Positions 1 through 64,000 of a stretch of DNA of 64,000 bases are shown one piece after another. The translations under genes were made by a program, and so were the position numbers. This stretch comes from Candidatus Thalassarchaeaceae archaeon (GTDB lineage Archaea; Thermoplasmatota; Poseidoniia; Poseidoniales; Thalassarchaeaceae). Position 1 is the stretch's first letter, and every line of letters begins with the position of its first letter. The stretch spans positions 18,602-82,601 of the forward strand of contig JASLKP010000002.1 in the NCBI GenBank assembly GCA_030747485.1, read 5' to 3'. The notes under the pieces are model-generated. The model ran no database searches. It was not told where the DNA came from and saw only the letters and a list, made by a program, of their open reading frames with translations.

Positions 1-18
1 GTTCTTGCACAAGATGGA

Positions 19-648
19 TTGCCGATTTCAAGTTCTCGAATTCGAGAAGGTAGTATCAATCGAGACGGTAAATTATGGGTCCAAGAATCAGATCTAAAAC
101 AATCTGTTCGCATGGCGAAGATTCTCGATTCAAAGTTGAAGCAACCTCAAGGCCAGTTATTCGAAGGTCCTGAGGATACTCCCGAGGTTGCAATTACGGC
201 TGCTGTTGAGGCGATTCCAACATTTTGCCCCTGTTTGATTGCAGTTGGGGACGTTACAGTAGACGCATTGCTGAAGGCAGGATGGATTCCAGACGTGGCC
301 CTCATCGATGGAATGACAAAGAGAGAGGTATGGGCGGGTTCTGACGATTTAGATCGTACATCATTCATTGGACATTTAACTTGTGAAAATCCAGCCGGAG
401 AACTAACGCCTGAATTGTTAGAATGTGCTGATATGGCACTAGAATTTGCATTCTCAGAAGAAGGTGGCCCCGTATTACTTGAAATCGAAGGAGAAGAAGA
501 CTTGGCTCCAATTTTCTTACATCTACTCGCTCCGCTTGGAACTGCAATCATGTATGGGCAACCTGGCAAAGGTGTTGTATTGCGTATTACTGATGAGGAT
601 GTTAAGGCCTTGTCCCGTGAATTGTTAGATCAATTTGAAGGAAGGTAA
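19..648 (+). CDS. GTP-dependent dephospho-CoA kinase family protein (DUF359 type)
   Basis: Motifs AVGDVTVD, IDGMTKRE, EGEEDLAP and YGQPGKGVV match the archaeal DUF359/DPCK family. The frame is open to the window edge, so the gene may be 5'-partial. An internal ATG at 112 would give a typical ~178-aa protein. Confidence 0.7.
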   Translation: MPISSSRIREGSINRDGKLWVQESDLKQSVRMAKILDSKLKQPQGQLFEGPEDTPEVAITAAVEAIPTFCPCLIAVGDVTVDALLKAGWIPDVALIDGMTKREVWAGSDDLDRTSFIGHLTCENPAGELTPELLECADMALEFAFSEEGGPVLLEIEGEEDLAPIFLHLLAPLGTAIMYGQPGKGVVLRITDEDVKALSRELLDQFEGR

Positions 649-652
649 GTCA

Positions 653-1675
653 ATGACTGCCACTACACCTCTGGTCAGTTTGACCGTTTGTGTCCGGGAT
701 GGGATTGATTGGATTGAAGAGTGCATGAAGGCATTGATTTCACAGACTTACCGTCCCCTTGAGATCATTGCAGTAGATGATGGTTCTACTGATGGTGGAA
801 CTGAATTATTACAATCTTGGAATGGTGAGCATGAAGGTGTCACAGTCTCTGTATTGACACAACCCCCTACGGGTTTGTCAGCGGGCCGAAATCTTGCACT
901 TCAAGCCGCCAAGGGTGAATGGGTTGCAATCACTGATATTGATTGTCGACCAGATTCTTATTGGATTGAAGAGATGATGAGAGTCAGTGAGGGGATTGGA
1001 GGGGAACATGTGTTGGCCGTCACAGGTCGAACGATTTTCGATAGTGGAAATACTCCAACTGGTAAAATGCGTGCCCATTCGATTGCATCGAAGTATTCTA
1101 GCAGACCTCGAATAGCGAGCCTTGCGAATGGTCCATGTTCAATGTTTGATCGAGAAAGCCTGCTTGAAATCGGTGGTTTTGACCCATCATGGTATCATGC
1201 AGAGGATATGGAAGTCAGTTTGCGTCTCATTGCAACGGGTGGTGTGATTATCCATACACCTGCAGCTGTGGTTCACCATGTTGCAGAGTCATCACTTCGT
1301 TTGTTTCTGCGCAAGCGACACCGTGATGCCCGTGCTCATATGAGAATTGTAAGACTCTATGGGCGCCATGGGGTTCGGAAACCAGATGGCAGTTTGCATC
1401 GACATGACTTCGTCGGCGATGCAGAAAATGTTCTGATGATGTTGCCTCTAGCATTCATCGGTTTAGGGGCGTCAATTGCACTGAGTTTTGTGTTGCCATT
1501 GTACACACCTCCATGGTATGTTGTGGTTTCAACTGGAGGATTTTGGTTGATTTTGATTTCATTAAGGTGGAGACGCTTACTGTGGAGTGCTTCACTCTGG
1601 TTGGGCGCCATGCGTGGTTGTATTGACGCAATTCTTGGACACCACGGACATCCTCCAATATTGGGAGGTAAGTGA
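653..1675 (+). CDS. Family 2 glycosyltransferase with C-terminal transmembrane segments
   Basis: N-terminal GT-A signature VCVRDGIDWIEECMKALISQTYRPLEIIAVDDGSTDGG and DxD-like ITDIDC. Hydrophobic C-terminus. ATG at 653 lies 5 nt after the upstream stop and follows a purine-rich gaaggaagg. Confidence 0.8.
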   Translation: MTATTPLVSLTVCVRDGIDWIEECMKALISQTYRPLEIIAVDDGSTDGGTELLQSWNGEHEGVTVSVLTQPPTGLSAGRNLALQAAKGEWVAITDIDCRPDSYWIEEMMRVSEGIGGEHVLAVTGRTIFDSGNTPTGKMRAHSIASKYSSRPRIASLANGPCSMFDRESLLEIGGFDPSWYHAEDMEVSLRLIATGGVIIHTPAAVVHHVAESSLRLFLRKRHRDARAHMRIVRLYGRHGVRKPDGSLHRHDFVGDAENVLMMLPLAFIGLGASIALSFVLPLYTPPWYVVVSTGGFWLILISLRWRRLLWSASLWLGAMRGCIDAILGHHGHPPILGGK

Positions 1676-1678
1676 GTT

Positions 1679-2242
1679 TCATTCACTGTCTTCGGCTTTG
1701 GCCGCAAACATCAATGCAAATCCGAATCCAAGGAGGGATGCAGTAACGGAGTATACTCCGACATCTACCCAATTCCAGTGTTCGATTCCCTGATAGATGT
1801 AAAACACTCCACCAATGACGATACACCACATTGCTGCAGTCATTTTCCCTCCAGCTTCTTTCATCGACATCAAACTGAGCCAACCGTCACATGTTACGAT
1901 TCCCTTCAACCAAGCAACGATACCACCGTCGGTTGAATCGTGAAGATGTTTTGCTCCCCATGACATCAATCCAATTGAAAGTAACATGAAGACTGAATCA
2001 CTGTATGGGCGGAAGACCATATCGGTTGTATACAGATGTGGATAAAGCGTACCCATACTGAGATACGCTGCCCAGACAACCTTGAGTTTGTGATCTGGAG
2101 TTCCGTGTGCTCCATAGAGGATGTTGATGATCCCCAGAACGCTCCCCCATAGGCCAAGACCAAACGCTAACCCAGCAAGAGTACGACAGTTTCCGCCGTC
2201 AGCGTCGTCAGTCATCGGTTCGGCGACCAACGTCCTCGTCAT
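1679..2242 (-). CDS. Hypothetical polytopic membrane protein
   Basis: 187-aa ORF with several hydrophobic helices. No recognisable catalytic motif. Confidence 0.5.
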   Translation of the reverse strand: MTRTLVAEPMTDDADGGNCRTLAGLAFGLGLWGSVLGIINILYGAHGTPDHKLKVVWAAYLSMGTLYPHLYTTDMVFRPYSDSVFMLLSIGLMSWGAKHLHDSTDGGIVAWLKGIVTCDGWLSLMSMKEAGGKMTAAMWCIVIGGVFYIYQGIEHWNWVDVGVYSVTASLLGFGFALMFAAKAEDSE

Positions 2243-2280
2243 AACGATTGTGCGAGACTATCACAGTGTAATGGGTGACT

Positions 2281-3546
2281 TCAAAGTCGTCTTTGCAGCC
2301 GATATCGTCCATTTACAACATCAGTCATGATTGTATCTGATACTTGCATTACTTGGAATGGATCAAAAGCCGGAGGTAGGCAACTGTTGATTCTCTTTGA
2401 TCTCCCCTGGCGTCCTTTACTGATGGTCTTTGCAGAAATAATCCCCATCATATCAAGATCGGAAATCAGTGAGGATACACGGCGCGTCGTCAGCGGTTTT
2501 TCACCTGCGTTTTCACAGGCTGATTCATAGGTACCATACACTTCACCGGTTGAGATATTCTTCAATCCATTTTTCTCATTAATTAGAATTGAAAATAAGA
2601 TTAATTTTTGTTGCAATGGCAGATTGGCTACTGCCGGCGTTATCTGGTCAAATTCCAATTGATTTTGAGCCATACGAACATGGCTAACTGTGACCATCTT
2701 CTCATCATGCATCTCTGCTTTTTGTACTGAAATTCTGAGGAGATCCAAAGCCCGCCTTGCATCTCCATGTTCCTTGGCTGCTAGGGCTGCACAAAGTGGA
2801 ATGACATCAGAATCTAATACACCTTCACTAATTCCTGTCGTTGCACGAGTGAATAACACGTCTTCTAATTGTGATGCGTTGTATGGTTTGAATACAACAT
2901 CAATTGGCGCCAATCTCGATTCAACACGTGGGTCGAGCATCTCAGTGAATGCGAGGTCATTACTAATGCCAACAATAGAACAGCAGGACTGGTCCAACAA
3001 ACCAGTGTTTAGGCTTGTCAAACTGTACAGTAGATCATCACCAACTCTACTGATCAAGTGGTCGACTTCATCGAGAACGATGATGTGTGCTCCCGTACGC
3101 GCGTCCATGCGCGCGCGTACGCACTCAAACACTTTGTCAGCGGGCCAGCCAGTGAATGGGATCTGAGAATCTCCTTCAAGGCGGAGTGCATTTCCAATCT
3201 CGGCTAGTACTCGATATTTCGTATCGATATTCCGGCAGTTGATTTCAATCGTATGGATGGGTTGCCCAATCTTTGCACCCCTTTCTTGAAGTTGGCTACT
3301 GACGTGTCGAGTGACTGCTGTTTTGCCTGAGCCAGGCATTCCGTAGAGAATCATATTTGATGGGGCGAACCCTTTGAGGGCGTCTGCGAAATTATGAACA
3401 AGTGTCTCAATCTCCTTGTCACGGTGAGGCAAGTCCGCAGGCTTGAACGCGTGACCAAGGGCGCGCCTGTCTCGGAAAAGCCCTTCACCCCTCTGGAGAT
3501 GTTCGAAAAGATTTTCGCCCATTTTATAACATCTCCATGTTCTCAC
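2281..3546 (-). CDS. cdc6: Orc1/Cdc6 replication initiator AAA+ ATPase
   Basis: Walker A LYGMPGSGKTAV, Walker B IIVLDEVDHL and a C-terminal winged-helix-like region. About 410 aa. An alternative ATG at 3522 (MGENLFEHL) is possible. Confidence 0.9.
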   Translation of the reverse strand: MRTWRCYKMGENLFEHLQRGEGLFRDRRALGHAFKPADLPHRDKEIETLVHNFADALKGFAPSNMILYGMPGSGKTAVTRHVSSQLQERGAKIGQPIHTIEINCRNIDTKYRVLAEIGNALRLEGDSQIPFTGWPADKVFECVRARMDARTGAHIIVLDEVDHLISRVGDDLLYSLTSLNTGLLDQSCCSIVGISNDLAFTEMLDPRVESRLAPIDVVFKPYNASQLEDVLFTRATTGISEGVLDSDVIPLCAALAAKEHGDARRALDLLRISVQKAEMHDEKMVTVSHVRMAQNQLEFDQITPAVANLPLQQKLILFSILINEKNGLKNISTGEVYGTYESACENAGEKPLTTRRVSSLISDLDMMGIISAKTISKGRQGRSKRINSCLPPAFDPFQVMQVSDTIMTDVVNGRYRLQRRL

Positions 3547-3970
3547 CTGCTATTGTCTTGAGTTGGAAAGTTGGGGCCAACATTTGGACGCAGGGATTCC
3601 GACCCACTCCGAGTAGACTAGATAAGTCTAATGTTGAAGCAATGGAGAAAATGTCAATTCATTCTCAGTTCTTAACTTCATTTTCAATATAATAATCTGT
3701 CGTATTTATTCGGAAACTAACATTTTTCACCCTTCAGCATCCCGATTCCATACAATTTGAAAATCCTCCCAATTATCAGTATCCTTCAAGATGTGAAACA
3801 AAAACCATGTATCAAATTGTATCGAGATTCAGTTATCGATTACATGACAGATCTGGATGCATAGAAAAATTCAATTCAAACACCAATCTCAATTGGAAAC
3901 AACCCAAGTTTGTGAGAATCTACTCCCAGAATATCTCAAAATGACGTTATATTATCAAAAGAAATTATTA
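3547..3970. other. Candidate replication origin (AT-rich intergenic region upstream of orc1/cdc6)
   Basis: Longest non-coding gap in the window and visibly AT-rich. 11-bp inverted repeat atacaatttga (3750-3760) / tcaaattgtat (3812-3822). Near-direct repeat agaaaatgtcaattca (about 3646-3662) / agaaaaattcaattca (about 3863-3878). TTGGAAA words at 3563 and 3892. Confidence 0.4.
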
Positions 3971-4729
3971 CTAATGGACAAATGTATCTCCATCTTCTGT
4001 CTGAATAACATTGGATGGTAATGTCACCATTGGATATCCTCCAACCTTGTCCGAATCAATTTCGATCCCATTGCAATAGTTGTGAGTCGCCATAAAAATC
4101 GTATCGGGATGTTGCATTGCAAATTCACTGAGTGTCTTTGGAGAGAAGTGATAGGGACTATCAACAAAATCAGGGATTCCCAAATCTAGAATCATCACAT
4201 CTGCCTCATCAGCGAGATTCTCGATGTTCTGACAGGGGCCGGAATCTCCACAATGTACCAAGACGAATCCATCTTTGTGTTCTAATCGATATCCATGTGG
4301 ATCTGTAGATGGATTGTGGCATACTTCAAATCTAGAAAATTTCCAATCACCAATGACTCCAGATTGTGATTCGTCAACATTCATCCAAGGTAGGTTGGTC
4401 AATGAATCAGGATAAGCGAGATTACACAAATTTTGTAGAATTTTTCCGCCCCCTTCGTGGCAATGAATCGTTAGATTAGCCTTACCACCTCTGTCTGAAA
4501 TGTATTTTCTTTCAAGTAATAGGAATGGAATACCAAAGGTGTGATCTCCATGCCAGTGAGTGATTAACAAATCACAGATTTCTGACGGTTGAATTCCTGC
4601 TCTTCTCAGTTGCGGTACAATCGTAGGTGGAGCATCCACTAAAATGTGCTCATCAATCAATACGAGAGAGTGTAATCTATCGTTGGGGCAAAATGCATTC
4701 CCAGTTCCGAGGAATTGAATTTTCACCAT
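3971..4729 (-). CDS. MBL-fold metallo-hydrolase
   Basis: HxHxDH motif (THWHGDHTFG) and a downstream His/Asp pattern typical of the metallo-beta-lactamase superfamily (RNase Z-like size, 252 aa). Confidence 0.8.
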   Translation of the reverse strand: MVKIQFLGTGNAFCPNDRLHSLVLIDEHILVDAPPTIVPQLRRAGIQPSEICDLLITHWHGDHTFGIPFLLLERKYISDRGGKANLTIHCHEGGGKILQNLCNLAYPDSLTNLPWMNVDESQSGVIGDWKFSRFEVCHNPSTDPHGYRLEHKDGFVLVHCGDSGPCQNIENLADEADVMILDLGIPDFVDSPYHFSPKTLSEFAMQHPDTIFMATHNYCNGIEIDSDKVGGYPMVTLPSNVIQTEDGDTFVH

Positions 4730-4803
4730 CTCAGCCCCAACTCCTCGTCGGTCCGAATACCATACAGATGATGAAGATGGTCACGGAACGCTAGCCCCCT
4801 TCC

Positions 4804-6147
4804 TTGAAATATGTTAGACTCAGCGCTTCAACTATTCTGACTAGTGTAGTCAGTCTCAGTGGTGATATTTTGACCGATTGGAATGCTAAGAATCCCTACA
4901 CCTCCACTATCACAGAAAACCACATTCTCACTGGTAATGGCTCGAAAAAGGAGACACGACATATCGTTTTTGATTTGGGTAAATCTGGATTGAACTACAA
5001 GGCTGGCGACGCTTTGGGAGTCATTCCAGTAACATCCTCAGAATTGGTTGATGATGTCCTCGGTGCCCTTGGAGTCGATGCTGATCAAATCGTTGAAACA
5101 CATGTCGGGGATGTATCACTCCGTGAGGCGTTATCTCTACACTACGAAATTCATCAAGCAACAAAGAAATTCATCACCAATCTAGGTTCAAAATTTAACA
5201 GCGGTGATTCTCAAATTGAGATTAGACTCGTCAAGAGAACTCGTAGTTCGACCTCATCAGGTTTGGAAACGGAGCAATGGTCTTGGTCAGGAGATGCGGA
5301 TGATTATCCCTCAAATTATTCTCCAACCAGTACAATCATCGATCCAGCACATGAACTTTGGAATAAACTCACACAAGACGAGAAGTCCATGGAAGATTAT
5401 CTCTGGGGCCGCGATTACATTGACGTGTTGAGTGATTTCGGGCATCTTGGGATTACAGGTCAAGAATTTGTAGATAGTTTAGGGCGCCTCAAACCCCGAC
5501 TATATTCGATTGCATCATCTCCTGATTTTGAAGCCGGCACAGTGCATCTGACTGTTGCCATTGTTCGCTATGAAGGGCAGGGGCGTTCTAAGACTGGATT
5601 GACTACTGGATATCTCGCGGATCGAATTTCAGTTGGTGATGGTGTTGAGGTTTTCATGTCACCAACTCGTTCATTCATCTTGCCAGAAGATGGGGCGAAT
5701 GACATCATCATGGTTGGTCCCGGAACAGGGATTGCCCCATTCCGAGCCTTCTTACAACAGCGGAAAGTCGATGAATCCAAAGGTCGGAATTGGCTTTTCT
5801 TCGGTGATTGGACTAAAGACGGAGAGTTCCTCTATCGTGAAGAGATTGAGTCGTATGTGGAGGATGGTACGATTGATCGATTGGATTTAGCGTGGTCTCG
5901 CGAAGGTCCTTCCAAAGTCTATGTTCAACATCTCATGGAAGAGAATGGTGCAGAAATTTGGAATTGGATCGACAATGGCGGCTACTTCTATGTCTGTGGT
6001 GATAAGAATCGCATGGCTAGAGATGTTCACTCCACTTTAATTCAAATTTGTTCACAGCATGGTGGAATGAGCGACGAGGATGCTAAGCATTACGTTGAAC
6101 GTACATTGATGAAAGATGAGAAGCGCTATCTAAGGGACGTTTATTGA
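4804..6147 (+). CDS. FAD/NADPH-binding reductase, CysJ / P450-reductase C-terminal module without FMN domain
   Basis: Motifs KETRHIVFDL, RLYSIASSP, GPGTGIAPFRAF, YVCGD and a C-terminal DVY. TTG start as given in the ORF track, so the start is uncertain. Confidence 0.75.
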   Translation: MKYVRLSASTILTSVVSLSGDILTDWNAKNPYTSTITENHILTGNGSKKETRHIVFDLGKSGLNYKAGDALGVIPVTSSELVDDVLGALGVDADQIVETHVGDVSLREALSLHYEIHQATKKFITNLGSKFNSGDSQIEIRLVKRTRSSTSSGLETEQWSWSGDADDYPSNYSPTSTIIDPAHELWNKLTQDEKSMEDYLWGRDYIDVLSDFGHLGITGQEFVDSLGRLKPRLYSIASSPDFEAGTVHLTVAIVRYEGQGRSKTGLTTGYLADRISVGDGVEVFMSPTRSFILPEDGANDIIMVGPGTGIAPFRAFLQQRKVDESKGRNWLFFGDWTKDGEFLYREEIESYVEDGTIDRLDLAWSREGPSKVYVQHLMEENGAEIWNWIDNGGYFYVCGDKNRMARDVHSTLIQICSQHGGMSDEDAKHYVERTLMKDEKRYLRDVY

Positions 6148-6209
6148 GAGAAAAATCTCTCAATTGGTGTGTCGGCACGGCTTTGAACTGTCCTCGGATG
6201 GGATGGAAC

Positions 6210-7547
6210 ATGTTCAAGCGGGTCCTCATTGCTAATCGTGGTGAGATTGCCCTTCGTATCAGCCGCGCACTTCGTGAACTTGAGGTTGAGGTTTGCATCA
6301 TTCATGGCAGAGATGACAGACTATCATTGCCTGTTCGTTTGAGTGATCATGCCATCCCCATTTATCGTTCAAATCCGATAGAATCATACTTGGATTATGA
6401 GGCAATCATTCAGGCTGCTAAGGACATTGGTGCTGACGCGATCCATCCTGGATATGGGTTCCTTGCCGAGAATGCTGATTTTGTCAATCGATGTGAAGAA
6501 GAAGGCCTCACTTTCATTGGACCAAGTGCCGATGTCATTCGTTTACTCGGTGACAAAATTGAAGCGCGCAAAGCCATGGAGGATGCTGGTTTACCCGTTG
6601 CTCGTGGGAGTGATGAAGCCATTGATGACGCCAATATTGCAAAATCTTTGGCCAATGAAATTGGTTACCCTGTAATCATCAAGGCGGCTGCAGGAGGCGG
6701 TGGAATTGGGATGCAGATTGTGCATGATTCCAATGAGTTCGAATCCGCTCTGAACCTTTGTCAATCGAGAGCACAATCTGCTTTTGGAGATTCACGAGTT
6801 TTCGTTGAGAAATTCATCGAAGGTGCTCAACACGTTGAGTTTCAAGTTCTGGGGGATGGTGAACATGCCATCCACTTCGGCGAACGATTTTGTTCTATTC
6901 AAAGACGCCATCAAAAATTGGTAGAAGAAGGTCCATGGTTAACTGAAGAAGTTAGGAATGAAATTGGAACCAAAGTATGTGATGGTGCTCGTTCGGTCGG
7001 GTATTCTGGTTTAGCAACATTTGAATTTCTTCGGGATAAAAATGGAGAATTTTACTTCTTAGAAGTGAATCCAAGGGTTCAGGTCGAACACACAATTACC
7101 GAGATGATTACAGGACATGATTTGGTTAAATTAGGTATTCAAATTGCCGCAGGTCAATCATTGCCACTCAAGCAATCTGAAATCGAAATCTCAGGACATG
7201 CAATTCAGTGTCGTCTCAATGCAGAAGACCCCCTACATTTCGTCCCATCACCTGGTAAATTATGGGATTGCCATTTCCCTGGCGGCAAGGATGTCAGAGT
7301 AGACACCCATGCTCACGTTGGTTACAATATGCCGGGGAGTTTTGATTCATTATTGGGCAAACTCATAGTCAAAGGAAGTGATCGTTCAGAAGCAATTGCA
7401 AAGATGAAGTCGGCGCTCAAAGAAACGACAATCATCGGCGTGGAAACCGTCATACCTCTACATCGAGCAATTATGGATGAGCCCGATTTCATTGCCCGTG
7501 ACGTTACAATTCAATATCTGGAACAACATCCGGATTTACTGGGGTGA
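6210..7547 (+). CDS. accC: Biotin carboxylase (acyl-CoA carboxylase alpha component)
   Basis: Canonical N-terminus MFKRVLIANRGEIALRI, ATP-grasp GGGGIGM, and EVNPRVQVEHTITE. The track ORF from 6144 is an upstream extension. Confidence 0.9.
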   Translation: MFKRVLIANRGEIALRISRALRELEVEVCIIHGRDDRLSLPVRLSDHAIPIYRSNPIESYLDYEAIIQAAKDIGADAIHPGYGFLAENADFVNRCEEEGLTFIGPSADVIRLLGDKIEARKAMEDAGLPVARGSDEAIDDANIAKSLANEIGYPVIIKAAAGGGGIGMQIVHDSNEFESALNLCQSRAQSAFGDSRVFVEKFIEGAQHVEFQVLGDGEHAIHFGERFCSIQRRHQKLVEEGPWLTEEVRNEIGTKVCDGARSVGYSGLATFEFLRDKNGEFYFLEVNPRVQVEHTITEMITGHDLVKLGIQIAAGQSLPLKQSEIEISGHAIQCRLNAEDPLHFVPSPGKLWDCHFPGGKDVRVDTHAHVGYNMPGSFDSLLGKLIVKGSDRSEAIAKMKSALKETTIIGVETVIPLHRAIMDEPDFIARDVTIQYLEQHPDLLG

Positions 7548-7551
7548 TTGT

Positions 7552-8526
7552 ATGGATGTGGTCATTGTGGGTTCATTGGCTTACGATGATTTGGAAAGCG
7601 AAGCAGGTTCAATTACAGATTCACTGGGTGGTTCTGGAACCTTTGCAGGTTTAGCTGCGGCATTCCACGCAAGTCGCCGTTCTGATCAAGGAGGTACACT
7701 CCCAATCGGTTTGGTATGTGCGATTGGTGATGATTTCAAAATGGAAGATTTGGATCTATTGAAGAGAGCTGGCCTTGATCTCACCGGAATCGAACAAATA
7801 GATGGTGGTCGTACATTCCGTTGGCGTGGGCGATATGAAGGTAATATGTCTGAGGCCATTACAATTGAAACTCAGCAGAACGTATTGGAGGATTACGAAC
7901 CCCGTGTTCCCGCATCATGGTGGACTCCTCGTATCCTTTTCTTAGCCAACAATCATCCTTCTATTCAAGCACATGTTTTAGATCAATGTGAAGGTGCTCA
8001 ATTCATCGCATTGGATTCAATGAATCTGTGGATAAACATCGCATTTGAGGCATTATCAGATGTTCTTCGCAGAGTAGATTTGGCCATTTTGAATGATATG
8101 GAAATTCGAATGATTGCAAAGGATGAGAATCTCATCCGAGCAGCCCAAGCGATTCGTAGTGGGGCATGTCTACACGGTGGTGAAGCAGCGGGTGCGGGCC
8201 CTAAAATCCTCGTCATAAAGAAAGGCGAACATGGTAGTGTGACATTGACTGAACAAGGTGTCATCGCCCTCCCGGCTTTCCCGACTTCCACTGTCATCGA
8301 CCCGACTGGTTGCGGCGATTCTTTTGCCGGCACATTATTGACACATCTCTCAGAAAGTGAATCGCTGAATCCCACACTGGATGAATTACACAATGCTTTG
8401 GTGCATGCAACCGTAACTTCATCGTTCACATTATCTGCATTTGGAACGGATGGATTGGTTGGATTAGAACGAGGAGATTATCACGCTCGATTAGATTCGT
8501 ACCGACGCATGGTCGGATTAATTTGA
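7552..8526 (+). CDS. PfkB-family carbohydrate/nucleoside kinase
   Basis: PfkB signature DPTGCGDSFAG near the C-terminus and N-terminal VVIVGSLAYDD. ATG at 7552 lies just after the accC stop. Confidence 0.8.
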   Translation: MDVVIVGSLAYDDLESEAGSITDSLGGSGTFAGLAAAFHASRRSDQGGTLPIGLVCAIGDDFKMEDLDLLKRAGLDLTGIEQIDGGRTFRWRGRYEGNMSEAITIETQQNVLEDYEPRVPASWWTPRILFLANNHPSIQAHVLDQCEGAQFIALDSMNLWINIAFEALSDVLRRVDLAILNDMEIRMIAKDENLIRAAQAIRSGACLHGGEAAGAGPKILVIKKGEHGSVTLTEQGVIALPAFPTSTVIDPTGCGDSFAGTLLTHLSESESLNPTLDELHNALVHATVTSSFTLSAFGTDGLVGLERGDYHARLDSYRRMVGLI

Positions 8527-8527
8527 A

Positions 8528-10420
8528 TCATCCAAGTCTGGATATCCCGTGATGACCAGGTGCTTCCTTTGGTGGAGATGTGCTTGCTAGATTCCCAAAT
8601 GTGAGTTTCTTGTCAGCGGCTTTCAATAGGTTCGCAATGGGTTCCAAATCACCACTTGCTGCAAGTCTGCCAATGAGTTTGTTAGCTTCGTCTTCTGCGT
8701 ATTCGCCACCAGTCGATCGAGATAGGTTTCGAAGTCGATCAGCAACTTCTGCTTGGTGATCTTGATCTGCTCTCAATCGAATAATCTGACCACTACGAAG
8801 GGGAACATCTCTGTACACCCCATCATCAAATCCATCTTGATCTCCGTACGTTGATGCATAATCATCACTTTGGATTCTAACGGGTCGAGGAGTCGTACTG
8901 ATTGATTTTTCTCCGTTCGTTCTTTGGAACATCTGTAGGCTGCGTTTTGCCAATCTAGCAAATCGTCCTTCCTTTTTCGTGGATACATTTTGAATCCGTG
9001 GAGGTGGGGATGACCGGATCATTGAACTGATGGCAGGGAATCCAGATAATTCTTCGATTTCATGTCGATGAACTGTGGTATGCTGTGAGGTTTGTTGTTG
9101 AGCAGAACGAATCTCTTCTTCACGCATACGAGCAGCAGCAACCACTCCCGGAGTACATTCCTGTCTTAGTGCGTGTAGAGTTGGTTCAGGTAGTGTGGTT
9201 GCGAGAGCCGAAGATGTGGGCATTGCATTGCGAATCGATTGTCCAGACCAAGTGGGCTGTTCATCTACATACTGTGTTGGCTCCGGCATCACAGTCGTTG
9301 TGGGAGTTGGACTAGAGATGGAAGTAGGATCGTCAAACATGCTACCGAATATTCCAGTGTCAGTCGTTTGTGTGGATTCAGAATCATCGAACATATTCGT
9401 CGACAAAAAGTCTCCAGCATGTTTAGCCTCACTCAACGCAGATTGAATTCTTGTGGTTGGTTGGTGATTTTTCTCTTGGTACCAATTGGGTTCTTCACGA
9501 CCCCATGCACGTTCGTATGCTGAACTCTCAGATTCAGTTGTCACCGGTGAAGTTGGTTGTTCCCATGGTCGTTCCCATTGAGTATCAGTCGTTGGACTGG
9601 CAGATGGAACTTGAATTGCCCATTCGGAATCATTTGAACGTGTTTCTTGCAAGTTTCCTCTCGCTCGCTCAAGAAGCCCCCTTCCGGCCTGATCAGCATG
9701 ACTTTCAGAGGCAAAAGATTCCGTAGCAGTTGGTGTGAAAATGGTGTTTGCTGGTTGAGGTTCAGGAATGTTATCCTCCCGTCCATTGTACATGTTTGCG
9801 AGTGCTCTTTCTAGGTCTGCCTCATCAAAGACATCAGGTTCAGGAAGTAATACCGCTTCCTCAATCACTTGATTGTGAATTGCTGCTGTTTCTATCTGCA
9901 TGGCTTGCAAGGGGCTAATCATTGGGTAGTTTGAATGTCGATGAAGTTCCTCTAAACCTTCTCTTGCTTCTTCCAATGTTTTACCTTCACAGAGTCGATT
10001 GACCATCATTTGTGTACGTAGTAATAGGCTATCGCGTCCATGTAATACGTGACGATCCCCTGCCTTCGTGTCGATGCAAAGTGCCGGTCTTCGACCAATC
10101 AACCAAGTGAAGATGGTAATGGCTCCAATGGCCAGTGCATAGAGTTGAATCGGGCCAGTTAACACGCGGGCGGCTAGAATCATCGTAATGACTCCAATCC
10201 AAGTTACACCTGGTGGCGTAATCGGTACGTGGTGATGGCGAACACGTTGGATGGTTTCTAAATCGATTCGAAGACCTTTTCCATCTCGGCGCTCAAATAG
10301 CAATTTCCCCTCATCGAGTAAACCAATAATTCGTCCTTCGATTCCGGTCAGCCTGAGCGGTGCGAGAATCTCTCCCCGCTGCTCAGACTGAACCCCGAAG
10401 GGTTCATCCTGTCGAGCCAT
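8528..10420 (-). CDS. Hypothetical membrane-anchored protein with a long low-complexity region
   Basis: 630-aa ORF. A small N-terminal domain is followed by two hydrophobic helices, then a T/S/P/E/Q-rich, apparently disordered region. Confidence 0.5.
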   Translation of the reverse strand: MARQDEPFGVQSEQRGEILAPLRLTGIEGRIIGLLDEGKLLFERRDGKGLRIDLETIQRVRHHHVPITPPGVTWIGVITMILAARVLTGPIQLYALAIGAITIFTWLIGRRPALCIDTKAGDRHVLHGRDSLLLRTQMMVNRLCEGKTLEEAREGLEELHRHSNYPMISPLQAMQIETAAIHNQVIEEAVLLPEPDVFDEADLERALANMYNGREDNIPEPQPANTIFTPTATESFASESHADQAGRGLLERARGNLQETRSNDSEWAIQVPSASPTTDTQWERPWEQPTSPVTTESESSAYERAWGREEPNWYQEKNHQPTTRIQSALSEAKHAGDFLSTNMFDDSESTQTTDTGIFGSMFDDPTSISSPTPTTTVMPEPTQYVDEQPTWSGQSIRNAMPTSSALATTLPEPTLHALRQECTPGVVAAARMREEEIRSAQQQTSQHTTVHRHEIEELSGFPAISSMIRSSPPPRIQNVSTKKEGRFARLAKRSLQMFQRTNGEKSISTTPRPVRIQSDDYASTYGDQDGFDDGVYRDVPLRSGQIIRLRADQDHQAEVADRLRNLSRSTGGEYAEDEANKLIGRLAASGDLEPIANLLKAADKKLTFGNLASTSPPKEAPGHHGISRLG

Positions 10421-10514
10421 CCCAAACCACGCAGCGACACCTGTTGCTTATACAGTTTATCGGAGGGAATCACCATACAACCCCTGATTTTAGGGGTCTG
10501 TGGAAACGCCGAGT

Positions 10515-11516
10515 TTAGGCGACACTGAGGTTCTCTGCGGTCCCCATTATCCTCATATTTCCAGCATCAAGTTGGGCGATGATTACTGGAGCATTTCCTT
10601 GCGCTTGAATCCAAAGGGGTTGTTCCCATTCCACATTCAGCGTTTTTCCTTCAATGTCAACAATACGACCAACTGTAAATTGTAAATCCACAGCACCGTG
10701 GATTACGCCACCTTCACTTAATTCTCGTTTTTGGAATGGAGCATATGAAATTGTAAACTTGGATGAATCGTGTCGAATCAATGCGCCTGCGTCAGCATGA
10801 GTGATCACACAGCCCCGATGCAGGGCTTCTTCACGGAGATTACGTAATGCCACTCCGACACGATCTCCTGCCGTACTTGCTTCAACATCATCATCCATCA
10901 CTTGGAGACTACGGGTCACACCCTTCTCATTGGCAGGTAGGACAATGACCTCGTCATGTTTGCAAATCGTTCCTGCTTGGACATAACCAATCGCCACCAA
11001 TCCGACACCCTTGACATTGAAGTGTTGGTCGATGGGGATGACCAATGGTGCATTCTCTTCCGTTGCTCGAGAATCAACAAGTGAATCCATGTACGAAAAA
11101 AGAGCGGTTCGAAGTTCGTGTTCATCGGGCACAGTTTCGTGTATGGTCCAATCCTTTATTCCAGCCTGAGACACAATCAATCGCACTTGTTCAACATCAA
11201 CCCAACCTCCCTCTTCAGGAGAAATAATGACGTGTCCATGTGTGATGTTTGCAGATCCAAACGCAACGAGGACCTCACCTAGACTGGCATCTATTTTCGA
11301 TACTTCAACAATGCCTGCCTTGGCCACATTGAGTACACTCAGAAGTGGACGTAATCTCTCAGGATGCCGAAGTGGACGAAGTAATGACAAGATTCGGACA
11401 TCTCCATCCATTGTTTCTTTGTGAACATATGATTCGATGTCCCTCACATCACCTTTCTTCCCGAGCGTACGGGCAAAATCCTCTGAACCCACGTAGGCCA
11501 CGTTGAGGACTGGCAT
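10515..11516 (-). CDS. EF-Tu/EF-1A-like protein with degenerate GTPase domain
   Basis: EF-Tu domain-2-like segment PIDQHFNVKGVGLVAIGYVQAGTICKHDEV. The N-terminus aligns with a G domain, but the P-loop GHVDHGKT is replaced by GSEDFARTLGKKG. Confidence 0.55.
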   Translation of the reverse strand: MPVLNVAYVGSEDFARTLGKKGDVRDIESYVHKETMDGDVRILSLLRPLRHPERLRPLLSVLNVAKAGIVEVSKIDASLGEVLVAFGSANITHGHVIISPEEGGWVDVEQVRLIVSQAGIKDWTIHETVPDEHELRTALFSYMDSLVDSRATEENAPLVIPIDQHFNVKGVGLVAIGYVQAGTICKHDEVIVLPANEKGVTRSLQVMDDDVEASTAGDRVGVALRNLREEALHRGCVITHADAGALIRHDSSKFTISYAPFQKRELSEGGVIHGAVDLQFTVGRIVDIEGKTLNVEWEQPLWIQAQGNAPVIIAQLDAGNMRIMGTAENLSVA

Positions 11517-11552
11517 AACTCGCCGTCCGGCGTCTACTTGTTGAATGCAACG

Positions 11553-12014
11553 CTACTGTTCTGCTGCCTTCATCGCGTCACGAGCCATTTGGGCCTTATT
11601 CCACATCGCTTTCTCTTCATCTGATTGTGGTGTAAATTGGGGGATTGGTATCGGTCGCATCTGAGAATCAATTGCGACCATAAAGAAGAATCCCGAACAA
11701 ATTTCTTCGGTAACCCATTCACTTCGACTCAATCTCTTTGAAACCACATGTACGCCTGCAGTGTGAGTGCTGGTATGAACAACTGTTGCAGTTGTCTCAA
11801 TGAGATCTCCCTGATACGCAGGTCTCTTAAATTTCAGCGCATCTACTGAAACGGTTACAAATTCACGATGAGCAAATTTACTCGCAGCCATCCCCGCTGA
11901 TGTATCCATGATGCTCATCAGTCGCCCTCCAAAAAGGGTATTGTAGGCGTTTGTGTGTTGTGGAAATACTTCATCCATCTTGGTTACTGGTTCGGTTGAA
12001 TACGGGTCTGACAT
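11553..12014 (-). CDS. Hotdog-fold acyl-CoA thioesterase (YciA/ACOT type)
   Basis: VFPQHTNAYNTLFGGRLMSIMD motif typical of acyl-CoA hydrolases; 153 aa. Confidence 0.8.
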   Translation of the reverse strand: MSDPYSTEPVTKMDEVFPQHTNAYNTLFGGRLMSIMDTSAGMAASKFAHREFVTVSVDALKFKRPAYQGDLIETTATVVHTSTHTAGVHVVSKRLSRSEWVTEEICSGFFFMVAIDSQMRPIPIPQFTPQSDEEKAMWNKAQMARDAMKAAEQ

Positions 12015-12114
12015 GTCTCTCCCCGTACGTGTGTGAACACCCCCCCTTCTTGAGACTGTCAGTAGTCAACGGCCTACCCATCCCATTATGATGGGTTGAC
12101 CTCTTCATCCGAAC

Positions 12115-12777
12115 ATGGAGGGTTCACGCACCTGTGTTGCTCTAGTTTCCGGCGGAATCGACTCACCGGTTGCAGTCGCTAGAATGGCTCAAGATGGATG
12201 GAAAATTGTGCCTCTTCATTGTTCTCAAGAACCCATTACTGGAACTGAAGCCGAAGATAAAACAGTTGAGAGTCTAGTCCATCTCAAATCATCATTGGGT
12301 CATCATGGAGACAATATTGATTCAGAATTGCGAGTGGTCACAGTAGGTGAAACACTCGCTAAATTCACCGACCCAAAATCACATCGAGATTACTTCGTCC
12401 ACATGAAGAGATTGTTTAATGCAATTGCATCGAGTTTCGGAAATGATGTGGGCGCAGTTGCAATTTTAACCGGAGAGAACTTAGGTCAGGTCAGTAGTCA
12501 GACTCTTGGAAATTTAGGCGCAGTTGAGGAGGCTAGTGAATTGCGAATCCTCCGCCCTCTCCTTGGACTTGACAAACAGGAAATTATCGATGAAGCACGA
12601 GTTCTTGGAACCTATGAAATCGCTGCAGGTCCAGAAGTCTGTGATGCCCTTGGTCCAGATCATCCTACAACTGTCGCTGATCTGACTCGTCTTCGTGATA
12701 ATGAAACAGAGTTTGGAGGTTTAGCAGCTCTTTCTGATACATGTTTATCCAATCTTAGGATTCGTTCTCTAGTGTGA
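12115..12777 (+). CDS. ThiI-like PP-loop ATP pyrophosphatase (catalytic domain only, no THUMP)
   Basis: PP-loop ALVSGGIDSPVA, GENLGQVSSQTLGNL and RPLLGLDKQEII match the ThiI adenylation domain. At 220 aa it lacks the N-terminal ferredoxin-like/THUMP part. Confidence 0.75.
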   Translation: MEGSRTCVALVSGGIDSPVAVARMAQDGWKIVPLHCSQEPITGTEAEDKTVESLVHLKSSLGHHGDNIDSELRVVTVGETLAKFTDPKSHRDYFVHMKRLFNAIASSFGNDVGAVAILTGENLGQVSSQTLGNLGAVEEASELRILRPLLGLDKQEIIDEARVLGTYEIAAGPEVCDALGPDHPTTVADLTRLRDNETEFGGLAALSDTCLSNLRIRSLV

Positions 12778-12792
12778 CATTAGTGCGATACT

Positions 12793-12812
12793 GCGGCCCC
12801 CTTAGGGGCCGC
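12793..12812. other. GC-rich perfect hairpin (8-bp stem, loop CTTA)
   Basis: GCGGCCCC-CTTA-GGGGCCGC, 16 nt after the thiI-like stop. Confidence 0.6.
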
Positions 12813-12858
12813 GCGTCAAAACAGCGGAGTTATATGCGTTCTAAAGGTCGCAGCGACG

Positions 12859-12875
12859 GAACCACTACGTGGTTC
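12859..12875. other. Hairpin (7-bp stem, loop TAC)
   Basis: GAACCAC-TAC-GTGGTTC in the gap before the 1950-aa ORF. Confidence 0.6.
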
Positions 12876-12894
12876 GCAATGGATGTGATGTGAC

Positions 12895-15800
12895 ATGACT
12901 AATCGAAAGCGAATTCTCTCTATGACGATGATCGGCTTGATGCTATTCTCAACAACACTGGTTCATGCTGCTACGGTCAGTACTTTTGCATCTGGTGGGG
13001 CAGAGGTAACTGTTGAGCTCCGTGATCAAGGAGTTTGGGCAGATGATTTGACAGCTGGTATTGAATTACCAGCGGGCGAAACTGTGAATTCTGCAGGATT
13101 GATTGTCGGCACAGATTCCGCCATTCACAACCACGTCGACACGATTGATGCATCGATTATGGACCATATTTGGAATCCAGCATACAACACAGGTCTTACT
13201 CAATATTCATCAAACAGTGACTTCACAGTTGATGAAGATTATATCAAGATGATTAGTTTAGGTTACAACGCTGATTTCGAAGCCAGTAGAGAGGGTTGGA
13301 CACCTGGTCTTGAACAAGGCCCTAACATGGTCAACTGGGGGCATGGTTCTAGTGAAGAAACACCACCAGAGTTGCAGAGTGGTTGCGGCGTAGGAGATTG
13401 GTGTTGGGGGACTGATTTCACAGGCTTTGACTACACACAGTCTCTTCCCAATGGTGAATACCAATTGGAGTTGACCAGTGAATCGTTTTATGTCAACCCA
13501 GGTAAGTCCGATTTGTCTTTCAAATCCTTCCACAATATGTTTTATCGTGAGGCTGGAACAAATCAGTATTACTACGATGATTGTGCATACGTCGCAGTCA
13601 TGAATTCAACAAATAATCAGGATTGGAACGACCCGATTTACATGCCATTTAACATTGGAAGTACAACAGGTGTGTCTCCTAACAATGGATTATATGCCCT
13701 TGGTGCGGCAACAAATCAGGTTCCAAATGCGAAATGTAATTTCCTAGGTACAAATGGACCACAAATTGGAGATTATGTACTCGGTGGAAATGGTACGACC
13801 AGTGGTAACACACCGGGTGGTTGGTCAGATATTGAAATCGACTTATCCGGACACAGTGGTCGATACGCAAAGATTGTTTTTATCATGGAAGTCAATGATC
13901 ACGGTTCTGCATTCCCAGTAGAACCTCCACATGCTGGTTGGTATATCGATGGCGTCCGTGTGGGTGATCCTCTCCCTGCTCAGGGACATGTAATCATGAG
14001 TTCATTCGCCCCTCAATCTAGTGGACAACCAGGATTCCCTGATGGGTATGGTGTCTTACAATTAGATTTGGTCAAAGCATCTTCAGCTGACTTTGGTGTC
14101 GACGTATTAGACGCAGGTACTGGCGCTGTTATTACAGATATTAATGGAAATGTCATGAGTGATTTACAAGGCTCTTTAATCGAGCTTTGGGACATCGATG
14201 GGGACACTCACCCTCTTATTGATTTGAAGTTCAACTTTGGTTCTGGTTCCAATCGTCTATCATCTCCTGTGTTACATGGTTTCCATATCGGTACTAGAAT
14301 TGGAACGACATTCAATAACACTGATGGCGTTTTCATCTTGAATGGAACAATCAATTCTGGTAAATGGGTGACCAGTATGGCTGAATCCTCTGCAGCATTG
14401 GTGACTGCAGCAATATTGGATGATTCATTCACTCCACCTGTGATGCGAACTTCATTTTCTAAACCAATTGTCGCCGTGAAGCCAATCATTGTAGATTCGT
14501 GTGGTGGTCCGACAAGTATCGGAATAATGAGTATGAATGAAGATGAAAATGCATTGATGGGTATGACTGATCAATGGACTTCATTTTCAGTACCTACATT
14601 CACCTTTGGAATGATGATTGAATATGCGACTCTCTGTGATGTATTTTCCATTCACGCAGATATTCAGTTTGCTCACAATTCACGTGGTATTAGTCTAGAT
14701 GTTGCTGCAGACGGTGACATTGAATGGGGTATGACTGATCCTGCATTCGGTCGTTTCGGATTACAGGATATGTTCAGGACTGGAATCGTCAATGGGATCA
14801 ATGAAGGTGATACAGAGCGTGAAATCGCACTTGATATCAATTTACATGGAGAGGGTGCACCATTCCTCCTTCCAAAGGGCGCTTCAATTACATATGCTGA
14901 GATTAGCCACTACCAAAATGGAATTGGTGGCTTCAACATGACTTTGGTCAGTGGAAACCAACAGGAAGACATTGGCGAAATCGAAGATTTGCCATTTGCG
15001 ATTCCATCACCTGGAAGTCCTTTGGTTTCAATGCAAGATCAGATTCAATCACTGCTCGATAATCCTCTGGTGCCCACTGCGTGGGTAGATGCATATGGAA
15101 ACGAATGGTATCTCTTCCGTATCATGGTGGATTCTAATGGTGCAACTCCTGGTTCAACCATCACGTTCCGTGATTTGCACATTACCTATGATTGGAGTCG
15201 TGCGATTAACGATGATAACAACGTTGCTAGGGAACTCAATCAGGGCGTAGCACTCGCAAGTAGCGGTTCAGCGGCCTCTTTGGTGGTGGTTCCGATGAGA
15301 ATCATCGGAGGTTCAGGAGGTGCAATCTCACTATCTTCTCTTTCTGTGTCTACTACGGGTGGTTATGACTCTACACTGAATTCTCAGGGCATCACTGGAA
15401 TGTATCCCAATGGTGACATTATTGAAATCATCACCACCCATGATGTTTCATCCGCGACAGGACAAACACTTGGTGGGGCCAGCCTTCTCTTTGAGACCAC
15501 AGAAGGGAATCTTGAACTTCTATGGGATGCAACCAATGATAGTTTCTGGGAAGAAACAGATCCTGATGATTACTTAGATTTCATGAGTATGCAATCGCTT
15601 TCCACCGACTTGTCTTCAGGCAAGGAACTTCGCTGGAGATTCCGAGTTAATCCATCATGGGATGATGTTGCAAGTGTCCGTCTGTATGCTGCTGCCCTGT
15701 CAAACACTGGTGTGAATGGCTTGCCTGCGGGTGTTTTGATTGAACCATCTACTGGAAATGCCGTGGAGAACGATGTCAGCATCACAGAATTCCATCTATT

Positions 15801-18747
15801 CAATCAGGGTGGTATTGAACAACTCAATCTCTCAAACGCGTATTCTAGCAATACCATCACGCTTGAATTCAATGTTCGCTACGAAGATTTGGATGTTGCA
15901 CCGAACGCAAATAGTTACCAAATGTTGTTGCAGAAACGTAACCAATCTAATTTGTCTGAGGAATGGATCTTCGTTGACTCAACCTCAGCGACTCTTGATG
16001 GAGACTACATGTGGTCTCCTTCCCTGCCACTGACTGAAGTGGGCACGGAGCATTATCGTTTGATGATTGATAATTATACAGATGGTACGACAAATTGTCC
16101 ACCATCCAGTTATTCTCCTGACGAATTATGTGCGATTCGATTTTCAATGACTCTAGATCCATTCTCGCCCCACCTTGTCAATATCTCAGTATTCAGTGTT
16201 CAAGGCGATTGGAGAGAACTAAGTGACGACACATGGGTTCCTGCAAGTAACAATCAGAAATTCCGAATTGCTGCTCAAGACCTTCCTTTGGCACCTGAGA
16301 CATTAACCCTCAATTATTGGGTGGAGGCTGAACATGACTGCGGGCTCGATGGCCTTTGTCCAAACGATGTAGCTTGGATTAGTTCAGATGCTGGTGAACT
16401 TGATCGCGAGGCGCAGTATAACGAATATTCGCAAATCGGCTTGATTCGGGAAACTGCCACGGACACCTCGATGTACTACATCGATCATCCTTGCCAATGT
16501 ATCAGTGATTACGCCAATAGTGGAATTGATCCTCCGCAAATGGTCAGTTTGTTTGTCTCGGGTGGAGATATTGGTGGCAATTCTATTGATGGCGGTTCCA
16601 TTGGTGTGAATCACGATTTGGTGACCTATATCGGCATGGATTCTCGAACTCCTTATCCACAGGCATTGCGAATCACAGATTCACATGGAACTGAACTCAA
16701 TGATGTCAACAAGAGCATGTATGCAGGCAACATCTACCACTTGCTCGTTGATGCACGTGATGAGAACGGTTGGAGAGATGTCGATTACATCAGTATCGCA
16801 CTGAATCCATCGATTTCCAACCCTCTGCTGCCTACCTATGATCCCGATGGTGCCATTGTGTTGTTCTACTCTGCACAAAATGATACTGCATGGACTGAGT
16901 ATCCCAATGGATATCTCGAAATCATTGATGATTACGAGAACACTGGATTGAAACCAGAAATGTTAACTCAAGATGGTGCGGTTCTAATCTCGCCTTTCGA
17001 ACAATACTTCACAGTAGATATCCCCATTCGTCTTGGTTGGTCTATTCCTTCGGCTTATGTGGGTGGAGTGATGACTCCTGCAGTCAATATCAAAGACTTG
17101 GATTTGGCCAATAATGAGGTTAACATGGGCCAACAACGAGCCCAGAAGTGGGACTACGCCAGTGACTTCCAATTGGATACGACCACATTCGTCGTAGAGG
17201 ACACATCAGGATTCGCTTCATCAGGTGTGGGATTGATTGATGGGGGCTTCGTTAATTCTGGTGATATTCTAAGAATCAGTGGAAGATATGTATTCAACGA
17301 GAACATCAACTCTCTCGTATTCGTTAGTCCTGAAATTCCTCTAACGTTGGAATTGACTCGTACTGCTGCATTCCCGAACGGTGGTGGCCCTGGTCAATAT
17401 CAGGCCTCTTTGCCAACCACTGAGACATTCTCGTTTGAGAATGGTACCTTTGAATTGTTGATTCCAGCATCTACAGCAACCAACGAATATACCTACTCTC
17501 TGGAATTAATCGGCCTACCTACTGGTGCTGTTGATGAAACACCGACGCCATCGAGAAATTTCTACGTTAATGTGGATGGCACCGCACCAGTCGCGGTATT
17601 CAATTCGTGGGAAATATCCAATCACGAAACTGGAGTTGCACTACAGGATGGTCGTTTATCATCATCAATCATGAATTGTGTCGACGTTGAAGTATACATT
17701 GATGAATTACAGAGGATGGATACTGATTCTGTAGAGGTCAATTGGATGTTCTATCAAACTCAGGAAGTGGGTGGATTCCAGTACAACTGGACTGACTATC
17801 TGACTACGTTTGAAACACCTTGGCTCAAGACTTCGTTAGACCTTGACCGAGATCAAGGACAGATTCGAGCGACATCCGTATGTCTAGATCTTTGGCCGGG
17901 CGAGGAAATCCCTGCAGAGATGGACAATGTGATTGTTAAATTCTGGATTACTGGACATGATTCTGCAGGTAGGGAAATCTCAGGTGGTGGCTCCTTCGGT
18001 GACGAAATCAAGAATGGAATGTATGGATTGGAGTATGAAGCCGCTGAATTCACATTGACTCGCGTCTCGCTTTCAACACAAAATCCGATGGCCGAAGACA
18101 ATTTCGATTTGCTAATTGACCTTCGAAATGATGGTAACAAACCTGGAAATCTAACCATCATGATTTCGACAATTATTGGTGGTGTTGCAGATACGCCAAA
18201 TAGCTATACTTGCCCTGAAACAGTATCTCCAGGAAATGAGTATCTGTGGCGATTAGAGATGCCTCAGTTCCCTGAGCCAGCAACCAATGTCAAGTATGTC
18301 ATTCTTGACACTGATGGAGATGAATTGTATTCCACTGAATCGTTCAATGTAGCCAGATACACGTCGCAAGAAGATGACGGAGGAATGATGCTATGGGTTG
18401 GAATTGCAGGAGTGATTATTCTACTAATTGTCGCTGTTGTCATTGTTCTAATGGTCTTGAATAGAGGTCAAACGGAAGATGAAGACGAGTACATAGATGA
18501 CGAAGACTTCCTTCCTCCTGGTGAAGCCGTACAACCAATGCGAAGCAGAGGTCCACCGGCTACCCGTGACAGTGACCGACGAGGCCCGCCTGGTGCATCC
18601 AGAGGTCCACCTGCTGCCGAACCGGCTCGCTCTCCAATGGAGATTGCCAAGGAGAAATTCCCATTCTGGGATGATGCAACAATTCAGGGTTACTTCGATC
18701 AAGGTTGGAGTGTAGAACAACTTGAAGAGTGGCTTGCAAGCCAATAA
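12895..18747 (+). CDS. Giant secreted, C-terminally membrane-anchored surface protein
   Basis: 1950-aa ORF with N-terminal signal-like MTNRKRILSMTMIGLMLFSTTLVHAATV. A single C-terminal TM (MMLWVGIAGVIILLIVAVVIVLMVL) is followed by an acidic then RGPP-repeat tail. No catalytic motifs recognised. Confidence 0.7.
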   Translation: MTNRKRILSMTMIGLMLFSTTLVHAATVSTFASGGAEVTVELRDQGVWADDLTAGIELPAGETVNSAGLIVGTDSAIHNHVDTIDASIMDHIWNPAYNTGLTQYSSNSDFTVDEDYIKMISLGYNADFEASREGWTPGLEQGPNMVNWGHGSSEETPPELQSGCGVGDWCWGTDFTGFDYTQSLPNGEYQLELTSESFYVNPGKSDLSFKSFHNMFYREAGTNQYYYDDCAYVAVMNSTNNQDWNDPIYMPFNIGSTTGVSPNNGLYALGAATNQVPNAKCNFLGTNGPQIGDYVLGGNGTTSGNTPGGWSDIEIDLSGHSGRYAKIVFIMEVNDHGSAFPVEPPHAGWYIDGVRVGDPLPAQGHVIMSSFAPQSSGQPGFPDGYGVLQLDLVKASSADFGVDVLDAGTGAVITDINGNVMSDLQGSLIELWDIDGDTHPLIDLKFNFGSGSNRLSSPVLHGFHIGTRIGTTFNNTDGVFILNGTINSGKWVTSMAESSAALVTAAILDDSFTPPVMRTSFSKPIVAVKPIIVDSCGGPTSIGIMSMNEDENALMGMTDQWTSFSVPTFTFGMMIEYATLCDVFSIHADIQFAHNSRGISLDVAADGDIEWGMTDPAFGRFGLQDMFRTGIVNGINEGDTEREIALDINLHGEGAPFLLPKGASITYAEISHYQNGIGGFNMTLVSGNQQEDIGEIEDLPFAIPSPGSPLVSMQDQIQSLLDNPLVPTAWVDAYGNEWYLFRIMVDSNGATPGSTITFRDLHITYDWSRAINDDNNVARELNQGVALASSGSAASLVVVPMRIIGGSGGAISLSSLSVSTTGGYDSTLNSQGITGMYPNGDIIEIITTHDVSSATGQTLGGASLLFETTEGNLELLWDATNDSFWEETDPDDYLDFMSMQSLSTDLSSGKELRWRFRVNPSWDDVASVRLYAAALSNTGVNGLPAGVLIEPSTGNAVENDVSITEFHLFNQGGIEQLNLSNAYSSNTITLEFNVRYEDLDVAPNANSYQMLLQKRNQSNLSEEWIFVDSTSATLDGDYMWSPSLPLTEVGTEHYRLMIDNYTDGTTNCPPSSYSPDELCAIRFSMTLDPFSPHLVNISVFSVQGDWRELSDDTWVPASNNQKFRIAAQDLPLAPETLTLNYWVEAEHDCGLDGLCPNDVAWISSDAGELDREAQYNEYSQIGLIRETATDTSMYYIDHPCQCISDYANSGIDPPQMVSLFVSGGDIGGNSIDGGSIGVNHDLVTYIGMDSRTPYPQALRITDSHGTELNDVNKSMYAGNIYHLLVDARDENGWRDVDYISIALNPSISNPLLPTYDPDGAIVLFYSAQNDTAWTEYPNGYLEIIDDYENTGLKPEMLTQDGAVLISPFEQYFTVDIPIRLGWSIPSAYVGGVMTPAVNIKDLDLANNEVNMGQQRAQKWDYASDFQLDTTTFVVEDTSGFASSGVGLIDGGFVNSGDILRISGRYVFNENINSLVFVSPEIPLTLELTRTAAFPNGGGPGQYQASLPTTETFSFENGTFELLIPASTATNEYTYSLELIGLPTGAVDETPTPSRNFYVNVDGTAPVAVFNSWEISNHETGVALQDGRLSSSIMNCVDVEVYIDELQRMDTDSVEVNWMFYQTQEVGGFQYNWTDYLTTFETPWLKTSLDLDRDQGQIRATSVCLDLWPGEEIPAEMDNVIVKFWITGHDSAGREISGGGSFGDEIKNGMYGLEYEAAEFTLTRVSLSTQNPMAEDNFDLLIDLRNDGNKPGNLTIMISTIIGGVADTPNSYTCPETVSPGNEYLWRLEMPQFPEPATNVKYVILDTDGDELYSTESFNVARYTSQEDDGGMMLWVGIAGVIILLIVAVVIVLMVLNRGQTEDEDEYIDDEDFLPPGEAVQPMRSRGPPATRDSDRRGPPGASRGPPAAEPARSPMEIAKEKFPFWDDATIQGYFDQGWSVEQLEEWLASQ

Positions 18748-18764
18748 TCAAATTTGGTGATTCA

Positions 18765-19571
18765 ATGATTGATTCGGTGGCCCTTGAGTGGTCGCCAATC
18801 GATTGGGTTGACCCTGATGGAGGTATCATTCGCCTATGGCCTACTTTGCCAACAGTCGTCTATCCTGACTCACTGCGTAGAACCATCGGTCAATGGGATG
18901 GCATCGCCTTCTTGTTACCAACAGATGAACCGGATGTTTGGGATGAACAGGTAGTCGAAGAGAAGGCAAGTCCAGGTATCAATAGAGATGGAATTGCCGC
19001 TAGTGGAGGAATACTTGGGCGCATGATGGAAGGAATGTCTGCAATTGAGGGCATTCAAGTTGGCCGTTTTCCAGACCCTGAGCCTCGTCGTTTGTTAATC
19101 TCAGCACAGAGCGAAGCAGGTAGGGGGTCTAGACCCATTTTCTTCGTTGAGCCAGATGATGAAGAATGGACAGAATGGGTCGAATCCTGTGCAGATGAAA
19201 TGACGCGCCCTCTACGACTTTTAGGATTGGTATTCGGCGGACGTGCATGGAAAAAAGAATTGGTCAAAGCCATGAAGCATACAAGTCCTCCGAGGTTGGA
19301 AAAGAATGGAGATAAGGCAAGAGGTTTAGCTGAGGCAAGTAGCCTTGCAGCAGCTTGGTGGTGCCGTTCTGAAGCCAGTTTCACGGATGAATTGAGAAGT
19401 CAAAGAGATGCTCGCTTGTGCGCACGTTTACGTGGCTCTCTTTCTGTGCTTCGAGAGGGACAGGTTGATGTTGACATCCCTCCCGTGCTCCTCGTGCCGG
19501 TGATGCAGGCTTGGATGCCATCGATTCACAATGCGTTGCTAGATGAGCCGAAACCAGAGTCAATGGAATGA
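18765..19571 (+). CDS. Hypothetical protein
   Basis: ORF tightly packed after the giant gene, with ATG 18 nt after its stop. No recognised motifs. Confidence 0.5.
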   Translation: MIDSVALEWSPIDWVDPDGGIIRLWPTLPTVVYPDSLRRTIGQWDGIAFLLPTDEPDVWDEQVVEEKASPGINRDGIAASGGILGRMMEGMSAIEGIQVGRFPDPEPRRLLISAQSEAGRGSRPIFFVEPDDEEWTEWVESCADEMTRPLRLLGLVFGGRAWKKELVKAMKHTSPPRLEKNGDKARGLAEASSLAAAWWCRSEASFTDELRSQRDARLCARLRGSLSVLREGQVDVDIPPVLLVPVMQAWMPSIHNALLDEPKPESME

Positions 19572-20101
19572 AGGAGGACGATTTGATGAAGGGTGCAAGA
19601 ATTGAGAATCAATTATATCGATTCAAATCTCCTGTTCCGATTAATCAGCAACGTGTTGTTGATGAGATTGGTGGAAATAAAAGTGGGCGCTTCGTGATGA
19701 TTTCACTTCGTTCCCCTCGCTCAACCCTTCTCATCGATGACCAAGATCGAATTATCGTACATGGGTGTAAGAAACAGGAGATTGCTCATTTGGCTGCCAA
19801 AGAAGTTCTTCTGAGATTGGGCGAAGATGAGTCTGGAATGACATTTGAGTTAGGTCCTGCAGTGGCTTCATTCGATTTTGGTTGCAGTGTGAAATTGGAG
19901 GGGGTACCAGATCTATTTCCAGATGCCACCATTGATACTGAATTAGATTGTTTGAGAATCGATGACACACGACACGAAGTTAAACTTCTCCTCTTTAGAA
20001 ATGGTCGGGGAATCGCCACAGAGGCACGTCATGAAAAACTTGTAACAATGGCTGCCAAACGTTGGATGCAACGCCTATCTGATGAGAATCTTCTGAGTTG
20101 A
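19568..20101 (+). CDS. Divergent TATA-box-binding-protein-like (two-repeat) protein
   Basis: 177 aa, which is TBP size. Two internal repeats show a TBP-like pattern: RIEN..., SLRSPRSTLLIDDQDRIIVHGCKKQEIAHLAAKEVLLRL, and LRIDDTRHEVKLLLFRNGRGIATEARHEKLVTMAAKRWMQRL. The start overlaps the upstream stop (ATGA). Confidence 0.45.
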   Translation: MKEDDLMKGARIENQLYRFKSPVPINQQRVVDEIGGNKSGRFVMISLRSPRSTLLIDDQDRIIVHGCKKQEIAHLAAKEVLLRLGEDESGMTFELGPAVASFDFGCSVKLEGVPDLFPDATIDTELDCLRIDDTRHEVKLLLFRNGRGIATEARHEKLVTMAAKRWMQRLSDENLLS

Positions 20102-20105
20102 TACG

Positions 20106-20993
20106 ATGGCCATCAAAAATGGCCGATGGGATGGCCCAATCTGGGACACACACCTTCATCTCGACCGAGCGGGCCGATTTTTAGATGCGACTCATGACTT
20201 CGTTCGTGCAGGGGGCACTCACCTATGTTTGGTCCACAAACCAGCTTTCACTGAGAAGTTACCAAGAACTCTAGACGAGGTCAAATCGGCTTACCAAGAG
20301 ACCATCGAAATTGGTGAAGCAGTACGTCGAGAATGTGGATTAGATGTTCGAGTGATTCTTGGGCCCCATCCGGTAGTTTGGGAACATCAGATTCACGACA
20401 TGGGGATTCAGGCTGCTAGTGACCTACATATTTCATCGGTTGAACTTGCAATTGAATATTGCCTTGAAGGCAAATCAGTCGCAGTGGGCGAAGTGGGTCG
20501 ACCTCATTATCCTGTATCTGATGAAATATGGGCTGCTGCAAATATCCAACTTGAAGAAGTCATGAGAATGGCAAACAGAGCAGATATTCCAATTCAGTTA
20601 CACGTTGAGGATCACGGTGCACAAACCAATGAAGAATTAGGTAGTCTTTGTGATCGAGCTGGACTACCTAGAAACCGGGCCATTCACCACTATGCTCCTG
20701 CGAATGTTGCTGCAGAGTTTACCCATGGATTATCTTCCTCAGTCTCTATGGGTAAGGATAGCATTTCAACATTAATTGAAACTCATGCAAACGCTTCAGC
20801 ATCTTGGACTATGGAGACTGATTACTTGGATGACCCTCGTCGACCAGGTAGTGTACTTGGGCCCAAGACCGTTCCGAAAAGAACTCAATCTCTAGTTTCA
20901 TCATTATTGGAACAGTATGATGCGTCGGAGGTAGAAGAATTGTTAATCAAAATACACCACCTTTGGCCATCTGAACTTTATGGAGAATTGTGA
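20106..20993 (+). CDS. TatD-family metal-dependent hydrolase
   Basis: N-terminal DTHLHLD metal-binding motif and later HVED / HH motifs; 295 aa. Confidence 0.8.
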   Translation: MAIKNGRWDGPIWDTHLHLDRAGRFLDATHDFVRAGGTHLCLVHKPAFTEKLPRTLDEVKSAYQETIEIGEAVRRECGLDVRVILGPHPVVWEHQIHDMGIQAASDLHISSVELAIEYCLEGKSVAVGEVGRPHYPVSDEIWAAANIQLEEVMRMANRADIPIQLHVEDHGAQTNEELGSLCDRAGLPRNRAIHHYAPANVAAEFTHGLSSSVSMGKDSISTLIETHANASASWTMETDYLDDPRRPGSVLGPKTVPKRTQSLVSSLLEQYDASEVEELLIKIHHLWPSELYGEL

Positions 20994-21006
20994 CCCTACG
21001 GGTCAC
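20990..21006. other. Hairpin (7-bp stem, loop TAC) overlapping the TatD stop codon, followed by TTTT
   Basis: GTGACCC-TAC-GGGTCAC, then tttt at 21007-21010. Confidence 0.6.
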
Positions 21007-21074
21007 TTTTGAGGGTCAGCCTCAAAACCCGTCGGCTTTGGGCCGAAGCAGCCCATAGGGCTGGAAGTGGACTG

Positions 21075-21866
21075 ATGTTGAATCTGAAGGGTAAGACCGC
21101 GCTTGTCTTTGGAGTTGCATCTGAGGATTCGATTGCATGGTCAATTTGTCAACATCTCGCAGAGGCAGGGTGCAACCTCATCCTCGGTTATCAGAAGAGA
21201 TTCATGAGCCGTGTTTTCCAACTCAAGAATCAGTTATCTGCCATTCAATCATTCTATCCCATCGATGTAGCCGAAGAGGAAACCACTGCAGAATTCTTTC
21301 ACGAATGGCAGAAGGAGATGCCTGGGGCTAAGGCAGATATTATCATCCATGCAATTGGTTTTGCACCACGAGAATGTTTTGACCGACACATGCTTTTCGT
21401 TGAAGATGGACCAATCAACACTGCAATGACGATTTCTGCCCATTCTCTACAACGTGTGATGCGCCATGCAATGCCTCATCTGTCTCCGAATTCGTCGACA
21501 ATTACGCTAACCTATGCTGCTAGTACACGACATGTTCCAAATTATGGAATCATGAGCATTGCCAAAGCGGCATTAGAGGCTTGGGTACGGGAATTGGCCG
21601 TTCGAGTTGGAGAGGACGGACACCGAGTGAATGCGATTTCTTCCGGACCAATTCGTACCTTAGCGGCATCTGGCATCCCAGGATTTTCTGACATCTTGGA
21701 ACATGTTGAACGCAATTCTCCACTGCGACGAAATGTAAACCAAGATGATGTGGCTGGTTGCGCAGTATGGTTGGCAAGTCCACTTGGTGCTGGTGTAACT
21801 GGGCAAATCATCCACGTAGATTGTGGTTATTCTAGCACCATGGTGCCCGACAGTATCAATGATTGA
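21075..21866 (+). CDS. fabI: Enoyl-[acyl-carrier-protein] reductase (NADH), FabI type
   Basis: Near full-length collinearity with bacterial FabI: GKTALVFGVASEDSIAW, IHAIGFAP, YGIMSIAKAALEAWVRELA (Y-x6-K), VNAISSGPIRTLAASGI. The stop lies 9 nt before the megasynthase ATG. Confidence 0.9.
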   Translation: MLNLKGKTALVFGVASEDSIAWSICQHLAEAGCNLILGYQKRFMSRVFQLKNQLSAIQSFYPIDVAEEETTAEFFHEWQKEMPGAKADIIIHAIGFAPRECFDRHMLFVEDGPINTAMTISAHSLQRVMRHAMPHLSPNSSTITLTYAASTRHVPNYGIMSIAKAALEAWVRELAVRVGEDGHRVNAISSGPIRTLAASGIPGFSDILEHVERNSPLRRNVNQDDVAGCAVWLASPLGAGVTGQIIHVDCGYSSTMVPDSIND

Positions 21867-21875
21867 GGTTATGAT

Positions 21876-24800
21876 ATGCCATCACTTGATGAGAATCCTC
21901 AGGATCCATTTGAGCCAATCGCCGTTATTGGCGTATCAGCATTATTACCTGATGCTGACGACATCACTACATTTTGGCAGAATATATTGGATGCAAAAGT
22001 ATCGTTGAAATCAGTCCCTTCAAATCGTTGGATTGAATCAGATTTCTGGGTTGAGGGTGGCCCAAAAAATATCGATGAAAACAAAACCTACTCCAAAATT
22101 GGTGGTTGGATTGAAGGATTTGAATTTGATTGGCGCAGGTGGAGGGTGCCGCCAGGTAGTCTACTACAAATCGACCCGACGCAACTTTGGGCAGTAGAAG
22201 TCAGTGCAGCAGCTCTTGAAGATGCAGGATATTTGGGCGAGGGTTCTAAGGCGTTACCAAAAGAGCGAACTGGGACTATTTTTGCGAACGCTCTTGGAGG
22301 TGAAAATCGCAATCTTTCCAATCATCGTGTATGGGCAGATCAATTCGCTCGTTACGCGGTTGAGATGGGCGGAATGCCCGAATCAGGGATTTCTGCATTC
22401 AAAGACGCGATGCTCGAAGGTTTGCCAAAAGTCGATGAAGATACCATGCCGGGTGAATTGGCGAATGTTGTTGCAGGTCGAGTGGCAAACTTACTTGATT
22501 TACAGGGGCCCAATTATGCTACAGATGCTGCTTGTGCAACAACCTTCGCTGCCGTTCTTGATGCGTGTCGTTTACTACAAACCAGACAGGTAGACCTGAT
22601 GATTGCTGGTGCAAGTGATCGAACAATGGATCCTGCAACCTTTGCTAAATTCAGTGCAATCGGAGCACTTTCTGCCACACATTCAACACCTTTCGATGCG
22701 GGTGCTAATGGTTTTGTCATGGGTGAAGGTGCAGGTGCAGTCATCCTCAAGCGATTATCAGATGCAATCAGTGATGGTGACAGAATTCACGCTGTGATAC
22801 GTGGAGTTGGTGCGAGTAGTGATGGCCGAGGTAAGGGGATTACTGCACCCAGCACACGGGGTCAAGTACAGGCGGTCGAGCGTGCATATCAACAGGCCGG
22901 TTATCGCGCATCTACAGTTGGCCTTATCGAAGCACATGGAACTAGTACTGTAGTCGGTGATGCCACTGAACTAACATCATTATCAACAGTATTTGCAGAT
23001 CTTCCTGCTGGGGAATCAGTCGCAGTCGGTTCCATAAAGAGTCAAATTGGCCATCTCAAATCAGCTGCAGGCATTGCAGGTTTACTCAAGGCGATACATG
23101 CAGTTAGGGATGGAATCATTCCTCCAAGTGCAGGATTCCAAAATCCAAATGAAAACATCTCATGGGATGAGAACCCCTTCTTTGTCCCTACATCAACATC
23201 TCCGTGGCCTTCCCCTATTGGTCATCCACGTCGTGCAGGAATCTCGGCCTTTGGTTTCGGGGGCACGAATTTTCATTGTGCAATAGAGGCCTATGACTAC
23301 GAACACCATTCTTCAATTGCAGCGGATTTCGATACACGCCGTTCAGCATGGCTCAATCCTCATCATATGGTTCAACAGCCCCCAATCGCAGAAATTGCTG
23401 AGAGGATGAGTTGGGATGAATTGAAAGAAATTGAAGGCGGTGTTTTGTTACTAAATGCTCCGACCATCAAACACCTCAAGATTAAGGCAGAGCAAGTCAT
23501 TACTACCCTGTTTAGTGGTGAAAATTTTGATCAATCACCGACTGGTAAACGACTATCATTTGAACTTCCAAAGGCAAGTTCTGATTTCGTTGCAGAAGGT
23601 GTTCGAATGGCCATTGTTGCTAGTGACTGGTCACAACTAAAGAAGAGGTATGAATTGTTTGAATCATCAGTAGATGATACTAGCAAATGGGCTTTCCTTT
23701 CCAAGCAATTGATTATGATTTCAGATGATCCTATATTGGGTGATAATGCAAAGGTTGCCCATCTCTATCCTGGACAGGGTAGCCAATATGTAGGCATGAC
23801 ACTGGATTTAATGAAACGTTACAATTGCATTGGTCAAACATGGGATGAAGCAGATCAGACCATGGTTGAGGTACTAGATGGTGAAACACTTTCCTCCTTT
23901 GTTCTTCGAGACAATCTAACTGAAGATGAACTCAAAGAGGCTGAATACAAACTCAAGCAAACAGAGTATACACAGCCAGCAATGCTGACTGCAAATCTCT
24001 CATTGTATCGCTTGCTCAAAGCACACCATTTAGAACCAGACATGGTGGCTGGGCACTCGCTTGGTGAATACGCGGCTTTGATGGTATCAGGGATTCTCAA
24101 TTTCGATGATGCATTGCGTGCAGTCGCTGCTCGTGGAACTGAAATGGGAAGTGTTGATGTCCCAGATACTGGATTGATGGCATCAGTAACGGCCCCATTT
24201 GAACAAATTGAAGCGGTGCTTGCAGAGGAAGAGGGGTATGTCATTGCAGCCAACAAGAATAGTCCAAAGATGACCGTCATCGCCGGAGAAACTGAATCGA
24301 TGAAACGGGTAGTCAAGCGCTTTGAAGAAGCCGGAGCACCTTGTGCGATTCTACAAACCAGTCATGCCTTCCATTCGCGGATTGTTGCACCTGCAAATGA
24401 ACCACTCCGCCGATTCCTTGAAGGATTGGACCTCTCTCTTCCAACCATACCAATCACTTCGAATGTAGATGGAGGTTGGTATCCAAACATCGTCGCTACT
24501 GGTGACGACCCTAAGGGGGCAATCTTAGCCAAACTTGCCCCTCAGATGTCCTCTGCAGTAGAATGGACAAAACAAGTGGAGACGATGTATTCCGACGGGG
24601 CGAGAATGTTCGTTGAAGTTGGACCGAAGCGTGCACTTTCTCTGTTTGCTGAACAAATTCTTGAGGAGCGCACACACGTCGTTACCAATACAAATCATCC
24701 TAAGATTGGTGGAATTTCTTCATTTCATGCGGCTTTGGCAATTCATGCCCTCGCCGGTCGAATACCAAACATTCCCGATGAAAAAAGTCCACATCTGACG

Positions 24801-27800
24801 GCCGCCTTCAAAGCAGGCGTTGTTCAATCAACATCACCTCAAGTGATTGATGCAGTGCAACCCGCGGTCAATCTCGATGAGGATAGCATCGCTGAATGTT
24901 ATCGTCAAGCAAAGGAAGAATTTGTTGCCAAAATCGTATCAGAGATTGCAGGTTTCCCTCTTAGAATGATTCATGGTTCTGCAAATTTAATCACCATTGG
25001 AATCAATCCAGATCAATTATTGAATATTCACCGTACCATCCAAAATTCAATTCGGGTAAAAGGCACTACATCTGCGAAAACACTCCCTGAATTGGTTGAA
25101 TGGTTGGATGAAGTTCCCGGTGGAGAATCAGTTGCCATTGAACGGTTTGGAAAAACGAGAACGACCCATGTACCTCCCTCAACGAGTCAACAACACATCC
25201 CACCACCTGCAGTTATCTCCGATCCTTTGGCCAATCGTCGTTCCAATCCATATGTTGTCACCGGAGTTAGTTTGGGTCTCCCTGGCATGTCAGAAGTTTT
25301 CGCCCCGGATGCACTTGATCGAATCATCGCCGGTGAGAATTTCATCTCTGAATTATCAGATGAAATCAAACAGAGATTGTTGGATAAGAACTTGATTAGA
25401 ATTGTCAAGCATAAAGACGGTTCTGCTGATTTTGTTCCTTGTGATTCGTTTGAACTCATTCCACAACTCGCTGGTAGGGCTGGTTATTTCGATTTGGCAG
25501 AACAGTATGGAGTGGACTCAAAAATTGCAGATGCGATGGATATCTCCACGAGCCTTGCCGTTGCGGCTGGACTAGAGGCCTTGAAGGATGCAGGATTGCC
25601 ACTGATTGCAGTAGAACAGACGAATAAAGCAGGTAAAAGAATCATACAGAAATGGAATCTTCCAGAATCGGAAAGAGACCGAACAGGTGTTGTCTTTGCC
25701 TCTTGTTTTCCTGGCATAGACATGGCAATCAAACATGCACAGAATAACGGTGCGGATGTAGATGGAAATTTTGATCGCCAATATCTTCTCCAAATTCTGA
25801 CCATGGGTCACTCACAGTTTGCCCAATGGATTGGGGCCAGGGGTCCAAATACTGCTGTAAACAATGCTTGCGCATCAACACCTGCAGCCATCGCTGTGGC
25901 TGAGGATTGGATGGCTACTGGCCGCTGTGACCGTGTCATTATTGTTAGTGCAGATAACGTAACCAGTGACAATCTGATGGAATGGATTGGCGCTGGTTTT
26001 GCCGCAGCTGGAGCCCATGCAATTGGCAATGTTGTCGAAGAGGTTGCTTTACCGTTCGATGTGCGACGAAATGGAATGCTGTTAGGAATGGGTGCTTGTG
26101 CGCTTGTTCTTGAGCGTTCAAAGGATGCTACAGAACGTGGTGTCATTCCATATGTCGAATTGTTAGGTGCACATATCGGGAATTCAGCCTATCACCCCAC
26201 TCGATTGGATGTCGACCATGTTTCAACATCACTTGATCAATTCATGTCAAAGATGGAGGAAGATTGGAACATCAATCGTCACACTATTGCTGCAAACTTA
26301 TCGTTCATGTCTCATGAGCCAGCAACACCGCCAAGAGGTGGCTCGGCTGCCGCTGAAATCCAAGCCTTGCGCCATACATTTGGTGAAAGCGCATCTAAGA
26401 TAATCATCACGAATACGAAGGGATTCACAGGTCACCCTATGGGGACTGGAATTGAGGATGTGGTTGCCATTCGTGGCTTAGCCCAAGGTGAATTCCCTCC
26501 GATTGCAAACTTCCAGCAACCAGATCCTGAACTTGGAGATTTACACTTGTCAGTTGGTGGTCCAGTGGATGTACAATACGTCTTACGACATGCTGCGGGT
26601 TTTGGTTCTCAAATGGCATTGACATTCCTCAAGAGAATTGCCTCTGATTTGAATCGAACAGATCAATCACGTCTTGCTTCATGGACATCAAATGTGGTAT
26701 CTGGTTCAGTTGATCTCAGAATTCTGAAACGAAAATTGGTTGCCTATGTTGACCCTGATGAACATCTAATCGGGGGAGTACAAGGAGAGCCCTTTGCAAT
26801 CGCGGAAATGAAGATTGAAGTTGTTGATCAAACACCGGTTGAGATTGAAACTCAACCCCTCATTGAACCCAGTGCCTCACCACCACCTTCTGGAGATGTA
26901 GCTGACAAAGTCGTCGAAGTAGTCGTCAAGCATACTGGTTACCCCGCAGATTTCATTGAACTTGATCAGGACTTAGAGGGGGAATTGGGCATTGATACTG
27001 TCAAGCAGGCAGAAATCATGGCAGAACTACGAGAGTTCTACGGGTTACCAGTGGACGAATCCTTCGTTCTTTCAGAACATCCAACTCTCAATCACATGAT
27101 TGCCTATCTGGATCAAGGTAGTGACTCTCCACCTGTTGATCCCGTTGAAGAATCAATGCCCCCTCTTCCTGATCCAACGGCGATAACACCACCAGTTGAA
27201 TCAGAAAAAACCGGTGTAAGACGTTGGCAAGTGGAGGTCGAAGAAGCCCCGCCTGAAGCCTCAACTCCCCTGGACATAGAGGGTAAAGTCATCGCAGTAA
27301 CCGATGACCCTTGGGGAATTGCAGATACCCTTTGTCATATTCTTGAAGCTGCAGGAATCGATACTGTTAGAATCATGCTTGACCCCAGTATCGTATCGAA
27401 GATTAAGATTGAGAAAGATGGAATGGTTGACATAATTCGCGTAGATCCAGAAAATCATCAACAATTGGAGGAGGTCAGCAAACATCTTGCCGATGTTGGT
27501 GAAGTCGTAGCATTACTGCACCTAGCTCCCTTACGACTTGCTGGTGTTGGATGGGATGAAGAAACACAGGCAGCACATCTTGCATCATCTACACATGGAC
27601 TGTTTGGCTTGCTTAAATCACTAGATGGCCACTTCTCCTCCTTATCTGATGGGACTGTCATGTCTGTGAGCGCAATGGATGGTCGCCATGGAAATGTCAG
27701 TGATCGTTTCAACGCGTTAGCAGCGGGATCTCATGGGATCGTCAAATCATATGCAAAGGAACATCCACATCTTCGCTGTCGGGCTGTTGATATCGACCCT

Positions 27801-29840
27801 GAGATGCTGATGGAGCCAACAAAATTAGCGCACCAAATCTGGGCTGAAGCCTTCGGAAGAATCGCCCCACTGGAGGTGGGGCTTACTCGTGATGATGGTC
27901 GCTGGGCCATGTGTTTGTACGAAGAAAATCTCATTGATCAAAGACATCCATTGAATGATGACGATGTATGGATTGTATCTGGTGGTGGTGGTGGTGTAAC
28001 TGCTCAATGTATTGTAGGTATTGCTGAGGCAAGTCCGAATGCGGGTGCAACTTTCGTATTGCTAGGCCGTACCAGATTGGACCCTTCTATTGAAGAATGG
28101 ATGAATAATGATGATGAAACATTAGAAAAACACAAGTTGGAATTGCGTGAATCCATGATCTCAGCCAGTGAATCTGGGAAAGTGACAATGGTTGAGTGGG
28201 ATCAAGAATGGAGTAAGAAGATGCGAAGTTTAGACATTCATCGTACGATGAGGGACATTCAAGTTTCAGGTAACCGAGCAATGTATGATGCGTGTGATGT
28301 AACCAATTCGAAATCTGTAGGTAAGGTCGTTAATGCAGTTCGAAAGGAATGTGGTCCGATTACAGGTTTGATTCATGGAGCTGGAATGGAGGATTCCAAG
28401 TTAGTTGCAGACAAGACTTGGGATATGTTCTCCAAGGTGATTTCAGTGAAAATCGATGGATGGCGTGCCCTCATTAGCGCTTTAGATGAAGATCTTGAGC
28501 ATCTCAGAATATTGTGTGCATTTACTTCGGTTGCAGGCCGATTCGGAAATGCAGGACAGGTTGATTATGCTGCGGCGAATAATATTCTAGATGCTGAAAT
28601 GTGCCGCATTGCTCACCATGCAGATGCTCCTAGAGCAGTCTCAATTGCTTGGTCTGGATGGAAGGACATCGGAATGGCAACGAAGGGTTCCATTGAATCT
28701 GTATTCGCTCAAGCAGGAATTGAGATGATTCCAGTTGATGTGGGTGTTGAGATTTTCATCAACGAAATATTGTCGGGAGGCAAACGCCGAGTCGTTGCTG
28801 CCGGCGCTCTCGGGCAGTTGGATTCCTCAGCCAGCAAGAGATCACCTCCGCAGAAATTGCCACCTGATACTTCAGGTTTGTTGGCTGAACCGAATCGCTT
28901 CCCCTTCGTTGATCGAGTCATCGAGCATGAACCATATGAGTACATCATTACTGAATGCACTCTTGACCCCCATCGATATCCATTCCTAATTGATCATGCA
29001 ATCGAAGGAACACCCTATCATCCTGGTGTCATGGCCATGGAGATGTTTGCAGAGGATGCACTGTTACTGTACCCGATGTGTACGTTGTCAGGATTTAATG
29101 ATGTGAAATTTGGTTTACCAATTAAATTAATCAAAGACGAAGTCAAGCTTCGTGTTGTTGCTAAATTTGCATCTCAAAATGAATCTGAAATTAGTATTCA
29201 ATGCCATCTTGAAAGCGATTTAATTAATTCGCAAGGAGAAATTTTCGGTGAACCACGAGTACACCATACAGCGACAGTCCGCCTTTTGAAAGATGGAGGT
29301 TTGCGTACTCCTATTATTCCATTCACAGCGCCAACTGGTCGTGCCAAAGCATCCTTCCAACCGGGTTTCGTATACGAGCGATTCTTCCATGGACCCAGAT
29401 TCCAAGTTCATGGTGGCTTGGTCAAAGGCATTCGTGATGGGGATGATGTTGGTGCAGATGGAATTGCTCTGTTGAGGAGCCAATTGCCCAATTCTGATTT
29501 ATTCCAAAAAGATGCTGATGGCGAGAATGTCTTGCTGGAATCGCTACCAATGTTAATTGAAGCATGTTTCCAAAATGCTGGTTTAGTTGCGATGGAAATC
29601 GATGAGATCTCAAGTCTTCCAATTGGTATTGAATCAGTTGAAGTCCTCAAATTACCAGCAGAGAGAGATGACCTAAGGATTCGAAGTTTCCGTCGAGAAT
29701 TGGAACTTGATGGTGTCACAGTACATGATGCGGTTGTATACGACCGGAATCAGAAACCTATTGTGGTATTGTCGGGTCTACGTTTGAAAGGGATGTCACC
29801 TATTCCTGATGAATTAAAATTCACACTTAAGAGGAAATAA
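21876..29840 (+). CDS. Type I FAS/PKS-like megasynthase: KS - AT - carrier-like - KS - ACP-like - KR - DH
   Basis: KS1 (~aa 12-470): DAAC220ATT, EAH354GT, IGH393LK. AT (~aa 625-935): GQGSQ, GHS728LG, HAFHS. Carrier-like fold (~aa 1000-1080): GINPDQ. KS2 (~aa 1124-1585): NNAC1332AS, SH1480E, GH1520P. ACP-like (~aa 1672-1746): ELGIDT1708VKQAE. KR (~aa 1795-2300): SGGGGGVTA, DY2231AAAN. DH (~aa 2338-2654): H2374AIEGTPYHP, i.e. HxxxGxxxxP. GAGG sits 8 nt upstream of the ATG. Confidence 0.9.
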   Translation: MPSLDENPQDPFEPIAVIGVSALLPDADDITTFWQNILDAKVSLKSVPSNRWIESDFWVEGGPKNIDENKTYSKIGGWIEGFEFDWRRWRVPPGSLLQIDPTQLWAVEVSAAALEDAGYLGEGSKALPKERTGTIFANALGGENRNLSNHRVWADQFARYAVEMGGMPESGISAFKDAMLEGLPKVDEDTMPGELANVVAGRVANLLDLQGPNYATDAACATTFAAVLDACRLLQTRQVDLMIAGASDRTMDPATFAKFSAIGALSATHSTPFDAGANGFVMGEGAGAVILKRLSDAISDGDRIHAVIRGVGASSDGRGKGITAPSTRGQVQAVERAYQQAGYRASTVGLIEAHGTSTVVGDATELTSLSTVFADLPAGESVAVGSIKSQIGHLKSAAGIAGLLKAIHAVRDGIIPPSAGFQNPNENISWDENPFFVPTSTSPWPSPIGHPRRAGISAFGFGGTNFHCAIEAYDYEHHSSIAADFDTRRSAWLNPHHMVQQPPIAEIAERMSWDELKEIEGGVLLLNAPTIKHLKIKAEQVITTLFSGENFDQSPTGKRLSFELPKASSDFVAEGVRMAIVASDWSQLKKRYELFESSVDDTSKWAFLSKQLIMISDDPILGDNAKVAHLYPGQGSQYVGMTLDLMKRYNCIGQTWDEADQTMVEVLDGETLSSFVLRDNLTEDELKEAEYKLKQTEYTQPAMLTANLSLYRLLKAHHLEPDMVAGHSLGEYAALMVSGILNFDDALRAVAARGTEMGSVDVPDTGLMASVTAPFEQIEAVLAEEEGYVIAANKNSPKMTVIAGETESMKRVVKRFEEAGAPCAILQTSHAFHSRIVAPANEPLRRFLEGLDLSLPTIPITSNVDGGWYPNIVATGDDPKGAILAKLAPQMSSAVEWTKQVETMYSDGARMFVEVGPKRALSLFAEQILEERTHVVTNTNHPKIGGISSFHAALAIHALAGRIPNIPDEKSPHLTAAFKAGVVQSTSPQVIDAVQPAVNLDEDSIAECYRQAKEEFVAKIVSEIAGFPLRMIHGSANLITIGINPDQLLNIHRTIQNSIRVKGTTSAKTLPELVEWLDEVPGGESVAIERFGKTRTTHVPPSTSQQHIPPPAVISDPLANRRSNPYVVTGVSLGLPGMSEVFAPDALDRIIAGENFISELSDEIKQRLLDKNLIRIVKHKDGSADFVPCDSFELIPQLAGRAGYFDLAEQYGVDSKIADAMDISTSLAVAAGLEALKDAGLPLIAVEQTNKAGKRIIQKWNLPESERDRTGVVFASCFPGIDMAIKHAQNNGADVDGNFDRQYLLQILTMGHSQFAQWIGARGPNTAVNNACASTPAAIAVAEDWMATGRCDRVIIVSADNVTSDNLMEWIGAGFAAAGAHAIGNVVEEVALPFDVRRNGMLLGMGACALVLERSKDATERGVIPYVELLGAHIGNSAYHPTRLDVDHVSTSLDQFMSKMEEDWNINRHTIAANLSFMSHEPATPPRGGSAAAEIQALRHTFGESASKIIITNTKGFTGHPMGTGIEDVVAIRGLAQGEFPPIANFQQPDPELGDLHLSVGGPVDVQYVLRHAAGFGSQMALTFLKRIASDLNRTDQSRLASWTSNVVSGSVDLRILKRKLVAYVDPDEHLIGGVQGEPFAIAEMKIEVVDQTPVEIETQPLIEPSASPPPSGDVADKVVEVVVKHTGYPADFIELDQDLEGELGIDTVKQAEIMAELREFYGLPVDESFVLSEHPTLNHMIAYLDQGSDSPPVDPVEESMPPLPDPTAITPPVESEKTGVRRWQVEVEEAPPEASTPLDIEGKVIAVTDDPWGIADTLCHILEAAGIDTVRIMLDPSIVSKIKIEKDGMVDIIRVDPENHQQLEEVSKHLADVGEVVALLHLAPLRLAGVGWDEETQAAHLASSTHGLFGLLKSLDGHFSSLSDGTVMSVSAMDGRHGNVSDRFNALAAGSHGIVKSYAKEHPHLRCRAVDIDPEMLMEPTKLAHQIWAEAFGRIAPLEVGLTRDDGRWAMCLYEENLIDQRHPLNDDDVWIVSGGGGGVTAQCIVGIAEASPNAGATFVLLGRTRLDPSIEEWMNNDDETLEKHKLELRESMISASESGKVTMVEWDQEWSKKMRSLDIHRTMRDIQVSGNRAMYDACDVTNSKSVGKVVNAVRKECGPITGLIHGAGMEDSKLVADKTWDMFSKVISVKIDGWRALISALDEDLEHLRILCAFTSVAGRFGNAGQVDYAAANNILDAEMCRIAHHADAPRAVSIAWSGWKDIGMATKGSIESVFAQAGIEMIPVDVGVEIFINEILSGGKRRVVAAGALGQLDSSASKRSPPQKLPPDTSGLLAEPNRFPFVDRVIEHEPYEYIITECTLDPHRYPFLIDHAIEGTPYHPGVMAMEMFAEDALLLYPMCTLSGFNDVKFGLPIKLIKDEVKLRVVAKFASQNESEISIQCHLESDLINSQGEIFGEPRVHHTATVRLLKDGGLRTPIIPFTAPTGRAKASFQPGFVYERFFHGPRFQVHGGLVKGIRDGDDVGADGIALLRSQLPNSDLFQKDADGENVLLESLPMLIEACFQNAGLVAMEIDEISSLPIGIESVEVLKLPAERDDLRIRSFRRELELDGVTVHDAVVYDRNQKPIVVLSGLRLKGMSPIPDELKFTLKRK

Positions 29841-29879
29841 AATGCAATTGAAGAATCGATTTTACAATTGGAGAATAAC

Positions 29880-30620
29880 ATGACGAATTATTGGAATCCA
29901 GCGGGACCAGTGTCCAGATTGTATCTCCCCTCAAATTGTGACCAAGTCGATGTTCAAGCCGTTTGGATACCTGTACATGACACCTCACCTGTGGATGAAA
30001 TTCCCGATATTTCTCAAGTACCACTTGTCAATCAATCTGAGGCATCAACATTTGTCATACCCAAGAGGGCACATGAGCATGCAGCAGGTCGCTATGCACT
30101 TGCAAGATTATTGCAAGGAATTGGTTTAGATCCTAATGAATTACAAATTATTCGTGACGAAAATCGCAAACCGAGTCTGATTTGGAATGATATTGATGTA
30201 GATTTACCACTCCCTGAAATCACCATCGGTCATTCGGGAGGTATTGCAATTGCAGCGATTTCAGTCGATGGCACACAAATCGGTTTGGATGTAGAACCAT
30301 TGGAACATCCTAGACAACGCAATCTCCTCTCGATGATGGCCAGTGGGGTGGAATTCCAGTATCTCAACGACGTTTGGGACCTTGACGCTGAAATTGGTAT
30401 GAAGGAAACCACTCGTACTTGGGTCATGAAAGAAGCAGTTCAGAAAGCCTGTGGCTATGGAATGCAAATTACACCACTGTCATTCAATGTACTCAACAAA
30501 GATGAGGTTGAATTGTCTCATGACGGACAGGGCTTCCGCTTGACGACACATCATTGGTTAGAAGATCTGATGGGGCAATCATTTGCCTTTGGTTTCTCAC
30601 GAATGTTAAGCATCGTCTAA
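29880..30620 (+). CDS. Sfp-type 4'-phosphopantetheinyl transferase
   Basis: Motifs NRKPSL, ITIGHSGGIAIAAIS, IGLDVEPL and WVMKEAVQKACG (W/F-x-x-KE-A-x-x-K). GGAG lies 8 nt upstream of ATG 29880; the track ORF starts at TTG 29868. Confidence 0.8.
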   Translation: MTNYWNPAGPVSRLYLPSNCDQVDVQAVWIPVHDTSPVDEIPDISQVPLVNQSEASTFVIPKRAHEHAAGRYALARLLQGIGLDPNELQIIRDENRKPSLIWNDIDVDLPLPEITIGHSGGIAIAAISVDGTQIGLDVEPLEHPRQRNLLSMMASGVEFQYLNDVWDLDAEIGMKETTRTWVMKEAVQKACGYGMQITPLSFNVLNKDEVELSHDGQGFRLTTHHWLEDLMGQSFAFGFSRMLSIV

Positions 30621-31951
30621 TCATTGGCCAAAATTGCTTCAAGTATATCCGAATCTTCTTCGTTAGCCATTTTTTGAACTAATTTCCAACCAAAAATTGT
30701 TGCAATTGCCAACAGAGGGACCATCACTCTGAATGACCATAGATATTGATTGACAACAGTTTGACTGTCTCCTATTGCTGCCATGATACCTGCTGCAAGA
30801 GCCGAACCAATACATTGTCCAATGAAAATTGCTGCTGCTGAAATCCCTACTCCTCTATTCCGTTCCTCTAAGTTGGTGTGATGTGCCAATAGTGCATCAC
30901 TGGAGGTGTAAAGTAATCCTACAACTGGAATGAGATAAATGGTGACTGCAATGGATGGTGGCATTCCGACTGCAAACAAAGTCCAGAGAACAAAGTAGAG
31001 CAATGCAGATGCAGTCAATACCTTCTCTGCTCCTATTTTGTCGCAAATTACGCCAGCATAAGTAAACAAAATTACGTTGAGAGCGAGGGCCCATGCTTCA
31101 AGAATAAATAGGACATCTAGATCGAAACCAATCTTTTCGATGTAATTCAATGAATTCAGAACTATAGCACCTCGAGGAATTGAAATTAGAAGGACAACGC
31201 AGAGTATTAACAATGGCCATTTACTTTGAAATGTGAATAATTCTTTCAAAGAAATGATATCCTTTTGCTCTCTTGGTAAATCGACAATAATACCTTCCAT
31301 ATTACGGAAACAAAGTGCTGCACCACCGTAGAATACACTTGCAACAATAGCGACAGCAATCATTCCATGATCACCGTATAGTCCACCCGCAACTGCTCCT
31401 AAGCCAACAGCTAGCATCCATCCGATTGCATGCATGAGTCCAATTGCTTCACCACGGAAATTTGGGGCCCATTCACTTGCCAGAGCAAATGGAATCCTCA
31501 TTGAACCGAGCATCATTCCTTGTAACAGTGATAGTACGACAAACGGAATGAGTCCAACGAATGGCATCGGGATGAGTAAACCAATGATAATTGCACATGC
31601 CATTAACATCAGTACTCTTCGTTGACCAAAACGATCTGCAATTGCTCCCCAAATGAATGAACCAACACCGTATACGAAAACAATGAGGCCAAGGTATAGT
31701 GGAGTAAACCAGGCTGGAGCACCCAATGCTTGTGCATGAAATCTGAATACAGTGAATCCTAACATGAACCAACATGCTTCCATCAGTGTTCTACCAAACA
31801 TATTCCAAGCAAACGAAGCACGTGCTTCGTATTCATCCTTGATTGTAATTTCACGCGATAAAAGTCGCTCCATTCTAAATCCTAGCCAGAGTGCCAACAG
31901 AACAGATGCCCCTATGGTTGCAAATTGCAGCCACAGGGTCGACACAATCAC
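30617..31951 (-). CDS. MFS-type transporter
   Basis: 444 aa with about 12 hydrophobic helices and a central loop. Convergent with the PPTase gene (4-nt overlap of the ends). Confidence 0.75.
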   Translation of the reverse strand: MIVSTLWLQFATIGASVLLALWLGFRMERLLSREITIKDEYEARASFAWNMFGRTLMEACWFMLGFTVFRFHAQALGAPAWFTPLYLGLIVFVYGVGSFIWGAIADRFGQRRVLMLMACAIIIGLLIPMPFVGLIPFVVLSLLQGMMLGSMRIPFALASEWAPNFRGEAIGLMHAIGWMLAVGLGAVAGGLYGDHGMIAVAIVASVFYGGAALCFRNMEGIIVDLPREQKDIISLKELFTFQSKWPLLILCVVLLISIPRGAIVLNSLNYIEKIGFDLDVLFILEAWALALNVILFTYAGVICDKIGAEKVLTASALLYFVLWTLFAVGMPPSIAVTIYLIPVVGLLYTSSDALLAHHTNLEERNRGVGISAAAIFIGQCIGSALAAGIMAAIGDSQTVVNQYLWSFRVMVPLLAIATIFGWKLVQKMANEEDSDILEAILAND

Positions 31952-32163
31952 TCCTCCTCTTCACACGAATCGTCCAGTTCCTTGCTACCAAGGGTGATGA
32001 TTAAGGCGATAACGAATAGTGGTGCCAAGACTTTAATCATCATCGGAGTGCCCCATTCAACTGGCCAAATTCCTACAGTCTCACCTAGCATTGCCCAAAG
32101 AGGTGCCATGGCAGGCATGAAGACGCAGAGCATCACAATCCCGAGTTTCCTCCGCCAGTGCAT
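31948..32163 (-). CDS. Small two-helix membrane protein, translationally coupled to the MFS gene
   Basis: 71 aa with two hydrophobic segments and an acidic tail. Its stop overlaps the MFS start by 4 nt. Confidence 0.4.
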   Translation of the reverse strand: MHWRRKLGIVMLCVFMPAMAPLWAMLGETVGIWPVEWGTPMMIKVLAPLFVIALIITLGSKELDDSCEEEE

Positions 32164-32252
32164 GGCCTAGTCCGAGCGGTCTCCCTCCATGAACATAAGG
32201 GAGTGTCCGGACCGAATCCGATAAGACCAACGCGAGGCCCGCAGAGATTACC

Positions 32253-32324
32253 GCGGATGTAGTGAAGGGGTTATCACCTGAGGTTTCCAACCTCATGTCA
32301 CGGGTTCAAATCCCGTCGTCCGCA
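32253..32324 (+). tRNA. tRNA-Gly (anticodon UCC)
   Basis: Manual cloverleaf: acceptor GCGGATG/CGTCCGC (one G-U pair), D arm GTGA-AGGGGTTA-TCAC, anticodon arm TGAGG-TT[TCC]AA-CCTCA, 4-nt variable loop, T arm ACGGG-TTCAAAT-CCCGT, discriminator A. No encoded CCA and no intron. Confidence 0.85.
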
Positions 32325-32376
32325 CTTCTGAATTTGATACTGGCGTATTGAAAAACCATCGCCGAGAGGCCACCAT

Positions 32377-34245
32377 ATGTCACGTCATCATCACGGCACC
32401 TCCGTCGGAATTTCTGATGATGATGGTGCGGACGACGAGACTCAAATCTTAGGCCGTAGGATTTGGAGAATTTTCCCATATATTCGTCCTTATCGTGTCA
32501 GAGCATGGTTTGGAATATTGACCAATGGTTTTGCTCGTGTATTCGATTTGATACCGTTTATCTTCATTGGTTTCGCAGTAGACTATTACAGTGGAGTAGT
32601 ATCTGGAGGAAGATTAGGTGAATTTCGAAATTTCTTAGATCAATATTTACTCAATTTGATTAGCGATGATCAGGCATTGTCTTACGGAGTCCTGATTTTC
32701 CTCGGCTTTGCAGGGCTTGCTATTTTCCAAGGTATTTCGGATTACTGTTGGCAAACACTAGGGTACAAGGTACAACACGATCTCAGATTGGATGCGACTC
32801 AAAGCCTCATCCGAATGGAAGCATCCTACTATGATCTCCGACAAACAGGCGTCCTCATGTCTGTATTATCTTCTGATGTCAATCAATTGGAGGATGTGAT
32901 CTCAGATTCATCTACCTCAATCATTCGTATTTTCACGACATTCATCACTGCATTTGTTATTCTAATGATGATGTCTTGGAAGTTGACAGCAGTTCTCTTT
33001 GGCCCCCTCATCCTTATTTTCCCAATGGTGTATTTTTTCTCAACGCGTGTACAGCGGAAATACCGCAAGCAACGTGAATCGACCGGTGGAATTAACGCGG
33101 TACTTGAAAACATCATTTCAGGCATTGCAGTCGTTCAAGCATACAATGCCCAAGAATGGGAAATTTCCCGTGTTGCAAATGAGAGTGAAGAATACCGTGA
33201 CGAAGCCATCGGGGCTAGCCTTGATCGTAATCGATTCATCCCTGGGTTGTACGGAGTTGCAGGAATCGTGTATGGTCTATGTGTTTCAATGGGTGGATGG
33301 TTGATGAAAGAAGGTGAGATATCGACAGGTGCTCTAGTCACCTTCCTTTTGATGATGACTCGCCTTTCGATGCCACTGTTCATCTTTGGAATGTTAGTCA
33401 ATCAATTGCAACGAGGCGAGGCCGCCGCGCGTCGTGTATTCGCGATGGTGGATTTGGACCCCAGTATCATAGATCATGAAGGTGCTACAGATTTAGAAAA
33501 TGCAATTGAAAGCATCGAATTCAGAGATGTTCACTTCACTTATCCGAATACGGATACTGCAGTTTTGAATGGCATATCTTTCACGGTGGGCCAAGGTGGA
33601 TTCCTCGGTGTCATGGGCCATACTGGTGCCGGGAAATCAACAATTCTCAAATTGATTCTACGGTATTATGAACCAGATTCTGGTGAAGTATTGGTAAATG
33701 GTCAAAACATTCAGGACATCACATTGGATAGTCTACGTAAACAGATGGGATTTGTGAATCAAGAGCCCTTCCTTTTCTACGGAAGTATTCGAGACAATGT
33801 GGTCTATTCTCGCGACGCCTCAGAAGAAGAAGTTGAGCGAGCCCTCCATCTGGCTGGTGCAGATGAATTCGTTGTCGAAATGGAAAATGGATTTGATACG
33901 TTGGTTGGAGATCGTGGCGTCATGCTATCGGGTGGCCAAAGAGCAAGAATATCTCTGGCACGTGCGATGCTAAAGAAACCAAGTCTCCTCATTTTGGATG
34001 AAGCATCTAGTGCTTTGGATGCTGAAACAGAAAGGCGAATCCAGTCCAATTTGTTGGGGACTGGTGGTTCCAGAACCACTATTGCAGTCGCTCATCGATT
34101 ATCGACGATTCGTAATGCCAATGAGATTCTATCAATGGTAGATGGCGCTGTTGTTGAACGAGGAACGCATGATGCATTGGTTGCCAATGATGGTGTCTAT
34201 TCAAGTCAATGGGCGATTCAAACTGGAGCTCTTGAGGAAAGGTGA
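32377..34245 (+). CDS. ABC exporter, fused permease-ATPase (MsbA/ABCB type)
   Basis: N-terminal six-helix TMD. Walker A GHTGAGKST, signature LSGGQRARISLARA, Walker B LLILDEASSALD. Confidence 0.9.
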   Translation: MSRHHHGTSVGISDDDGADDETQILGRRIWRIFPYIRPYRVRAWFGILTNGFARVFDLIPFIFIGFAVDYYSGVVSGGRLGEFRNFLDQYLLNLISDDQALSYGVLIFLGFAGLAIFQGISDYCWQTLGYKVQHDLRLDATQSLIRMEASYYDLRQTGVLMSVLSSDVNQLEDVISDSSTSIIRIFTTFITAFVILMMMSWKLTAVLFGPLILIFPMVYFFSTRVQRKYRKQRESTGGINAVLENIISGIAVVQAYNAQEWEISRVANESEEYRDEAIGASLDRNRFIPGLYGVAGIVYGLCVSMGGWLMKEGEISTGALVTFLLMMTRLSMPLFIFGMLVNQLQRGEAAARRVFAMVDLDPSIIDHEGATDLENAIESIEFRDVHFTYPNTDTAVLNGISFTVGQGGFLGVMGHTGAGKSTILKLILRYYEPDSGEVLVNGQNIQDITLDSLRKQMGFVNQEPFLFYGSIRDNVVYSRDASEEEVERALHLAGADEFVVEMENGFDTLVGDRGVMLSGGQRARISLARAMLKKPSLLILDEASSALDAETERRIQSNLLGTGGSRTTIAVAHRLSTIRNANEILSMVDGAVVERGTHDALVANDGVYSSQWAIQTGALEER

Positions 34246-34249
34246 CTTC

Positions 34250-35065
34250 ATGACAGAAATTGAGTGGCTCCTAATCCAAGCTGGTCGGGTCACAATTGGT
34301 GATTCTCGTGGGGCGCTCATGTTCGTCAATAATGGACCATTACATCAAATCAATATAGTCACGGATTTTGAAATCAGTTCGACACCGATTACCTACGCAC
34401 AATGGGCAACTTTGACGGGGCAGCCAGCAGCAGGCAAGAAGTCAGATGAACAGATGAATTGTCTAACGCCATTGATGATTGAATCCGCCCTAAATTCATT
34501 TGAGAATATTCGCCTTCCATCTGAGGGTGAATGGGCATTGGCTGCTGAACAGAGTGTAATTTTACAAGGTGATTTTCAAGTTGAATTACTCGCTGATCGA
34601 CCCCCACGTGGTGGATATTGGGGTGCTCCGTGTGATGGGAGGCCTTGGTCATCTCAACGCAGTTCAGGAGGTATCGGTGACCATTCTGCACACGTAACGA
34701 GGGTATGGGCGAATGATGACACCGTCCGTGGAGCCACTCCACGAGGCGTCACTCGTCAGCAGATGGGTTTCCGTCTCGTGCGTTTCTCAAACGAAGCGTA
34801 TATGGGGGATCCACCTCGATTACCAAACGCACCTCCGAAGTCTGAATTATTGATGCGAGAAACAATTATTGCGCTTCTGATTGGGATTCTCCCCTCCTTC
34901 ACTTGGGCTTGGTTCAATGCCAGCCGTTCTTATCTGGTTGATAGTTGGTTGAACATCGCTGTTGGAGGCATTTTCTTTTCTCTGATGACCGCATTCCTTT
35001 GGCGTCCACGTACTCCTTCATATCGGATTGGAACCAACTGTGGCAAGGTCAAGAGAATTGAATAA
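34250..35065 (+). CDS. FGE-sulfatase (SUMF1-like) domain protein with C-terminal TM helices
   Basis: RLPSEGEWALAAE and GFRLVR motifs typical of the SUMF1/FGE fold, plus two C-terminal hydrophobic helices. ATG 34250 lies 4 nt after the ABC stop. Confidence 0.65.
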   Translation: MTEIEWLLIQAGRVTIGDSRGALMFVNNGPLHQINIVTDFEISSTPITYAQWATLTGQPAAGKKSDEQMNCLTPLMIESALNSFENIRLPSEGEWALAAEQSVILQGDFQVELLADRPPRGGYWGAPCDGRPWSSQRSSGGIGDHSAHVTRVWANDDTVRGATPRGVTRQQMGFRLVRFSNEAYMGDPPRLPNAPPKSELLMRETIIALLIGILPSFTWAWFNASRSYLVDSWLNIAVGGIFFSLMTAFLWRPRTPSYRIGTNCGKVKRIE

Positions 35066-36184
35066 TTACGACCTATTTTTATCATCAATTTGCAGTCCCG
35101 GCTTCTTTGAGATATGTATTCTCCACCATGCAGTAATGACTCCCATGCCATATGACCAATGCATGAGGAATGTCATCAATGGGGCGACAATAATTGTTCT
35201 AATTGTGCGTGAAGGCGAATTGCCCATTGCTGCCCCTAACCAACACAACACGATGTATAGTCCCGCTAGGCTAACTGGTGTGTGAACTGCTGTACGAGGC
35301 CACTCCATCGGAACGGTTGCAGTGGAGATGTCCCAGAATTCTGGCCATGCTAAGCCACCGTTCATCACACCAATGCAAAATGATGTGAATGCAGCTAGAA
35401 CGAGTAATGGAAACATGCCCACTGCTGTATGGCTCCAAGCACGCATCCCTGAATGCTGGTGCGCTGCCAAAATACGTACAAGTCCATAATTTCGGATTTG
35501 CTTTCTAACTCGCTGTGGATCTCTTCGGCGATGCCACATAATCGCATCTCGGTCTTGCCATAATTTGTGTCCTTGTTGTTCTATCCGATAATCCATCATT
35601 GCATCTTCACAGCCGATGGCTCCTTCGTCAAATCCACCGACTTCATCAAGTACAGATTTTCGATATGCTGCATTGACACCAGGTAATTGTTCGGCTGGCG
35701 ATAGCGCATCCGTTCCACGATTCCCATAATTTGTGCCCGCAGTGACCCATTTTGAACAGAAGGTGACATCAATCACGCGTTGCCAAAATGTGGAACGTGA
35801 ATCTGGTGGGGCGAAGTTAGGTCCTCCCACACCAGCAACATCGTCTCGATCAAACCATCTCACTAGATTTTCAATCCAATCTTCTGGAATCCACACGTCA
35901 TCGTCTGTGAAGCATACGATGTCGCACTCAATTTGTTTTAGAGCAATATTACATGCATCTGCTCTCGTTCTAGAACCTTCATCATCAATCCATCTGGCTG
36001 CATGAGATTGTGTAACCTTTTGACCAGCGTCCCCATTTGGTCCAACGACGACGACTTCTAACGGACCTTGCCAAGTCTGATTGTCCATTCCAGAAAGAGC
36101 GATGTCTAACTCATTGGCATTTCTGAGAGTGGGAATGAGAACGCATACGCGCAAACCATCCGCCATGGTGGGCCGACTATGCAT
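35066..36184 (-). CDS. Family 2 glycosyltransferase with C-terminal membrane domain
   Basis: VCVLIPTLRNANELDIALSGMDNQTW, a DDD acceptor/metal motif (CFTDDDVWIPEDW) and a hydrophobic C-terminal third. Confidence 0.8.
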   Translation of the reverse strand: MHSRPTMADGLRVCVLIPTLRNANELDIALSGMDNQTWQGPLEVVVVGPNGDAGQKVTQSHAARWIDDEGSRTRADACNIALKQIECDIVCFTDDDVWIPEDWIENLVRWFDRDDVAGVGGPNFAPPDSRSTFWQRVIDVTFCSKWVTAGTNYGNRGTDALSPAEQLPGVNAAYRKSVLDEVGGFDEGAIGCEDAMMDYRIEQQGHKLWQDRDAIMWHRRRDPQRVRKQIRNYGLVRILAAHQHSGMRAWSHTAVGMFPLLVLAAFTSFCIGVMNGGLAWPEFWDISTATVPMEWPRTAVHTPVSLAGLYIVLCWLGAAMGNSPSRTIRTIIVAPLMTFLMHWSYGMGVITAWWRIHISKKPGLQIDDKNRS

Positions 36185-36215
36185 CCTCTATCAAATCTGA
36201 GGGTTGAATGTCGCA

Positions 36216-36956
36216 TCATGCCTCTTCAATTCGAGGTGCTAGGAAATACAAGCAGCGGCCAGCACCTCCTGCAAATTCAAATTCAAGTTTGAGTGGGTAA
36301 TTTTCTCCGAAGTTGATTGCCACACTATCGACAATATTCTCAATTCGCTTTGCTAAGGGTTGTAAATATTGCAAACTGTATTGGCTTCTAACCGGTCCAT
36401 CGCAAACGAGCTCTTCCATTTCTCCAGCATCATAACTGACGTTCACTGAGTCGGTATCTCCACTCACGTTGACAGTGAATGCTTGAGTATTCAATGACAA
36501 TGTCACAAGGTCACCAACCTGTTTCGCGGCTTTCAGTGCTCTACTAAATTTAACTCCTGAAAGTACTGCACGACTTGATAAATCCACTTCAGGTACTCGT
36601 GGCTCTAACATCGCCGCACGATCAAGTGGTCGAATGACTCGATTAATTTCGCCGACCTGTATGTTGACACGGCCATCATTCTCATCGTATTGCATTTCGA
36701 TGAGGTCTTCAGCACCAGCTAGGCTGATGAGGTCACGTAATTTATTCAATTCAAAGCCAACAGAAGCATCTTCACTTTCCCATGCCTCAAATGCAGCAGC
36801 ATCTACTTCCATTCGAATCATCGCAACATGTGATGGGTCAACACATCTAATTTCGATATGTCCATCTTTGAAATTGAATTTTGCTTCATCAACTAGCACC
36901 GTCAATATGTCGACGATTGTTCGCATAGTGTCTTGCTTTGCAGTGATATTCAACAC
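36216..36956 (-). CDS. pcn: DNA polymerase sliding clamp PCNA
   Basis: 246 aa. The N-terminal pattern FNFKDGHIEIRCVDPSHVAMIRMEV and overall two-domain layout are typical of archaeal PCNA. Confidence 0.85.
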   Translation of the reverse strand: MLNITAKQDTMRTIVDILTVLVDEAKFNFKDGHIEIRCVDPSHVAMIRMEVDAAAFEAWESEDASVGFELNKLRDLISLAGAEDLIEMQYDENDGRVNIQVGEINRVIRPLDRAAMLEPRVPEVDLSSRAVLSGVKFSRALKAAKQVGDLVTLSLNTQAFTVNVSGDTDSVNVSYDAGEMEELVCDGPVRSQYSLQYLQPLAKRIENIVDSVAINFGENYPLKLEFEFAGGAGRCLYFLAPRIEEA

Positions 36957-37015
36957 TCCTATCGCCCCTGTCTAGCATTCGATGTCCAGAGGGGGCTCAA
37001 AAGGGTTGACCATGG

Positions 37016-37030
37016 AGCACCTACGGTGCT
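37016..37030. other. Hairpin (6-bp stem plus a G-T wobble, loop TAC) between the tfs stop and the pcn start
   Basis: AGCACC-TAC-GGTGCT. Confidence 0.55.
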
Positions 37031-37043
37031 TGCGTAGAAAACT

Positions 37044-37403
37044 CTAGTATTCTCGCCATCCATGCCCACATTCATCACATGTCAGGAATCTAGTTTCTGG
37101 TTCATCAGAAGAGCGTGTCTGATGAAGTTCTACGTAGACTTCAACACAGTCACATTTTGGACAGATATGTGCCCCAGATGTTTTTGCTCCACGATGCATA
37201 TCCTTTTCATCAACGACTTCAGTAAGGTGTTTGAGTGATTTTGCATCGCTACTCGATGCCGCTTTGGAGAGGTCAACAACGCTCCCATCTTCCATTGTTT
37301 GTAAGTTGGAAGCATCACCGCTGTAGCCGCAAGTATAGTTGGTACAACGGATTGCACCAGATGGGTCAGGGAATGCGAGTGTTCCACATTCTGGACAGAA
37401 CAT
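37044..37403 (-). CDS. tfs: Transcription factor S / RNAP subunit M-like zinc-ribbon protein
   Basis: N-terminal Zn ribbon MFCPECG...CTNYTCG. C-terminal TFIIS-type ribbon CPKC...LHQTRSSDEPETRFLTCDECGHGW. Start taken at MFCPECG (37403). Confidence 0.85.
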   Translation of the reverse strand: MFCPECGTLAFPDPSGAIRCTNYTCGYSGDASNLQTMEDGSVVDLSKAASSSDAKSLKHLTEVVDEKDMHRGAKTSGAHICPKCDCVEVYVELHQTRSSDEPETRFLTCDECGHGWREY

Positions 37404-37425
37404 GGGACATCGGATGTGTACTGAT

Positions 37426-37434
37426 ACTTTAATG
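37426..37434 (-). promoter_or_regulatory. Possible TATA box for tfs (leaderless-type spacing)
   Basis: The minus strand reads CATTAAAGT, centred about 27 nt upstream of the tfs ATG at 37403. Confidence 0.3.
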
Positions 37435-37506
37435 TCACACCTCAATGGTTTTGTCATCAATTGTATTAGACAGGGGTCTTGAAGGGGGAGATGCTCTCCG
37501 CGTTCC

Positions 37507-38511
37507 GTGAAACTAGTTTGGGACTGGCGTCTTGCTCGAATTTATGATGCCGAAGGAATCTGTATCGATGAGATCTGGTGGAGTGGTAACCAAACGATTG
37601 ATTTGATTGCAACAAGACTATCATTGATTTCTAAAATGAGAATGACTGATGAGGCCCGCACCTTATCTCAACGATTCCCAGAAGTCATCAAATCCTCTCC
37701 AATTGAATCTGGTGTCAATTGGCCTGCTCTTGATGAATATGAGCAAGACCTACTGCACGAAGCAACACTCAAACTCGCCGCCCGTGGTGTCGCTGCGACA
37801 GCTCATGACCCAGATCGTAGACTGGAACATCTGGTTCGAGCAATGGATGAACTACGCACATCACAGAATACCCTTGAATCAAGAATCGTAGAATGGGCTG
37901 GCTTATTTCTACCCACACTTGATTTGGATTCCAGACGAAGTGAAATTGCTCCCGCTTGTTCAAAGGCATCGAATCTATCAGAACTAGGACAATCACTTGA
38001 CACTGATTTTTCTGATGTGGAATTGGGTAAGGCGGAATGGGCCAGTGTACATGGTTGGTCAGTCATGACGGTTGAACTTGAACAACAAATTGTGAACATT
38101 GAATTAGCTGTTAGAGAATTGGCAACCAGTCATTTACCATCACTATCGATTCTTCTGGGGCCTATCTTGGCAGCACGCCTAAGTGTTACAGCACACGGTA
38201 GGGCACGCCTCGCACGTTTACCGGCAGGAACCATACAGATCCTAGGGGCTGAGAAAGCATTCTTTACACACATCAAACAAGGCACAGATCCTCCAAAACA
38301 CGGACATATTTTCCAACATCCTTGGATTTGCCGTAATCCACGTTGGATTAGAGGAAAAATTTCTCGAATGTTAGCCGCAAAGGCAGCCATTGCAGTTCGC
38401 CTAGATCATTTTCAAGGTGAGCCATGGACAAACAAGGAGATTACAGAAATTGAACATGCAGTTAAATTGATTCGCGAAAAACATCCATCTCCGTCGTCTC
38501 GTAGAAGGTGA
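37507..38511 (+). CDS. nop5: Nop5 (Nop56/58) C/D box sRNP core protein
   Basis: NOP-domain signature LGAEKAFFTHIKQGTDPPKHGHIFQHPWI and AAKAAIAVRLD. GTG start per the ORF track. Confidence 0.85.
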   Translation: MKLVWDWRLARIYDAEGICIDEIWWSGNQTIDLIATRLSLISKMRMTDEARTLSQRFPEVIKSSPIESGVNWPALDEYEQDLLHEATLKLAARGVAATAHDPDRRLEHLVRAMDELRTSQNTLESRIVEWAGLFLPTLDLDSRRSEIAPACSKASNLSELGQSLDTDFSDVELGKAEWASVHGWSVMTVELEQQIVNIELAVRELATSHLPSLSILLGPILAARLSVTAHGRARLARLPAGTIQILGAEKAFFTHIKQGTDPPKHGHIFQHPWICRNPRWIRGKISRMLAAKAAIAVRLDHFQGEPWTNKEITEIEHAVKLIREKHPSPSSRRR

Positions 38512-38515
38512 TTCA

Positions 38516-39217
38516 TTGGCTCGAAAAGTGAAGGAAATATCCGAACGTGTTCGAATTGAGGGCCGCTCTCTTTGGTCTCGAAATGCTGTCAAGGGTGTCA
38601 GCCTTCGAGGGGAGCGATTGAAGCGTGATGGACGTAAAGAATGGCGTCAATGGAGTCCAAGAACCTCAAAACTTGGAGCTGGAATTCTCCGTGCAAATAC
38701 CAACGTTTCTGATTTACTACCTTCTGTTGGAACAACTTGCCTTTACCTTGGTGCTGGTCACGGGACAACCATCAGCCATTTGCACGACCACGTATGTGGT
38801 TCGAAAAATCATCTCAATGGATCGATTCTAGCTGTGGACTTATCCTCAAGATGCATTCGTGATTTGATTCGAATGGCAGACGTAAGACCAGGGTTGATGC
38901 CTGTATTAGCGGATGCTCGCGCTCAAAACGCGCTCACACCCTTTTTGTCCTCAAAGGTTTCATGGATTTTCCAAGATGTTAGTCAAACAGGACAAGTTGA
39001 GATGTTCATCAAATCTTGCAAACAATTTCTAGCGCCAGGGGGGACAGCGATTTTGTCACTTAAAGCCGCGAGTGAACGCCGAATCGAGGGTGGTGATATT
39101 GCGCAATTCGATCATGCTGAAACATCACTCTTATCCGCTGGCCATGAATTGATTGAACGCATCAATCTTGCAGGTTGGGAAAACCAACACGTGTTATTTC
39201 ATACCAAGGTGAATTGA
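38516..39217 (+). CDS. flpA: Fibrillarin rRNA/tRNA 2'-O-methyltransferase
   Basis: WSPRTSKLGAGIL and the SAM motif CLYLGAGHGTTISHLHDHV, located directly after nop5. TTG start per the track. Confidence 0.9.
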   Translation: MARKVKEISERVRIEGRSLWSRNAVKGVSLRGERLKRDGRKEWRQWSPRTSKLGAGILRANTNVSDLLPSVGTTCLYLGAGHGTTISHLHDHVCGSKNHLNGSILAVDLSSRCIRDLIRMADVRPGLMPVLADARAQNALTPFLSSKVSWIFQDVSQTGQVEMFIKSCKQFLAPGGTAILSLKAASERRIEGGDIAQFDHAETSLLSAGHELIERINLAGWENQHVLFHTKVN

Positions 39218-40041
39218 TGCCTGAATTACCTGAAGTCGAAACCGTGTGCAAGGGATTGTCGGCCTATCTTACCGGAAAACGAATTGTTCAACTTGAATTG
39301 AATCGAAACGATTTACGTTTCCCGTTCCCGGATGATTTGAAATCTGTAGAAGATCGAGCAATTCTCGATATTCATCGTCGTGCGAAGTACATATTGATTC
39401 GATTGGAAGATGATTTGACAATGCTCGTGCATCTCGGGATGTCTGGTCGATTTAGATTCCATGAACATCCTGTGGCACATGAGAAGCACGATCACGTGAT
39501 TATTCACCTCAATGATGGTTCAGTCGCCATATACACTGACCCTCGCAGATTCGGAGTCATTGACCTCATTCACGAAGAAGACAATCACAAGTTGCTCAAC
39601 CACCTCGGTCCAGAACCATTGTCCACATTGTGGAATGGAGATGTATTATTGAAATCTCTCAGAGGACGCAAAGTCTCAATCAAATCAGCTCTGATGAATC
39701 AAAAAATTGTCGTTGGTGTCGGGAATATCTACGCTAGTGAAGTACTATTCTTGGCGAAAGTAAGTCCGAATCGGAAGGCCTGCAATATCAGTCTACCACA
39801 AGCAAATAGAATCCATACTGCAACCGTACAGATTCTACAAGATGCAATTGCTGCAGGTGGTTCCACTCTTCGTGACGGTCAATTCACTGACATCGAAGGA
39901 GAATTAGGTTATTTTCCGCACCAATTCGCTGTCTATGACCGCGAGGGGCTTGAATGTGTCAACCCAAATTGCACTGAATTAGTGAAGAAATCAGTCCATC
40001 TGGGTCGTTCAACCTATCATTGTACAGCCTGTCAGCGTTAA
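39217..40041 (+). CDS. mutM: Formamidopyrimidine-DNA glycosylase (Fpg/MutM family)
   Basis: Catalytic N-terminus MPELPEVE, an H2TH region and a C-terminal zinc finger CVNPNC...CTAC. The ATG overlaps the fibrillarin TGA (TGATG). Confidence 0.85.
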   Translation: MPELPEVETVCKGLSAYLTGKRIVQLELNRNDLRFPFPDDLKSVEDRAILDIHRRAKYILIRLEDDLTMLVHLGMSGRFRFHEHPVAHEKHDHVIIHLNDGSVAIYTDPRRFGVIDLIHEEDNHKLLNHLGPEPLSTLWNGDVLLKSLRGRKVSIKSALMNQKIVVGVGNIYASEVLFLAKVSPNRKACNISLPQANRIHTATVQILQDAIAAGGSTLRDGQFTDIEGELGYFPHQFAVYDREGLECVNPNCTELVKKSVHLGRSTYHCTACQR

Positions 40042-40153
40042 AAACGTGATACTGCGTAGAAGTTTTGTAAATTGAACCAGGTGTAGTAAATTACACCGGC
40101 TAGCAAAAAAACCCCGAAAAACAGCCATTTTCAGTTGTTCCCCATAGGTCTCC

Positions 40154-40161
40154 TTTAAATA
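40154..40161 (+). promoter_or_regulatory. Possible TATA box upstream of the MIP-like gene
   Basis: TTTAAATA lies 52-59 nt upstream of ATG 40213. Confidence 0.3.
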
Positions 40162-40212
40162 CTGACCGAGGGAGGCGGCACCGCTCGATACTTTAGAGCA
40201 GGATATGAAAAT

Positions 40213-40821
40213 ATGACGGATGGAATTGACCAAAAAGGTGCGTTGGCTGAGCTTGTAGGTAGCCTAGCAGTAACGCTCCTTGTATTTGGAGAAACAGGAT
40301 GGGACCACGGTACAGCAGCACAGGCTGGTGCCGCCGGTGTAGCATTGGCAATCATGTGGATGACCTTTAAGGGGTCTGAAATTTTGCCAATCCTAACAAT
40401 CGGAAATATGGCCTCTGGAAGAACTGACTGGCAAACGGGTGCACTGAACTTCTGCATGCAGGTCCTTGGGGCCCTTATCGCATCAGGCGTACTCTTCTGG
40501 CAGGCATCACAGGCTGAGGGAAGTGTTTTCTCAGCAGGTGATGAGTTGGGCGCAACCGGTGCAGTCACTGCATTGCTCGGTGGTTTCCTGATGATGACGG
40601 TATGGGATCGCCTCGGCGGCGGTTGGGAATCTGGTGCTTTTGCAGCAATTCTCGTTCTCGCTGGTGTAACCCTTGCCTCAGCTAGCAGCCTCGGCGGCAT
40701 GATTGTCGAGTCTGGCTGGACTCAGGACAACTTCGTGAACATTCTAGGTACACTGATTGTTGGTGGTATTGGTTCAGCCGGTGCACTAATGCTTAGTGAC
40801 GAATTGTTCGAAGAAGAGTGA
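40213..40821 (+). CDS. MIP/aquaporin-family-like membrane protein lacking both NPA boxes
   Basis: Collinear with the bona fide aquaporin at 44715-45380: LTIGNMASGRTDWQTG vs ITIGMMASKRMDSKTG. GGHVNPA is replaced by GSEILPI, and GAAMNPARW by GGMIVESGW. Confidence 0.55.
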   Translation: MTDGIDQKGALAELVGSLAVTLLVFGETGWDHGTAAQAGAAGVALAIMWMTFKGSEILPILTIGNMASGRTDWQTGALNFCMQVLGALIASGVLFWQASQAEGSVFSAGDELGATGAVTALLGGFLMMTVWDRLGGGWESGAFAAILVLAGVTLASASSLGGMIVESGWTQDNFVNILGTLIVGGIGSAGALMLSDELFEEE

Positions 40822-40852
40822 AGCCTTTTCTGGCAACTTCAAGATGACACAC

Positions 40853-40901
40853 GGGTGATCCGTGGGGCGGCTTTCGCTGCCCCCGGGTCACCCTTTTTTT
40901 T
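40853..40901 (+). terminator. Intrinsic-terminator-like hairpin plus T8 tract
   Basis: Imperfect ~16-bp GC-rich stem GGGTGATCCGTGGGGCGGC-TTTC-GCTGCCCCCGGGTCACCC, followed by TTTTTTTT (40894-40901), 32 nt after the stop at 40821. Confidence 0.6.
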
Positions 40902-40944
40902 GTCAAATCTAATCCTCATCGTTCAAGAACCGTGGGCTTAACCG

Positions 40945-41691
40945 ATGTACATGGAGTTCCCAGTCACATTCTGGGGAATCCCTGCCCATCTTGTCTTTGA
41001 GTTGCTTGGATATGTCATTGGATTTACCCTTCTGATGAGGGAACGTCGACTTCACGGAGACACGGTTGATAGTGAGAATCGTGCATGGCTGATTTTCGCA
41101 GCATTGTTGGGTGCTCTTTTCGGTGCTAGGTTACTTGCTCTGCTTGAACATTCAAATCAGATTGGTGGAGATGTCCCCATTCTATTCGTTGGTGGAAAGA
41201 CAATCGTGGGTGGTTTGCTTGGAGGAACCATTTCCATTGAAATCGCAAAGAAATTTCTCGGCATTACTACCCGAACCGGCGATGTCTACGTCACGCCATT
41301 GATTGCCTCCATGGCCATTGGCAGAATCGGTTGCTTCCTCACTGGACTAGATGATGGTACACATGGATTCCATACCGATTTACCATGGGGTGTGGATTTT
41401 GGTGACGGTGCTCGCCATCCAACACAATTGTACGGGATTCTTGCACTCGGGGCGATTTGGTTGATTCTTGAAAAATTAGATACACCAATCGTCGGTCAAC
41501 GTTTTCAGATGTTCATGATTTTCTATCTAATCTGGCGAATCTTCGTTGATACAATCAAGGATACAACACCAGTACATTTCATCGGATTAACACCGATTCA
41601 ATGGGCTTGTATCCTCGGTTTGGTGTGGTTCTTTACGTACGGACGTCCGGGTGAACGTTCAATAAGTAAGGTGGATGGACTACTGTCATGA
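40945..41691 (+). CDS. lgt: Prolipoprotein diacylglyceryl transferase (Lgt)-like membrane protein
   Basis: GGKTIVGGLLGG and GRIGCFLTGLDDGTHG...LPWGVDF...RHPTQLYG match the Lgt signature (GRxGNFxN...PW...RHPSQLYE). Polytopic. Confidence 0.7.
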   Translation: MYMEFPVTFWGIPAHLVFELLGYVIGFTLLMRERRLHGDTVDSENRAWLIFAALLGALFGARLLALLEHSNQIGGDVPILFVGGKTIVGGLLGGTISIEIAKKFLGITTRTGDVYVTPLIASMAIGRIGCFLTGLDDGTHGFHTDLPWGVDFGDGARHPTQLYGILALGAIWLILEKLDTPIVGQRFQMFMIFYLIWRIFVDTIKDTTPVHFIGLTPIQWACILGLVWFFTYGRPGERSISKVDGLLS

Positions 41692-43190
41692 GTGGCAAGG
41701 TACGTGATTACCTGTTTTACGACACGGCCACCAGTGTTTGCTCAGATTGTCTCCGCAGAACGGATGGCAAAATCATCATTCAGGAACACAACGTATTCAT
41801 GGACAAAATGTGTTACTCCTGTGGGAAGCGCGAAAAGGTCCTGATTTCAGATGATGCTGAATACTATCGTCGCTGCCGTGAGGTGTTCGTCAAACCAAGC
41901 GAAATGCCAGAGCGATGGAATACCCCAATGAAATATGGCTGCCCCTATGATTGCGGACTTTGTCCTAGTCACGAGCAACATTCTTGTTTGTCAATCATTG
42001 AAATCACAGATCACTGTAATCTTCGCTGTCCAGTCTGTTATGCAGATAGTGGTCCTCATCGAAAGCAGGATTATCGCTCGCTAGAACACATCATTGAGAT
42101 GTTAGATGCCGTTGTCGCCAATGAGCTTGAGCCCGATGTGATTCAAATCTCTGGCGGGGAACCGACCATTCACCCTGACTTTTTCAGAATACTGGATGAG
42201 GTCAAAGCACGTCCTGTTCAGCACCTAATGGTCAATACAAATGGTCTACGGATTGCACAAGAGCCGGAGTTTGCAGAGCGTTTAGCATCCTACAAGCCAG
42301 GATTTGAAATCTATTTGCAATTTGATAGTCTTGAGAAGGAACCGCTGATGAGATTACGTGGAGCAGACTTGCGAGAATCACGCCGAAAGGCATTGGAAAA
42401 TCTTGAGGCTCACAACATCTCAACCACACTCGTAGTGACGCTACAGAAGGGCCTCAACGATCATGAAATTGGTTCCATCATTGAGCACGCGCTCTCATGG
42501 AATTGCATTCGCGGGGTAACCTTCCAACCCATTCAGGAGGCCGGACGTCACGAGGATTACGACGTGTCACGTGACCGTTTAACCCTCTCCGAGGTCAGAC
42601 GAATGATTGGTGAACAATCTGACATTTTTGAAATCGATGATATGCTTCCAGTTCCTTGTCATCCAGATGCAATCGCCATGGCATATGCCATGCGAGTGGG
42701 TGAAACAACGATTCCACTCACCCGTTACATCGAAGATGATGTGCTCTTGGCAGGTCCACGTTCAACAATTCAGTTTGAGAAGGATGAAATTTTGAGACAG
42801 AACATTCTCGGTTTGCTTTCGACAGCACATAGTCCAGATTCAGCAAGTCATTCGCTTGCTCAACTTCTCTGTTGTTTGCCTGAACTAGAAGTGCCAACCG
42901 AATTTTCCTATGACAATGTGTTCCGCATCATCATCATGGATTTCATCGATGCACATTCCTTTGATTTGCGGAGTATCAAGAAAACCTGTGTACACATCGT
43001 TAGCCCAGACTTGCGATTGATTCCATTTGACACATACAACATGTTCTATCGTGGTGCATTGGAAGATACCGTTCTCGCCCCAATTCGTGAAGAACTTGCT
43101 CTCGCAGGAATGGCACTTTTAACTAAAGAAGAAAAACAGCAACTGAACGGTAAGTTGCCGATGATCGAAGGAGAGGTTGCCGATGAATGA
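41688..43190 (+). CDS. Radical SAM enzyme with N-terminal rubredoxin-like Cys knuckles and an auxiliary cluster motif (COG1964 / Tes-GDGT-MAS-like)
   Basis: CSDC...CYSC, then CPYDCGLCPSHEQHSC, then the radical SAM CNLRCPVC and a GGEPT SAM-binding motif. The ATG overlaps the lgt-like stop (ATGA). Confidence 0.8.
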   Translation: MSGKVRDYLFYDTATSVCSDCLRRTDGKIIIQEHNVFMDKMCYSCGKREKVLISDDAEYYRRCREVFVKPSEMPERWNTPMKYGCPYDCGLCPSHEQHSCLSIIEITDHCNLRCPVCYADSGPHRKQDYRSLEHIIEMLDAVVANELEPDVIQISGGEPTIHPDFFRILDEVKARPVQHLMVNTNGLRIAQEPEFAERLASYKPGFEIYLQFDSLEKEPLMRLRGADLRESRRKALENLEAHNISTTLVVTLQKGLNDHEIGSIIEHALSWNCIRGVTFQPIQEAGRHEDYDVSRDRLTLSEVRRMIGEQSDIFEIDDMLPVPCHPDAIAMAYAMRVGETTIPLTRYIEDDVLLAGPRSTIQFEKDEILRQNILGLLSTAHSPDSASHSLAQLLCCLPELEVPTEFSYDNVFRIIIMDFIDAHSFDLRSIKKTCVHIVSPDLRLIPFDTYNMFYRGALEDTVLAPIREELALAGMALLTKEEKQQLNGKLPMIEGEVADE

Positions 43191-43974
43191 CGATAACCAG
43201 CAAACCTTGTTCTCGGGAACCACGGCCACACTTTCTGGTGGCGTTGATCAAACCGTACACACAACGGCCCCCGACAACGTCCAGTTCGTGATGGGTCCTG
43301 ATGGCCAGATGGTTGCTATTCAGAAGGAACCATTCGTTTGGAAGCAATTTTTCATTGGGCTTATAATCCCGATCTTGCTTTTACTCGTACCTTCAATGAC
43401 AATGATCACCATCGAAGGCATCTACTACTCAAAATATGAATATCGGGATGAAGTTGTGTTGATGACCCAAGTCAACAACACAACTGAACATACTGGTTAT
43501 TTTGAAGTGCCAAGTGGGTACGATGTACATTGGTGTCACGTCGATTTCTATGACAATGGGTCTTTACACGATCCAGACCGTTATGATTGTAGCACATTTG
43601 AGGGGGACGGCGACAAAACGATTGCAATCGAGATCTACTTCGAGCGGGAATGGGATGACATCGAAGTTGTCGGTACTTGGACTGCCTCAAATGGAACTGT
43701 GTATTTTGACGATGGTGATCATCATAATTCTTCGTTTGCGGTTATCTTTCAAATCGACAACGAGCCAGAAGAAATGGATGATTTTTATTGGACATTACAG
43801 GGTTTGTACCCAATCTGTTGTTTGCTCGCACCATTATCTGGAATTGGTCTAGCAGTCTACGGTTTTTCAGCCGCTAAGAGATCACTTGGAATCGGTGCAC
43901 TAACTGCATTGGCAGCTGGTCCTATTTTGACGATTTTTGCTTGTATAGGCATGATGCTTTTGTATGGTTTTTGA
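43183..43974 (+). CDS. Hypothetical membrane protein (GPDGQMVA-motif family, paralog A)
   Basis: FVMGPDGQMVAIQKEPFVWKQFFIGLIIPI, then a TM, an extracytoplasmic insert and C-terminal TMs with SGIGLAVYG. Overlaps the radical SAM stop (alternative ATG at 43177). Confidence 0.55.
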   Translation: MNDDNQQTLFSGTTATLSGGVDQTVHTTAPDNVQFVMGPDGQMVAIQKEPFVWKQFFIGLIIPILLLLVPSMTMITIEGIYYSKYEYRDEVVLMTQVNNTTEHTGYFEVPSGYDVHWCHVDFYDNGSLHDPDRYDCSTFEGDGDKTIAIEIYFEREWDDIEVVGTWTASNGTVYFDDGDHHNSSFAVIFQIDNEPEEMDDFYWTLQGLYPICCLLAPLSGIGLAVYGFSAAKRSLGIGALTALAAGPILTIFACIGMMLLYGF

Positions 43975-43982
43975 TGATTTAG

Positions 43983-44624
43983 ATGCGTGATTATTCCGAG
44001 ATGACAGTTGCCGAACTCAAGTTCCTGTTGAAGGCTGAAGGCTTGCGTGTATCAGGCAATAAGGCTGAACTCATTGAACGACTTGAATCACATTCAAGAG
44101 AATCAAATCCTGAACCCTCTTCGGACGATAAATACGAAATTACCTGTGAATCCTGTCATACGATTCTGAGAGTACCTCACGCATATTCTGGGGGCGTTAC
44201 TTGCCCGAAATGTTTCACCAAAACCCAAGTCACCAGTCAAGTCAACGCCTCTAATTTGTCTGGAATGGCCTCTGATGATCATTCAAATGATTTTCAACAA
44301 GCATCTGAAGATTACGATTTTGTTGTAGGTCCCGATGGTCAAATGGTTGCCGTCAAGAAGACTTCCGGCCAATTTCTTTGGACGCATTATTTCGCAGGGT
44401 TGATCATTCCAATCGTCATCTTCTTTTCTTCTATACCACTCGCCGAGGCAGAAGAAGCCGTATGTTGGTTGGGGCCAAGTAGTGGTGTCGGACTTGCGGT
44501 ATTTGGTCTTGCCACGGGACGTCCGGGTCTTGCATCTGGAGCCTTTACGGGAATCGTGATTCTTCCAACGATTTTCGTGATTGGTTGTTTCCTATTAGTA
44601 TGCGGTCCAATGATGGTGGCATAA
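43983..44624 (+). CDS. SAP-domain / zinc-ribbon membrane protein (GPDGQMVA-motif family, paralog B)
   Basis: N-terminal SAP-like MTVAELKFLLKAEGLRVSGNKAELIERL. Zn ribbon CESC...CPKC. FVVGPDGQMVAVKK...FAGLIIPI and SGVGLAVFG are shared with the upstream ORF. Confidence 0.6.
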   Translation: MRDYSEMTVAELKFLLKAEGLRVSGNKAELIERLESHSRESNPEPSSDDKYEITCESCHTILRVPHAYSGGVTCPKCFTKTQVTSQVNASNLSGMASDDHSNDFQQASEDYDFVVGPDGQMVAVKKTSGQFLWTHYFAGLIIPIVIFFSSIPLAEAEEAVCWLGPSSGVGLAVFGLATGRPGLASGAFTGIVILPTIFVIGCFLLVCGPMMVA

Positions 44625-44714
44625 TCTGAATGTGAGGTCACAACTCCAATCTTTTCCGCATGATTGATAGTCGGTCGTCATTGCGTTGCCGACATCCCAA
44701 GGGGTGTCAATCAC

Positions 44715-45380
44715 ATGTCAGAAAATCTTCAATCGAAATTAATTGCCGAAGCCATTGCTACATTTGCCTTAACATTCATCGGTGCTGGTGCGATTTGGGT
44801 CGGTGGTGATTTACTGACCGTCGCAATTGCGCATGGTCTGATTTTATCGGTCATGGTCACTGCAACGATGAACATCTCAGGTGGCCATGTGAATCCGGCC
44901 ATTACAATCGGAATGATGGCTTCAAAGCGCATGGATTCAAAGACGGGTGGCGCATACATCGCCGCTCAACTTGGTGGTGCCATCCTTGCTGGGGCCATTC
45001 TGTACAGTCTAGGTGGTGGTGGTGCTGGAACTCCGGCACCCCAAGAGTTCGAAGGCTCAATGGTCTCAACTCAATCAGCGATTCTCGTTGAAGCGGTCCT
45101 AACCTTCCTTTTGATGACTGCAATCATGGGTACTGCAGTCGATGGTCGCGCCCCTGCTGGAATTGCTGGTTTTGGTATCGGTTTGACCGTGACAGTCGAC
45201 ATTCTGATGGGTGGTCCATTGACTGGTGCTGCAATGAATCCAGCACGTTGGGCAGGCACATGGGTGTTTGGTGATATGGAGAATAATATCGATCTCATCA
45301 TCTACACTGTCGGTCCAATTCTAGGTTCACTATTGGGGGTCTTGCTGTGGGACAAGATGATGGACGCATCCGACGAATAA
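44715..45380 (+). CDS. Aquaporin / MIP channel
   Basis: Two NPA boxes (SGGHVNPAITIG and GAAMNPARW) and six hydrophobic helices. Confidence 0.9.
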   Translation: MSENLQSKLIAEAIATFALTFIGAGAIWVGGDLLTVAIAHGLILSVMVTATMNISGGHVNPAITIGMMASKRMDSKTGGAYIAAQLGGAILAGAILYSLGGGGAGTPAPQEFEGSMVSTQSAILVEAVLTFLLMTAIMGTAVDGRAPAGIAGFGIGLTVTVDILMGGPLTGAAMNPARWAGTWVFGDMENNIDLIIYTVGPILGSLLGVLLWDKMMDASDE

Positions 45381-48300
45381 TCACATATTTCGTCGGTATT
45401 GTCCACCGACTTCAAACAGAGCCTCAGTGATTTGTCCAAGGCTTGCCACTTTGACGGTCTCCATCAGTTCAGCAAAGACATTCCCACCAGAACGAGCGAC
45501 ATCTTGCAAGCGTGACAATGCCTCAGGTGTCTGCTTTGCGTGCGTCTTGTGGAATTGGGCAAGGCGGGATAAACACCCTTGTTTTTCTTCAGGAGTGGCT
45601 CTGGCCAATTCCATATCGAAATCATCTGCATTTGATTCATCAAACGCAATTGCGTTCGGATTTTCAAAGAAGTTGACTCCCGTAATTGGCAATTCTCCAG
45701 AATGCTTCTGTTCTTCATAGTATAATGATTCATCTTGGATCTTACCGCGTTGATACATGGTCTCCATTGCTCCAAGAACGCCACCACGCTCTGCGATTCT
45801 CTCAAATTCTGTGAGAACTGCTTCTTCGACCAAATCTGTCAACTCATCAACGATGAATGAACCCTGAAGTGGATTTTCGGTCTTGGTCCATCCACTCTCT
45901 TTGTTGACGATTAATTGGACTGCCAATGCTCTGCGAACACTTTCCTCAGTCGGTGTCGTAATCGCCTCATCGTATGCGTTCGTATGTAGGCTATTGGCTT
46001 GATCTTGCACAGCCAATAGTGCTTGTAGCGTGGTTCGGATGTCATTGAAATCAATTTCTTGAGCGTGTAAAGAACGACCCGATGTCTGAATGTGATACTT
46101 CAGTTTCTGCGAGCGCTCGTTACCACTGTACAAATCACGCATGGCCACAGCCCAAATACGGCGGGCTACGCGGCCGATGACTGTGTATTCAGGGTCGAGG
46201 CCATTGGAGAAGAAGAAGGAGAGATTTGGTGCGAATGCATCGATGTCCATTCCGCGACTTCGATAGTATTCAACGTAGGTGAAACCGTTTGCAAGCGTAA
46301 ATGCCAGTTGACTAATCGGATTAGCTCCAGCCTCAGCAATATGGTATCCCGAGATACTGACTGAGTAGTGGTTTCGTATTCCTTGATCAATGTAGAATTG
46401 TTGAACATCTCCCATCAATTTCAAACTGAATTCAGTTGAGAAAATACAGGTATTCTGCGCTTGGTCTTCTTTGAGAATATCCGCTTGAACCGTGCCCCGA
46501 ACAGTCTGCATAGTTGTTGTAGAAATCTGTTCATATTCAGTCTCGCTAGGTGGTCGGCCATTTTCATCTTGGAATTTCGCAACCTGCTGTCGAATGGCTG
46601 CATTGAAGAACATCGCTAGAATGATTGCTGCGGGCCCATTGATGGTCATGGATACACTTGTATTCGGGTCACACAAATCAAAACCATCGAACAACGTACT
46701 AATCTCATCTACCGTGTAGATGCTGACACCCGATTCACCAACCTTGCCATAGATATCTGGTCGAGTATGCGGGTCGCGACCATAGAGTGTCACACTGTCA
46801 AAAGCCGTTGAGAGTCTAGCGTAATCTTCGCCCTCACTCAGGTAATGGAATCGCTTGTTGGTTCGTGCAGCAGGTCCTTCACCAGCAAACATTCGGGTGG
46901 GCAACTCGTCCGCTCGCTTGAAGGGGAAAACTCCAGCGGTGTAGGGGAACGTTCCAGGTACGTTTTCTCTTCGTAGCCATCCAAGAAGGTCACCTGCATC
47001 AGCAAAGTTTGGTAGAGCCACTCTAGGAATGGCTGAATGTGCCAATGATTCGGTGGTGGTATCCACTGAAAAGTCACGCCCTCGAACTTGGTAGGTGTAG
47101 GTCCCTGTGCGGTATTGTTTAGCCCGCTCTTCGTATTCTGCAATCATTTTCCATGCCATTGGATGGATGGTATTGCGTACATCTTCTGCCTGAATACGAA
47201 TGTCAGCGACTGCACTTGCTGCTCCCGTGGAGAGTGTACTTCCTGTACCATCAGCAAGGCTTGCCATATGTGCAGCAGTTGCTTCCAATTGCTGAACCAA
47301 ACGTACCTTCTGTGACATCTCATTGGTTCTCTCATGATAATCACGAACGGTGCGAGAAATATCAGCGAGGTAGTGTATCCTTTCTGGCGGAATGATATGA
47401 TTGGGTTCTGGCATTCCAGATTCGGGTAATTCGGGCTCTCGAGCAGCAAGAATCATGCCTTTTCGATCGGCGAGAATTCCGGCCAGTCGCTCCCATAGTA
47501 AATCGACCCCAGGGTCAGAAAATTGGTTCGCAATGGTGGGAATGACAGGCAATGCAGCATCTTCCATGTCAAACAGATTACGATTACGTTTCACTTGTTT
47601 TCTAATGGCACGTAGGGCATCTTCAGCTCCTCGCTTTTCGAATTTATTGAGAATCACTAAGTCAGCCACATCCAGCATCTCAATCTTCTCAAGTTGTGTA
47701 TGTGCACCAAATTCACTGGTCATCACATACAGGCTAATGTCGCTAACATCGGTGACTGCATCGCTGCCTTGTCCGATTCCACTGGTTTCAACAAAGATGA
47801 GGTCATAACCTACTGCCTGGCAAACTTCGATGGCCTCACGAGTCTTATCTGACAGTTCCTTACCGCTACTTCGACTTGCTAGACTTCGCATGAACAATTG
47901 ATCACTGGCAAGTGTATTCATGCGAATTCGATCTCCAAGCAAAGCGCCACCCGTACGTTTTCGAGTTGGATCAGTACAGAGCATTGCAACATTGAGATTG
48001 GGATTTTGTGAGGTGATTCGACGCATCAATTCATCGAGTAAACTGGATTTCCCAGCACCTCCTGTTCCTGTGAAACCAATTACTGGTGCTCTTGTCTCAA
48101 TGGGTTGGGAGCGACAATTCTTGAGAAGTTGAGCAAAGGTCACAGGGTCGGCATTTTCTGCATAACTAATCAAACGAGCCACTTTCTCCCGATTTGAAGT
48201 GGTCACTGGCCCATTCAGTTGCATGTTGTCTCCGCCGAGTAAATTGCATTGAGCCGCTTGTTCAACGAGATCATCAATCATCCCAAGTAGTCCCATTTTT

Positions 48301-48731
48301 CGTCCATCATCAGGACTGTAAATTCGTGTGATCCCTAAATCATGAAGGTCCCGAATCTCGGGTGGTGTAATGGTGCCACCACCACCTCCAAAGATGCGAA
48401 TATCGGGTCGCCCTGCAGCGTTTAGTAATTCACGAATATAGGTGAAATATTCCATGTGGCCGCCTTGATATGATGTGAGTGCAACCGCATGAGCATCTTC
48501 CTCAATGGCGGCCTTCACAACATCCAATGCACTTCTGTCATGTCCGAGATGAATGACTTCACATCCTGCGGATTGGATGAGGCGTCGCATGACGTTGATT
48601 GCAGCGTCATGCCCATCGAACAGGGATGCAGCTGTGATGACTCGCAATGGGATGCCAGATGCATCTAGTGCACCTGAATCACTGTCCTCTGAGGGAGAGG
48701 ACGCACTGCTCGCCATAATACTGGGAGTCAT
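45381..48731 (-). CDS. icmF: Fused isobutyryl-CoA mutase (B12-binding domain - MeaB-like GTPase - mutase barrel)
   Basis: N-terminal RVITAASLFDGHDAAINVMRRL...HLGHDRS (B12-binding), P-loop GFTGTGGAGKSSL, and a C-terminal methylmalonyl-CoA-mutase-like substrate domain. The 1116-aa length and domain order are diagnostic of IcmF. Confidence 0.9.
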   Translation of the reverse strand: MTPSIMASSASSPSEDSDSGALDASGIPLRVITAASLFDGHDAAINVMRRLIQSAGCEVIHLGHDRSALDVVKAAIEEDAHAVALTSYQGGHMEYFTYIRELLNAAGRPDIRIFGGGGGTITPPEIRDLHDLGITRIYSPDDGRKMGLLGMIDDLVEQAAQCNLLGGDNMQLNGPVTTSNREKVARLISYAENADPVTFAQLLKNCRSQPIETRAPVIGFTGTGGAGKSSLLDELMRRITSQNPNLNVAMLCTDPTRKRTGGALLGDRIRMNTLASDQLFMRSLASRSSGKELSDKTREAIEVCQAVGYDLIFVETSGIGQGSDAVTDVSDISLYVMTSEFGAHTQLEKIEMLDVADLVILNKFEKRGAEDALRAIRKQVKRNRNLFDMEDAALPVIPTIANQFSDPGVDLLWERLAGILADRKGMILAAREPELPESGMPEPNHIIPPERIHYLADISRTVRDYHERTNEMSQKVRLVQQLEATAAHMASLADGTGSTLSTGAASAVADIRIQAEDVRNTIHPMAWKMIAEYEERAKQYRTGTYTYQVRGRDFSVDTTTESLAHSAIPRVALPNFADAGDLLGWLRRENVPGTFPYTAGVFPFKRADELPTRMFAGEGPAARTNKRFHYLSEGEDYARLSTAFDSVTLYGRDPHTRPDIYGKVGESGVSIYTVDEISTLFDGFDLCDPNTSVSMTINGPAAIILAMFFNAAIRQQVAKFQDENGRPPSETEYEQISTTTMQTVRGTVQADILKEDQAQNTCIFSTEFSLKLMGDVQQFYIDQGIRNHYSVSISGYHIAEAGANPISQLAFTLANGFTYVEYYRSRGMDIDAFAPNLSFFFSNGLDPEYTVIGRVARRIWAVAMRDLYSGNERSQKLKYHIQTSGRSLHAQEIDFNDIRTTLQALLAVQDQANSLHTNAYDEAITTPTEESVRRALAVQLIVNKESGWTKTENPLQGSFIVDELTDLVEEAVLTEFERIAERGGVLGAMETMYQRGKIQDESLYYEEQKHSGELPITGVNFFENPNAIAFDESNADDFDMELARATPEEKQGCLSRLAQFHKTHAKQTPEALSRLQDVARSGGNVFAELMETVKVASLGQITEALFEVGGQYRRNM

Positions 48732-48750
48732 AGGTACTGCTTGATTGCAT

Positions 48751-48769
48751 CGGCGGCCTACGGCCGCCG
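48751..48769. other. Hairpin (8-bp stem, loop TAC) downstream of the acyl-CoA synthetase gene
   Basis: CGGCGGCC-TAC-GGCCGCCG. Confidence 0.6.
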
Positions 48770-48791
48770 CGTACGCACGTGAGGACTAGCC

Positions 48792-50582
48792 TCAGGCGTA
48801 CATGTCCTCAATCTGTGTTGTCCAATTCTCACGAATTTGGATTCTTCTGATTTTCAGGGTGGGCGTCAATTCGCCATCATCCACTGTGAAGTCTCTTGGT
48901 AGAATCGTGAACTTCTTGATTTGTTCAGGTGGTGCAAACTGCTTGTTCAATTCCATCACTTGCGCTTCAACTTCGGCGTGAATATCGGTACTGTCAGTGT
49001 ATTCTGAAAGTTGGTGCCCCTGTTCGTTCAATAGTGCGATTTGCTTGGCAGGATCTTTGGGTAAATGTGCTCCATCCATACCAAACTTATCTCGTAAAAT
49101 CGCAGATACATCCAGTGTGAGTAGAGCACTGCAGAATTTCCGGCCATCTCCAACCAAGAAACACTGAGAGACCAGCGGGATTGCCTTCATCGTCTCTTCA
49201 ATCAGTAGGGGAGCGATATTCTTGCCACCCGAACTGATGTACAGTTCCTTCTTTCGACCGGTAATCGTAACGAATCCTTCGTCGTCGATTTTTCCAATGT
49301 CACCTGAACGCAACCATTCTCCATCCATGACTTCAGCAGTTGCATCTGGATTGTTGTAATATCCCTTCATGACGTGGCGACCACGGAACATGATTTCACC
49401 ATCTGTATCCGTTTTCAACTCGGTTCCTGGCATTGTTCGGCCAACAGAACCAATTTTCACGTTGTTCTTGTAATTGAGCGAAGCTCCAGCTGTGGTCTCC
49501 GTCATTCCATATCCTTCGTACAGAGGTACACCAATGTGATGGAATAATTTCAAAATATCTGGATTGATTGGTGCTGCACCGGTAATGGCATACTTGCAGT
49601 TGACCATTCCAATCTTCTTTTTCACAGCCTTTTGCAAGACCTTCTTCAACCCTGGAATCTTGAGACCGATTCGGATGACAGCCTTGGAATCCAAGGTGCT
49701 CTTGAGATTCGAGTATACCTTCTCATAGATTCGTGGAACACCAATGAACAGTGCAGGTTGCACCTTCTTTGCATAATCAACAGCATGTAGTGCATTGTCG
49801 ACTACGTGCAAGTGCATTGCATCGCGCACCCACAGATGATTGTCGGCTACTTGGCCGAATACATGGGCCAAAGGAAGCCAAGAAACATAACAATCTCCGG
49901 GATTGAAACTGATGACTGTTTCGATTGCATCTAATTCGAATGTGAAATTGTCGTAGCTCAATTCTACACCCTTTGGATTGCCAGTGGTTCCAGAGGTGTA
50001 GATTAGGGCGCAGGTGTCATGAGGGTCGACACCACTCATTCGTTCCTTGATAGTTGCATCATCGACGCCATCTCCTGCCGCCAAGAAATCTGCCCATGAT
50101 ATTGAGAGATCTGAATTCATGGAGCCTGAGTCTTCAAGCACAATCGCATTCTGAATCAGAGGAAGGTTACCCATGATTTTGTCCATACGTGTGTTGGGCA
50201 TTTTCGAAGAATCATCTCCGCCCTGTGGGTTGGTGCCCACGAAGACAAACTTGGATTCCGAATTCCCGACAACCCATTCGACTTCTTCAGGTGAACAGGT
50301 ATGATACACGCCTACTGCGACGCCATTGAGCATTTGAGATGCTGCATAAATTAGGAACCATTCAGGTCGATTGTAAGAATAGATACTGAGTTTGTCATGT
50401 TTTTCATATCCCATTGCATGCAATGATTTGGCGATTGCCAACGTCTTGGAAAGTACTTCTGACCATGTGTCAGTATTCCATTCCCAATCTACGCCTCTCT
50501 GCGCTTCTCCTTTTCTGGTCGACATTGCAGGCATATTACCGTATTTTTCGGCATTACGAAACAGGTATTCCGGGGTTATCAT
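48792..50582 (-). CDS. Long-chain acyl-CoA synthetase (AMP-forming)
   Basis: AMP-binding motifs YTSGTTGNPKGV, GYGMTETT and GDIGKIDDEGFVTITGRKKE; 596 aa. Confidence 0.85.
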   Translation of the reverse strand: MITPEYLFRNAEKYGNMPAMSTRKGEAQRGVDWEWNTDTWSEVLSKTLAIAKSLHAMGYEKHDKLSIYSYNRPEWFLIYAASQMLNGVAVGVYHTCSPEEVEWVVGNSESKFVFVGTNPQGGDDSSKMPNTRMDKIMGNLPLIQNAIVLEDSGSMNSDLSISWADFLAAGDGVDDATIKERMSGVDPHDTCALIYTSGTTGNPKGVELSYDNFTFELDAIETVISFNPGDCYVSWLPLAHVFGQVADNHLWVRDAMHLHVVDNALHAVDYAKKVQPALFIGVPRIYEKVYSNLKSTLDSKAVIRIGLKIPGLKKVLQKAVKKKIGMVNCKYAITGAAPINPDILKLFHHIGVPLYEGYGMTETTAGASLNYKNNVKIGSVGRTMPGTELKTDTDGEIMFRGRHVMKGYYNNPDATAEVMDGEWLRSGDIGKIDDEGFVTITGRKKELYISSGGKNIAPLLIEETMKAIPLVSQCFLVGDGRKFCSALLTLDVSAILRDKFGMDGAHLPKDPAKQIALLNEQGHQLSEYTDSTDIHAEVEAQVMELNKQFAPPEQIKKFTILPRDFTVDDGELTPTLKIRRIQIRENWTTQIEDMYA

Positions 50583-50637
50583 GTATCGATGTAGGCCCGA
50601 AGGCCTCTCTTAACGTTCTCCCCGATGGATTGAGCCC

Positions 50638-51366
50638 TTAAATTCCCAAAACTTCAGCGAAAGCAGCCCTCCAATCGGCTCCTCCATTTTGGTTTGCAAA
50701 TGGGGAGGCCGGACTTGGATGTGGGACCCAATCAATCTCAATTTCGTTGAAAATTGTCGCGGCTTGTTTCTGCGCATATCTGCCTACACCAATGACTCTA
50801 GTGATTCCCATTTGATCAACAACTGCTCGCAGATGTCGATCACAAACCTCCTTCAGTTGTTTGGCCGCTTGTCCCGTTAACTTGTCTGGTGTGATATTTT
50901 GTCCAGCCTCATTGAACATCCAAAGTGGACAATGATTGACGATGTAGATGTGTTCACTAATCGCCTTTGGTGTGTGATAATGTTCTGCAAGAAATGTCCA
51001 GATTCTACGTCCACTAACCTCCGGTTTTGGGCATTCTAAACCGTACACCGGGCGTTTAGGATGGAGGGTGGGAGGTTGTCCAACGTCAAGATTCACGATT
51101 TCAAGAAAATCTCTAACCTGTTCTGGACAACCGAATGGAACGCCTGTATTACCCATTCCATGACCTGGATTCATCCCTACCAACAGTGTGTTTGCACCAT
51201 TTCCAGAGAAGCGATGAATCCATTCAGAATGTGGTAACCAGGCATATTCGAGTGGATTGTATATCCAGTCAATTTGCTTACAATCAGCAATTAATTTCGG
51301 TATCAATTCAGAAGCATCGTCTCGAAGTTGTCGAGCGGCTTCCAAGATTGCATCCATCTGTTTCAC
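50638..51366 (-). CDS. SMUG1-type (family 3) uracil-DNA glycosylase
   Basis: GMNPGHGMGNTGVPFG (SMUG1 motif GMNPGPxGMxQTGVPFG) and C-terminal HPSPASP (HPSPRNP-like). Confidence 0.75.
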   Translation of the reverse strand: MKQMDAILEAARQLRDDASELIPKLIADCKQIDWIYNPLEYAWLPHSEWIHRFSGNGANTLLVGMNPGHGMGNTGVPFGCPEQVRDFLEIVNLDVGQPPTLHPKRPVYGLECPKPEVSGRRIWTFLAEHYHTPKAISEHIYIVNHCPLWMFNEAGQNITPDKLTGQAAKQLKEVCDRHLRAVVDQMGITRVIGVGRYAQKQAATIFNEIEIDWVPHPSPASPFANQNGGADWRAAFAEVLGI

Positions 51367-53006
51367 GCCCCAATGCGTCGCAGATATTCAGTGTAATTTC
51401 CGGGAAATACTCGAATCGTTCCATCTCCAGGCAATTCCCAAATCGTATCACAGACTTGATCCAAAAACCAACGGTCGTGACTGACGGTCAGAATCGAACC
51501 ATCATACGTTTTCAGGGATTCTTCCAATGCTTCTTTGGCATCCGTATCCAAATGGTTCGTCGGTTCATCTAGCAGAAGCATATTGTTTTCTTCTAACAAG
51601 AGTTTCAGCATGGCGATTCTAGCACGTTCACCACCACTGAGTTTATTCAGTGGCGTTGAGACCATTTCAGACGTGAATTGGAATTGTCCAAGCAGAGCGC
51701 GAATCATACCGTAATCCATTCTTGGTTTCAACTTCTGAACTTGCTCAACAGGAGTGAGATCAAAATCTAGAGTCCGATGGTCTTGATGGAAATATCCAAT
51801 CTGTACACCGGGCCTTACATCGATTTTACCTTGGTCCAACGAAATCTCTCCATTGATAATGCGAAGTAGAGTTGTTTTCCCGGCACCATTTGCACCAACA
51901 ATCCCAATCTTTTGCCCTCGACGTACACCGATTTCGACCTGATTTAGGATGGGTCTAGTCAAGCCTTCAAAATGTAGGCTTGCTTGATGGAAATCCAACA
52001 CATCAAGACTTGATTTTTCAGTTGATTGAAGGTTGAATTGTAATCCTTTTCTCTCCTTTGGTTTGAGACTTTTGAGCCATTTCAATTCACGTTGCGCGCG
52101 CGATAACATCTGATGTTTCTGAGAGATGGATTTGTCGTATTTGTTGGCACGCTTCATTGATTGTAACGCCCCCACAAGTCGTTTGATTTCTTTCTCAGTC
52201 TTTGCCATTCGCTCCTCTAGAGTTTGTAAGAAGAGTTCTTTTTGGGAGAGGTATGCTGAGTAATTCCCAGTGTAACCTCGTGCATGTCCATCATGAATTT
52301 CAAGCACATGATTGCAAACTCTGTCTAGGAAATACCTGTCGTGACTTACAATTAATTGAGCACCCTCAAATTTGAGTAAGAATTTCTCCAACCATTGTAA
52401 TGTGGGTAAATCAAGATGATTGGTTGGTTCATCTAAGAAGAAGACATCAATTTCACCAAGTCCGACCAATTGTCTAGCGAGTGCGACCTTGGCTCTTTCA
52501 CCACCACTCAATTGAGACAAAGCCATGTCAAGTGGGTGGCGGCCTAAATCGAGTGCTTCAAGGATATTCTTGGCATGCCCAGCCACATCAGTTCCACCTG
52601 AGCGCGCAGATAGTGCTTGCAACTCCGAATATCTGTCTAGAGTTGGTTGCCAATCACCGTCGTAAAACGAGGGGTCAGCCATCTTTGCTTCAATTGCTGA
52701 AATTTCGTCTTCCAATTCTTTGAATTGATGACCTCGTCTATTGAGTTCTTCCTCTAACGTTGCGTTTTCATTGATGTCTCTGACTTGAGTAAGATAGGCA
52801 ATTCGTAACGCTGGTGCAAATGTGATATCTCCGATATCTTGGTTCCGATTTGAAATGGTTCGTAGCAATGTTGTTTTTCCGGAACCATTGTGACCGACAA
52901 CCCCAATCCGGTCACCTTCATCGATTCGGAGATGAATCCCATCGAGTACAGTCACGGCACCGAATGCCCTGTGCACATCATCCAAGCGAATGAGTTCACG
53001 TGCCAT
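51363..53006 (-). CDS. ABC-F family ATPase (two tandem ABC domains, no TMD)
   Basis: Two Walker A motifs (GHNGSGKTTLL, GANGAGKTTLL) and two signatures (LSGGERAKVALAR, LSGGERARIAML) with a charged inter-domain linker. Start at MARELIRLDD (53006) abuts the upstream stop. Confidence 0.85.
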   Translation of the reverse strand: MARELIRLDDVHRAFGAVTVLDGIHLRIDEGDRIGVVGHNGSGKTTLLRTISNRNQDIGDITFAPALRIAYLTQVRDINENATLEEELNRRGHQFKELEDEISAIEAKMADPSFYDGDWQPTLDRYSELQALSARSGGTDVAGHAKNILEALDLGRHPLDMALSQLSGGERAKVALARQLVGLGEIDVFFLDEPTNHLDLPTLQWLEKFLLKFEGAQLIVSHDRYFLDRVCNHVLEIHDGHARGYTGNYSAYLSQKELFLQTLEERMAKTEKEIKRLVGALQSMKRANKYDKSISQKHQMLSRAQRELKWLKSLKPKERKGLQFNLQSTEKSSLDVLDFHQASLHFEGLTRPILNQVEIGVRRGQKIGIVGANGAGKTTLLRIINGEISLDQGKIDVRPGVQIGYFHQDHRTLDFDLTPVEQVQKLKPRMDYGMIRALLGQFQFTSEMVSTPLNKLSGGERARIAMLKLLLEENNMLLLDEPTNHLDTDAKEALEESLKTYDGSILTVSHDRWFLDQVCDTIWELPGDGTIRVFPGNYTEYLRRIGA

Positions 53007-53007
53007 G

Positions 53008-54720
53008 TTAGTCCCCCATGACTGTCGCGGCCAACGGAGGCATTTCAACTCCAGCCGTCACAAACCAATCTTCCACGGATTCAAACACAGCATCTTTACG
53101 AGTTTTTTTTACCCGTTCAGTAATGAGCTTCCAAGCCGATTTTTCGCCAATTCCTGGAATCGCTTCCAATTGTTTTTGAGTGATTTCATCTTTGTTTAAT
53201 CCAATTTCAATTCCAGTAATCGATCGTGCACCATGACCGGTAACAATGATGTCTGAAGTGGATTCTAATGGAATGTGATACGGAATACCTATGAGGATTG
53301 GATAGGCACCAATTTGTCGTCCAAATGTGATGCCAGCCTTACCATGAATGGCTCGATCTTTGTGTTCCGGTTCAAGGTGAGCCGGAAGTCTGATTCGACC
53401 ATCATGTGCTTCCCACGTTACATCATTCAATCGTTGCCCCAATGGGAATAATTCTGTTAGCATCGGAGAATCAATCGAATCTCTTGTCCAATGTTTGAAG
53501 TCATTAAATGAATCAACAGGAATGTCTTGGAATCCATCACCCTCAACTTGTCGAATATTGATTCTACGTAGCCACAATCCTTCATCTCTAATCTCTTGGA
53601 GAAGTGTTTTGTTCATCTTGTACGAATCATCCGATTCTCCATTGAGTCCAGCGATAAAATTGAGGCCAGGAAGAAGCATGGGTAATCCTCTCGGCCCACG
53701 TTTTCGCCCATATTCATTGATTAATCGAATGGCCGTTTTGAGTTGTTGAGAATCACAATTGAGCCAATTTTCTTGGTGTACGGTTGGGTCTGCAGATTCT
53801 AATCCAAAAGAAAGAACAGACCCATCTGAAAGTGTCTCCACCATCGTCTTTGTTATCATCGTGGACGGCTCAATATTTTCGGCAATTATTGAAGGATTTG
53901 CATTGTCTACATGTAGCGTTTCCAATCGTTCATCTGCACGTAGTCCATGCAATAGATTTGCAATCGGTTCAGGATTAGGAACAGGATATTCAAGTTCGAT
54001 GACTCCATCTGCCATGTATGTGTATACATCAGTCATTCCACCGAGTCTTACATGTTTCACGCCTTGATCTAAGGCGATTTTCACCTCACTGATGACGTCC
54101 TCTGGGGTGCGCCAAATTGGGACACCTTTCTTCGGTTCAATACAGAATTTACATCCACGTTTGTAACGTACACAGCCTTGGTAAACTTCGACTTCGTAAG
54201 TGAGTGGCCCGTTCAAATCTGGATGTTCGGTGACCGCTTTTGATGCTGCACCAAATGCTGCCCATTCAGTCCATTGTTCGGCACTTCTTCGTTGATGTTT
54301 GAATGAACCTGTTGAGAGGAAATGATTCAGTGTAGCATCAGTGTCTTGAACGCAGAGAAAGAGATTCTTTCTCATCGGTTGCCATCCCTGTTGTCTCCAA
54401 CCACGAATGGCCCAACCGCCAGCAATCAATGGAACATTGCTGGGGAGCGTTCGAACCAATTCATCAGTCTCTCGAAATGAGATTGGTGTGCCGCGTAGAT
54501 ACTTGCCGGGAACCACCGCTCCAGCGATGATTACAATCCCATCGAGTTCACGAAGATTTGGTCTTGCACCGAGTCTCCATTGGTCAATTGTAAGATAATC
54601 ATAGTCGATGCCTTGTTTTTCCAATACTCCACAGGTATATCGGATATGAAATCCAACATATGGGGGGACACCGAAGGCTGCCGGTTCATCCTCGTATCCA
54701 TCAAGGACCAGCCAGGCCAT
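53008..54720 (-). CDS. Radical SAM superfamily enzyme with C-terminal helix-hairpin-helix (COG1031-like)
   Basis: Cys triad GCVRYKRGCKFCIEP and C-terminal HhH LEAIPGIGEKSAWKLI; 570 aa. Confidence 0.7.
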   Translation of the reverse strand: MAWLVLDGYEDEPAAFGVPPYVGFHIRYTCGVLEKQGIDYDYLTIDQWRLGARPNLRELDGIVIIAGAVVPGKYLRGTPISFRETDELVRTLPSNVPLIAGGWAIRGWRQQGWQPMRKNLFLCVQDTDATLNHFLSTGSFKHQRRSAEQWTEWAAFGAASKAVTEHPDLNGPLTYEVEVYQGCVRYKRGCKFCIEPKKGVPIWRTPEDVISEVKIALDQGVKHVRLGGMTDVYTYMADGVIELEYPVPNPEPIANLLHGLRADERLETLHVDNANPSIIAENIEPSTMITKTMVETLSDGSVLSFGLESADPTVHQENWLNCDSQQLKTAIRLINEYGRKRGPRGLPMLLPGLNFIAGLNGESDDSYKMNKTLLQEIRDEGLWLRRINIRQVEGDGFQDIPVDSFNDFKHWTRDSIDSPMLTELFPLGQRLNDVTWEAHDGRIRLPAHLEPEHKDRAIHGKAGITFGRQIGAYPILIGIPYHIPLESTSDIIVTGHGARSITGIEIGLNKDEITQKQLEAIPGIGEKSAWKLITERVKKTRKDAVFESVEDWFVTAGVEMPPLAATVMGD

Positions 54721-54729
54721 TTGATCACC

Positions 54730-56088
54730 TCAGCGGCGATCTCTGCGACCGCGGTCACGGCCACCTTGGCCACCACGGCCACCTTGACCACCACGGCCAC
54801 CTTGACCACCACGACCGCCACCACGACCGCCACGGCCGCCACCTCGATTCGACTCCTGAATTGTGAGTTTACGGCCCTCAATTTTCGTCCCTTTCAGGGC
54901 TTCAATTGCAGCGGCTCCTTCTTTGTGAGATTTGAACGTGATAAAGGCAAAACCTTTGCTCTTACCAGTTTCTTTATCCGTAGCGATATGGACTTCTTTG
55001 AGTTCCCCATGTGCTCCGAATAATTCCGTCAATTGATCTTCGGTTACAGAGTATGGGACACCACCTACGAAGAGCTTCATACCCATCGTTTCCTTTGCTG
55101 CTTCTCGAGCAACTTGCAGTGTTTTCCGTTCCTTCGCCAATTCTTCAGTTGTCGCCTCGCCCTTGTCGACTTTTTCCTTACAGGGTGAACATCGTGCAGG
55201 TGCACCTGGAGTGGGCTCAAATGGAAGTTCAGTATCACATCCACACATGGTACACTTTGCTTTGTGCATTTGTCTGCGTTGGCGTTGACCACCACCTCCT
55301 CCTCTACCGCCACGGCCACCTTGCTGTAGGGAGCCGAGAAACTTGGAAACATCCTTTGGAATCTCATGAGATGCCCCTCGTCGGTGATCAGCTAATGGTG
55401 AAAGATACGGCCTTTCGCCATCCTTTGAAATGAATGTGGCTTCCTTAGACCATCGTTCTCCATCCCGATTTAGTGCTGATAGTTCTCCACCTTCAGGAAT
55501 CGTATAGCCATGTCCAAAACCATTGGACAATGCCCGGAATCCGACATAGTCGCAACGATTGCACGCGACGTTAACATCTGGTTCAGCAGATGATGCTTGC
55601 AACATCTCTCCACAGGCTGGACAAATGGCTTGCAATACACCCAAATCATTGTCCGAGCGACATTCTGCTCGCAACATTGGTTCTAGTTGCTCGATTTTTG
55701 CCCGAATCAGGTCACGTTTACGCATTGCATCTCCCGGAGATGGCATGAATCTGTCAACGATTTTCGCCACAAAAATGTCTGCGAAGAGATGTGTTGCCGG
55801 CAATGTTCGAACTGGTTTTCCTTCGACGTGAAGGATTCTAATTTCCGCCGTCTTTGGATTGATGCGATTGACTTCGCCAATGACTACATCGCCCACTTCG
55901 ATTTCTCGAATCGGATCGGTTTTCTGTTCGACAAATAGGATTCCATCAGTACTACTGAGGACGCCAACCACTGTGGCGACGTAGCCACCATTTTGTTCTT
56001 TGATGCCCCTGCCAAGGTTATCATCGTCATTTTTCAGTACAGTTGTGCCTGGCACAACAAAGGAACCCACATTTGCGGGTGAGGTCAT
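54730..56088 (-). CDS. csl4: Exosome subunit Csl4 fused to RGG box, zinc ribbon, RRM domain and a C-terminal RGG/RG tail
   Basis: Csl4 part: VVPGTTV..., an S1-like domain VGDVVIGEVNRINPKTAEIRIL, and Zn ribbon CPACG...CNRC. Then GGRGGRGGGGG, then CTMCGC...CSPC. RRM with RNP2 KLFVGGV and RNP1 KGFAFITF. Tail: (RGGQGG)3. Start taken at MTSPANVG (56088). Confidence 0.75.
   Translation of the reverse strand: MTSPANVGSFVVPGTTVLKNDDDNLGRGIKEQNGGYVATVVGVLSSTDGILFVEQKTDPIREIEVGDVVIGEVNRINPKTAEIRILHVEGKPVRTLPATHLFADIFVAKIVDRFMPSPGDAMRKRDLIRAKIEQLEPMLRAECRSDNDLGVLQAICPACGEMLQASSAEPDVNVACNRCDYVGFRALSNGFGHGYTIPEGGELSALNRDGERWSKEATFISKDGERPYLSPLADHRRGASHEIPKDVSKFLGSLQQGGRGGRGGGGGQRQRRQMHKAKCTMCGCDTELPFEPTPGAPARCSPCKEKVDKGEATTEELAKERKTLQVAREAAKETMGMKLFVGGVPYSVTEDQLTELFGAHGELKEVHIATDKETGKSKGFAFITFKSHKEGAAAIEALKGTKIEGRKLTIQESNRGGGRGGRGGGRGGQGGRGGQGGRGGQGGRDRGRRDRR
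54759..54846. repeat. Coding tandem repeat (18 bp x3 plus degenerate 9-13 bp units) encoding the RGG tail
   Basis: ggccaccttgRccaccac repeated at 54759-54776, 54777-54794 and 54795-54812, then gaccgccac-type units up to 54846. Confidence 0.85.
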
Positions 56089-56113
56089 TTTCTTCACACT
56101 CCAGTCGCCAATC

Positions 56114-56130
56114 CGGTCCCTAAGGGACCG
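56114..56130. other. Hairpin (7-bp stem, loop TAA) downstream of the methyltransferase gene
   Basis: CGGTCCC-TAA-GGGACCG. Confidence 0.6.
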
Positions 56131-56181
56131 CTTCGAACAGTCCCGCCGACCGGCGACCCCCATTTGAAGCCGCCGACGCAC

Positions 56182-56838
56182 TCAATCGCGTGTAAAGCGC
56201 CAAACTGACACCTCAGTTGTGGTCCCTTGAGCGGTATGATGTTCATATGTGGGAGGTAAATTGAACCGTCCCGTCAGAATTTCTTCTGACTTCCATCCAC
56301 AATCACGAGCAAGTGCAGCGACATGTGCAGCCCGTTGATGATGGAGACAATGAATCACATTCGCATTTGAAGAAAATGCGGCTTGAAGAAATGGTCGATC
56401 TGCTCGTGGTTTTTGTACGCCCCAAGGTGGATTCATCACTACCAAGTCGACATTTTCACCATTCCACTCATGGACATCGATATTGTTCCATGTCACCTCA
56501 TCTCCATAGGCTTCATGAATGCAGGATACATCAATTTCAACCAGTTCAACACTCGCTGCACCAGCCAATCGGCACCCGATCCCAAGAATCCCATTCCCTG
56601 CTCCTAAATCGGTCACCCGAGTATCATCGTCGAGATCACCTAATTGTACCATCTCTGCAATCCAACGGGCTGCAAAATCACCTTCTGTAGGATACTGTTC
56701 CCATTCCACAGATTGTTGAGGATGTGGAGGCAACTGAGACAATGCCATTGCGAGTTGCCTTAGACGCATAACGCTGCGAGGGGGGCTCGTCCCATCAATT
56801 CCCCTGCTCATTTCCTTGCTGTTGGCGTGCCAACTCAA
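56182..56838 (-). CDS. Class I SAM-dependent methyltransferase (COG2263 / METTL5-like RNA methylase)
   Basis: SAM motif VTDLGAGNGILGIG and catalytic VVMNPPWG. A later start at 56769 (MRLRQL) would avoid overlap with the upstream small ORF. Confidence 0.7.
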   Translation of the reverse strand: MSWHANSKEMSRGIDGTSPPRSVMRLRQLAMALSQLPPHPQQSVEWEQYPTEGDFAARWIAEMVQLGDLDDDTRVTDLGAGNGILGIGCRLAGAASVELVEIDVSCIHEAYGDEVTWNNIDVHEWNGENVDLVVMNPPWGVQKPRADRPFLQAAFSSNANVIHCLHHQRAAHVAALARDCGWKSEEILTGRFNLPPTYEHHTAQGTTTEVSVWRFTRD

Positions 56839-57034
56839 TTGCTTGTAATGTGGCTAAATTGGCTTGCTGTGTTTGGGTAACTTGTCCAGTCTTCTGTGCC
56901 TGAATATTGGCGTGCTCTTCACGCAATTGACGCATCAACATTGCACCAGGTAAGCGTTCACCACAGAATCGACAGAATTTCTGGTCATCATCTTGTTGTT
57001 GACTACATTCCGTACAGAATCCCATCATGACCAC
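56795..57034 (-). CDS. Small zinc-ribbon protein with Q-rich tail
   Basis: CTEC...CRFC near the N-terminus; 79 aa. Confidence 0.45.
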   Translation of the reverse strand: MVMMGFCTECSQQQDDDQKFCRFCGERLPGAMLMRQLREEHANIQAQKTGQVTQTQQANLATLQAIELARQQQGNEQGN

Positions 57035-57074
57035 TTGCTCCCCACAGTTCGATGTCTAAAAATGCTCAGATGAA

Positions 57075-57923
57075 TCAGTTGTTCTCACTGAGTTTGACGA
57101 ACATACCCCATACGTCGACGCCAGCAGCACTTGCTCTTTCACTCACTTCAATGAATTGAGGATGTTCCATGATACTACTCATTTCTTGCCCTCCGGCAAC
57201 AAGCAACGAAATGACTTGTCGAAGTTCAGCTTCCAAAGGTGACTCTTCTTTGGGTTTGGGGATGGGGGGGATGTCATCATCATCGAGTGGAATCGGTTCT
57301 GCTTTTGGTTCAGGTTCAACCTCGGGTTCTTCAGGTTCTGGAGCCACCTCGACTTCAGGTTCGGTTTCCTCTTCAACATCCATTGATTGCTTAATCGTCT
57401 CTAGCATCGATTCGTGCATTTCTTCTTCCACAACGGAAGCAGAAAACTCTTCCAAAATTGGCCCAGGATGAGTGACAAATGCCTTACGCATCATGGTTGA
57501 TGGAGATTCAATCAATGGCATTCTTGTTGGAGGTGCAATACTAGGGTGATGAAAACAGGTCCATGTTTCATCCTCAAAAGAGGCATCTGAACTTGCGGTC
57601 ACAGTGACTTCATTTCGAGTCCAACCTTGACCCATGAGTGGTTGTAACCATCGTCCCAAGTCGACCATTGAAAGGTCGACAAATTGGAAACTTGTTGATT
57701 TGTGATCAATCCCTTCGGCCTCCATTTCCGCACGTTCTTTTCGAGGGCGATGGAATACTGAGACAGCTGATTCTTCAATGGCTACACTTCGTCCATGTCC
57801 TCGCAGAGCTGCTCGATCAGCACGAGCGCCAAGCATCAGAATCCGTGTACGTTTTCCATATTGTTCCCAACCATTGGTCAACCCATCAAGCGAACCAGAT
57901 TCGACAATCTCAACCTCGCCCAT
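57075..57923 (-). CDS. Hypothetical acidic protein with a PE-rich linker
   Basis: The ORF was trimmed to the first ATG after the asd stop (MGEVEIVESG). It contains an EEETEPEVEVAPEPEEPEVEPEPKAEP low-complexity segment. Confidence 0.5.
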   Translation of the reverse strand: MGEVEIVESGSLDGLTNGWEQYGKRTRILMLGARADRAALRGHGRSVAIEESAVSVFHRPRKERAEMEAEGIDHKSTSFQFVDLSMVDLGRWLQPLMGQGWTRNEVTVTASSDASFEDETWTCFHHPSIAPPTRMPLIESPSTMMRKAFVTHPGPILEEFSASVVEEEMHESMLETIKQSMDVEEETEPEVEVAPEPEEPEVEPEPKAEPIPLDDDDIPPIPKPKEESPLEAELRQVISLLVAGGQEMSSIMEHPQFIEVSERASAAGVDVWGMFVKLSENN

Positions 57924-57960
57924 GGGTTCGGCTGTTGCTTCTCTTTCTTGAGGATGGCCC

Positions 57961-59013
57961 CTAGTCGCCCAGCAGTCCCTCGGCCAATGCGAGTTCTGCC
58001 AGAAGGACGGTTCCACCAGCAGCTCCACGAATTGTATTCTCAGACCAAGCACTGAACGACACTTGCTTCCCTTCAACAATGAGGTCAGTCATTCGAATTT
58101 CCATTCCTGCTTGAAGATTTGAACTAGGATTATCGTATTCATCTCCAATGAGTTGATCTACAATTTGAATCGGGTGTTGAGGGGCAGAGGGAAGATTGAG
58201 TACTTGTGGTCTAGATTGATAACGTTCAATCCATTCAACCATTTCACTTTCATCAATCTCTTTGTATAATTCACAATTGACATGAACGATATGCCCATAC
58301 TCACGCATCACGCGTTTGCATTCAATCTGAAGAGGCAGATTTGCAGGTCGAACTCCGTCTGATTGGGCACGACCCAATAGGCTCAAACATTCTTCATGCA
58401 TTTTCTCGGCTTCACCAGGAATCTCATCTGAATCTAATCCACTCGCACGCGCAGATGTGAGCACATCCAATCCTCCGCCTGACAGTGATTGTTCGGTTCT
58501 GACTGTCACATTGTTCAAACCGATGAAATCCCATAATGGTTTGAGGACCAAAGCGACGGGAACAATGGTACAATTTGTCGAACAAGCAATGAAACCATCA
58601 TCTCGATTTGGGTTTGTAAGAGGCAGTAGATGGTGTGGGTTTAGATCTGCAACGATGAGGGGCACATCATCATCCATTCGATGCGTACTGGCATTACTGA
58701 ATACGTAATATCCCGCTTCAGCCAGTGGTCTTTCTACTTCGATGGCCACCTCGGAAGGAAGAGCACTGAATACCACTTCAAAGTCATCATCATCCATGAG
58801 TGAATCCATACTTCGAATTCCAATGGATGGGAGATTTGGTCGAGATTCCGGCAAATGCCATTCTAGTTCCTCAAGTTTCATCCCTGCAGTGCGAGGTGAA
58901 CCGTAGACTGCCACGAGTTCAAACCAAGGGTGATTAGAAAGCCGCTGCTGGAAACGCTGTGCTACGAGCCCGCTGGCTCCGAGAATAACCACCTTGCGCA
59001 CGCGCATGTACAC
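57961..59013 (-). CDS. asd: Aspartate-semialdehyde dehydrogenase (archaeal type)
   Basis: VVILGASGLVAQRFQQRLSNHPWFELVAV NAD(P)-binding N-terminus and the active-site region ACSTNCTIVP. Confidence 0.75.
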   Translation of the reverse strand: MYMRVRKVVILGASGLVAQRFQQRLSNHPWFELVAVYGSPRTAGMKLEELEWHLPESRPNLPSIGIRSMDSLMDDDDFEVVFSALPSEVAIEVERPLAEAGYYVFSNASTHRMDDDVPLIVADLNPHHLLPLTNPNRDDGFIACSTNCTIVPVALVLKPLWDFIGLNNVTVRTEQSLSGGGLDVLTSARASGLDSDEIPGEAEKMHEECLSLLGRAQSDGVRPANLPLQIECKRVMREYGHIVHVNCELYKEIDESEMVEWIERYQSRPQVLNLPSAPQHPIQIVDQLIGDEYDNPSSNLQAGMEIRMTDLIVEGKQVSFSAWSENTIRGAAGGTVLLAELALAEGLLGD

Positions 59014-59085
59014 ACGTGTGATGCTTTACTTCTTGATTGGAACGGAAGTGTAGACTTCAAGAACTATGACGACTAGGACGCTTAC

Positions 59086-60255
59086 GTGTCGAATGCCGAG
59101 TTGGTTGCAATTACCGTTCTTGGTATTGCCCTTATGGTCACTCTTTGGAGGCTACTAACTACATCGAATACGGATCAAGATGCTGCTTTGCGCAAGGAAA
59201 TTCGAGAAATGGACATAGAACGAACCGATGCACTAATGGGTACATTGGAGGCTCTTGGTAAGGCACAACAGGAACACTTAGCCATAGTGTCAGAAAATAT
59301 CGAGAAGCTCAAGGATGGTAATGAGAAGAAGCTCGATCAAATGCGTGAAACAGTCGACGAGAAGTTGCAAACTACACTTGAGAAGAGAATTGGTGAGTCA
59401 TTCAAGTTAGTCAGTGAGAGACTTGAAGCAGTCCAACGAGGTTTGGGTGAAATGCAAAGTTTGGCAACAGATGTAGGTGGATTGAAGAAAGTCTTGACTA
59501 ATGTTTCCTCACGAGGTGCTTTAGGGGAGATACAAGCAGAGCAAATACTGCAGAATATCCTTACTCCTGATCAATATCAAAAGAATGTAAAAACTCATCC
59601 TGATTGTAAGGGGCAAGTTGAGTTTGCAATCAAACTTCCCGGGGCAACCGATGATTGGCCTATCGTTTGGTTACCTATTGATTGTAAGTTCCCGAAAGAG
59701 GATTATGAACGATTATTAGACGCATATGATGAAGGAGATAAGGAACTAATTGAGAAATCAATGAACGCATTCAAGGCAAATGTTCGACAAAAGGCTAAGA
59801 CCATCAGGAAGGAATACGTTGCAGCCCCTTACACTACTGATTTTGCCGTTATGTTCCTCCCCACCGAGGGACTTTATGCTGATGTTTGTCGGCAACCAGG
59901 TCTCTTTGAATCATTACAGAGAGACCATCAAATCGTTGTGGCAGGACCAACAACTCTTGCTGCGTTAGTCAATAGTTTGCAGATGGGATTCCGAACTCTT
60001 GCACTTGAGACTAATGCTAGTGAGGTTTACAACGTACTTGGTGCCGTAAAAACTGAGTTTGTTAAATTCGGTGAACATATGGGGAAGTTGCACAAGCAAC
60101 TCAATACAGCAGCGAATACAATTGGTGGAGATGGCGATTCTATTAATCGACGATTAAGAGCAATGGAACGAACACTGAAAGATGTTGAATCTTTACCCTC
60201 ACCAGAACCTTCAAACATTTTGGATTTATCAGATGATGATGTCGAAATCGAGTAA
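59086..60255 (+). CDS. rmuC: DNA recombination protein RmuC family
   Basis: N-terminal TM, a coiled-coil region, then the RmuC nuclease-like core (LPIDCKFPKEDYERL, FAVMFLPTEGLYA, VVAGPTTLAALVNSL). GTG start. Confidence 0.8.
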   Translation: MSNAELVAITVLGIALMVTLWRLLTTSNTDQDAALRKEIREMDIERTDALMGTLEALGKAQQEHLAIVSENIEKLKDGNEKKLDQMRETVDEKLQTTLEKRIGESFKLVSERLEAVQRGLGEMQSLATDVGGLKKVLTNVSSRGALGEIQAEQILQNILTPDQYQKNVKTHPDCKGQVEFAIKLPGATDDWPIVWLPIDCKFPKEDYERLLDAYDEGDKELIEKSMNAFKANVRQKAKTIRKEYVAAPYTTDFAVMFLPTEGLYADVCRQPGLFESLQRDHQIVVAGPTTLAALVNSLQMGFRTLALETNASEVYNVLGAVKTEFVKFGEHMGKLHKQLNTAANTIGGDGDSINRRLRAMERTLKDVESLPSPEPSNILDLSDDDVEIE

Positions 60256-60256
60256 T

Positions 60257-60976
60257 TCAAACTCTGTTGACTGGACGCGGGAAGAATCTGCGGACAAGCA
60301 ATTTTCGTAGAATCTTCACACCATCTCCAACCGAGCCTAACTTTGACTCACCAATTCGTGCAGCATACGAGATTGGAACTTCCCCCATTCGTAATCCCTC
60401 ATTTGCACAGGAAGTAAACATCTCCGCCTCTATTTCAAACGATTTTGAATTGAGTTGCATCTTTTCGATTGCTTCTCGTTTGAAGGCCCAGTATCCTGTG
60501 CAGATGTCGCTCACAAAGATCCTGTAGAGTGCAACTGCAGTCCAAGTAAGGATATGATTTCCAATCCAATTGAATCGTGACATTGCTCCTGGTTCAATTG
60601 AGCCCCGTAATCGACTTCCAATGACCACATCATATTCACCTGAAGTGAGATGTTTGAGAAGACGGGTGATTTCCTTTGGGTTGTATGTACCATCCGCATC
60701 AAGCATAACCAATACTTCGTCATCACTATCTAGGAATCGGGCAAAGGCTTCACGCATTCCGAATCCTTTGCCAGCTGCGGGTCCCTGCACAATAATCTCC
60801 AGACCCAATTTAGAGGCGATTTCTTGGGTGCCATCCGTAGATCTCCCGTCTGCAACCAGGATGTTAGGAGACCATCCTTGATACTCTAGAATGTCAATGG
60901 GTAGAGCGTTGACAACATTGGGCAATGCACTCACTTCATTCAGTGTTGGCAAGAGAATTGTAAGGCCACGACTCAT
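60257..60976 (-). CDS. Family 2 glycosyltransferase, dolichyl-phosphate sugar synthase (Dpm1)-like
   Basis: ILLPTLNEVSALPNVV, VMLDADGTY (DxD) and GYWAFKRE; 239 aa. Confidence 0.8.
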   Translation of the reverse strand: MSRGLTILLPTLNEVSALPNVVNALPIDILEYQGWSPNILVADGRSTDGTQEIASKLGLEIIVQGPAAGKGFGMREAFARFLDSDDEVLVMLDADGTYNPKEITRLLKHLTSGEYDVVIGSRLRGSIEPGAMSRFNWIGNHILTWTAVALYRIFVSDICTGYWAFKREAIEKMQLNSKSFEIEAEMFTSCANEGLRMGEVPISYAARIGESKLGSVGDGVKILRKLLVRRFFPRPVNRV

Positions 60977-62349
60977 AGATTTCTCACCTCAATCCAGTGT
61001 AGCCACACGCCTTCCTCATCGATAATCCGGTCACTTCGTCCAGAAAGTCCTGCCGGGTTTACCCATTTCGACCCACCTCCTTCTATGCTGATTTGGATTT
61101 CAATTTCTCCCCTGAATTCACTATGGTGTAGTACGGTTGTCGCCTCATGCCCTCCTGCGGTGATTTTGCTAACGGTACTACACACATCTGTGCCCCAATC
61201 ACATACAGTAACACTCACTTCCATATTCGCAGGGCCGCTATGTTGTAGGTGAATGGCCAAATCAGTGTCACGATGTTGAGATGATGGAGACAGATATTCT
61301 AGGTTCATTCGCCCCTCACTGAAAAATGCCACATGGTCGGGCCTGATTTCCAAATCACCATGAGCCACATGGTACCATGGATCTGGTCGCCAATCACATC
61401 CTGTGCCGCAGTGGTTATCATTTGGGAAAACGAAATGACTCAATTTTACTGATCCCTCACTTGTCTCAGGAACAAAACGCCATAGTCGACTTCCATCTTG
61501 GTCTTCAATCACAGACCAGTATTCACTTTGAGCTAGAATATGTCCAATTTGTCCTAAGGGTGAAGTGACTGCATGGGTGATTCCGTAATCTGACAACAGT
61601 CCTGTGTTGTCATTTCGAATTGCTCCTTCAACTTTCCATTGAACACGTTCCTCAACGGTCAGTAATCCCAAGGACGGGAATGTGGTCATTCCAATCTCTG
61701 TTGGTGCATCGTAAATGAAACCCCAATGGGCAGTTTCGGTGTAAATGATTGAATCACTAGGTAGTGCATGAATGGCATCGTGTAATGCACGATCTCCAGG
61801 GGTTTGTGCTTCCAGTTCAGGGTGTGCAGTGATTTGCAACAATACCACATGCGCAATCAGAATTGAAACGATGCCGACTGCCATCATCGCATGAACTGGT
61901 CTGCGTTCTAATGCAGGAGGGACTTCCAATTCAATCATCGACATTTCGCCTCCATCTGCAATAATTTCCTCTTCTACATGTTCCTCTCTGAGCGTCCTTT
62001 GTCTCATTCTAGGCGTTAATCTAGGCATCTTTGCTAGGATAATCCCTGCTAGGACTGCAAGTGGTACATGGAAGGCGTGTAGGGCCATGGAGTACAGCAT
62101 ATAGGAAATCAAGGTCAACAATGAAATTCCAATCAAACCATCGAAGAGGTGCACGAATGTTAATGCCCATTGAATGGCTAGCCAGAGCCCCAGTAACCAT
62201 ACCTCAAATGATGCCCTAAATCTCCACAATCCCCACCCAGCAAGCCCAATCAATATTGGACCGTTAAACAGGAGTAATGGTAAGCCACCCTGCCATCCAT
62301 ATTCTGCCCAAACAGGTGTGTCGAGCATCTTTGGTGCGAAGATTCCCAA
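60973..62349 (-). CDS. Hypothetical membrane protein with a C-terminal extracytoplasmic domain
   Basis: 458-aa ORF (TTG start) with about 5 N-terminal helices and a ~300-aa soluble part. The 5' end overlaps the upstream ORF by 86 nt. Confidence 0.5.
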   Translation of the reverse strand: MGIFAPKMLDTPVWAEYGWQGGLPLLLFNGPILIGLAGWGLWRFRASFEVWLLGLWLAIQWALTFVHLFDGLIGISLLTLISYMLYSMALHAFHVPLAVLAGIILAKMPRLTPRMRQRTLREEHVEEEIIADGGEMSMIELEVPPALERRPVHAMMAVGIVSILIAHVVLLQITAHPELEAQTPGDRALHDAIHALPSDSIIYTETAHWGFIYDAPTEIGMTTFPSLGLLTVEERVQWKVEGAIRNDNTGLLSDYGITHAVTSPLGQIGHILAQSEYWSVIEDQDGSRLWRFVPETSEGSVKLSHFVFPNDNHCGTGCDWRPDPWYHVAHGDLEIRPDHVAFFSEGRMNLEYLSPSSQHRDTDLAIHLQHSGPANMEVSVTVCDWGTDVCSTVSKITAGGHEATTVLHHSEFRGEIEIQISIEGGGSKWVNPAGLSGRSDRIIDEEGVWLHWIEVRNL

Positions 62350-63382
62350 TCACCACCACTGTGGCTCCACCAACAACAACGGTGGAGATGATTGCCAATC
62401 TTCCTGCATGAGGTGAATCGCGTTGAGCACTGAATCTGTGTGCACCCAGCCAAGCAAGTAGCAATGAACCGAGATACAACGAACCGGTCGGATGAATTAC
62501 ACCGACGAAAGCGACGCCAAAAGCAAACAACAAATCCATTCGTTTGTTCCGTTCCCGAGGTGGTTTAACCAAGACCAACAGACCTAGAACAAGCCCCAAT
62601 TGGCTTGCTACGGTAGGATAGCCAGAATCAAATGCCTTGGCAAATAGGGCAGGAGCAAGAGCGAGAGACAACACTGTCGTTGCAGAAGCACCCCATCGAT
62701 CTGCAGCACCGGCCACTCCCCAAATGACAGCAAACAATGTGAGTTGTCCGAGAAAATGTATACAATCCGAAGTGGGCATCCCACTCGCTTCTTCGAGGAA
62801 TGCAGCCAACGCGGGGAAGGCAGGTGGATACGTCCACCTCCCTACGTTTGGTTCAGGTAAGGCAAGGGAACCAGTTTCTGCTAATCTGTGTGATAATGTT
62901 GCGAATCCGAGCCAATCAACACCCATGGGTCGATTCAGAATAATCAGTGGACTGAAACAGATGATTGCAGAAATTGCAAGGGCCCATGGAAGCCACGATG
63001 GTCTGCCAGTTGCAACCAATGCTGCATGTTGTTTTTCGGCAGCGACATCTTCCTCTAGAGACACAGTGCCTCCTTCAGCTTCAGCTGCCTCAGCAATTTC
63101 TTCGAGGCGTTCCCAGGCTGAAAGTCGGCGTACGCGGACGACTTGTTTCTGCCATCCCACCGTTGCAGCTGCTACATTGACCAAGAGGATGAGTGCAACT
63201 AAGGATCCAACTGAATGCTCACCTCGAAGAACCACCAACCATCCTGCCAAACCATACAGAATCAGTAGACTAGCAGCAGGTGCCAACATCATTTGTCGTA
63301 ACCGATCAGCACCAGGGTCCAAGATTCGAATTAGGGCTAAACCAGGAATCAATCCGAGCCCAATCAGTAGTCCAGCACTCAT
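62264..63382 (-). CDS. Polytopic membrane protein (possible GT-C-like glycosyltransferase)
   Basis: About 10 hydrophobic helices. Start placed at the internal Met (MSAGLLIGLG), because the longer track ORF overlaps the divergent M23 gene. The function call is speculative. Confidence 0.45.
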   Translation of the reverse strand: MSAGLLIGLGLIPGLALIRILDPGADRLRQMMLAPAASLLILYGLAGWLVVLRGEHSVGSLVALILLVNVAAATVGWQKQVVRVRRLSAWERLEEIAEAAEAEGGTVSLEEDVAAEKQHAALVATGRPSWLPWALAISAIICFSPLIILNRPMGVDWLGFATLSHRLAETGSLALPEPNVGRWTYPPAFPALAAFLEEASGMPTSDCIHFLGQLTLFAVIWGVAGAADRWGASATTVLSLALAPALFAKAFDSGYPTVASQLGLVLGLLVLVKPPRERNKRMDLLFAFGVAFVGVIHPTGSLYLGSLLLAWLGAHRFSAQRDSPHAGRLAIISTVVVGGATVVVIGNLRTKDARHTCLGRIWMAGWLTITPV

Positions 63383-63499
63383 GATGATGTGCAATATGAC
63401 TTCAAGTGGACTCCCTAGCAGAATTTCGCCTCCTATGGAGGCGACATAGGCCAAGGGGTCTTGAACTTCAGCCCTAAATCTGCCTCCGAAGTCGTATTC

Positions 63500-64000
63500 A
63501 TGGAGGTGCTTCTCAGCGCCATCATGGGAGACATAGATTTCGCCGCTGAGGATTGGTATCCTGTAGTTAATCTTCCTGAGAATTATGATGTTCTTGATCT
63601 GACAGGTGATGCAGACAATATTCGTACAAGCGAGTACTCGATTGGTCGATACAATGAGATTCGACAATTCTACACGACTGAATTATTTTCTGGAAACAGA
63701 TGTGTCCATATTGGAATCGATATTGGTGGCCCCGTCGGAACTCCAATCATGTCAGTATTCAGTGGAAAAGTGGCATTTTCAGGATACAATCCTGCTGATG
63801 GAGATTATGGTCACACCATCATTACTAAACACAACATTCAGGGTCAAAATCTTTGGATATTATATGGCCATCTAGATGCAGCATCTACTGAACATTGTCC
63901 ACCCGGAAAAGCCGTGGAAGCCGGCGATGTAATCGCATGGTTTGGTGACGAACATGAGAATGGCGGTTGGGAGCCGCATTTACACTTTCAACTATCATTT
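63500..64000 (+). CDS. M23-family (LytM-type) metallopeptidase, 3'-partial at window edge
   Basis: My own translation of frame 2 gives MEVLLSAIMGD...CVHIGIDIGGPVGTPIMSVFSGKV...LYGHLD...EPHLHFQLSF, with HxxxD and HxH motifs. It is absent from the ORF track because no stop codon occurs before position 64000. Confidence 0.8.
   Translation, partial: MEVLLSAIMGDIDFAAEDWYPVVNLPENYDVLDLTGDADNIRTSEYSIGRYNEIRQFYTTELFSGNRCVHIGIDIGGPVGTPIMSVFSGKVAFSGYNPADGDYGHTIITKHNIQGQNLWILYGHLDAASTEHCPPGKAVEAGDVIAWFGDEHENGGWEPHLHFQLSF

What the first reader, a model, noticed from the sequence alone, without database searches (positions are those of the whole stretch)
21009..30620. Complete reducing type I FAS/PKS cassette (fabI, a KS-AT-KS-ACP-KR-DH megasynthase, an Sfp PPTase) in an archaeal gene neighbourhood
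Three co-directional genes are separated by 9 and 39 nt, and SD-like GAGG/GGAG sits before the second and third. Gene 1 is a bacterial-type FabI (Y-x6-K, GPIRTLAASGI). Gene 2 is a 2654-aa ORF carrying KS (C220/H354/H393), a malonyl-type AT (GHS728LG, HAFH), a second KS (C1332/H1480/H1520), carrier-like folds, KR (GGGGGVTA, Y2231AAAN) and a PKS-type DH (H2374xxxGxxxxP). Gene 3 is an Sfp-type PPTase (GLDVE, WxxKEA). Together they supply every activity of a full elongation/reduction cycle: KS, AT, KR, DH and a trans ER. No thioesterase or other release domain is present. The flanking genes are unambiguously archaeal (Orc1/Cdc6, PCNA, TFS, Nop5, fibrillarin, Csl4). Archaea build isoprenoid ether lipids and generally lack ACP-dependent FAS/PKS machinery. 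The domain order also differs from the layouts I know for PfaA (KS-AT-ACPn-KR-DH), PfaC (KS-CLF-DH-DH) and enediyne PKSE (KS-AT-ACP-KR-DH-PPT). This may be an undescribed archaeal route to fatty-acyl or polyketide lipids.
Basis: partly seen in the sequence, partly recalled or inferred. Interest (0 to 1): 0.9.

Follow-up and report, generated by a model that had tools for sequence, protein, structure and literature searches.

The report
Archaeal fatty-acid megasynthase with threonine carrier
A three-gene bacterial-type fatty-acid/polyketide synthase cassette is a native, order-wide feature of the abundant marine archaea Poseidoniales; it belongs to a known but uncharacterised bacterial family ("Type R" pfa-like synthases) whose carrier domains unexpectedly carry threonine where every textbook carrier protein has the cofactor-bearing serine.

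Summary
Three co-directional genes encode FabI (21075-21866), a 2654-aa megasynthase (21876-29840) and a divergent Sfp-type PPTase (29880-30620). The domain order is KS-AT-ψACP-KS'-ACP-KR-DH, and all catalytic residues are intact. It is not a misassembly. Composition matches the flanks. The block TatD-FabI-megasynthase-PPTase is syntenic in about 45 Poseidoniales (Marine Group II) loci from both families.

The layout is not undescribed. It matches the "Type R" pfa-like secondary-lipid synthase of Shulse & Allen 2011 (KS-MAT-"CLF"-ACPn-KR plus PPTase), whose product is unknown. More than 150 clusters at 50 % identity exist in bacteria and Heimdallarchaeota. Three things differ here: the archaeal host, a FabI in place of the fused PfaD-type or ACAD-like reductase, and a single ACP.

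The "CLF" is really an active FabF-like KS (Cys/His/His in 271/271).

Unexpectedly, the carrier motif is LGIDTVKQAE, with Thr at the phosphopantetheine-Ser position. It is Thr in 128/150 family representatives, Thr is ancestral, all four Thr codons are used, and it reverted to Ser at least twice in Poseidoniales.

Most likely function: an iterative, fully reducing type I fatty-acyl synthase. This fits published proposals of bacterial-type lipids in MGII. The product and Thr modification are untested.

The parts
21075..21866 (+). FabI-type enoyl-ACP reductase (trans-acting ER), 263 aa from ATG 21075. The ORF is open from TTG 21009.
   Evidence: Pfam adh_short_C2 1.4e-66. Best NCBIfam models are all FabI, but below the equivalog cut-offs. 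All top PDB hits are FabI (1ulu E 2e-54, full length). Y-x6-K at Y179/K186 of the long ORF. 72-88 % identical and adjacent to the megasynthase in all Poseidoniales loci. Start supported by ortholog N-termini.
21876..29840 (+). 2654-aa iterative type I megasynthase: KS-AT-ψACP-KS'-ACP(Thr)-ψKR/KR-DH.
   Evidence: The best NCBIfam model is PfaA TIGR02813, at 780.7 bits against a cut-off of 1010.1. More than 120 full-length orthologs at 54-74 % identity, all from Poseidoniales where named.
21912..23312 (+). KS1 (PfaA-like ketosynthase), C220/H354/H393.
   Evidence: Pfam ketoacyl-synt, Ketoacyl-synt_C and KAsynt_C_assoc, residues 13-479. Residues verified.
23763..24665 (+). Malonyl-type acyltransferase (GHS728LG, HAFH at 830).
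   Evidence: Pfam Acyl_transf_1 1.9e-37. TIGR00128 FabD 3.4e-60. Motifs verified.
24912..25112 (+). Degenerate ACP-like domain (ψACP) with the attachment motif decayed to IGINP.
   Evidence: hhalign of the ortholog profile against the family ACP profile gives probability 96.5 %, E 7e-10. No Pfam hit and no BLASTP hit. Relatives have an intact ACP at this position.
25221..26645 (+). KS' - second, FabF-like ketosynthase and the family-defining domain (C1332/H1480/K1515/H1520). It is the 'CLF' of Shulse & Allen.
   Evidence: Pfam ketoacyl-synt 1.5e-15 and ACP_syn_III. Best PDB hits are FabF, at 2e-26. Active site conserved across the family: Cys and first His in 271/271, Lys and second His in 270/271.
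26904..27110 (+). ACP (PP-binding) domain. The attachment-site codon ACT at 26997-26999 encodes Thr1708 in the motif LGIDTVKQAE.
   Evidence: Pfam PP-binding 37.2 bits against a cut-off of 20.8. Thr aligns with the Ppant-Ser of solved ACPs. Codon checked. Family-wide conservation.
27243..28775 (+). Ketoreductase: structural subdomain (about residues 1790-2015) plus catalytic subdomain (GGGGGVTA at 2036, S2218, Y2231).
   Evidence: Pfam KR 4.1e-26. PDB hits are PKS KR domains, e.g. PksJ 9.5e-21. The structural subdomain is inferred from its position and from conservation in orthologs; it has no Pfam hit.
28920..29837 (+). PKS-type double-hotdog dehydratase (H2374xxxGxxxxP).
   Evidence: Pfam PKS_DH_N 9.5e-6 and PS-DH 5.8e-5 when scanned alone. 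Both are just below their gathering scores. Motif verified.
29880..30620 (+). Divergent Sfp/AASDHPPT-type 4'-phosphopantetheinyl transferase (ATG 29880; ORF open from TTG 29868).
   Evidence: Pfam ACPS 32.2 bits against a cut-off of 25, plus 4PPT_N. PDB AASDHPPT 7e-4, with both halves aligned. G-x-D141-x-E143, W185xxK188E189 and K193 are conserved in 86 family PPTases. The PPTase lies immediately downstream in all loci and is fused to the synthase in many bacterial members.

Best explanation
The window comes from a Marine Group II archaeon (Poseidoniales, family Thalassarchaeaceae/MGIIb).

The three genes form a vertically inherited, order-wide cassette. It was acquired anciently from bacteria. 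It belongs to the 'Type R' pfa-like iterative type I FAS/PKS family.

Proposed mechanism (inferred):
1. The dedicated PPTase converts the single ACP domain to its holo form, attaching phosphopantetheine to Thr1708.
2. The AT loads malonyl units from malonyl-CoA.
3. The two active condensing domains, PfaA-like KS1 and FabF-like KS', share priming and elongation, probably at different chain lengths.
4. KR, DH and the trans-acting FabI reduce every beta-keto group completely. The product is therefore a saturated, or nearly saturated, fatty-acyl-ACP.
5. No thioesterase is present. The chain is probably handed directly to an acyltransferase, or released by a separate hotdog thioesterase.
6. It then enters ester-linked glycerol-3-phosphate lipids or lipoprotein anchors.

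Shown here: gene content, domain integrity, family membership, vertical inheritance, purifying selection, and the Thr at the carrier site.

Inferred: the product, the role of each KS, the release route, and that Thr is actually phosphopantetheinylated.

The confidence of 0.65 is for the whole statement. Identity, family and native origin alone would be about 0.9. A fully reduced fatty-acyl product would be about 0.6.
For: Domains and catalytic residues are intact.

Native origin:
- GC content, tetranucleotide signature (r = 0.96) and GC3 equal the flanks.
- Synteny of big1950-u280-TBP-like-TatD-FabI-megasynthase-PPTase holds in about 45 loci of both Poseidoniales families.
- It also holds in Ser-type loci.
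- Locus GC ranges from 35 to 50 %.

Family membership:
- 878 representatives at E <= 1e-30.
- The top 150 share (ER)-KS-AT-KS'-ACPn-KR-DH-(PPT).
- This matches the Type R description.
- Named relatives come from Acidobacteria, Chloroflexi, Elusimicrobia, Actinomycetota, Myxococcota and Heimdallarchaeota.

Full reduction:
- Every family variant carries some enoyl reductase.
- Lujinxingia has a fused NMO/PfaD-type ER.
- Kibdelosporangium has an ACAD-like domain.
- Poseidoniales have FabI 9 nt upstream.

Link to fatty-acid supply:
- Carboxyltransferase or ACC genes sit next to the synthase in Lujinxingia, Kibdelosporangium and Koribacter.
- A biotin carboxylase lies in the window.

KS' is catalytic, with Cys and the first His in 271/271 sequences and Lys and the second His in 270/271.

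Thr is functional, not decay:
- 216 Thr against 46 Ser in Poseidoniales, never mixed within a protein.
- 128/150 family representatives are all-Thr.
- All four Thr codons are used.
- Thr is ancestral, with at least two switches to Ser.
- A PPTase is always co-encoded or fused.

The literature already proposes bacterial-type fatty-acid and ester lipid genes, G3P dehydrogenase and no G1P dehydrogenase in MGII. An Lgt homolog lies in the window.
Against: - No product is known for any Type R synthase. No lipid, transcript or protein data for these genes were found.
- MGII field lipid studies link the group to ordinary GDGTs and found no specific biomarker.
- Pfa-like synthases usually make specialised long-chain 'secondary' lipids rather than bulk fatty acids.
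- Phosphopantetheinylation of Thr has no precedent that I could find. From memory, E. coli ACP S36T is not modified by AcpS.
- The DH Pfam scores are just below gathering. Its second catalytic acid appears to be Glu rather than Asp (sequence reading only).
- I could not test whether the genome lacks FAS II or has PlsX/Y/C.
Confidence: 0.65

Rival explanations
1. The cassette makes a specialised 'secondary lipid', for example a very-long-chain acyl, hydroxy-acyl, hydrocarbon or wax precursor. The archaeon would use this for a particular envelope or storage function, not for bulk membrane fatty acids.
For: All characterised pfa-like relatives (PUFA synthase, heterocyst glycolipid synthase, Ars phenolic-lipid synthase) make specialised lipids of C20 or longer. 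Two distinct KS domains suggest control over unusual chain lengths. Field data associate MGII with normal GDGT membranes. An MFS transporter gene abuts the cassette in MGIIb.
Against: The cassette is universal, syntenic and strongly conserved across the order (54-74 % identity over 2650 aa), which is more typical of core metabolism. No tailoring genes are conserved next to it; downstream genes vary. The literature reports that MGII lacks G1P dehydrogenase and has G3P dehydrogenase, which creates a need for a bacterial-type lipid pathway.
Confidence: 0.25
2. The Thr carrier is not phosphopantetheinylated. The ACP is an apo scaffold, or it carries a different modification. The synthase would then work on CoA or other thioesters, or the cassette has a non-biosynthetic role.
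For: No literature precedent for Ppant-Thr was found. Canonical AcpS does not modify S36T ACP (from memory). No PPTase position co-varies with Ser or Thr type.
Against: A PPTase with an intact Mg2+ site and catalytic Glu is always adjacent or fused. Thr and Ser interchange at exactly this position among orthologs with identical synteny. Tandem ACPs are amplified to 2-6 copies, as in PUFA synthases where copy number raises throughput. Thr is under purifying selection.
Confidence: 0.12
3. The cassette is a bacterial fragment misjoined or mis-binned into an archaeal contig, or a recent strain-specific horizontal transfer.
For: Its closest non-archaeal relatives are bacterial. Two of the fetched contigs are deposited under bacterial MAG names (L028 Salipiger, L032 Rhodobiaceae).
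Against: Composition is identical to the flanks. The same junctions on both sides recur in about 45 independent assemblies, including single-cell genomes and contigs up to 704 kb. The two 'bacterial' contigs themselves carry the Poseidoniales synteny, so they are the mis-binned ones. Tetranucleotide correlation with the Lujinxingia gene is -0.15.
Confidence: 0.01
4. It is a PUFA synthase (PfaA) or an enediyne/other polyketide natural-product synthase that produces a bioactive secondary metabolite.
For: The best NCBIfam model is PfaA. One NCBI annotation calls an ortholog 'Pks15/1'. The domain set resembles PKSE (KS-AT-ACP-KR-DH-PPT).
Against: The PfaA score is below the cut-off, 780.7 against 1010.1. 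There are no PfaB, PfaC or PfaD partners, no FabA-type DH/isomerase and no CLF lacking Cys anywhere in the 64-kb window. A full-time enoyl reductase is present. Order-wide vertical inheritance is unlike natural-product clusters.
Confidence: 0.04

Closest known systems
'Type R' pfa-like secondary lipid synthase (Shulse & Allen 2011, PLoS One 6:e20146; PMC3098273), found in Koribacter, Solibacter, Elusimicrobium and Roseiflexus
   Same: One pfaA homolog with KS-MAT-second KS ('CLF')-ACPn-KR(-DH), followed by a PPTase gene. It is associated with acetyl-CoA carboxylase genes. The product is unknown. The same bacterial phyla were recovered by my KS' profile search.
   Different: - The host is archaeal.
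- There is a single ACP plus a decayed ψACP, instead of 3-6 ACPs.
- A separate FabI gene sits upstream.
- The PPTase P1b' motif reads I-T-I-G-H rather than hShxH.
- The paper does not mention archaea or an ER partner in what I read. I found no mention of the Thr carrier motif either.
- The 'CLF' label is contradicted by the fully conserved Cys-His-His.
Bacterial single-polypeptide relatives, e.g. Lujinxingia vulgaris TMQ2 (L067; 4123 aa)
   Same: The same domain families, including KS', Thr-type ACPs (LGVDTVKQAEIM, three copies), KR, DH and the PPTase. 44 % identity in the best segment.
   Different: The ER is a fused PfaD/NMO-type domain and the PPTase is fused. The ACPs lie before KS' rather than after it. 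A carboxyltransferase gene follows.
PUFA synthase PfaA (TIGR02813), with PfaB, PfaC, PfaD and PfaE
   Same: KS-MAT-ACPn-KR-DH backbone, tandem ACPs in orthologs, a trans-acting ER and a dedicated PPTase.
   Different: - An extra active KS' is inserted.
- There is no PfaC (KS-CLF-FabA-type DH x2) and no PfaB.
- The ER is FabI, not PfaD.
- The carrier motif is LGIDTVKQAE, against LGIDSIKRVEIL for PfaA ACPs (the latter quoted from memory).
- The score is below the family cut-off.
Type II FAS components FabF and FabI
   Same: KS' is most similar to FabF structures (2e-26). Gene 1 is a genuine FabI-family enzyme (2e-54 to T. thermophilus FabI).
   Different: KS' is embedded in a megasynthase and has the signature SHE(T/P)xTPxRGGS instead of HGTGTxxGD. 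No free ACP, FabH, FabG or FabZ is present in the window.
Enediyne PKSE (KS-AT-ACP-KR-DH-PPTase)
   Same: An iterative type I synthase with a self-contained PPTase function and a single ACP.
   Different: PKSE has no second KS and no ER, and it makes a polyene. No enediyne accessory genes are present here. No phylogeny was run.

Membership tests
Type R pfa-like secondary lipid synthase (Shulse & Allen 2011) | pfaA homolog with the domain order KS-MAT-'CLF' (second KS)-ACP-KR | tested here: met
   Pfam and segment scans give KS 13-479, AT 630-930, second KS about 1116-1590, PP-binding 1677-1745 and KR. The same order is found in most of the 150 family representatives.
Type R pfa-like secondary lipid synthase (Shulse & Allen 2011) | 3-6 tandem ACP domains | tested here: not met
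   The window protein has one ACP plus one degenerate ψACP. Poseidoniales orthologs have 1-4. The authors state that single-ACP clusters were not excluded if the other criteria held.
Type R pfa-like secondary lipid synthase (Shulse & Allen 2011) | Downstream gene encoding a PPTase with the P1b' motif hShxH | tested here: inconclusive
   A PPTase lies immediately downstream. The motif reads I-T-I-G-H in the window. It has Ser in 85 % of Thr-type family PPTases and in 6/6 Ser-type ones.
Type R pfa-like secondary lipid synthase (Shulse & Allen 2011) | The proximal KS clusters phylogenetically with Type R reference sequences | not tested
   The reference strains' sequences were not retrievable. 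Indirect support: the KS' profile search returns Acidobacteria, Chloroflexi and Elusimicrobia proteins at more than 690 bits.
PUFA synthase PfaA (TIGR02813) | Score at or above the curated cut-off | tested here: not met
   780.7 bits against a cut-off of 1010.1, in 3 stretches.
PUFA synthase PfaA (TIGR02813) | Partner genes pfaB, pfaC (KS-CLF-FabA-type DH) and pfaD (NMO-type ER) | tested here: not met
   None were found among the ORFs of the 64-kb window scanned with Pfam.
FabI enoyl-ACP reductase | SDR fold with the Tyr-x6-Lys catalytic dyad and full-length similarity to characterised FabI | tested here: met
   adh_short_C2 1.4e-66. YGIMSIAK motif. All top PDB hits are FabI, with the best at 2e-54 over residues 2-253.
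FabI enoyl-ACP reductase | NCBIfam equivalog cut-off | tested here: not met
   The best model, NF005615, scores 229.7 bits against a cut-off of 391. It is a divergent member.
Sfp-type (group II) PPTase | Two-half pseudo-dimer with ACPS domain, Mg2+ ligands (GxDxE) and catalytic WxxKE | tested here: met
   ACPS 32.2 bits against a cut-off of 25. 4PPT_N scores 20 bits, below its cut-off of 27. AASDHPPT aligns over residues 54-203. D141, E143, W185, K188, E189 and K193 are conserved at 97 % or more in 86 sequences.
Canonical acyl carrier protein (PF00550) | PP-binding fold at or above the gathering score | tested here: met
   37.2 bits against 20.8. It aligns to solved ACPs.
Canonical acyl carrier protein (PF00550) | Conserved Ser in the (D/H)S(L/I) motif as the phosphopantetheine attachment site | tested here: not met
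   Thr1708 (codon ACT, 26997-26999) occupies the Ser column. Thr is found in 216/262 Poseidoniales ACP motifs and in 128/150 family representatives.
Chain-length factor (CLF / KSbeta) | Loss of the active-site Cys (usually replaced by Gln) | tested here: not met
   KS' keeps Cys in 271/271, the first His in 271/271, Lys in 270/271 and the second His in 270/271.

The most novel reading that the evidence does not exclude
The carrier domains of this megasynthase family are phosphopantetheinylated on threonine. That would be a previously unrecognised variant of a linkage thought to be universally on serine. It would be installed by the family's own divergent PPTase.

In Poseidoniales, which have no other known ACP system, this synthase would be the cell's primary fatty-acid synthase. 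It would feed ester-linked glycerol-3-phosphate lipids. The most abundant surface-ocean archaea would then naturally build mixed archaeal/bacterial-type membranes.
Probability: 0.3. Interest if true: 0.9.

Novelty: new variant of a known kind. Interest (0 to 1): 0.66.

Why it matters
Relevance to the 'lipid divide':
- Marine Group II archaea are among the most abundant microbes in the surface ocean and remain uncultured.
- Published genomics reports that they lack G1P dehydrogenase, have G3P dehydrogenase, and carry 'bacterial-like' lipid genes.
- This analysis pins the acyl-chain source to a concrete three-gene unit. It is order-wide and vertically inherited, and it can be cloned and tested.
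- A 'mixed membrane' hypothesis becomes a defined biochemical experiment.

Relevance to enzymology:
- Thr replaces the phosphopantetheine-bearing Ser in a family of hundreds of megasynthase clusters. Members include cultured Lujinxingia and Kibdelosporangium.
- This challenges a textbook invariant of FAS, PKS and NRPS enzymology.
- It predicts either a new post-translational linkage or a new way of using carrier domains.
- It also matters for genome mining. Tools that require the DSL serine will call these carriers inactive.

Tried and rejected
1. Chimeric assembly or contamination. Rejected on composition and synteny.
2. A larger operon including the upstream co-directional ORFs. ThiI, the 1950-aa unknown, the 280-aa unknown, the TBP-like protein and TatD show no FAS/PKS domains. 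They are syntenic but not functionally linked by any evidence.
3. The extra 1.2-kb gene between TatD and FabI in MGIIa as a missing release enzyme. It is a signal-peptide, TM-anchored acidic protein.
4. Conserved downstream genes as release or tailoring enzymes. They vary between loci.
5. PUFA synthase or PfaA membership. The score is below the cut-off and no partners are present.
6. KS' as a chain-length factor. Its active site is invariant.
7. PPTase co-variation with Ser- or Thr-type carriers. No discriminating column was found among 6 Ser-type and 80 Thr-type sequences. This neither supports nor refutes Thr modification.
8. BLASTP of residues 991-1090 against the ACP found nothing. Only profile-profile comparison detected the ψACP.
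9. Literature. No paper describes this synthase in archaea or a Thr carrier site. Villanueva et al. 2017 itself is not held, so I cannot exclude that it mentions the gene.
10. The 'short' stand-alone KS' proteins returned by the profile search. They turned out to be fragments of frameshifted long-read assemblies of the same megasynthase.
11. The Rfam and tRNA scans found only tRNA-Gly at 32253-32325.
Full report
**1. What is in the sequence**

Pfam assigns gene 1 to the enoyl-ACP-reductase SDR family (adh_short_C2, 1.4e-66).

Gene 2 carries these domains:
- ketoacyl-synt N/C plus KAsynt_C_assoc (residues 13-479);
- Acyl_transf_1 (630-930);
- PP-binding (1677-1745);
- KR (2120-2264);
- PKS_DH_N (2349-2441).

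Gene 3 matches ACPS at 32.2 bits, above the cut-off of 25, together with 4PPT_N.

Scanned on its own, residues 1106-1615 hit ketoacyl-synt (1.5e-15) and ACP_syn_III. The C-terminal 389 residues hit PKS_DH_N and PS-DH just below their gathering scores.

The spacers are 9 nt and, from ATG 29880, 39 nt. GAGG and GGAG precede genes 2 and 3.

I make two corrections:
- Ortholog N-termini and gene calls show that FabI starts at ATG 21075, giving 263 aa.
- There is only one genuine carrier domain.

The second 'carrier-like fold' (residues 1013-1079) is a decayed ACP. Neither Pfam nor BLASTP detects it. Profile-profile comparison recovers it at probability 96.5 %, E 7e-10, with IGINP aligned to LGIDT.

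The refined architecture is KS-AT-ψACP-KS'-ACP-ψKR/KR-DH.

**2. It is native to an archaeal genome**

GC content is flat across the cassette.

The cassette's tetranucleotide signature correlates at 0.96 with the rest of the window. Every other 9.5-kb segment falls in the same range, 0.959-0.976. GC3 equals that of neighbouring genes.

The neighbours are archaeal: Orc1/Cdc6, PCNA, TFS, Nop5 and fibrillarin.

A database search returned more than 120 full-length homologs at 54-74 % identity. Every named one comes from Marine Group II, Poseidoniales, Thalassarchaeaceae or Poseidoniaceae MAGs.

A scan of one genome per species gave 74 loci. Of these, 72 are from Poseidoniales-type contigs and two are bacterial (*Lujinxingia* L067 and a weak Hyphomicrobiaceae match, L074).

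About 45 loci are long enough to judge. In these, the order 1950-aa ORF, 280-aa ORF, TBP-like, TatD, FabI, megasynthase, PPTase is conserved in both families. MGIIa has one unrelated secreted-protein gene inserted.

Two contigs deposited as bacterial MAGs (L028, L032) carry this same archaeal synteny. They are the mis-binned ones.

The misassembly scenario is therefore refuted. The cassette was present in the common ancestor of the order.

**3. What family it belongs to**

An exhaustive HMMER search with KS'+ACP (residues 1101-1760) found 878 representatives (50 %-identity clusters) at E <= 1e-30. The best 150 are almost all proteins of 2-4 thousand residues.

I mapped the window's domains onto them. 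The common plan is (N-terminal PfaD/NMO-type ER)-KS-AT-KS'-ACP(1-6)-KR-DH-(C-terminal PPTase). Variants place ACPs before KS'.

The cultured bacterium *Lujinxingia vulgaris* encodes all of it in one 4123-aa protein, next to a carboxyltransferase gene.

*Kibdelosporangium lantanae* has an N-terminal acyl-CoA-dehydrogenase-like domain. Its synthase is followed by a complete acetyl-CoA carboxylase and a PPTase.

A KS' profile search returned named members from:
- Acidobacteria, Chloroflexi, Elusimicrobia, Actinomycetota, Myxococcota, Gemmatimonadota and Gammaproteobacteria;
- Heimdallarchaeota and one Halobacteriales MAG.

This is the 'Type R' cluster of Shulse & Allen 2011. They describe one pfaA homolog, KS-MAT-CLF-ACP(3-6)-KR, followed by a PPTase gene. 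It occurs in Koribacter, Solibacter, Elusimicrobium and Roseiflexus, sometimes with an ACC gene. Its product is unknown. That paper contains no mention of archaea.

The conclusion that the layout is undescribed is not.

**4. What differs from the described family**

(a) The host is archaeal, and the genes are split three ways.

(b) The enoyl reductase is a FabI. All its closest structural relatives are FabI, with 1ulu at 2e-54 over the full length, and it has the Y-x6-K dyad. Other members use a fused NMO-type or ACAD-like domain instead. This looks like a non-orthologous replacement of one step.

(c) The window protein has a single ACP. Orthologs have 1-4.

(d) The domain called 'CLF' is not a chain-length factor. 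It is most similar to FabF (2e-26). It keeps Cys and the first His in 271/271 sequences, and Lys and the second His in 270/271. It has its own signature, SHE(T/P)xTPxRGGS.

The family therefore has two active condensing enzymes.

**5. The unexpected feature: a threonine carrier**

The PP-binding domain reads ELGIDTVKQAEIM. In alignments to solved ACPs, the Thr falls exactly on the phosphopantetheinylated Ser. The codon is ACT at 26997-26999.

This is not a local defect:
- Among 120 Poseidoniales homologs, 216 carrier motifs have Thr and 46 have Ser.
- The two are never mixed within one protein. 96 proteins are all-Thr with 1-4 copies, and 23 are Ser-Ser.
- Among the 150 family representatives, 128 are all-Thr with up to 6 copies, 4 are all-Ser and 1 is mixed.
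- *Lujinxingia* and *Kibdelosporangium* are Thr-type.
- All four Thr codons are used (ACG 91, ACA 35, ACC 29, ACT 17). Selection therefore acts on the amino acid. The Ser sites use TCN, one substitution away.

On a KS-AT tree, parsimony gives Thr as ancestral. There are at least two independent switches to Ser inside MGIIb. The Heimdallarchaeota member is separately Ser-type.

Ser-type loci have identical synteny, so they are orthologs.

The accompanying PPTase keeps its Mg2+ ligands and catalytic Glu in both types. No alignment column distinguishes Ser-type from Thr-type.

The simplest reading is that this position is the functional attachment site and that the family's PPTase accepts Thr. 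This is an inference. I found no precedent in two literature searches. From memory, E. coli ACP S36T is not a substrate of AcpS.

**6. Most likely mechanism**

All activities for a full elongation and reduction cycle are present and intact. No FabA-type isomerising dehydratase exists in the window.

I therefore favour an iterative, fully reducing type I synthase that makes saturated or near-saturated acyl-ACP from malonyl-CoA.

The two KS domains probably divide the work, either between priming and elongation or between chain-length ranges.

No release domain is present. The candidate routes are:
- direct acyl transfer to glycerol-3-phosphate;
- release by the highly conserved 4HBT thioesterase 9 kb upstream (90-93 % identical in MGIIb).

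Several observations favour a core-lipid role:
- the order-wide conservation of the cassette;
- acetyl-CoA carboxylase genes next to the synthase in bacterial relatives;
- a biotin carboxylase in the window;
- an Lgt homolog in the window;

Two observations keep a specialised 'secondary lipid' as a serious rival:
- the behaviour of all characterised pfa-like synthases;
- the association of MGII with ordinary GDGTs in field data.

**7. Novelty and limits**

The gene is present in public MAG annotations under generic names. The family was catalogued in 2011. The idea of bacterial-type lipid genes in MGII has been published.

As far as my searches reach, the following are new:
- recognising that the MGII genes are a Type R synthase, inherited vertically by the whole order;
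- the FabI substitution;
- the active second KS;
- the Thr carrier as a family hallmark.

I could not read Villanueva et al. 2017. I could not examine whole genomes for FAS II or Pls genes. I could not build a reference phylogeny. No expression or lipid data were available. The product, and the modification of Thr, remain untested.

Noticed in passing
window 26997-26999 (Thr1708 codon); the same site in L001-L080 and P0001-P0270: The carrier-domain attachment residue is Thr, not Ser (motif LG[IV]DTVKQAE). It is Thr in 128/150 family representatives and in 216/262 Poseidoniales ACP motifs, and all four Thr codons are used. Thr is ancestral, with at least two reversions to Ser that always affect every tandem ACP of a protein.
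   Followed up: yes
window 40945-41691 (+): A homolog of bacterial prolipoprotein diacylglyceryl transferase Lgt (PF01790, 4.7e-22, 79 bits) in an archaeal genome. In bacteria this enzyme takes diacylglycerol from phosphatidylglycerol, so it hints indirectly at ester-linked diacyl lipids in this organism.
   Followed up: no
window 12895-18747 (+), with 18729-19571 and 19568-20101: A 1950-aa ORF with no Pfam hit, followed by a 280-aa unknown and a 177-aa protein with a single TBP-like repeat. All three are syntenic upstream of the cassette in essentially every Poseidoniales locus, at 28-64 % identity.
   Followed up: partly
window 11553-12014 (-): A 4HBT hotdog thioesterase that is 90-93 % identical among MGIIb loci, much more conserved than its neighbours. 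It keeps its position near the cassette even where the 1950-aa gene is missing (L076). It is a candidate chain-release enzyme.
   Followed up: partly
window 4804-7547 (+): A FAD/NAD-binding oxidoreductase (CPR or sulfite-reductase flavoprotein-like) immediately followed by a biotin carboxylase. This is a possible acyl-CoA carboxylase component for malonyl-CoA supply. No carboxyltransferase was seen in the window.
   Followed up: no
window 45381-48731 (-) and 48792-50582 (-): An IcmF-like fusion (B12-binding, MeaB GTPase and methylmalonyl-CoA-mutase domains; 1116 aa) next to an AMP-binding acyl-CoA-synthetase-like gene. Both relate to acyl-CoA metabolism.
   Followed up: no
window 54730-56181 (-) and 43983-44624 (+): Proteins with domains that are typically eukaryotic: an RRM_1 RNA-recognition motif with zinc ribbons (483 aa), and a SAP-domain protein (213 aa).
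   Followed up: no
L028 (CAXQWT010000010.1, 'Salipiger bermudensis' MAG) and L032 (CALDQY010000187.1, 'Rhodobiaceae' MAG): Contigs deposited under bacterial MAG names carry the full Poseidoniales synteny (TBP-like, TatD, FabI, megasynthase). They are almost certainly mis-binned archaeal contigs.
   Followed up: partly
L067 7622-19993; L080 5928-21678; P0147: Family variants. Lujinxingia vulgaris has ER(NMO)-KS-AT-ACP3-KS'-KR-DH-PPT in one 4123-aa protein, followed by a carboxyltransferase. Kibdelosporangium lantanae has an N-terminal acyl-CoA-dehydrogenase-like domain and a full ACC downstream. A Heimdallarchaeota member (MCY3414055.1, 3234 aa) is Ser-type with five ACPs and a fused PPTase.
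   Followed up: partly
L001, L015, L017, L026, L057; L078-L080: The megasynthase ORF is broken in several public assemblies, probably by frameshifts. This is especially so in long-read 'pilon' contigs and the Kibdelosporangium draft. The result is many spurious 'stand-alone KS' protein entries in databases.
   Followed up: partly

What the first reader, a model, noticed from the sequence alone, without database searches (positions are those of the whole stretch)
26889..27113. The ACP-like domain carries Thr (GIDT) at the phosphopantetheine attachment position
The only well-formed carrier domain reads DVADKVVEVVVKHTGYPADFIELDQDLEGELGIDTVKQAEIMAELRE. The position that is invariably Ser in GxDS(L/I) motifs is Thr1708, encoded by ACT at 26997-26999, which I verified in the DNA. 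A dedicated PPTase gene sits immediately downstream, so a modifiable carrier is expected. Four explanations are possible: the Thr is modified, a trans-acting ACP is used, the enzyme works on CoA thioesters, or the base call is wrong (TCT/AGT vs ACT).
Basis: seen in the sequence. Interest (0 to 1): 0.7.

Follow-up and report, generated by a model that had tools for sequence, protein, structure and literature searches.

The report
Threonine-type acyl carrier in archaeal megasynthase
The carrier domain of this marine archaeal fatty-acid/polyketide-type megasynthase has threonine where all textbook carriers have the serine that holds the phosphopantetheine arm. This is a strictly conserved trait of a large bacterial and archaeal enzyme family, not an error, and it probably means the arm is attached to threonine.

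Summary
ACT at 26997-26999 encodes Thr1708 of a 2654-aa ORF (21876-29840), and this Thr sits exactly where carrier proteins have the phosphopantetheinylated Ser, as the first residue of helix II.

It is not a base-call error. In 80 homologous loci found through a different domain (KS2), 206 carriers have Thr and 2 have Ser. All four Thr codons are used.

The window comes from a Marine Group II archaeon (Poseidoniales). The gene is a PfaA-like synthase with the order KS-MAT-KS2-carrier-KR-DH. A FabI-like reductase lies upstream and an Sfp-type PPTase lies directly downstream. This matches the uncharacterised "Type R" secondary-lipid synthase layout. The PPTase follows the synthase in 55 of 56 loci long enough to show it.

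Sister tandem-ACP families (PUFA synthases) have Ser in the same column. A few family members have switched back to Ser or mix Ser and Thr carriers in one protein. No other Ser is conserved in the domain.

My best reading (about 0.65) is that Thr1708 is the 4'-phosphopantetheine attachment site and is loaded by the adjacent PPTase. This is inferred and not demonstrated. I found no report of phosphopantetheinyl-threonine in the searchable literature. I class it as a new variant of a known kind.

The parts
21009..21866 (+). FabI-like enoyl reductase (trans-acting ER candidate), directly upstream of the synthase
   Evidence: Pfam adh_short_C2 224.9 bits. NCBIfam FabI models score about 230 bits, below the equivalog cut-offs. 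Syntenic in all MGII loci that reach this far.
21876..29840 (+). 2654-aa PfaA-like megasynthase: KS1 - MAT - (degenerate carrier-like region) - KS2 - carrier - KR - DH
   Evidence: Pfam. TIGR02813 PfaA scores 780.7 bits, below its cut-off of 1010. Active-site motifs are intact: DAAC217, EAHGT352, GHSLG726, HAFH830, NNACAS1329, SHE1479, TGH1518, GGGGG2036, YAAAN2231, HAIEGTPYHP2374.
21912..23312 (+). KS1 (residues 13-479)
   Evidence: Pfam ketoacyl-synt, Ketoacyl-synt_C and KAsynt_C_assoc.
23763..24665 (+). Malonyl-type acyltransferase (residues 630-930; GHSLG, HAFH)
   Evidence: Pfam Acyl_transf_1 129.9 bits. TIGR00128 FabD 204 bits. Motifs.
24888..25130 (+). Possible degenerate carrier-like region after the AT (..AGFPLRMIHGSANLITIGINPDQLL..), with no hydroxyl residue at the site position
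   Evidence: Weak. The carrier HMM gives a sub-threshold match at residues 1018-1036 in the window. The equivalent region in MGIIa loci (MRAVLGMSD..) is picked up by the same HMM. Its function is unknown.
25323..26795 (+). KS2, the family-specific second ketosynthase (called 'CLF' in the Type R description) with Cys/His/His retained
   Evidence: Alignment A1 has invariant C183, H331 and H371 and the motifs MGHSQFA and NTKGFTGH. Pfam gives partial ACP_syn_III and ketoacyl-synt matches. It co-occurs with Thr-type carriers.
26904..27122 (+). Carrier (ACP-like) domain, residues 1677-1749
   Evidence: Pfam PP-binding 37.2 bits. Family HMM 115 bits. AF2 model and Foldseek matches to ACPs.
26997..26999 (+). 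ACT codon = Thr1708, at the position of the phosphopantetheinylated Ser (first residue of helix II)
   Evidence: Conserved as Thr in 206 of 208 carriers of homologous loci, using all four Thr codons.
28233..28667 (+). KR catalytic subdomain (residues 2120-2264; Tyr in YAAAN2231)
   Evidence: Pfam KR 92.4 bits. Motif.
28920..29837 (+). DH (hot-dog) domain, HxxxGxxxxP at residue 2374
   Evidence: Pfam PKS_DH_N scores 22.5 bits, below its cut-off of 27. Homologues carry PF21089 and PF14765. Motif.
29868..30620 (+). Sfp-type 4'-phosphopantetheinyl transferase, 28 nt downstream of the synthase stop codon
   Evidence: Pfam ACPS 32.2 bits against a cut-off of 25. Weak NCBIfam HetI match. Aligns to human AASDHPPT (2CG5) through all three catalytic motifs. 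A homologue lies on the same strand downstream in 55 of 56 loci with enough sequence.

Best explanation
Thr1708 is the functional prosthetic-group site of the carrier domain. The Sfp-type PPTase encoded 28 nt downstream transfers 4'-phosphopantetheine from CoA onto the Thr side-chain hydroxyl, where canonical carriers use Ser. The resulting holo-carrier shuttles malonyl and acyl thioesters between KS1/KS2, MAT, KR and DH of the same polypeptide and the FabI-like reductase encoded upstream, in an iterative fatty-acid/'secondary lipid' synthase.

The Thr is an ancestral, selected feature of the whole KS-MAT-KS2-carrier(n)-KR-DH family. Marine Group II archaea acquired this family from bacteria.

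Shown here: the position and conservation of the Thr, the ACP fold, intact catalytic motifs in every domain and in the PPTase, the PPTase linkage, and natural Ser/Thr interchange at this one column. Inferred: that the Thr is actually phosphopantetheinylated, which enzyme does it, and what the product is.
For: 1. Position. Thr aligns with the modified Ser of solved ACPs and is the N-cap of helix II in a confident model.

2. Selection on Thr. A sample anchored on KS2, and therefore blind to the carrier motif, gave 206 Thr and 2 Ser in 76 loci from MGII archaea, Chloroflexota, Myxococcota, Acidobacteriota and others. The codons are ACG 92, ACC 54, ACT 33 and ACA 26.

3. The hydroxyl is what is conserved. 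The only natural replacements at this position in well-formed family carriers are Ser. In MGII these are L008 (LGVDSVKQAE, TCA) and L081 (LGIDSIKQAE). They lie on separate branches of the archaeal clade. P0245, and more weakly P0146 and P0178, mix Ser and Thr carriers in one polypeptide. The sister PUFA-synthase ACPs (LGIDSIKRVEIL) have their known attachment Ser in the same column.

4. No alternative site. No other column exceeds 41% Ser.

5. A PPTase with intact GHSG / GLDVE / WxxKExxxK motifs lies on the same strand downstream of the synthase in 55 of 56 loci, across both domains of life, and within 211 nt in 52 of those 55. ACP and ACP synthase are reported absent from nearly all Archaea (10.1101/2024.07.05.601840), so this PPTase has no other obvious client.

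6. The carriers are amplified in tandem (2-3 copies in other MGII lineages, up to 5-6 in bacteria). In PUFA synthases, productivity increases with the number of tandem ACPs (PMC5067506, abstract).

7. All catalytic domains of the synthase keep their active-site residues, so a working carrier is needed.
Against: There is no direct evidence of modification. In the searchable library, the exact-phrase searches for a phosphopantetheinylated threonine, and the other threonine/carrier searches, returned nothing relevant. Current texts describe the site as a conserved serine (PMC12551638).

From memory and unverified: engineered Ser-to-Thr carriers are poor substrates for AcpS/Sfp.

I found no PPTase residue that consistently tracks the Thr/Ser state of the carriers. 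L008 has lost the invariant His of the IxHSG motif, but L081 keeps it.

Only 64 kb of this genome was examined, so a discrete ACP elsewhere is not excluded.
Confidence: 0.65

Rival explanations
1. The integrated Thr carriers are not phosphopantetheinylated. They act as structural or docking modules, and the synthase works with a trans-acting Ser-type ACP encoded elsewhere, or directly on acyl-/malonyl-CoA. The neighbouring PPTase serves that other carrier.
For: A Ser at this position is otherwise near-universal (PMC12551638). An ACP-independent, CoA-based fatty-acid synthesis route has been described in archaea (10.1101/2024.07.05.601840). Only 64 kb of the genome was searched.
Against: No discrete ACP is present in the window. 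ACPs are reported absent from nearly all Archaea. A vestigial domain would not keep LG(I/V)DTVKQAE invariant across phyla with synonymous codon turnover, nor be kept in 2-6 tandem copies. PPTase linkage to the synthase is 55 of 56 loci. The only accepted substitutions at the site are Ser.
Confidence: 0.13
2. The Thr hydroxyl is used differently. Either it carries the acyl chain directly as an oxo-ester, or it receives a different prosthetic group, such as the phosphoribosyl-dephospho-CoA of the CitD/MdcC type.
For: A hydroxyl is conserved at this site (Thr, rarely Ser). The nature of the modification has not been observed.
Against: The linked enzyme is an Sfp-type PPTase with CoA/Mg-binding and catalytic motifs. 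It is not a CitX/MdcG-type transferase. By established knowledge of thiolase-fold KS enzymes, KS-catalysed decarboxylative Claisen chemistry uses thioesters. The sister families with Ser are bona fide Ppant carriers.
Confidence: 0.07
3. The prosthetic group is attached to another residue of the domain (for example Thr1687 of the TGYP loop or Thr1737 before helix IV), and Thr1708 is only structural.
For: Two other Thr residues are more than 98% conserved in the domain (T20 and T70 of alignment A2).
Against: Neither lies at the helix-II N-cap that PPTases address in all solved complexes. Thr1708 is in register with the modified Ser in every pairwise alignment. The Ser/Thr interchange is seen at this column only.
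Confidence: 0.04
4. Sequencing or assembly error: the true codon is TCT or AGT.
For: None beyond the rarity of Thr at this site.
Against: There are 206 Thr carriers in 76 independently assembled loci, encoded by four different Thr codons, and 413 Thr carriers in library representatives.
Confidence: 0.01

Closest known systems
'Type R' secondary-lipid synthase gene clusters (Shulse & Allen 2011, PMC3098273): a pfaA homologue with KS-MAT-CLF-ACP(3-6)-KR followed by a PPTase gene, found in Koribacter, Solibacter, Elusimicrobium and Roseiflexus. The product is unknown.
   Same: The domain order is the same, the PPTase lies downstream, and the bacterial phyla among the homologues overlap (Acidobacteriota, Chloroflexota).
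   Different: The host here is an archaeon. This lineage has one carrier rather than 3-6. A DH follows the KR and a FabI-like gene precedes the synthase. The 'CLF' keeps its catalytic Cys/His/His. The paper does not mention the Thr. I did not directly examine the four named reference genomes.
PfaA of bacterial PUFA synthases and its tandem ACPs (TIGR02813; ACP motif LGIDSIKRVEIL)
   Same: It is the best-scoring NCBIfam model (780.7 bits). It shares KS-MAT-...-ACP-KR-DH logic, and its tandem carriers are recognisably homologous to this one, including the flanking LE.(D/E)LGID and K..E residues.
   Different: The score is below the PfaA cut-off of 1010. The all-Ser tandem-carrier representatives, which include those with the PUFA-type LGIDSIKRVEIL motif, lack a KS2 domain between the AT and the carriers; P0177 is the one exception. 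Their attachment residue is Ser followed by Ile, whereas here it is Thr followed by Val (T-V 402 and S-I 185 against T-I 11 and S-V 5).
Canonical ACP/PCP carrier domains (Pfam PF00550; E. coli AcpP Ser36)
   Same: Same four-helix fold, same D-x motif at the N-terminus of helix II, and a Pfam score above threshold.
   Different: The defining Ser is Thr.
Sfp-type (group II) PPTases: Sfp, HetI, PfaE, human AASDHPPT
   Same: The neighbouring gene product has the ACPS domain and the H / D-x-E / W-x-x-K-E-x-x-x-K motifs. It aligns to AASDHPPT (2CG5) across them.
   Different: It is very divergent (HetI model 28 bits against a cut-off of 370; Sfp E = 0.1). Its presumed client presents Thr. Its activity and specificity are untested.

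Membership tests
Carrier protein domain (PF00550 PP-binding / ACP-like) | Profile match above the curated threshold | tested here: met
   37.2 bits against 20.8, profile positions 1-67 of 67.
Carrier protein domain (PF00550 PP-binding / ACP-like) | Small helical-bundle ACP fold with the site at the N-terminus of helix II | tested here: met
   AF2 mean pLDDT 84.9 with helices 8-20, 41-55 and 71-82. The best Foldseek PDB hits are all ACPs, TM 0.73-0.79.
Carrier protein domain (PF00550 PP-binding / ACP-like) | Conserved Ser as the 4'-phosphopantetheine acceptor | tested here: not met
   Thr1708 occupies that column. No other conserved Ser exists in the domain.
Carrier protein domain (PF00550 PP-binding / ACP-like) | Post-translational phosphopantetheinylation (holo form) | not testable with these tools
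   This needs mass spectrometry or a radiolabel/CoA-analogue assay.
Type R secondary-lipid synthase cluster (Shulse & Allen 2011) | One pfaA homologue with KS-MAT-CLF-ACPn-KR | tested here: met
   Pfam order KS, AT, KS2, PP-binding, KR (+DH). n = 1 here and 2-3 in other MGII lineages.
Type R secondary-lipid synthase cluster (Shulse & Allen 2011) | PPTase gene downstream of the pfaA homologue | tested here: met
   ORF 29868-30620. Present in 55 of 56 loci.
Type R secondary-lipid synthase cluster (Shulse & Allen 2011) | Phylogenetic grouping of KS domains with the named Type R genomes | not tested
   The reference genomes (Koribacter, Solibacter, Roseiflexus, Elusimicrobium) were not retrieved. 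Only overlap of phyla among the homologues was seen.
PfaA, PUFA synthase subunit A (TIGR02813) | Score at or above the model cut-off, with companion pfaB/C/D genes | tested here: not met
   780.7 bits against 1010.1. Among the cluster's immediate neighbours (ORFs 8528-12777 and 18729-21866 upstream, 29868-40041 downstream) no PfaC/PfaD-like domain was found, and the ER candidate is FabI-like. The remaining ORFs of the window were not scanned.
Sfp-type PPTase (neighbouring gene) | ACPS domain with the Mg/CoA and catalytic motifs (H, GxDxE, WxxKExxxK) | tested here: met
   Pfam ACPS 32.2 against 25. GHSG121, GLDVE139 and WVMKEAVQK185. Aligned with 2CG5.
Sfp-type PPTase (neighbouring gene) | Transfers Ppant to the carrier (here, to Thr) | not testable with these tools
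   Biochemical assay required.

The most novel reading that the evidence does not exclude
O-(4'-phosphopantetheinyl)-threonine may be a natural prosthetic linkage. It would be used by an entire and very large clade of KS-MAT-KS2-carrier megasynthases: thousands of 50%-identity clusters, at least 597 matching stretches in GTDB species-representative genomes, and the megasynthase found in many Marine Group II (planktonic archaeal) species genomes. A co-inherited clade of Thr-competent Sfp-type PPTases would install it. That would overturn the 'invariant serine' rule for carrier proteins. It would supply a naturally orthogonal carrier/PPTase pair. It would also show that a dominant group of ocean archaea runs a carrier-dependent, bacterial-type acyl-chain synthase.
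Probability: 0.5. Interest if true: 0.8.

Novelty: new variant of a known kind. Interest (0 to 1): 0.7.

Why it matters
The serine acceptor of carrier proteins is one of the most constant features in fatty-acid, polyketide and non-ribosomal peptide enzymology. Annotation rules, PROSITE-type patterns and engineering practice all assume it (the PROSITE point is from memory).

A large natural family that has fixed Thr instead, together with its own PPTase, raises three direct questions. Can PPTases phosphopantetheinylate Thr? What in the PPTase allows it? What does the extra methyl group provide? Candidate answers are insulation from the host's AcpS or AcpH, a phosphodiester more resistant to beta-elimination, or altered arm dynamics. 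All three are speculation on my part.

There are also practical consequences. Such carriers may be mis-scored as 'inactive' by genome-mining tools, and a Thr-specific pair could serve as an orthogonal labelling system.

Separately, the cluster is conserved in Marine Group II archaea. These lack the archaeal G1P backbone enzyme and are suspected of making mixed membranes (PMC6461757). A carrier-dependent acyl synthase in these organisms therefore bears on the 'lipid divide' question.

Tried and rejected
1. Base-call error. Rejected on conservation and codon diversity.

2. Ascertainment bias. The first homologue search uses shared 5-mers and could have selected for DTVKQ. I repeated the survey with loci anchored on KS2 motifs (MGHSQFA / NTKGFTGH), and the result was unchanged.

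3. An alternative conserved Ser in the domain. There is none.

4. A discrete ACP in the window.

5. PPTase covariation with the Ser/Thr state. L008, a Ser lineage, has Thr in place of the otherwise invariant His of the IxHSG motif. The second Ser lineage, L081, keeps the His, so there is no consistent signal.

6. Literature precedent. Searches on carrier protein with threonine in place of the conserved serine, exact phrases for phosphopantetheinyl-threonine, the motif strings, and MGII with PKS/ACP returned nothing relevant. The Beld 2014 PPTase review could not be retrieved.

7. Compositional sign of recent transfer. GC is flat at 0.43-0.47 across the window.

8. A second 'GIDT' at residue 1827 (AAGIDTVRIM). 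It lies in the pre-KR region and not in a carrier, so I treat it as coincidence.
Full report
**Observation.** The window reads ggc att gat act at 26988-26999. Pfam places a full-length PP-binding domain at residues 1677-1745 (37.2 bits against a cut-off of 20.8). phmmer against all PDB chains aligns the LGIDT motif without gaps to LG(V/I/A)DS of PigH ACP1/ACP2 and of several AcpPs, with Thr1708 on the modified Ser. An AlphaFold2 model of residues 1668-1753, built on an 18-sequence family alignment, has mean pLDDT 84.9 and helices at 8-20, 41-55 and 71-82. Thr is model residue 41, the first residue of helix II. Foldseek returns only ACPs at the top, with TM 0.73-0.79.

**What the gene is.** The ORF has the domain order KS1 (13-479), malonyl-type AT (630-930; GHSLG, HAFH), a second KS ('KS2', ~1150-1640), the carrier, KR (YAAAN at 2231) and a DH (HxxxGxxxxP at 2374). 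Every catalytic motif is intact. This includes Cys/His/His in KS2, which is therefore not a Cys-less chain-length factor. The best NCBIfam model is PfaA (780.7 bits), but this is below its cut-off of 1010. A FabI-like reductase lies directly upstream (21009-21866). An Sfp-type PPTase lies 28 nt downstream (29868-30620). It scores 32.2 bits on Pfam ACPS against a cut-off of 25, and its GHSG, GLDVE and WVMKEAVQK motifs align with those of human AASDHPPT. This layout matches the 'Type R' secondary-lipid synthase cluster of Shulse & Allen: KS-MAT-CLF-ACP(3-6)-KR plus a downstream PPTase, with unknown product (PMC3098273). That paper does not mention threonine.

**Whose genome it is.** The closest homologues are all from Candidatus Poseidoniales / Thalassarchaeaceae, that is, Marine Group II archaea. 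The window also encodes TBP, PCNA, Nop5 and fibrillarin. GC content is flat across the cluster. In MGII loci the order orf280-TBP-TatD-FabI-synthase-PPTase is conserved. A neighbour-joining tree of the KR-DH region puts all archaeal sequences in one clade, next to Myxococcota/Bradymonadales-like bacterial sequences. This is consistent with one old transfer from bacteria (a coarse method). Two large MGII comparative-genomics papers do not mention a synthase, ACP or polyketide genes in their main text. ACP and ACP synthase are described as absent from nearly all Archaea (10.1101/2024.07.05.601840).

**Is the Thr real and selected?** The first homologue search returned 200 non-redundant carriers, all with Thr. 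That tool pre-selects candidates by shared 5-mers, so it could be biased towards DTVKQ. I therefore built an alignment of KS2 only (A1) and scanned GTDB species-representative genomes with KS2 peptide patterns. At least 597 stretches encode a relative, and 80 loci were retrieved: 55 from MGII archaea and 25 from bacteria, including Chloroflexota, Myxococcota and Acidobacteriota. A carrier HMM run on six-frame translations found 206 carriers with Thr and 2 with Ser. The remaining hits were fragments cut by contig ends or degenerate carrier-like regions (8 hits with D, G or E at the site), most of which sit in the region after the AT. The site is encoded by ACG (92), ACC (54), ACT (33) and ACA (26), so synonymous change is free while the amino acid is held. 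Sequencing error is excluded.

**How the Thr relates to canonical Ser carriers.** I searched 1.84 billion cluster representatives with a profile of the carrier. This gave 7825 proteins at E <= 1e-3 and 1608 at E <= 1e-30. Of the 145 newly fetched representatives among the 150 best hits, 97 are all-Thr. Another 35 are all-Ser and have the PUFA-synthase-type motifs LGIDSIKRVEIL or LGIDSIKKAQLF in the same column. Three mix Ser and Thr carriers in one polypeptide, most clearly P0245 (LGVDSIKQAE followed by two LGIDTVKQAE). Thr carriers almost always follow a KS2 domain scoring more than 400 bits. Ser-type proteins lack KS2, with one exception, P0177. The residue after the site co-varies with it: T-V 402 and S-I 185 against T-I 11 and S-V 5. 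This would conserve the combined side-chain volume; that point is my inference, and the counts are not phylogenetically independent. Within MGII, two lineages have Ser instead: L008 (LGVDSVKQAE, codon TCA) and L081 (LGIDSIKQAE). They sit on different branches among Thr lineages. Evolution therefore interchanges only Ser and Thr at this column, and no other column of the domain has a conserved Ser (maximum 41%).

**Linkage to the PPTase.** An HMM built from the downstream PPTases finds a homologue on the same strand after the synthase in 55 of 56 loci that extend at least 800 nt beyond it, in archaea and bacteria alike. The gap is at most 211 nt in 52 of those 55.

**Interpretation.** The most economical reading is that the hydroxyl at the helix-II N-cap is the acceptor, that this family uses Thr for it, and that the co-inherited PPTase installs 4'-phosphopantetheine on Thr. 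The steps shown are position, fold, conservation, Ser/Thr exchange, PPTase linkage and intact catalytic residues. The steps inferred are the modification itself, the identity of the modifying enzyme, the iterative use of FabI in trans, and the product. My confidence is about 0.65.

**Rival explanations.** I considered four:
- A non-modified carrier with a trans ACP or CoA substrates (0.13).
- A different use of the hydroxyl (0.07).
- Attachment to another residue (0.04).
- Sequencing error (0.01).

I looked for a PPTase residue that tracks the Thr/Ser state of the carrier. L008 has lost an otherwise invariant His (IxHSG becomes ISTTD), but L081 has not, so no consistent correlate emerged.

**Novelty.** The gene-cluster type has been catalogued since 2011, and the carrier and PPTase belong to known superfamilies. 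What appears unreported is that the acceptor residue is Thr family-wide. None of the literature searches that targeted a Thr acceptor (threonine/carrier-protein terms, exact phrases, motif strings) returned a relevant paper. Current papers still describe the site as a conserved serine (PMC12551638). The library lacks most subscription journals, so an earlier mention cannot be excluded. I rate it a new variant of a known kind, with interest 0.7. It is an exception to a textbook invariant, it is widespread, it occurs in globally abundant archaea, and a simple mass-spectrometry experiment can test it.

Noticed in passing
window 19568-20101, 36216-36956(-), 37507-39217; cluster 21009-30620: The window is archaeal (TBP, PCNA, Nop5, fibrillarin) and comes from a Marine Group II (Thalassarchaeaceae-like) genome. 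The bacterial-type FabI-megasynthase-PPTase cluster is syntenic in 55 MGII species-level genomes among the 80 loci retrieved. The main text of two major MGII comparative-genomics papers does not mention it, although it bears on the proposed mixed membranes of MGII.
   Followed up: partly
window 25323-26795 (residues ~1150-1640): The second ketosynthase is labelled 'CLF' in the Type R description, but it keeps Cys1332, His1480 and His1520. It has family-specific invariant motifs (MGHSQFA, SHE(T/P)xTPxRGGSA, NTKGFTGH). The enzyme may therefore have two active KS domains. KS2 and Thr-type carriers co-occur almost perfectly.
   Followed up: partly
window 24888-25130 (residues ~1005-1085); e.g. L014, L026, L036, L053: A degenerate carrier-like region lies between the AT and KS2 (window ..ITIGINPDQLL..; MGIIa MRAVLGMSDxQIQ). 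It has Asp or Asn in place of a hydroxyl at the site. It may be a fossil carrier or a structural module.
   Followed up: no
L001-L056 versus window: Carrier copy number differs by MGII lineage. The window's lineage (L003, L004) has 1, a second MGIIb-like group (L005-L011) has 2, and Poseidoniaceae has 3. Bacterial relatives have up to 5-6.
   Followed up: partly
L008 9828-10481: L008 is one of the two MGII lineages whose carriers have Ser. In it, the cognate PPTase has Thr in place of the otherwise 100% conserved His of the IxHSG motif, and a second conserved Arg is also lost. The other Ser lineage (L081) keeps the His.
   Followed up: yes
carrier site and +1 position, all loci and representatives: The site residue and its neighbour are strongly coupled: Thr-Val against Ser-Ile (402 and 185, against 11 and 5 for the mixed pairs). 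This would keep the combined side-chain volume constant.
   Followed up: partly
window 12895-18747 (+) and 18729-19571 (+): A 1950-aa ORF and an overlapping 280-aa ORF have no Pfam or NCBIfam match. The 280-aa ORF is conserved and syntenic upstream of TBP in MGII loci.
   Followed up: no
window 11553-12014 (-): A 4HBT (hot-dog) thioesterase lies about 9 kb upstream of the cluster. It could release the acyl product. The synthase has no TE domain.
   Followed up: no
window 30617-31951 (-), 32377-34245 (+): An MFS transporter and an ABC exporter with fused membrane and ATPase domains follow the PPTase. The MFS gene is syntenic only in the MGIIb-like loci (L006, L007, L011, L017).
   Followed up: no
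L078 (Chloroflexia MAG): This is the only locus with at least 800 nt beyond the synthase in which no PPTase homologue was detected downstream.
   Followed up: no
L057-L080 versus L001-L056 (NJ tree): The archaeal synthases form one clade, next to the bacterial loci L059, L062, L063, L065 and L073 (labelled Myxococcota, Bradymonadales/Bradymonadaceae, Deltaproteobacteria and an 'Enterobacteriaceae' MAG). This suggests a single interdomain transfer, but it rests on distance-based analysis only.
   Followed up: partly

What the first reader, a model, noticed from the sequence alone, without database searches (positions are those of the whole stretch)
40945..43190. Translationally coupled Lgt-like transferase and Tes/GDGT-MAS-like radical SAM enzyme
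The Lgt-like ORF carries the Lgt signature (GRIGCF...LPWGV...RHPTQLYG). Its stop overlaps the ATG of a 500-aa radical SAM protein (ATGA at 41688-41691). That protein has a rubredoxin-like CxxC...CxxC knuckle pair, an auxiliary Cx3Cx2Cx7C motif and the radical SAM Cx3Cx2C. This layout matches what has been described for the archaeal tetraether synthase family, which has several Fe-S clusters plus a rubredoxin-type site. Lgt is the first enzyme of bacterial lipoprotein lipidation and transfers the diacylglyceryl group from phosphatidylglycerol. A clear homolog fused into an operon with a lipid-tail-coupling-type radical SAM enzyme suggests a membrane-lipid or lipoprotein modification module that is not part of the textbook archaeal repertoire.
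Basis: partly seen in the sequence, partly recalled or inferred. Interest (0 to 1): 0.6.

Follow-up and report, generated by a model that had tools for sequence, protein, structure and literature searches.

The report
Lgt-like / Tes-like radical SAM membrane module
A marine Group II archaeon carries a tightly coupled three-gene membrane module of bacterial origin: an Lgt-like membrane protein, a radical SAM enzyme related to the archaeal tetraether synthase, and a small cysteine-bearing membrane protein. The module is widespread and uncharacterised, it is neither true Lgt nor true Tes, and it matters because it is the only Tes-like enzyme in a group said to lack one.

Summary
ORFs 40945..41691 (248 aa, Pfam LGT) and 41688..43190 (500 aa, radical SAM) overlap by ATGA, and all the quoted Cys motifs are present.

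- **Radical SAM protein.** It has the GDGT-MAS fold (TM 0.72 to 7TOL) and the same N-terminal metal sites. It fails the curated Tes and TrsS cut-offs, is about 31% identical to both, and has a remodelled C-terminal cluster Cys set.
- **Lgt-like protein.** It keeps the Lgt fold and the catalytic Arg pair. It lacks the equivalents of Y26, H103, N146 and E151 and fails the Lgt equivalog cut-offs.
- **The pair.** It is a strongly conserved unit in many bacterial phyla at 54-65% identity. It is adjacent in 72 of 85 loci, natural fusions exist, and true Tes and TrsS loci have no Lgt-like neighbour.
- **Origin.** The host is a Thalassarchaeaceae (MGIIb) archaeon. The MGII clade nests within the bacterial sequences, which indicates horizontal transfer.
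- **Third gene.** A coupled gene encodes a membrane protein with a conserved Cys in its last helix, a possible acceptor.

The function is unknown. The most likely role is a glycerolipid-tail or lipid-protein modifying complex. I found no description of this module in the searched literature.

The parts
40853..40901 (+). Strong hairpin followed by a U8 run. It looks like a terminator and marks the 5' boundary of the operon, lying between the upstream MIP-like ORF and the Lgt-like gene.
   Evidence: 18-bp stem, MFE -40.4 kcal/mol, z = -6.75 against 200 shuffles. The consensus scan missed it.
40945..41691 (+). Lgt-family paralogue (248 aa; alternative start at 40951). It is a polytopic membrane protein with the Lgt fold. 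R127 and R198 correspond to E. coli R143 and R239. C130 replaces N146. K85, D137, T139, the G153-D-G155 motif, the R157-H-P159 motif, Y163, K205 and Q219 are invariant across the family.
   Evidence: Pfam LGT 78.9 bits. Below the Lgt equivalog cut-offs. Family alignments A1 and A3. Profile alignment to 5AZB. Model pLDDT 81.7, with 5AZB as the only significant fold hit.
41688..41691 (+). ATGA stop/start overlap between the Lgt-like and radical SAM genes (translational coupling).
   Evidence: The same overlap or a gap of 30 nt or less is seen in 47 of 72 related loci.
41688..43190 (+). Radical SAM enzyme of the COG1964 / GDGT-MAS superfamily (500 aa, no TM segment). It belongs to the Lgt-coupled clade, which is distinct from Tes and TrsS.
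41739..41822 (+). N-terminal zinc-ribbon / rubredoxin-like site, C18xxC21...C42xxC45. It is Cys4 in MGII. Bacterial members and GDGT-MAS have Cys3His.
   Evidence: Pfam PF23545. Alignments. GDGT-MAS motif C9X2C12X20C33X2H36 (PMC9433317).
41940..41987 (+). N-terminal auxiliary [4Fe-4S] motif C85x3C89x2C92(...H95, H98)x7C100.
   Evidence: Invariant in A2. Aligns with the GDGT-MAS 'GCPYDCGLCPNH' motif. The ligands in GDGT-MAS are C73, C77, C80 plus a His.
42015..42038 (+). Radical SAM cluster motif C110x3C114x2C117.
   Evidence: Invariant in all 80 superfamily members of alignment A4.
42870..42875 (+). Clade-specific Cys-Cys pair (C395-C396, 'LLCCLP'). Together with C324 and C434 it replaces the C-terminal Cys positions that Tes and TrsS share.
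   Evidence: Tes and TrsS have Cys at window columns 328, 433 and 448, where this clade has A328, T433 and D448. The CC pair is present only in the Lgt-coupled clade and its close relatives.
43183..43974 (+). Third coupled gene (263 aa). It has three predicted TM segments and a variable middle domain that I infer to be extracellular. Its C-terminal helical hairpin is 'C-C...KRSLGIG...ILTIFACIGMM'. This resembles the small 'LLNAACFG' membrane protein that follows the radical SAM gene in bacteria.
   Evidence: The ATG overlaps the radical SAM stop by 8 nt. Conserved after the radical SAM gene in MGII loci L003, L006, L086 and L088. The bacterial family has an invariant Cys. hhalign gives 44% probability, E = 2e-4. 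TM prediction.
43983..44624 (+). Fourth gene (213 aa). It has an N-terminal SAP domain and a zinc ribbon, followed by paralogues of ORF3's 'GPDGQMVA'-TM module and its Cys-bearing C-terminal hairpin. It is a possible second partner or regulator.
   Evidence: Pfam SAP 47.9 bits. Alignment with ORF3.

Best explanation
This is a horizontally acquired, bacterial-type, three-component membrane module.

Shown:
- The Lgt-paralogue and the Tes-superfamily radical SAM enzyme form one conserved functional unit. They are adjacent, often translationally coupled, sometimes fused, and co-evolving.
- The unit is present across many bacterial phyla and in Marine Group II archaea.
- Both proteins are under purifying selection.
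- Both are distinct from the characterised Lgt, Tes and TrsS orthologues.

Inferred mechanism:
- The soluble radical SAM enzyme sits at the cytoplasmic face, because the fusions place it at the C-terminus of the Lgt-like protein.
- Like GDGT-MAS, it would use 5'-deoxyadenosyl radical chemistry to activate an unreactive terminal carbon of a glycerolipid hydrocarbon tail. In MGII that tail would be a phytanyl chain, and in most bacterial hosts an iso-branched acyl chain.
- The Lgt-like protein retains the Arg pair that in Lgt grips and activates the glycerol C3-O-phosphate of phosphatidylglycerol. It would bind the same or a partner glycerolipid in the membrane. It would then either present the lipid for tail chemistry or transfer its diradylglyceryl group to a thiol.
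- The best candidate acceptor is the invariant Cys near what I infer to be the outer end of the last TM helix of the co-encoded small membrane protein. Its context ([V/N/I]-A-A-C) is lipobox-like. The Lgt-like protein's own invariant C130 is an alternative.
- The end product would be a tail-modified or tail-coupled lipid, or a lipid-protein adduct, rather than a classical lipoprotein or a classical GDGT.
For: Unit and coupling:
- Lgt-like gene upstream on the same strand in 72 of 85 loci. Eight of the 13 exceptions have less than 1 kb of upstream sequence.
- Overlap or a gap of 30 nt or less in 47 of 72 loci.
- Natural fusions P0298 (Pfam LGT + Zn_ribbon_HMPTM + Radical_SAM in one 733-aa product) and P0412.
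- Coupling also at 44% and 32% identity, but absent at true Tes and TrsS loci.
- Mantel r = 0.82 between the two distance matrices, 0 of 2000 permutations as high.

Lipid link:
- Full-length fold match to GDGT-MAS 7TOL, TM 0.72. The next hit scores 0.35.
- Sequence E = 1e-62 to 7TOL.
- GDGT-MAS binds glycerophospholipids and activates tail termini (PMC9433317).
- Lgt fold, with R143 and R239 equivalents invariant. Their role in PG binding and C3-O activation is described in PMC4728403.
- Neighbours include an LplT-like MFS-acyltransferase fusion (Burkholderiales) and acyl-activating AMP-binding enzymes.

Third component:
- Small membrane protein with an invariant Cys immediately after the radical SAM gene in Firmicutes, Rhodanobacteraceae, Bryobacterales, Planctomycetota, Chloroflexota and a Halobacteriales MAG.
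- MGII ORF3 ends with the same pattern. L086 has 'IIACFG'.

Horizontal transfer and selection:
- MGII is monophyletic in 100% of bootstraps. Bacteria are monophyletic to its exclusion in only 1.5%.
- Radical SAM pN 0.13-0.21 against pS 0.82-0.88.

Host: cluster mates at 90% identity or more are named Candidatus Thalassarchaeaceae.
Against: - There are no biochemical, genetic or expression data for any member. The only RNA libraries from matching samples were polyA-selected and empty.
- The C-terminal cluster, which is catalytic in GDGT-MAS, has a different Cys set. The chemistry may therefore differ from tail coupling.
- The Lgt active site lies on the outer-leaflet side, whereas a radical SAM enzyme must be cytoplasmic. 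How the two sites would cooperate is unexplained.
- Homology between MGII ORF3 and the bacterial small protein is weak (HMM E about 0.09-1, hhalign 44%). Some MGII ORF3 homologues lack the last-helix Cys.
- About five loci with enough flanking sequence lack an Lgt-like gene (L014, L030, L036, L037, L061).
- Many hosts, such as Paenibacillus, Rhodanobacter and Cystobacter, are not known to make membrane-spanning lipids.
Confidence: 0.45

Rival explanations
1. The strong form of the first reader's reading. The radical SAM protein is a working tetraether or macrocyclic-archaeol synthase (a Tes isofunctional enzyme) acting on archaeol-type lipids. The Lgt-like protein is a genuine lipoprotein diacylglyceryl (or diphytanylglyceryl) transferase for lipobox proteins.
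For: Same fold and N-terminal cofactor sites as GDGT-MAS. Pfam LGT membership and a retained Arg pair. MGII chain termini are the isopropyl type that Tes uses.
Against: Fails the Tes equivalog cut-off (265 against 450) and falls in a separate clade. The C-terminal Cys set differs. The closest relatives are bacteria without archaeol. The Lgt-like protein fails the equivalog cut-offs and lacks the Y26, H103, N146 and E151 equivalents that are essential in E. coli. No lipobox signal peptide was found among 80 window ORFs. The bacterial hosts are expected also to carry a canonical Lgt; this is general knowledge and was not checked here.
Confidence: 0.1
2. A protein or peptide maturation system. 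The small Cys-bearing membrane protein is the true substrate. The radical SAM enzyme installs a modification on or next to its conserved Cys, for example a thioether cross-link. The Lgt-like protein lipidates or scaffolds it. Lipid tails are not the radical target.
For: A small protein with an invariant Cys is encoded next to the radical SAM gene in many phyla. Acidobacteriaceae insert other small single-Cys membrane ORFs between the two genes. Radical SAM enzymes with auxiliary clusters commonly act on co-encoded peptides. The clade has its own CC motif near the C-terminal cluster.
Against: The nearest structural relative is a lipid enzyme, not a peptide maturase: SkfB and SuiB score only TM 0.35. 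The small gene was detected by HMM in only 26 of 85 loci and is poorly conserved in MGII. Its conserved Cys is predicted near the outer leaflet, far from a cytoplasmic radical SAM active site.
Confidence: 0.2
3. Cofactor biosynthesis, following the database label '7,8-dihydro-6-hydroxymethylpterin dimethyltransferase' or 'MoaA'. The radical SAM protein would methylate a pterin or act in molybdopterin synthesis, and its adjacency to the Lgt-like gene would be incidental.
For: JGI and NCBI names on several homologues. The Pfam domain name Zn_ribbon_HMPTM.
Against: The HMPTM assignment of MJ0619 could not be reproduced, and the enzyme was re-identified as GDGT-MAS (PMC9433317). MoaA models score only 62 bits against a cut-off of 284. 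Fusion and near-universal coupling with a membrane protein argue against an incidental neighbour.
Confidence: 0.03

Closest known systems
GDGT-MAS / tetraether synthase Tes (MJ0619, PDB 7TOL/7TOM; MA_1486, Maeo_0574)
   Same: Same superfamily and overall fold (TM 0.72, E = 1e-28). Same N-terminal rubredoxin-like site, N-terminal auxiliary cluster motif (GCPYDCGLCP.H) and radical SAM motif. Soluble protein of about 500 aa. Conserved C-terminal 'F(M/I)D...FD..R...C.H...PDG..IPF..YN' region.
   Different: About 31-32% identity. Below the curated Tes cut-off. Separate clade. The Cys positions shared by Tes and TrsS at columns 328, 433 and 448 are Ala, Thr and Asp here, and a clade-specific C395-C396 pair appears. 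Always partnered with an Lgt-like membrane protein, which true Tes loci lack. Mainly bacterial distribution. No demonstrated activity.
Prolipoprotein diacylglyceryl transferase Lgt (E. coli, PDB 5AZB/5AZC)
   Same: Pfam LGT family. The only significant fold match. Equivalents of G142, R143, G145, Y235, R239, E243 (as Asp) and R246 (as Lys), and the RHP(S/T)QLY motif, are conserved. The fusions imply that the C-terminus is cytoplasmic.
   Different: About 22% identity. Shorter, at 248 aa against 291 aa for E. coli Lgt (length from my own knowledge), presumably through a reduced head domain; I did not map where the difference falls. Y26 is His, H103 is Val, N146 is an invariant Cys and E151 is Leu, so the first PG-binding (selection) site is remodelled. 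Fails the Lgt equivalog models. Encoded as a second, accessory copy coupled to a radical SAM enzyme.
TrsS radical SAM (seleno)protein (NCBIfam NF045646)
   Same: Best-scoring curated model (303 bits). Same superfamily and length. Shares C324.
   Different: Below the cut-off of 490. About 31-32% identity. No selenocysteine. TrsS loci carry another radical SAM gene or a methyltransferase fusion and no Lgt-like gene. TrsS is itself uncharacterised.
Bacterial 'Tes homologues' proposed for brGDGT or iso-diabolic acid synthesis (Zeng 2022), and the unrelated Mss membrane-spanning lipid synthase (Sahonero-Canavesi 2022)
   Same: Many of the bacterial 'Tes homologues' in Acidobacteria, Myxococcota, Planctomycetota and Chloroflexota are probably members of this Lgt-coupled branch. 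They are likewise hypothesised to act on iso-branched tails. No function has been confirmed experimentally (PMC11868695).
   Different: In the papers I read (Zeng 2022 and the 2026 radical SAM lipid review contain no mention of Lgt or diacylglyceryl) and in full-text searches, neither the Lgt-like partner nor the third gene is described. Mss belongs to a different radical SAM family and is found in anaerobes.
AliA/AliB archaeal lipoprotein biogenesis proteins (Haloferax volcanii)
   Same: Archaeal membrane proteins proposed to do an Lgt-like job. They have conserved arginines.
   Different: AliA and AliB are not detectably homologous to Lgt (HHpred 29%). The protein here is a bona fide Pfam-LGT member, but it was acquired from bacteria and is tied to a radical SAM enzyme.

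Membership tests
Lgt (prolipoprotein diacylglyceryl transferase) | Match to Pfam PF01790 above the gathering score | tested here: met
   78.9 bits against 24.9, covering residues 18-227.
Lgt (prolipoprotein diacylglyceryl transferase) | Score above the curated equivalog cut-offs (TIGR00544, NF000778) | tested here: not met
   32.0 against 118.9, and 45.3 against 334. A single-sequence phmmer search found no PDB hit at E <= 1.
Lgt (prolipoprotein diacylglyceryl transferase) | Lgt membrane fold | tested here: met
   Model pLDDT 81.7. 5AZB is the only hit with E <= 1e-3, probability 1.00, TM 0.52/0.47.
Lgt (prolipoprotein diacylglyceryl transferase) | Catalytic arginines R143 and R239, with Y235, E243 and R246 | tested here: met
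   R127 and R198 are invariant. Y194 is invariant in A3 and nearly invariant in A1. D202 is a conservative change and K205 is invariant. Their roles are described in PMC4728403.
Lgt (prolipoprotein diacylglyceryl transferase) | Essential residues of the first PG site and signature motif: Y26, H103 (HGGL), N146, E151 | tested here: not met
   These align to H15, V88, C130 (invariant Cys) and L135. In E. coli, the Y26, H103 and E151 mutants are inactive.
Lgt (prolipoprotein diacylglyceryl transferase) | Lipobox-bearing signal-peptide substrates in the genome | tested here: inconclusive
   None among 80 ORFs of 100 aa or more in the 64-kb window. The rest of the genome is not available. A lipobox-like A-A-C sits in the last TM helix of the co-encoded small protein instead.
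Tes / GDGT-MAS | Radical SAM CX3CX2C motif, rubredoxin-like Cys3His/Cys4 site and N-terminal auxiliary cluster Cys3(+His) | tested here: met
   C110/C114/C117, C18/C21/C42/C45 and C85/C89/C92 with H95/H98. The GDGT-MAS ligands are given in PMC9433317.
Tes / GDGT-MAS | Overall four-domain fold of 7TOL | tested here: met
   TM 0.72 over 512 columns, E = 1e-28. The model is of moderate quality (pLDDT 67.7, pTM 0.73) and is weak in 354-402.
Tes / GDGT-MAS | Score above the curated Tes equivalog cut-off (NF045702, 450 bits) | tested here: not met
   265.2 bits, with only residues 14-342 aligned. A true Tes representative, P0401, scores 556.
Tes / GDGT-MAS | Phylogenetic placement within the Tes clade | tested here: not met
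   NJ tree of 80 superfamily representatives. The window clade has 97.5% bootstrap and is 31-32% identical to Tes. Tes groups with TrsS elsewhere in the tree. This is NJ only, and the deep branches are weakly supported.
Tes / GDGT-MAS | C-terminal cluster Cys positions shared by Tes and TrsS | tested here: not met
   Columns 328, 433 and 448 are Cys in Tes and TrsS but Ala, Thr and Asp here. C395-C396 are unique to this clade. Caveat: I did not verify from the paper which of these Cys ligate [4Fe-4S]C in 7TOL.
Tes / GDGT-MAS | Forms biphytanyl C-C bonds (GDGT or macrocyclic archaeol) | not testable with these tools
   Needs heterologous expression and lipid analysis.
TrsS radical SAM (seleno)protein | Score above the NF045646 cut-off (490 bits) | tested here: not met
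   303.3 bits. True TrsS representatives score 545-698 and have no Lgt-like neighbour.
Lgt-coupled COG1964 radical SAM clade (defined here) | Lgt-like gene immediately upstream or fused. At least ~55% identity to clade members. C324, C395-C396 and C434 present. D448 in place of Cys. | tested here: met
   The window protein is 54-65% identical to the bacterial members and 71-93% identical to the MGII members.

The most novel reading that the evidence does not exclude
The Lgt-like / radical SAM / small-protein triad is the missing oxygen-tolerant route to membrane-spanning (tail-to-tail coupled) lipids. In aerobic Acidobacteria and other bacteria rich in iso-fatty acids it would make iso-diabolic acid, the brGDGT precursor. 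In Marine Group II archaea it would make macrocyclic archaeol or GDGT-0. The Lgt-like protein would hold the lipid of one leaflet, or tether it to the Cys of the small protein, while the radical SAM enzyme couples the tails. MGII would then be tetraether producers after all.
Probability: 0.12. Interest if true: 0.9.

Novelty: new variant of a known kind. Interest (0 to 1): 0.66.

Why it matters
- **MGII and the TEX86 proxy.** Marine Group II archaea are among the most abundant planktonic archaea. Whether they contribute tetraether lipids to the TEX86 palaeothermometer pool is disputed. The argument that they do not rests on the absence of Tes (1 of 231 MAGs, at 28% identity; PMC8941075). This module is that borderline 'Tes homologue' class. 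It is conserved in at least five MGII lineages under purifying selection, so its activity is directly testable.
- **Bacterial 'Tes homologues'.** Hundreds of them have been invoked for brGDGT synthesis and remain untested. The iso-diabolic acid synthase of aerobic Acidobacteria is unknown (PMC13159169). Recognising that a large branch of these enzymes is obligatorily paired, or fused, with an Lgt paralogue and a Cys-bearing small membrane protein changes how they should be expressed and assayed. All components should be expressed together.
- **Lgt family in archaea.** The module places a Pfam-LGT family protein in archaea, where no Lgt homologue was thought to exist. It is a paralogue, not the lipoprotein enzyme.

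Tried and rejected
- **Lgt-like against the PDB.** A single-sequence phmmer search found nothing at E <= 1. A family profile was needed to align it to 5AZB.
- **Expression evidence.** The only RNA runs from samples holding this sequence are polyA-selected metatranscriptomes, and nothing mapped. Co-transcription could not be tested.
- **Bacterial small-protein HMM.** It does not significantly detect window ORF3 (domain E 0.087, full E about 1, in a tiny database). Profile-profile comparison gives only 44% probability. I therefore treat the homology as plausible, not shown.
- **Third and fourth genes.** Pfam, NCBIfam and PADLOC give no family for the third gene. For the fourth gene Pfam finds only the SAP domain. 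The PADLOC hits of the radical SAM protein to pVip are generic core similarity.
- **Literature.** Searches combining Lgt or diacylglyceryl transferase with tetraether synthase, GDGT or radical SAM found no description of the pairing. TrsS is listed only as an uncharacterised selenoprotein family.
- **Terminator scan.** The consensus scan missed the strong hairpin upstream. No archaeal promoter model is available.
- **Neighbourhood clustering.** Other recurrent neighbours, such as ParA, ParB and GidB in Acidobacteria, are housekeeping synteny and were rejected as part of the system.
- **GTDB scan.** It stopped at its 600-match limit, so it cannot be used to estimate how many Poseidoniales species carry the module.
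- **Recent transfer.** GC content is unremarkable (0.44-0.50), so there is no compositional sign of recent transfer.


Full report
**1. Observation.**
The window encodes ORF 40945..41691 (248 aa) and ORF 41688..43190 (500 aa) on the + strand. The sequence 'tcATGAgt' at 41688-41691 makes the stop of the first overlap the start of the second.
- Lgt-like protein: GRIGCF, LPWGV and RHPTQLYG.
- Radical SAM protein: C18xxC21...C42xxC45, C85x3C89x2C92x7C100 and C110x3C114x2C117.

Pfam assigns LGT to the first protein (78.9 bits, cut-off 24.9). It assigns Radical_SAM plus the N-terminal 'Zn_ribbon_HMPTM' domain to the second.

Two refinements apply. Homologues start 'M-x-FPV', so the ATG at 40951 may be the real start. 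A third gene (ATG 43183, 263 aa) overlaps the radical SAM stop by 8 nt (ATGAATGA), and a fourth follows 9 nt later (43983..44624). A very stable hairpin plus U8 at 40853-40901 (-40.4 kcal/mol, z = -6.75) separates the unit from the upstream gene.

**2. Host.**
The flanking genes are archaeal: a PCNA-like ORF (assigned by my reading of the translation, not scanned), Nop5, fibrillarin, and an ORF with TFS-like zinc-ribbon motifs, also assigned by eye. Proteins at 90% identity or more to the window's radical SAM, Lgt-like and fibrillarin proteins are named 'Candidatus Thalassarchaeaceae archaeon' or 'Candidatus Thermoplasmatota archaeon'. A more distant Lgt-like relative is from 'Candidatus Poseidoniaceae'. 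The window therefore comes from a Marine Group IIb archaeon (Poseidoniales).

**3. The radical SAM protein.**
It is a full-length structural relative of GDGT-MAS:
- Sequence E = 1e-62 to 7TOL, in two stretches.
- The AlphaFold model (pLDDT 67.7, pTM 0.73) matches 7TOL and 7TOM at TM 0.72. The next hits, SkfB and MoaA, score 0.35-0.41.
- Its N-terminal metal sites correspond to the rubredoxin site (C9X2C12X20C33X2H36) and the [4Fe-4S]N site (C73, C77, C80 + His) of GDGT-MAS (PMC9433317; alignment). MGII members have Cys where GDGT-MAS and the bacterial members have the His.

It is nevertheless not a Tes orthologue:
- The curated NCBIfam models give 303 bits for TrsS (cut-off 490) and 265 bits for Tes (cut-off 450).
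- An exhaustive HMMER search of 1.84 billion cluster representatives shows the close family collapsing to a few 50%-identity representatives, followed by a sharp drop to 30-49% identity.
- I labelled representatives with NCBIfam. True Tes is P0401 (556 bits). True TrsS are P0417, P0434 and P0387 (545-698 bits).
- In an NJ tree of 80 representatives the window clade has 97.5% bootstrap. It is only 31-32% identical to Tes and TrsS, which sit together elsewhere in the tree.
- In the C-terminal domain, Tes and TrsS share Cys at alignment columns 328, 433 and 448. The window clade has Ala, Thr and Asp there and instead has an invariant C395-C396 pair plus C324 and C434. The C-terminal cluster is the one that bonds the lipid carbon in GDGT-MAS, so the chemistry may differ.

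**4. The Lgt-like protein.**
It is a member of the Lgt superfamily:
- It matches Pfam LGT.
- A good model (pLDDT 81.7) has E. coli Lgt 5AZB as its only significant PDB match.
- A family profile aligns to 5AZB at E = 2e-15.

The alignment shows which residues are kept. The equivalents of G142, R143, G145, Y235, R239, E243 (as Asp) and R246 (as Lys), and the RHP(S/T)QLY motif, are conserved. R127 and R198 are invariant in 26 diverse sequences.

Other residues are lost. Y26, H103 and E151, whose mutation inactivates E. coli Lgt (PMC4728403), align to His, Val and Leu. N146 of the signature motif aligns to an invariant Cys. The protein scores far below the Lgt equivalog cut-offs (32 against 118.9).

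The second PG site, which is the Arg pocket that activates the glycerol C3-O-phosphate bond, is therefore kept. The first PG site, which selects the substrate, is remodelled. This is a paralogue with a different substrate or acceptor, not the lipoprotein enzyme.

**5. The pair is a conserved unit, mostly bacterial.**
Beyond marine relatives at 72-93% identity, the radical SAM protein has thousands of homologues at 59-65% identity in bacteria. A scan of GTDB species genomes returned 80 loci:
- One MGII-type MAG at 76% identity.
- One Halobacteriales MAG at 63%.
- Bacteria from Acidobacteriota, Rhodanobacteraceae, Burkholderiales, Paenibacillaceae and Bacillaceae, Myxococcota, Planctomycetota, Eisenbacteria, Elusimicrobia, Gemmatimonadota and Chloroflexota.

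Evidence that the two genes form a unit:
- An HMM of the Lgt-like family finds the gene upstream on the same strand in 72 of 85 loci. Eight of the 13 exceptions have less than 1 kb of upstream sequence.
- In 47 of 72 loci the Lgt-like stop overlaps or lies within 30 nt of the radical SAM start. In most of the rest, small membrane ORFs are inserted between the two genes.
- Two natural fusions exist. P0298 is 733 aa with Pfam LGT + Zn_ribbon_HMPTM + Radical_SAM. P0412 is 671 aa.
- The coupling persists in radical SAM branches only 44% and 32% identical to the window protein.
- It is absent from true Tes and true TrsS loci.
- The two proteins' distance matrices correlate with Mantel r = 0.82, and 0 of 2000 permutations reach that value.

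**6. Origin in MGII.**
The triad Lgt-like > radical SAM > ORF3 is conserved in five MGII lineages. These are the window, L003 (83%), L006 (76%), L088 (75%) and L086 (71%), each in an otherwise different context. In a rooted NJ tree the MGII sequences are monophyletic in 100% of bootstraps and nested among the bacterial sequences. Bacteria are monophyletic to their exclusion in only 1.5% of bootstraps. The Halobacteriales MAG branches separately.

This points to one old bacterium-to-MGII transfer, followed by vertical descent under purifying selection. The radical SAM gene has pN 0.13-0.21 against saturated pS of 0.82-0.88. GC content is unremarkable.

**7. A third component.**
In Firmicutes, Rhodanobacteraceae, Bryobacterales, Thermoanaerobaculia, Planctomycetota, Chloroflexota, Eisenbacteria and the Halobacteriales MAG, the radical SAM gene is followed by a membrane protein of about 85-130 aa, often with overlapping stop and start. 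Its last helix carries an invariant Cys (consensus ...K-G-K-x-x-T-G-x-G...LL[N/V]AACFG...). This family was found in 26 loci by HMM. The context [V/I/N]-A-A-C resembles a lipobox. It sits in a C-terminal helix that I infer runs from inside to outside, because a basic loop precedes it.

Acidobacteriaceae instead insert other small single-Cys membrane ORFs between the two genes.

The window's ORF3 has three predicted TM segments and a fast-evolving middle domain that I infer to be extracellular. Its C-terminal hairpin is 'PICC...KRSLGIGALTALAAGPILTIFACIGMM'. The L086 orthologue ends 'IIACFGIIFL'.

The similarity to the bacterial family is suggestive but not significant (HMM domain E 0.087, hhalign 44%). 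Some MGII orthologues lack the last-helix Cys, although they keep a Cys at the start of the preceding helix. ORF4 (SAP domain + zinc ribbon) repeats ORF3's N-terminal 'GPDGQMVA'-TM module and its C-terminal hairpin.

**8. Mechanism (inferred).**
- The fusions place the radical SAM domain at the cytoplasmic C-terminus of the Lgt-like protein.
- By analogy with GDGT-MAS, the radical SAM enzyme probably abstracts hydrogen from the terminal carbon of a lipid tail held in a hydrophobic pocket.
- The Lgt-like partner keeps the chemistry-bearing Arg pocket of Lgt. It plausibly binds a glycerophospholipid and either presents it or transfers its diradylglyceryl unit to a thiol. The conserved Cys of the small protein is the obvious candidate, and C130 is the alternative.
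- Lipid-related neighbours give weak support. Five Burkholderiales loci have an LplT-like MFS-acyltransferase fusion directly upstream. An acyl-activating AMP-binding enzyme lies directly downstream in L058 and L077 and nearby in L006 and the window.
- From my own recollection of chemotaxonomy, which I did not test, most bacterial hosts (Acidobacteria, Rhodanobacteraceae, Paenibacillaceae and Bacillaceae, myxobacteria, Hymenobacter) have iso-branched fatty acids as major lipids. The terminus of such a chain is identical to that of a phytanyl chain. The Burkholderiales are an exception.
- How an outer-leaflet Lgt-type site and a cytoplasmic radical SAM site would cooperate remains unexplained.

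**9. Relation to the literature.**
- Zeng et al. found a 'Tes homolog' in only 1 of 231 MGII MAGs (28% identity, E = 6e-53). They concluded that MGII make no GDGTs. They also noted unexplained Tes homologues in Halobacteria and 456 in bacteria (PMC8941075).
- The present family lies at about that similarity level (about 31-32% identity to labelled Tes representatives), so it is probably what those borderline hits were. I did not compare it directly with MA_1486.
- Bacterial Tes homologues remain experimentally unconfirmed (PMC11868695).
- The acidobacterial iso-diabolic acid synthase is unknown (PMC13159169).
- A 2025 study states that no archaeal Lgt homologue has been identified (PMC12462473).
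- No paper in the searchable library links Lgt-like proteins with Tes-like enzymes. No NCBIfam, Pfam or PADLOC model is specific for any of the three components.

**10. Verdict.**
This is a real and strongly conserved feature. It is a new, uncharacterised variant built from two known superfamilies plus a small partner protein. It is not Tes and not Lgt. It was acquired by MGII from bacteria. Interest is moderate to high because it is directly testable and bears on two open lipid-biomarker questions. The specific mechanism remains speculative.

Noticed in passing
window 43983..44624 (+): ORF4 combines an N-terminal SAP domain (47.9 bits) and a zinc ribbon with membrane modules paralogous to ORF3 ('VVGPDGQMVAVKK' + TM, and a Cys-bearing C-terminal hairpin). 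A DNA-binding-type domain on a membrane protein next to the module is odd. It might be a membrane-tethered regulator.
   Followed up: partly
window 40213..40821 (+) and 44664..45380 (+): The module is flanked by a short, weakly MIP-like ORF (202 aa, E = 4e-4, below the cut-off) upstream and a full aquaporin (AqpZ-like MIP, 143 bits) downstream. This could be a duplicated or decayed channel gene pair.
   Followed up: no
window 40853..40901 (+): Exceptionally stable hairpin (18 bp, -40.4 kcal/mol, z = -6.75) followed by U8, between the MIP-like ORF and the Lgt-like gene. The consensus terminator scan did not report it.
   Followed up: yes
window 45381..48731 (-); also L006, L088, L089: An IcmF-type fused B12 mutase (B12-binding + MeaB + MM_CoA_mutase, 1116 aa) lies next to the module in the window and in two other MGII lineages. 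A long-chain acyl-activating (AMP-binding) enzyme follows at 48792..50582. This may simply be MGII synteny.
   Followed up: partly
window 53008..54720 (-): A second, unrelated radical SAM protein (570 aa, PF04055 40.9 bits), not examined further.
   Followed up: no
window 12895..18747 (+) and 21876..29840 (+): Two giant ORFs (1950 and 2654 aa), not examined. They may be surface proteins; my recollection, unchecked here, is that large surface proteins are typical of MGII.
   Followed up: no
window 39175..40041 (+): A bacterial-type Fpg/Nei DNA glycosylase (Fapy_DNA_glyco + H2TH) directly after fibrillarin, with its longest ORF overlapping the fibrillarin 3' end. This is another likely bacterial import in this archaeon.
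   Followed up: no
L018 (Halobacteriales MAG CAZXUC010000008.1) 5256..8176: This MAG carries the same Lgt-like, radical SAM and small-Cys-protein triad at 63% identity and branches among bacteria. It may explain the puzzling 'Tes homologs' reported in Halobacteria that make no GDGTs (PMC8941075). MAG contamination was not excluded.
   Followed up: partly
L041, L043, L045, L051, L057 (Burkholderiales), directly upstream of the Lgt-like gene: An MFS (LplT-like) + PlsC-type acyltransferase fusion of 650-820 aa lies on the same strand. It resembles a lysophospholipid uptake and re-acylation system. This hints that the module consumes or damages phospholipids.
   Followed up: partly
L011, L013, L016, L017, L035, L063 and L056, L062, L082 (Acidobacteriaceae), between the Lgt-like and radical SAM genes: One or two extra small membrane ORFs are inserted: either about 95 aa with a conserved 'LGLCG' motif, or about 280-320 aa with a single Cys in the first TM helix. 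They match no Pfam family.
   Followed up: partly
P0434 and P0417 (TrsS representatives): True TrsS proteins occur fused to other modules. P0434 is fused to a DVU_1556-family methyltransferase. P0417 has a Cys-rich C-terminal extension of about 240 aa. One unidentified member of alignment A4 hit the MbdU (metal-binding double selenoprotein) model. So other branches of this superfamily also have obligate partners.
   Followed up: no
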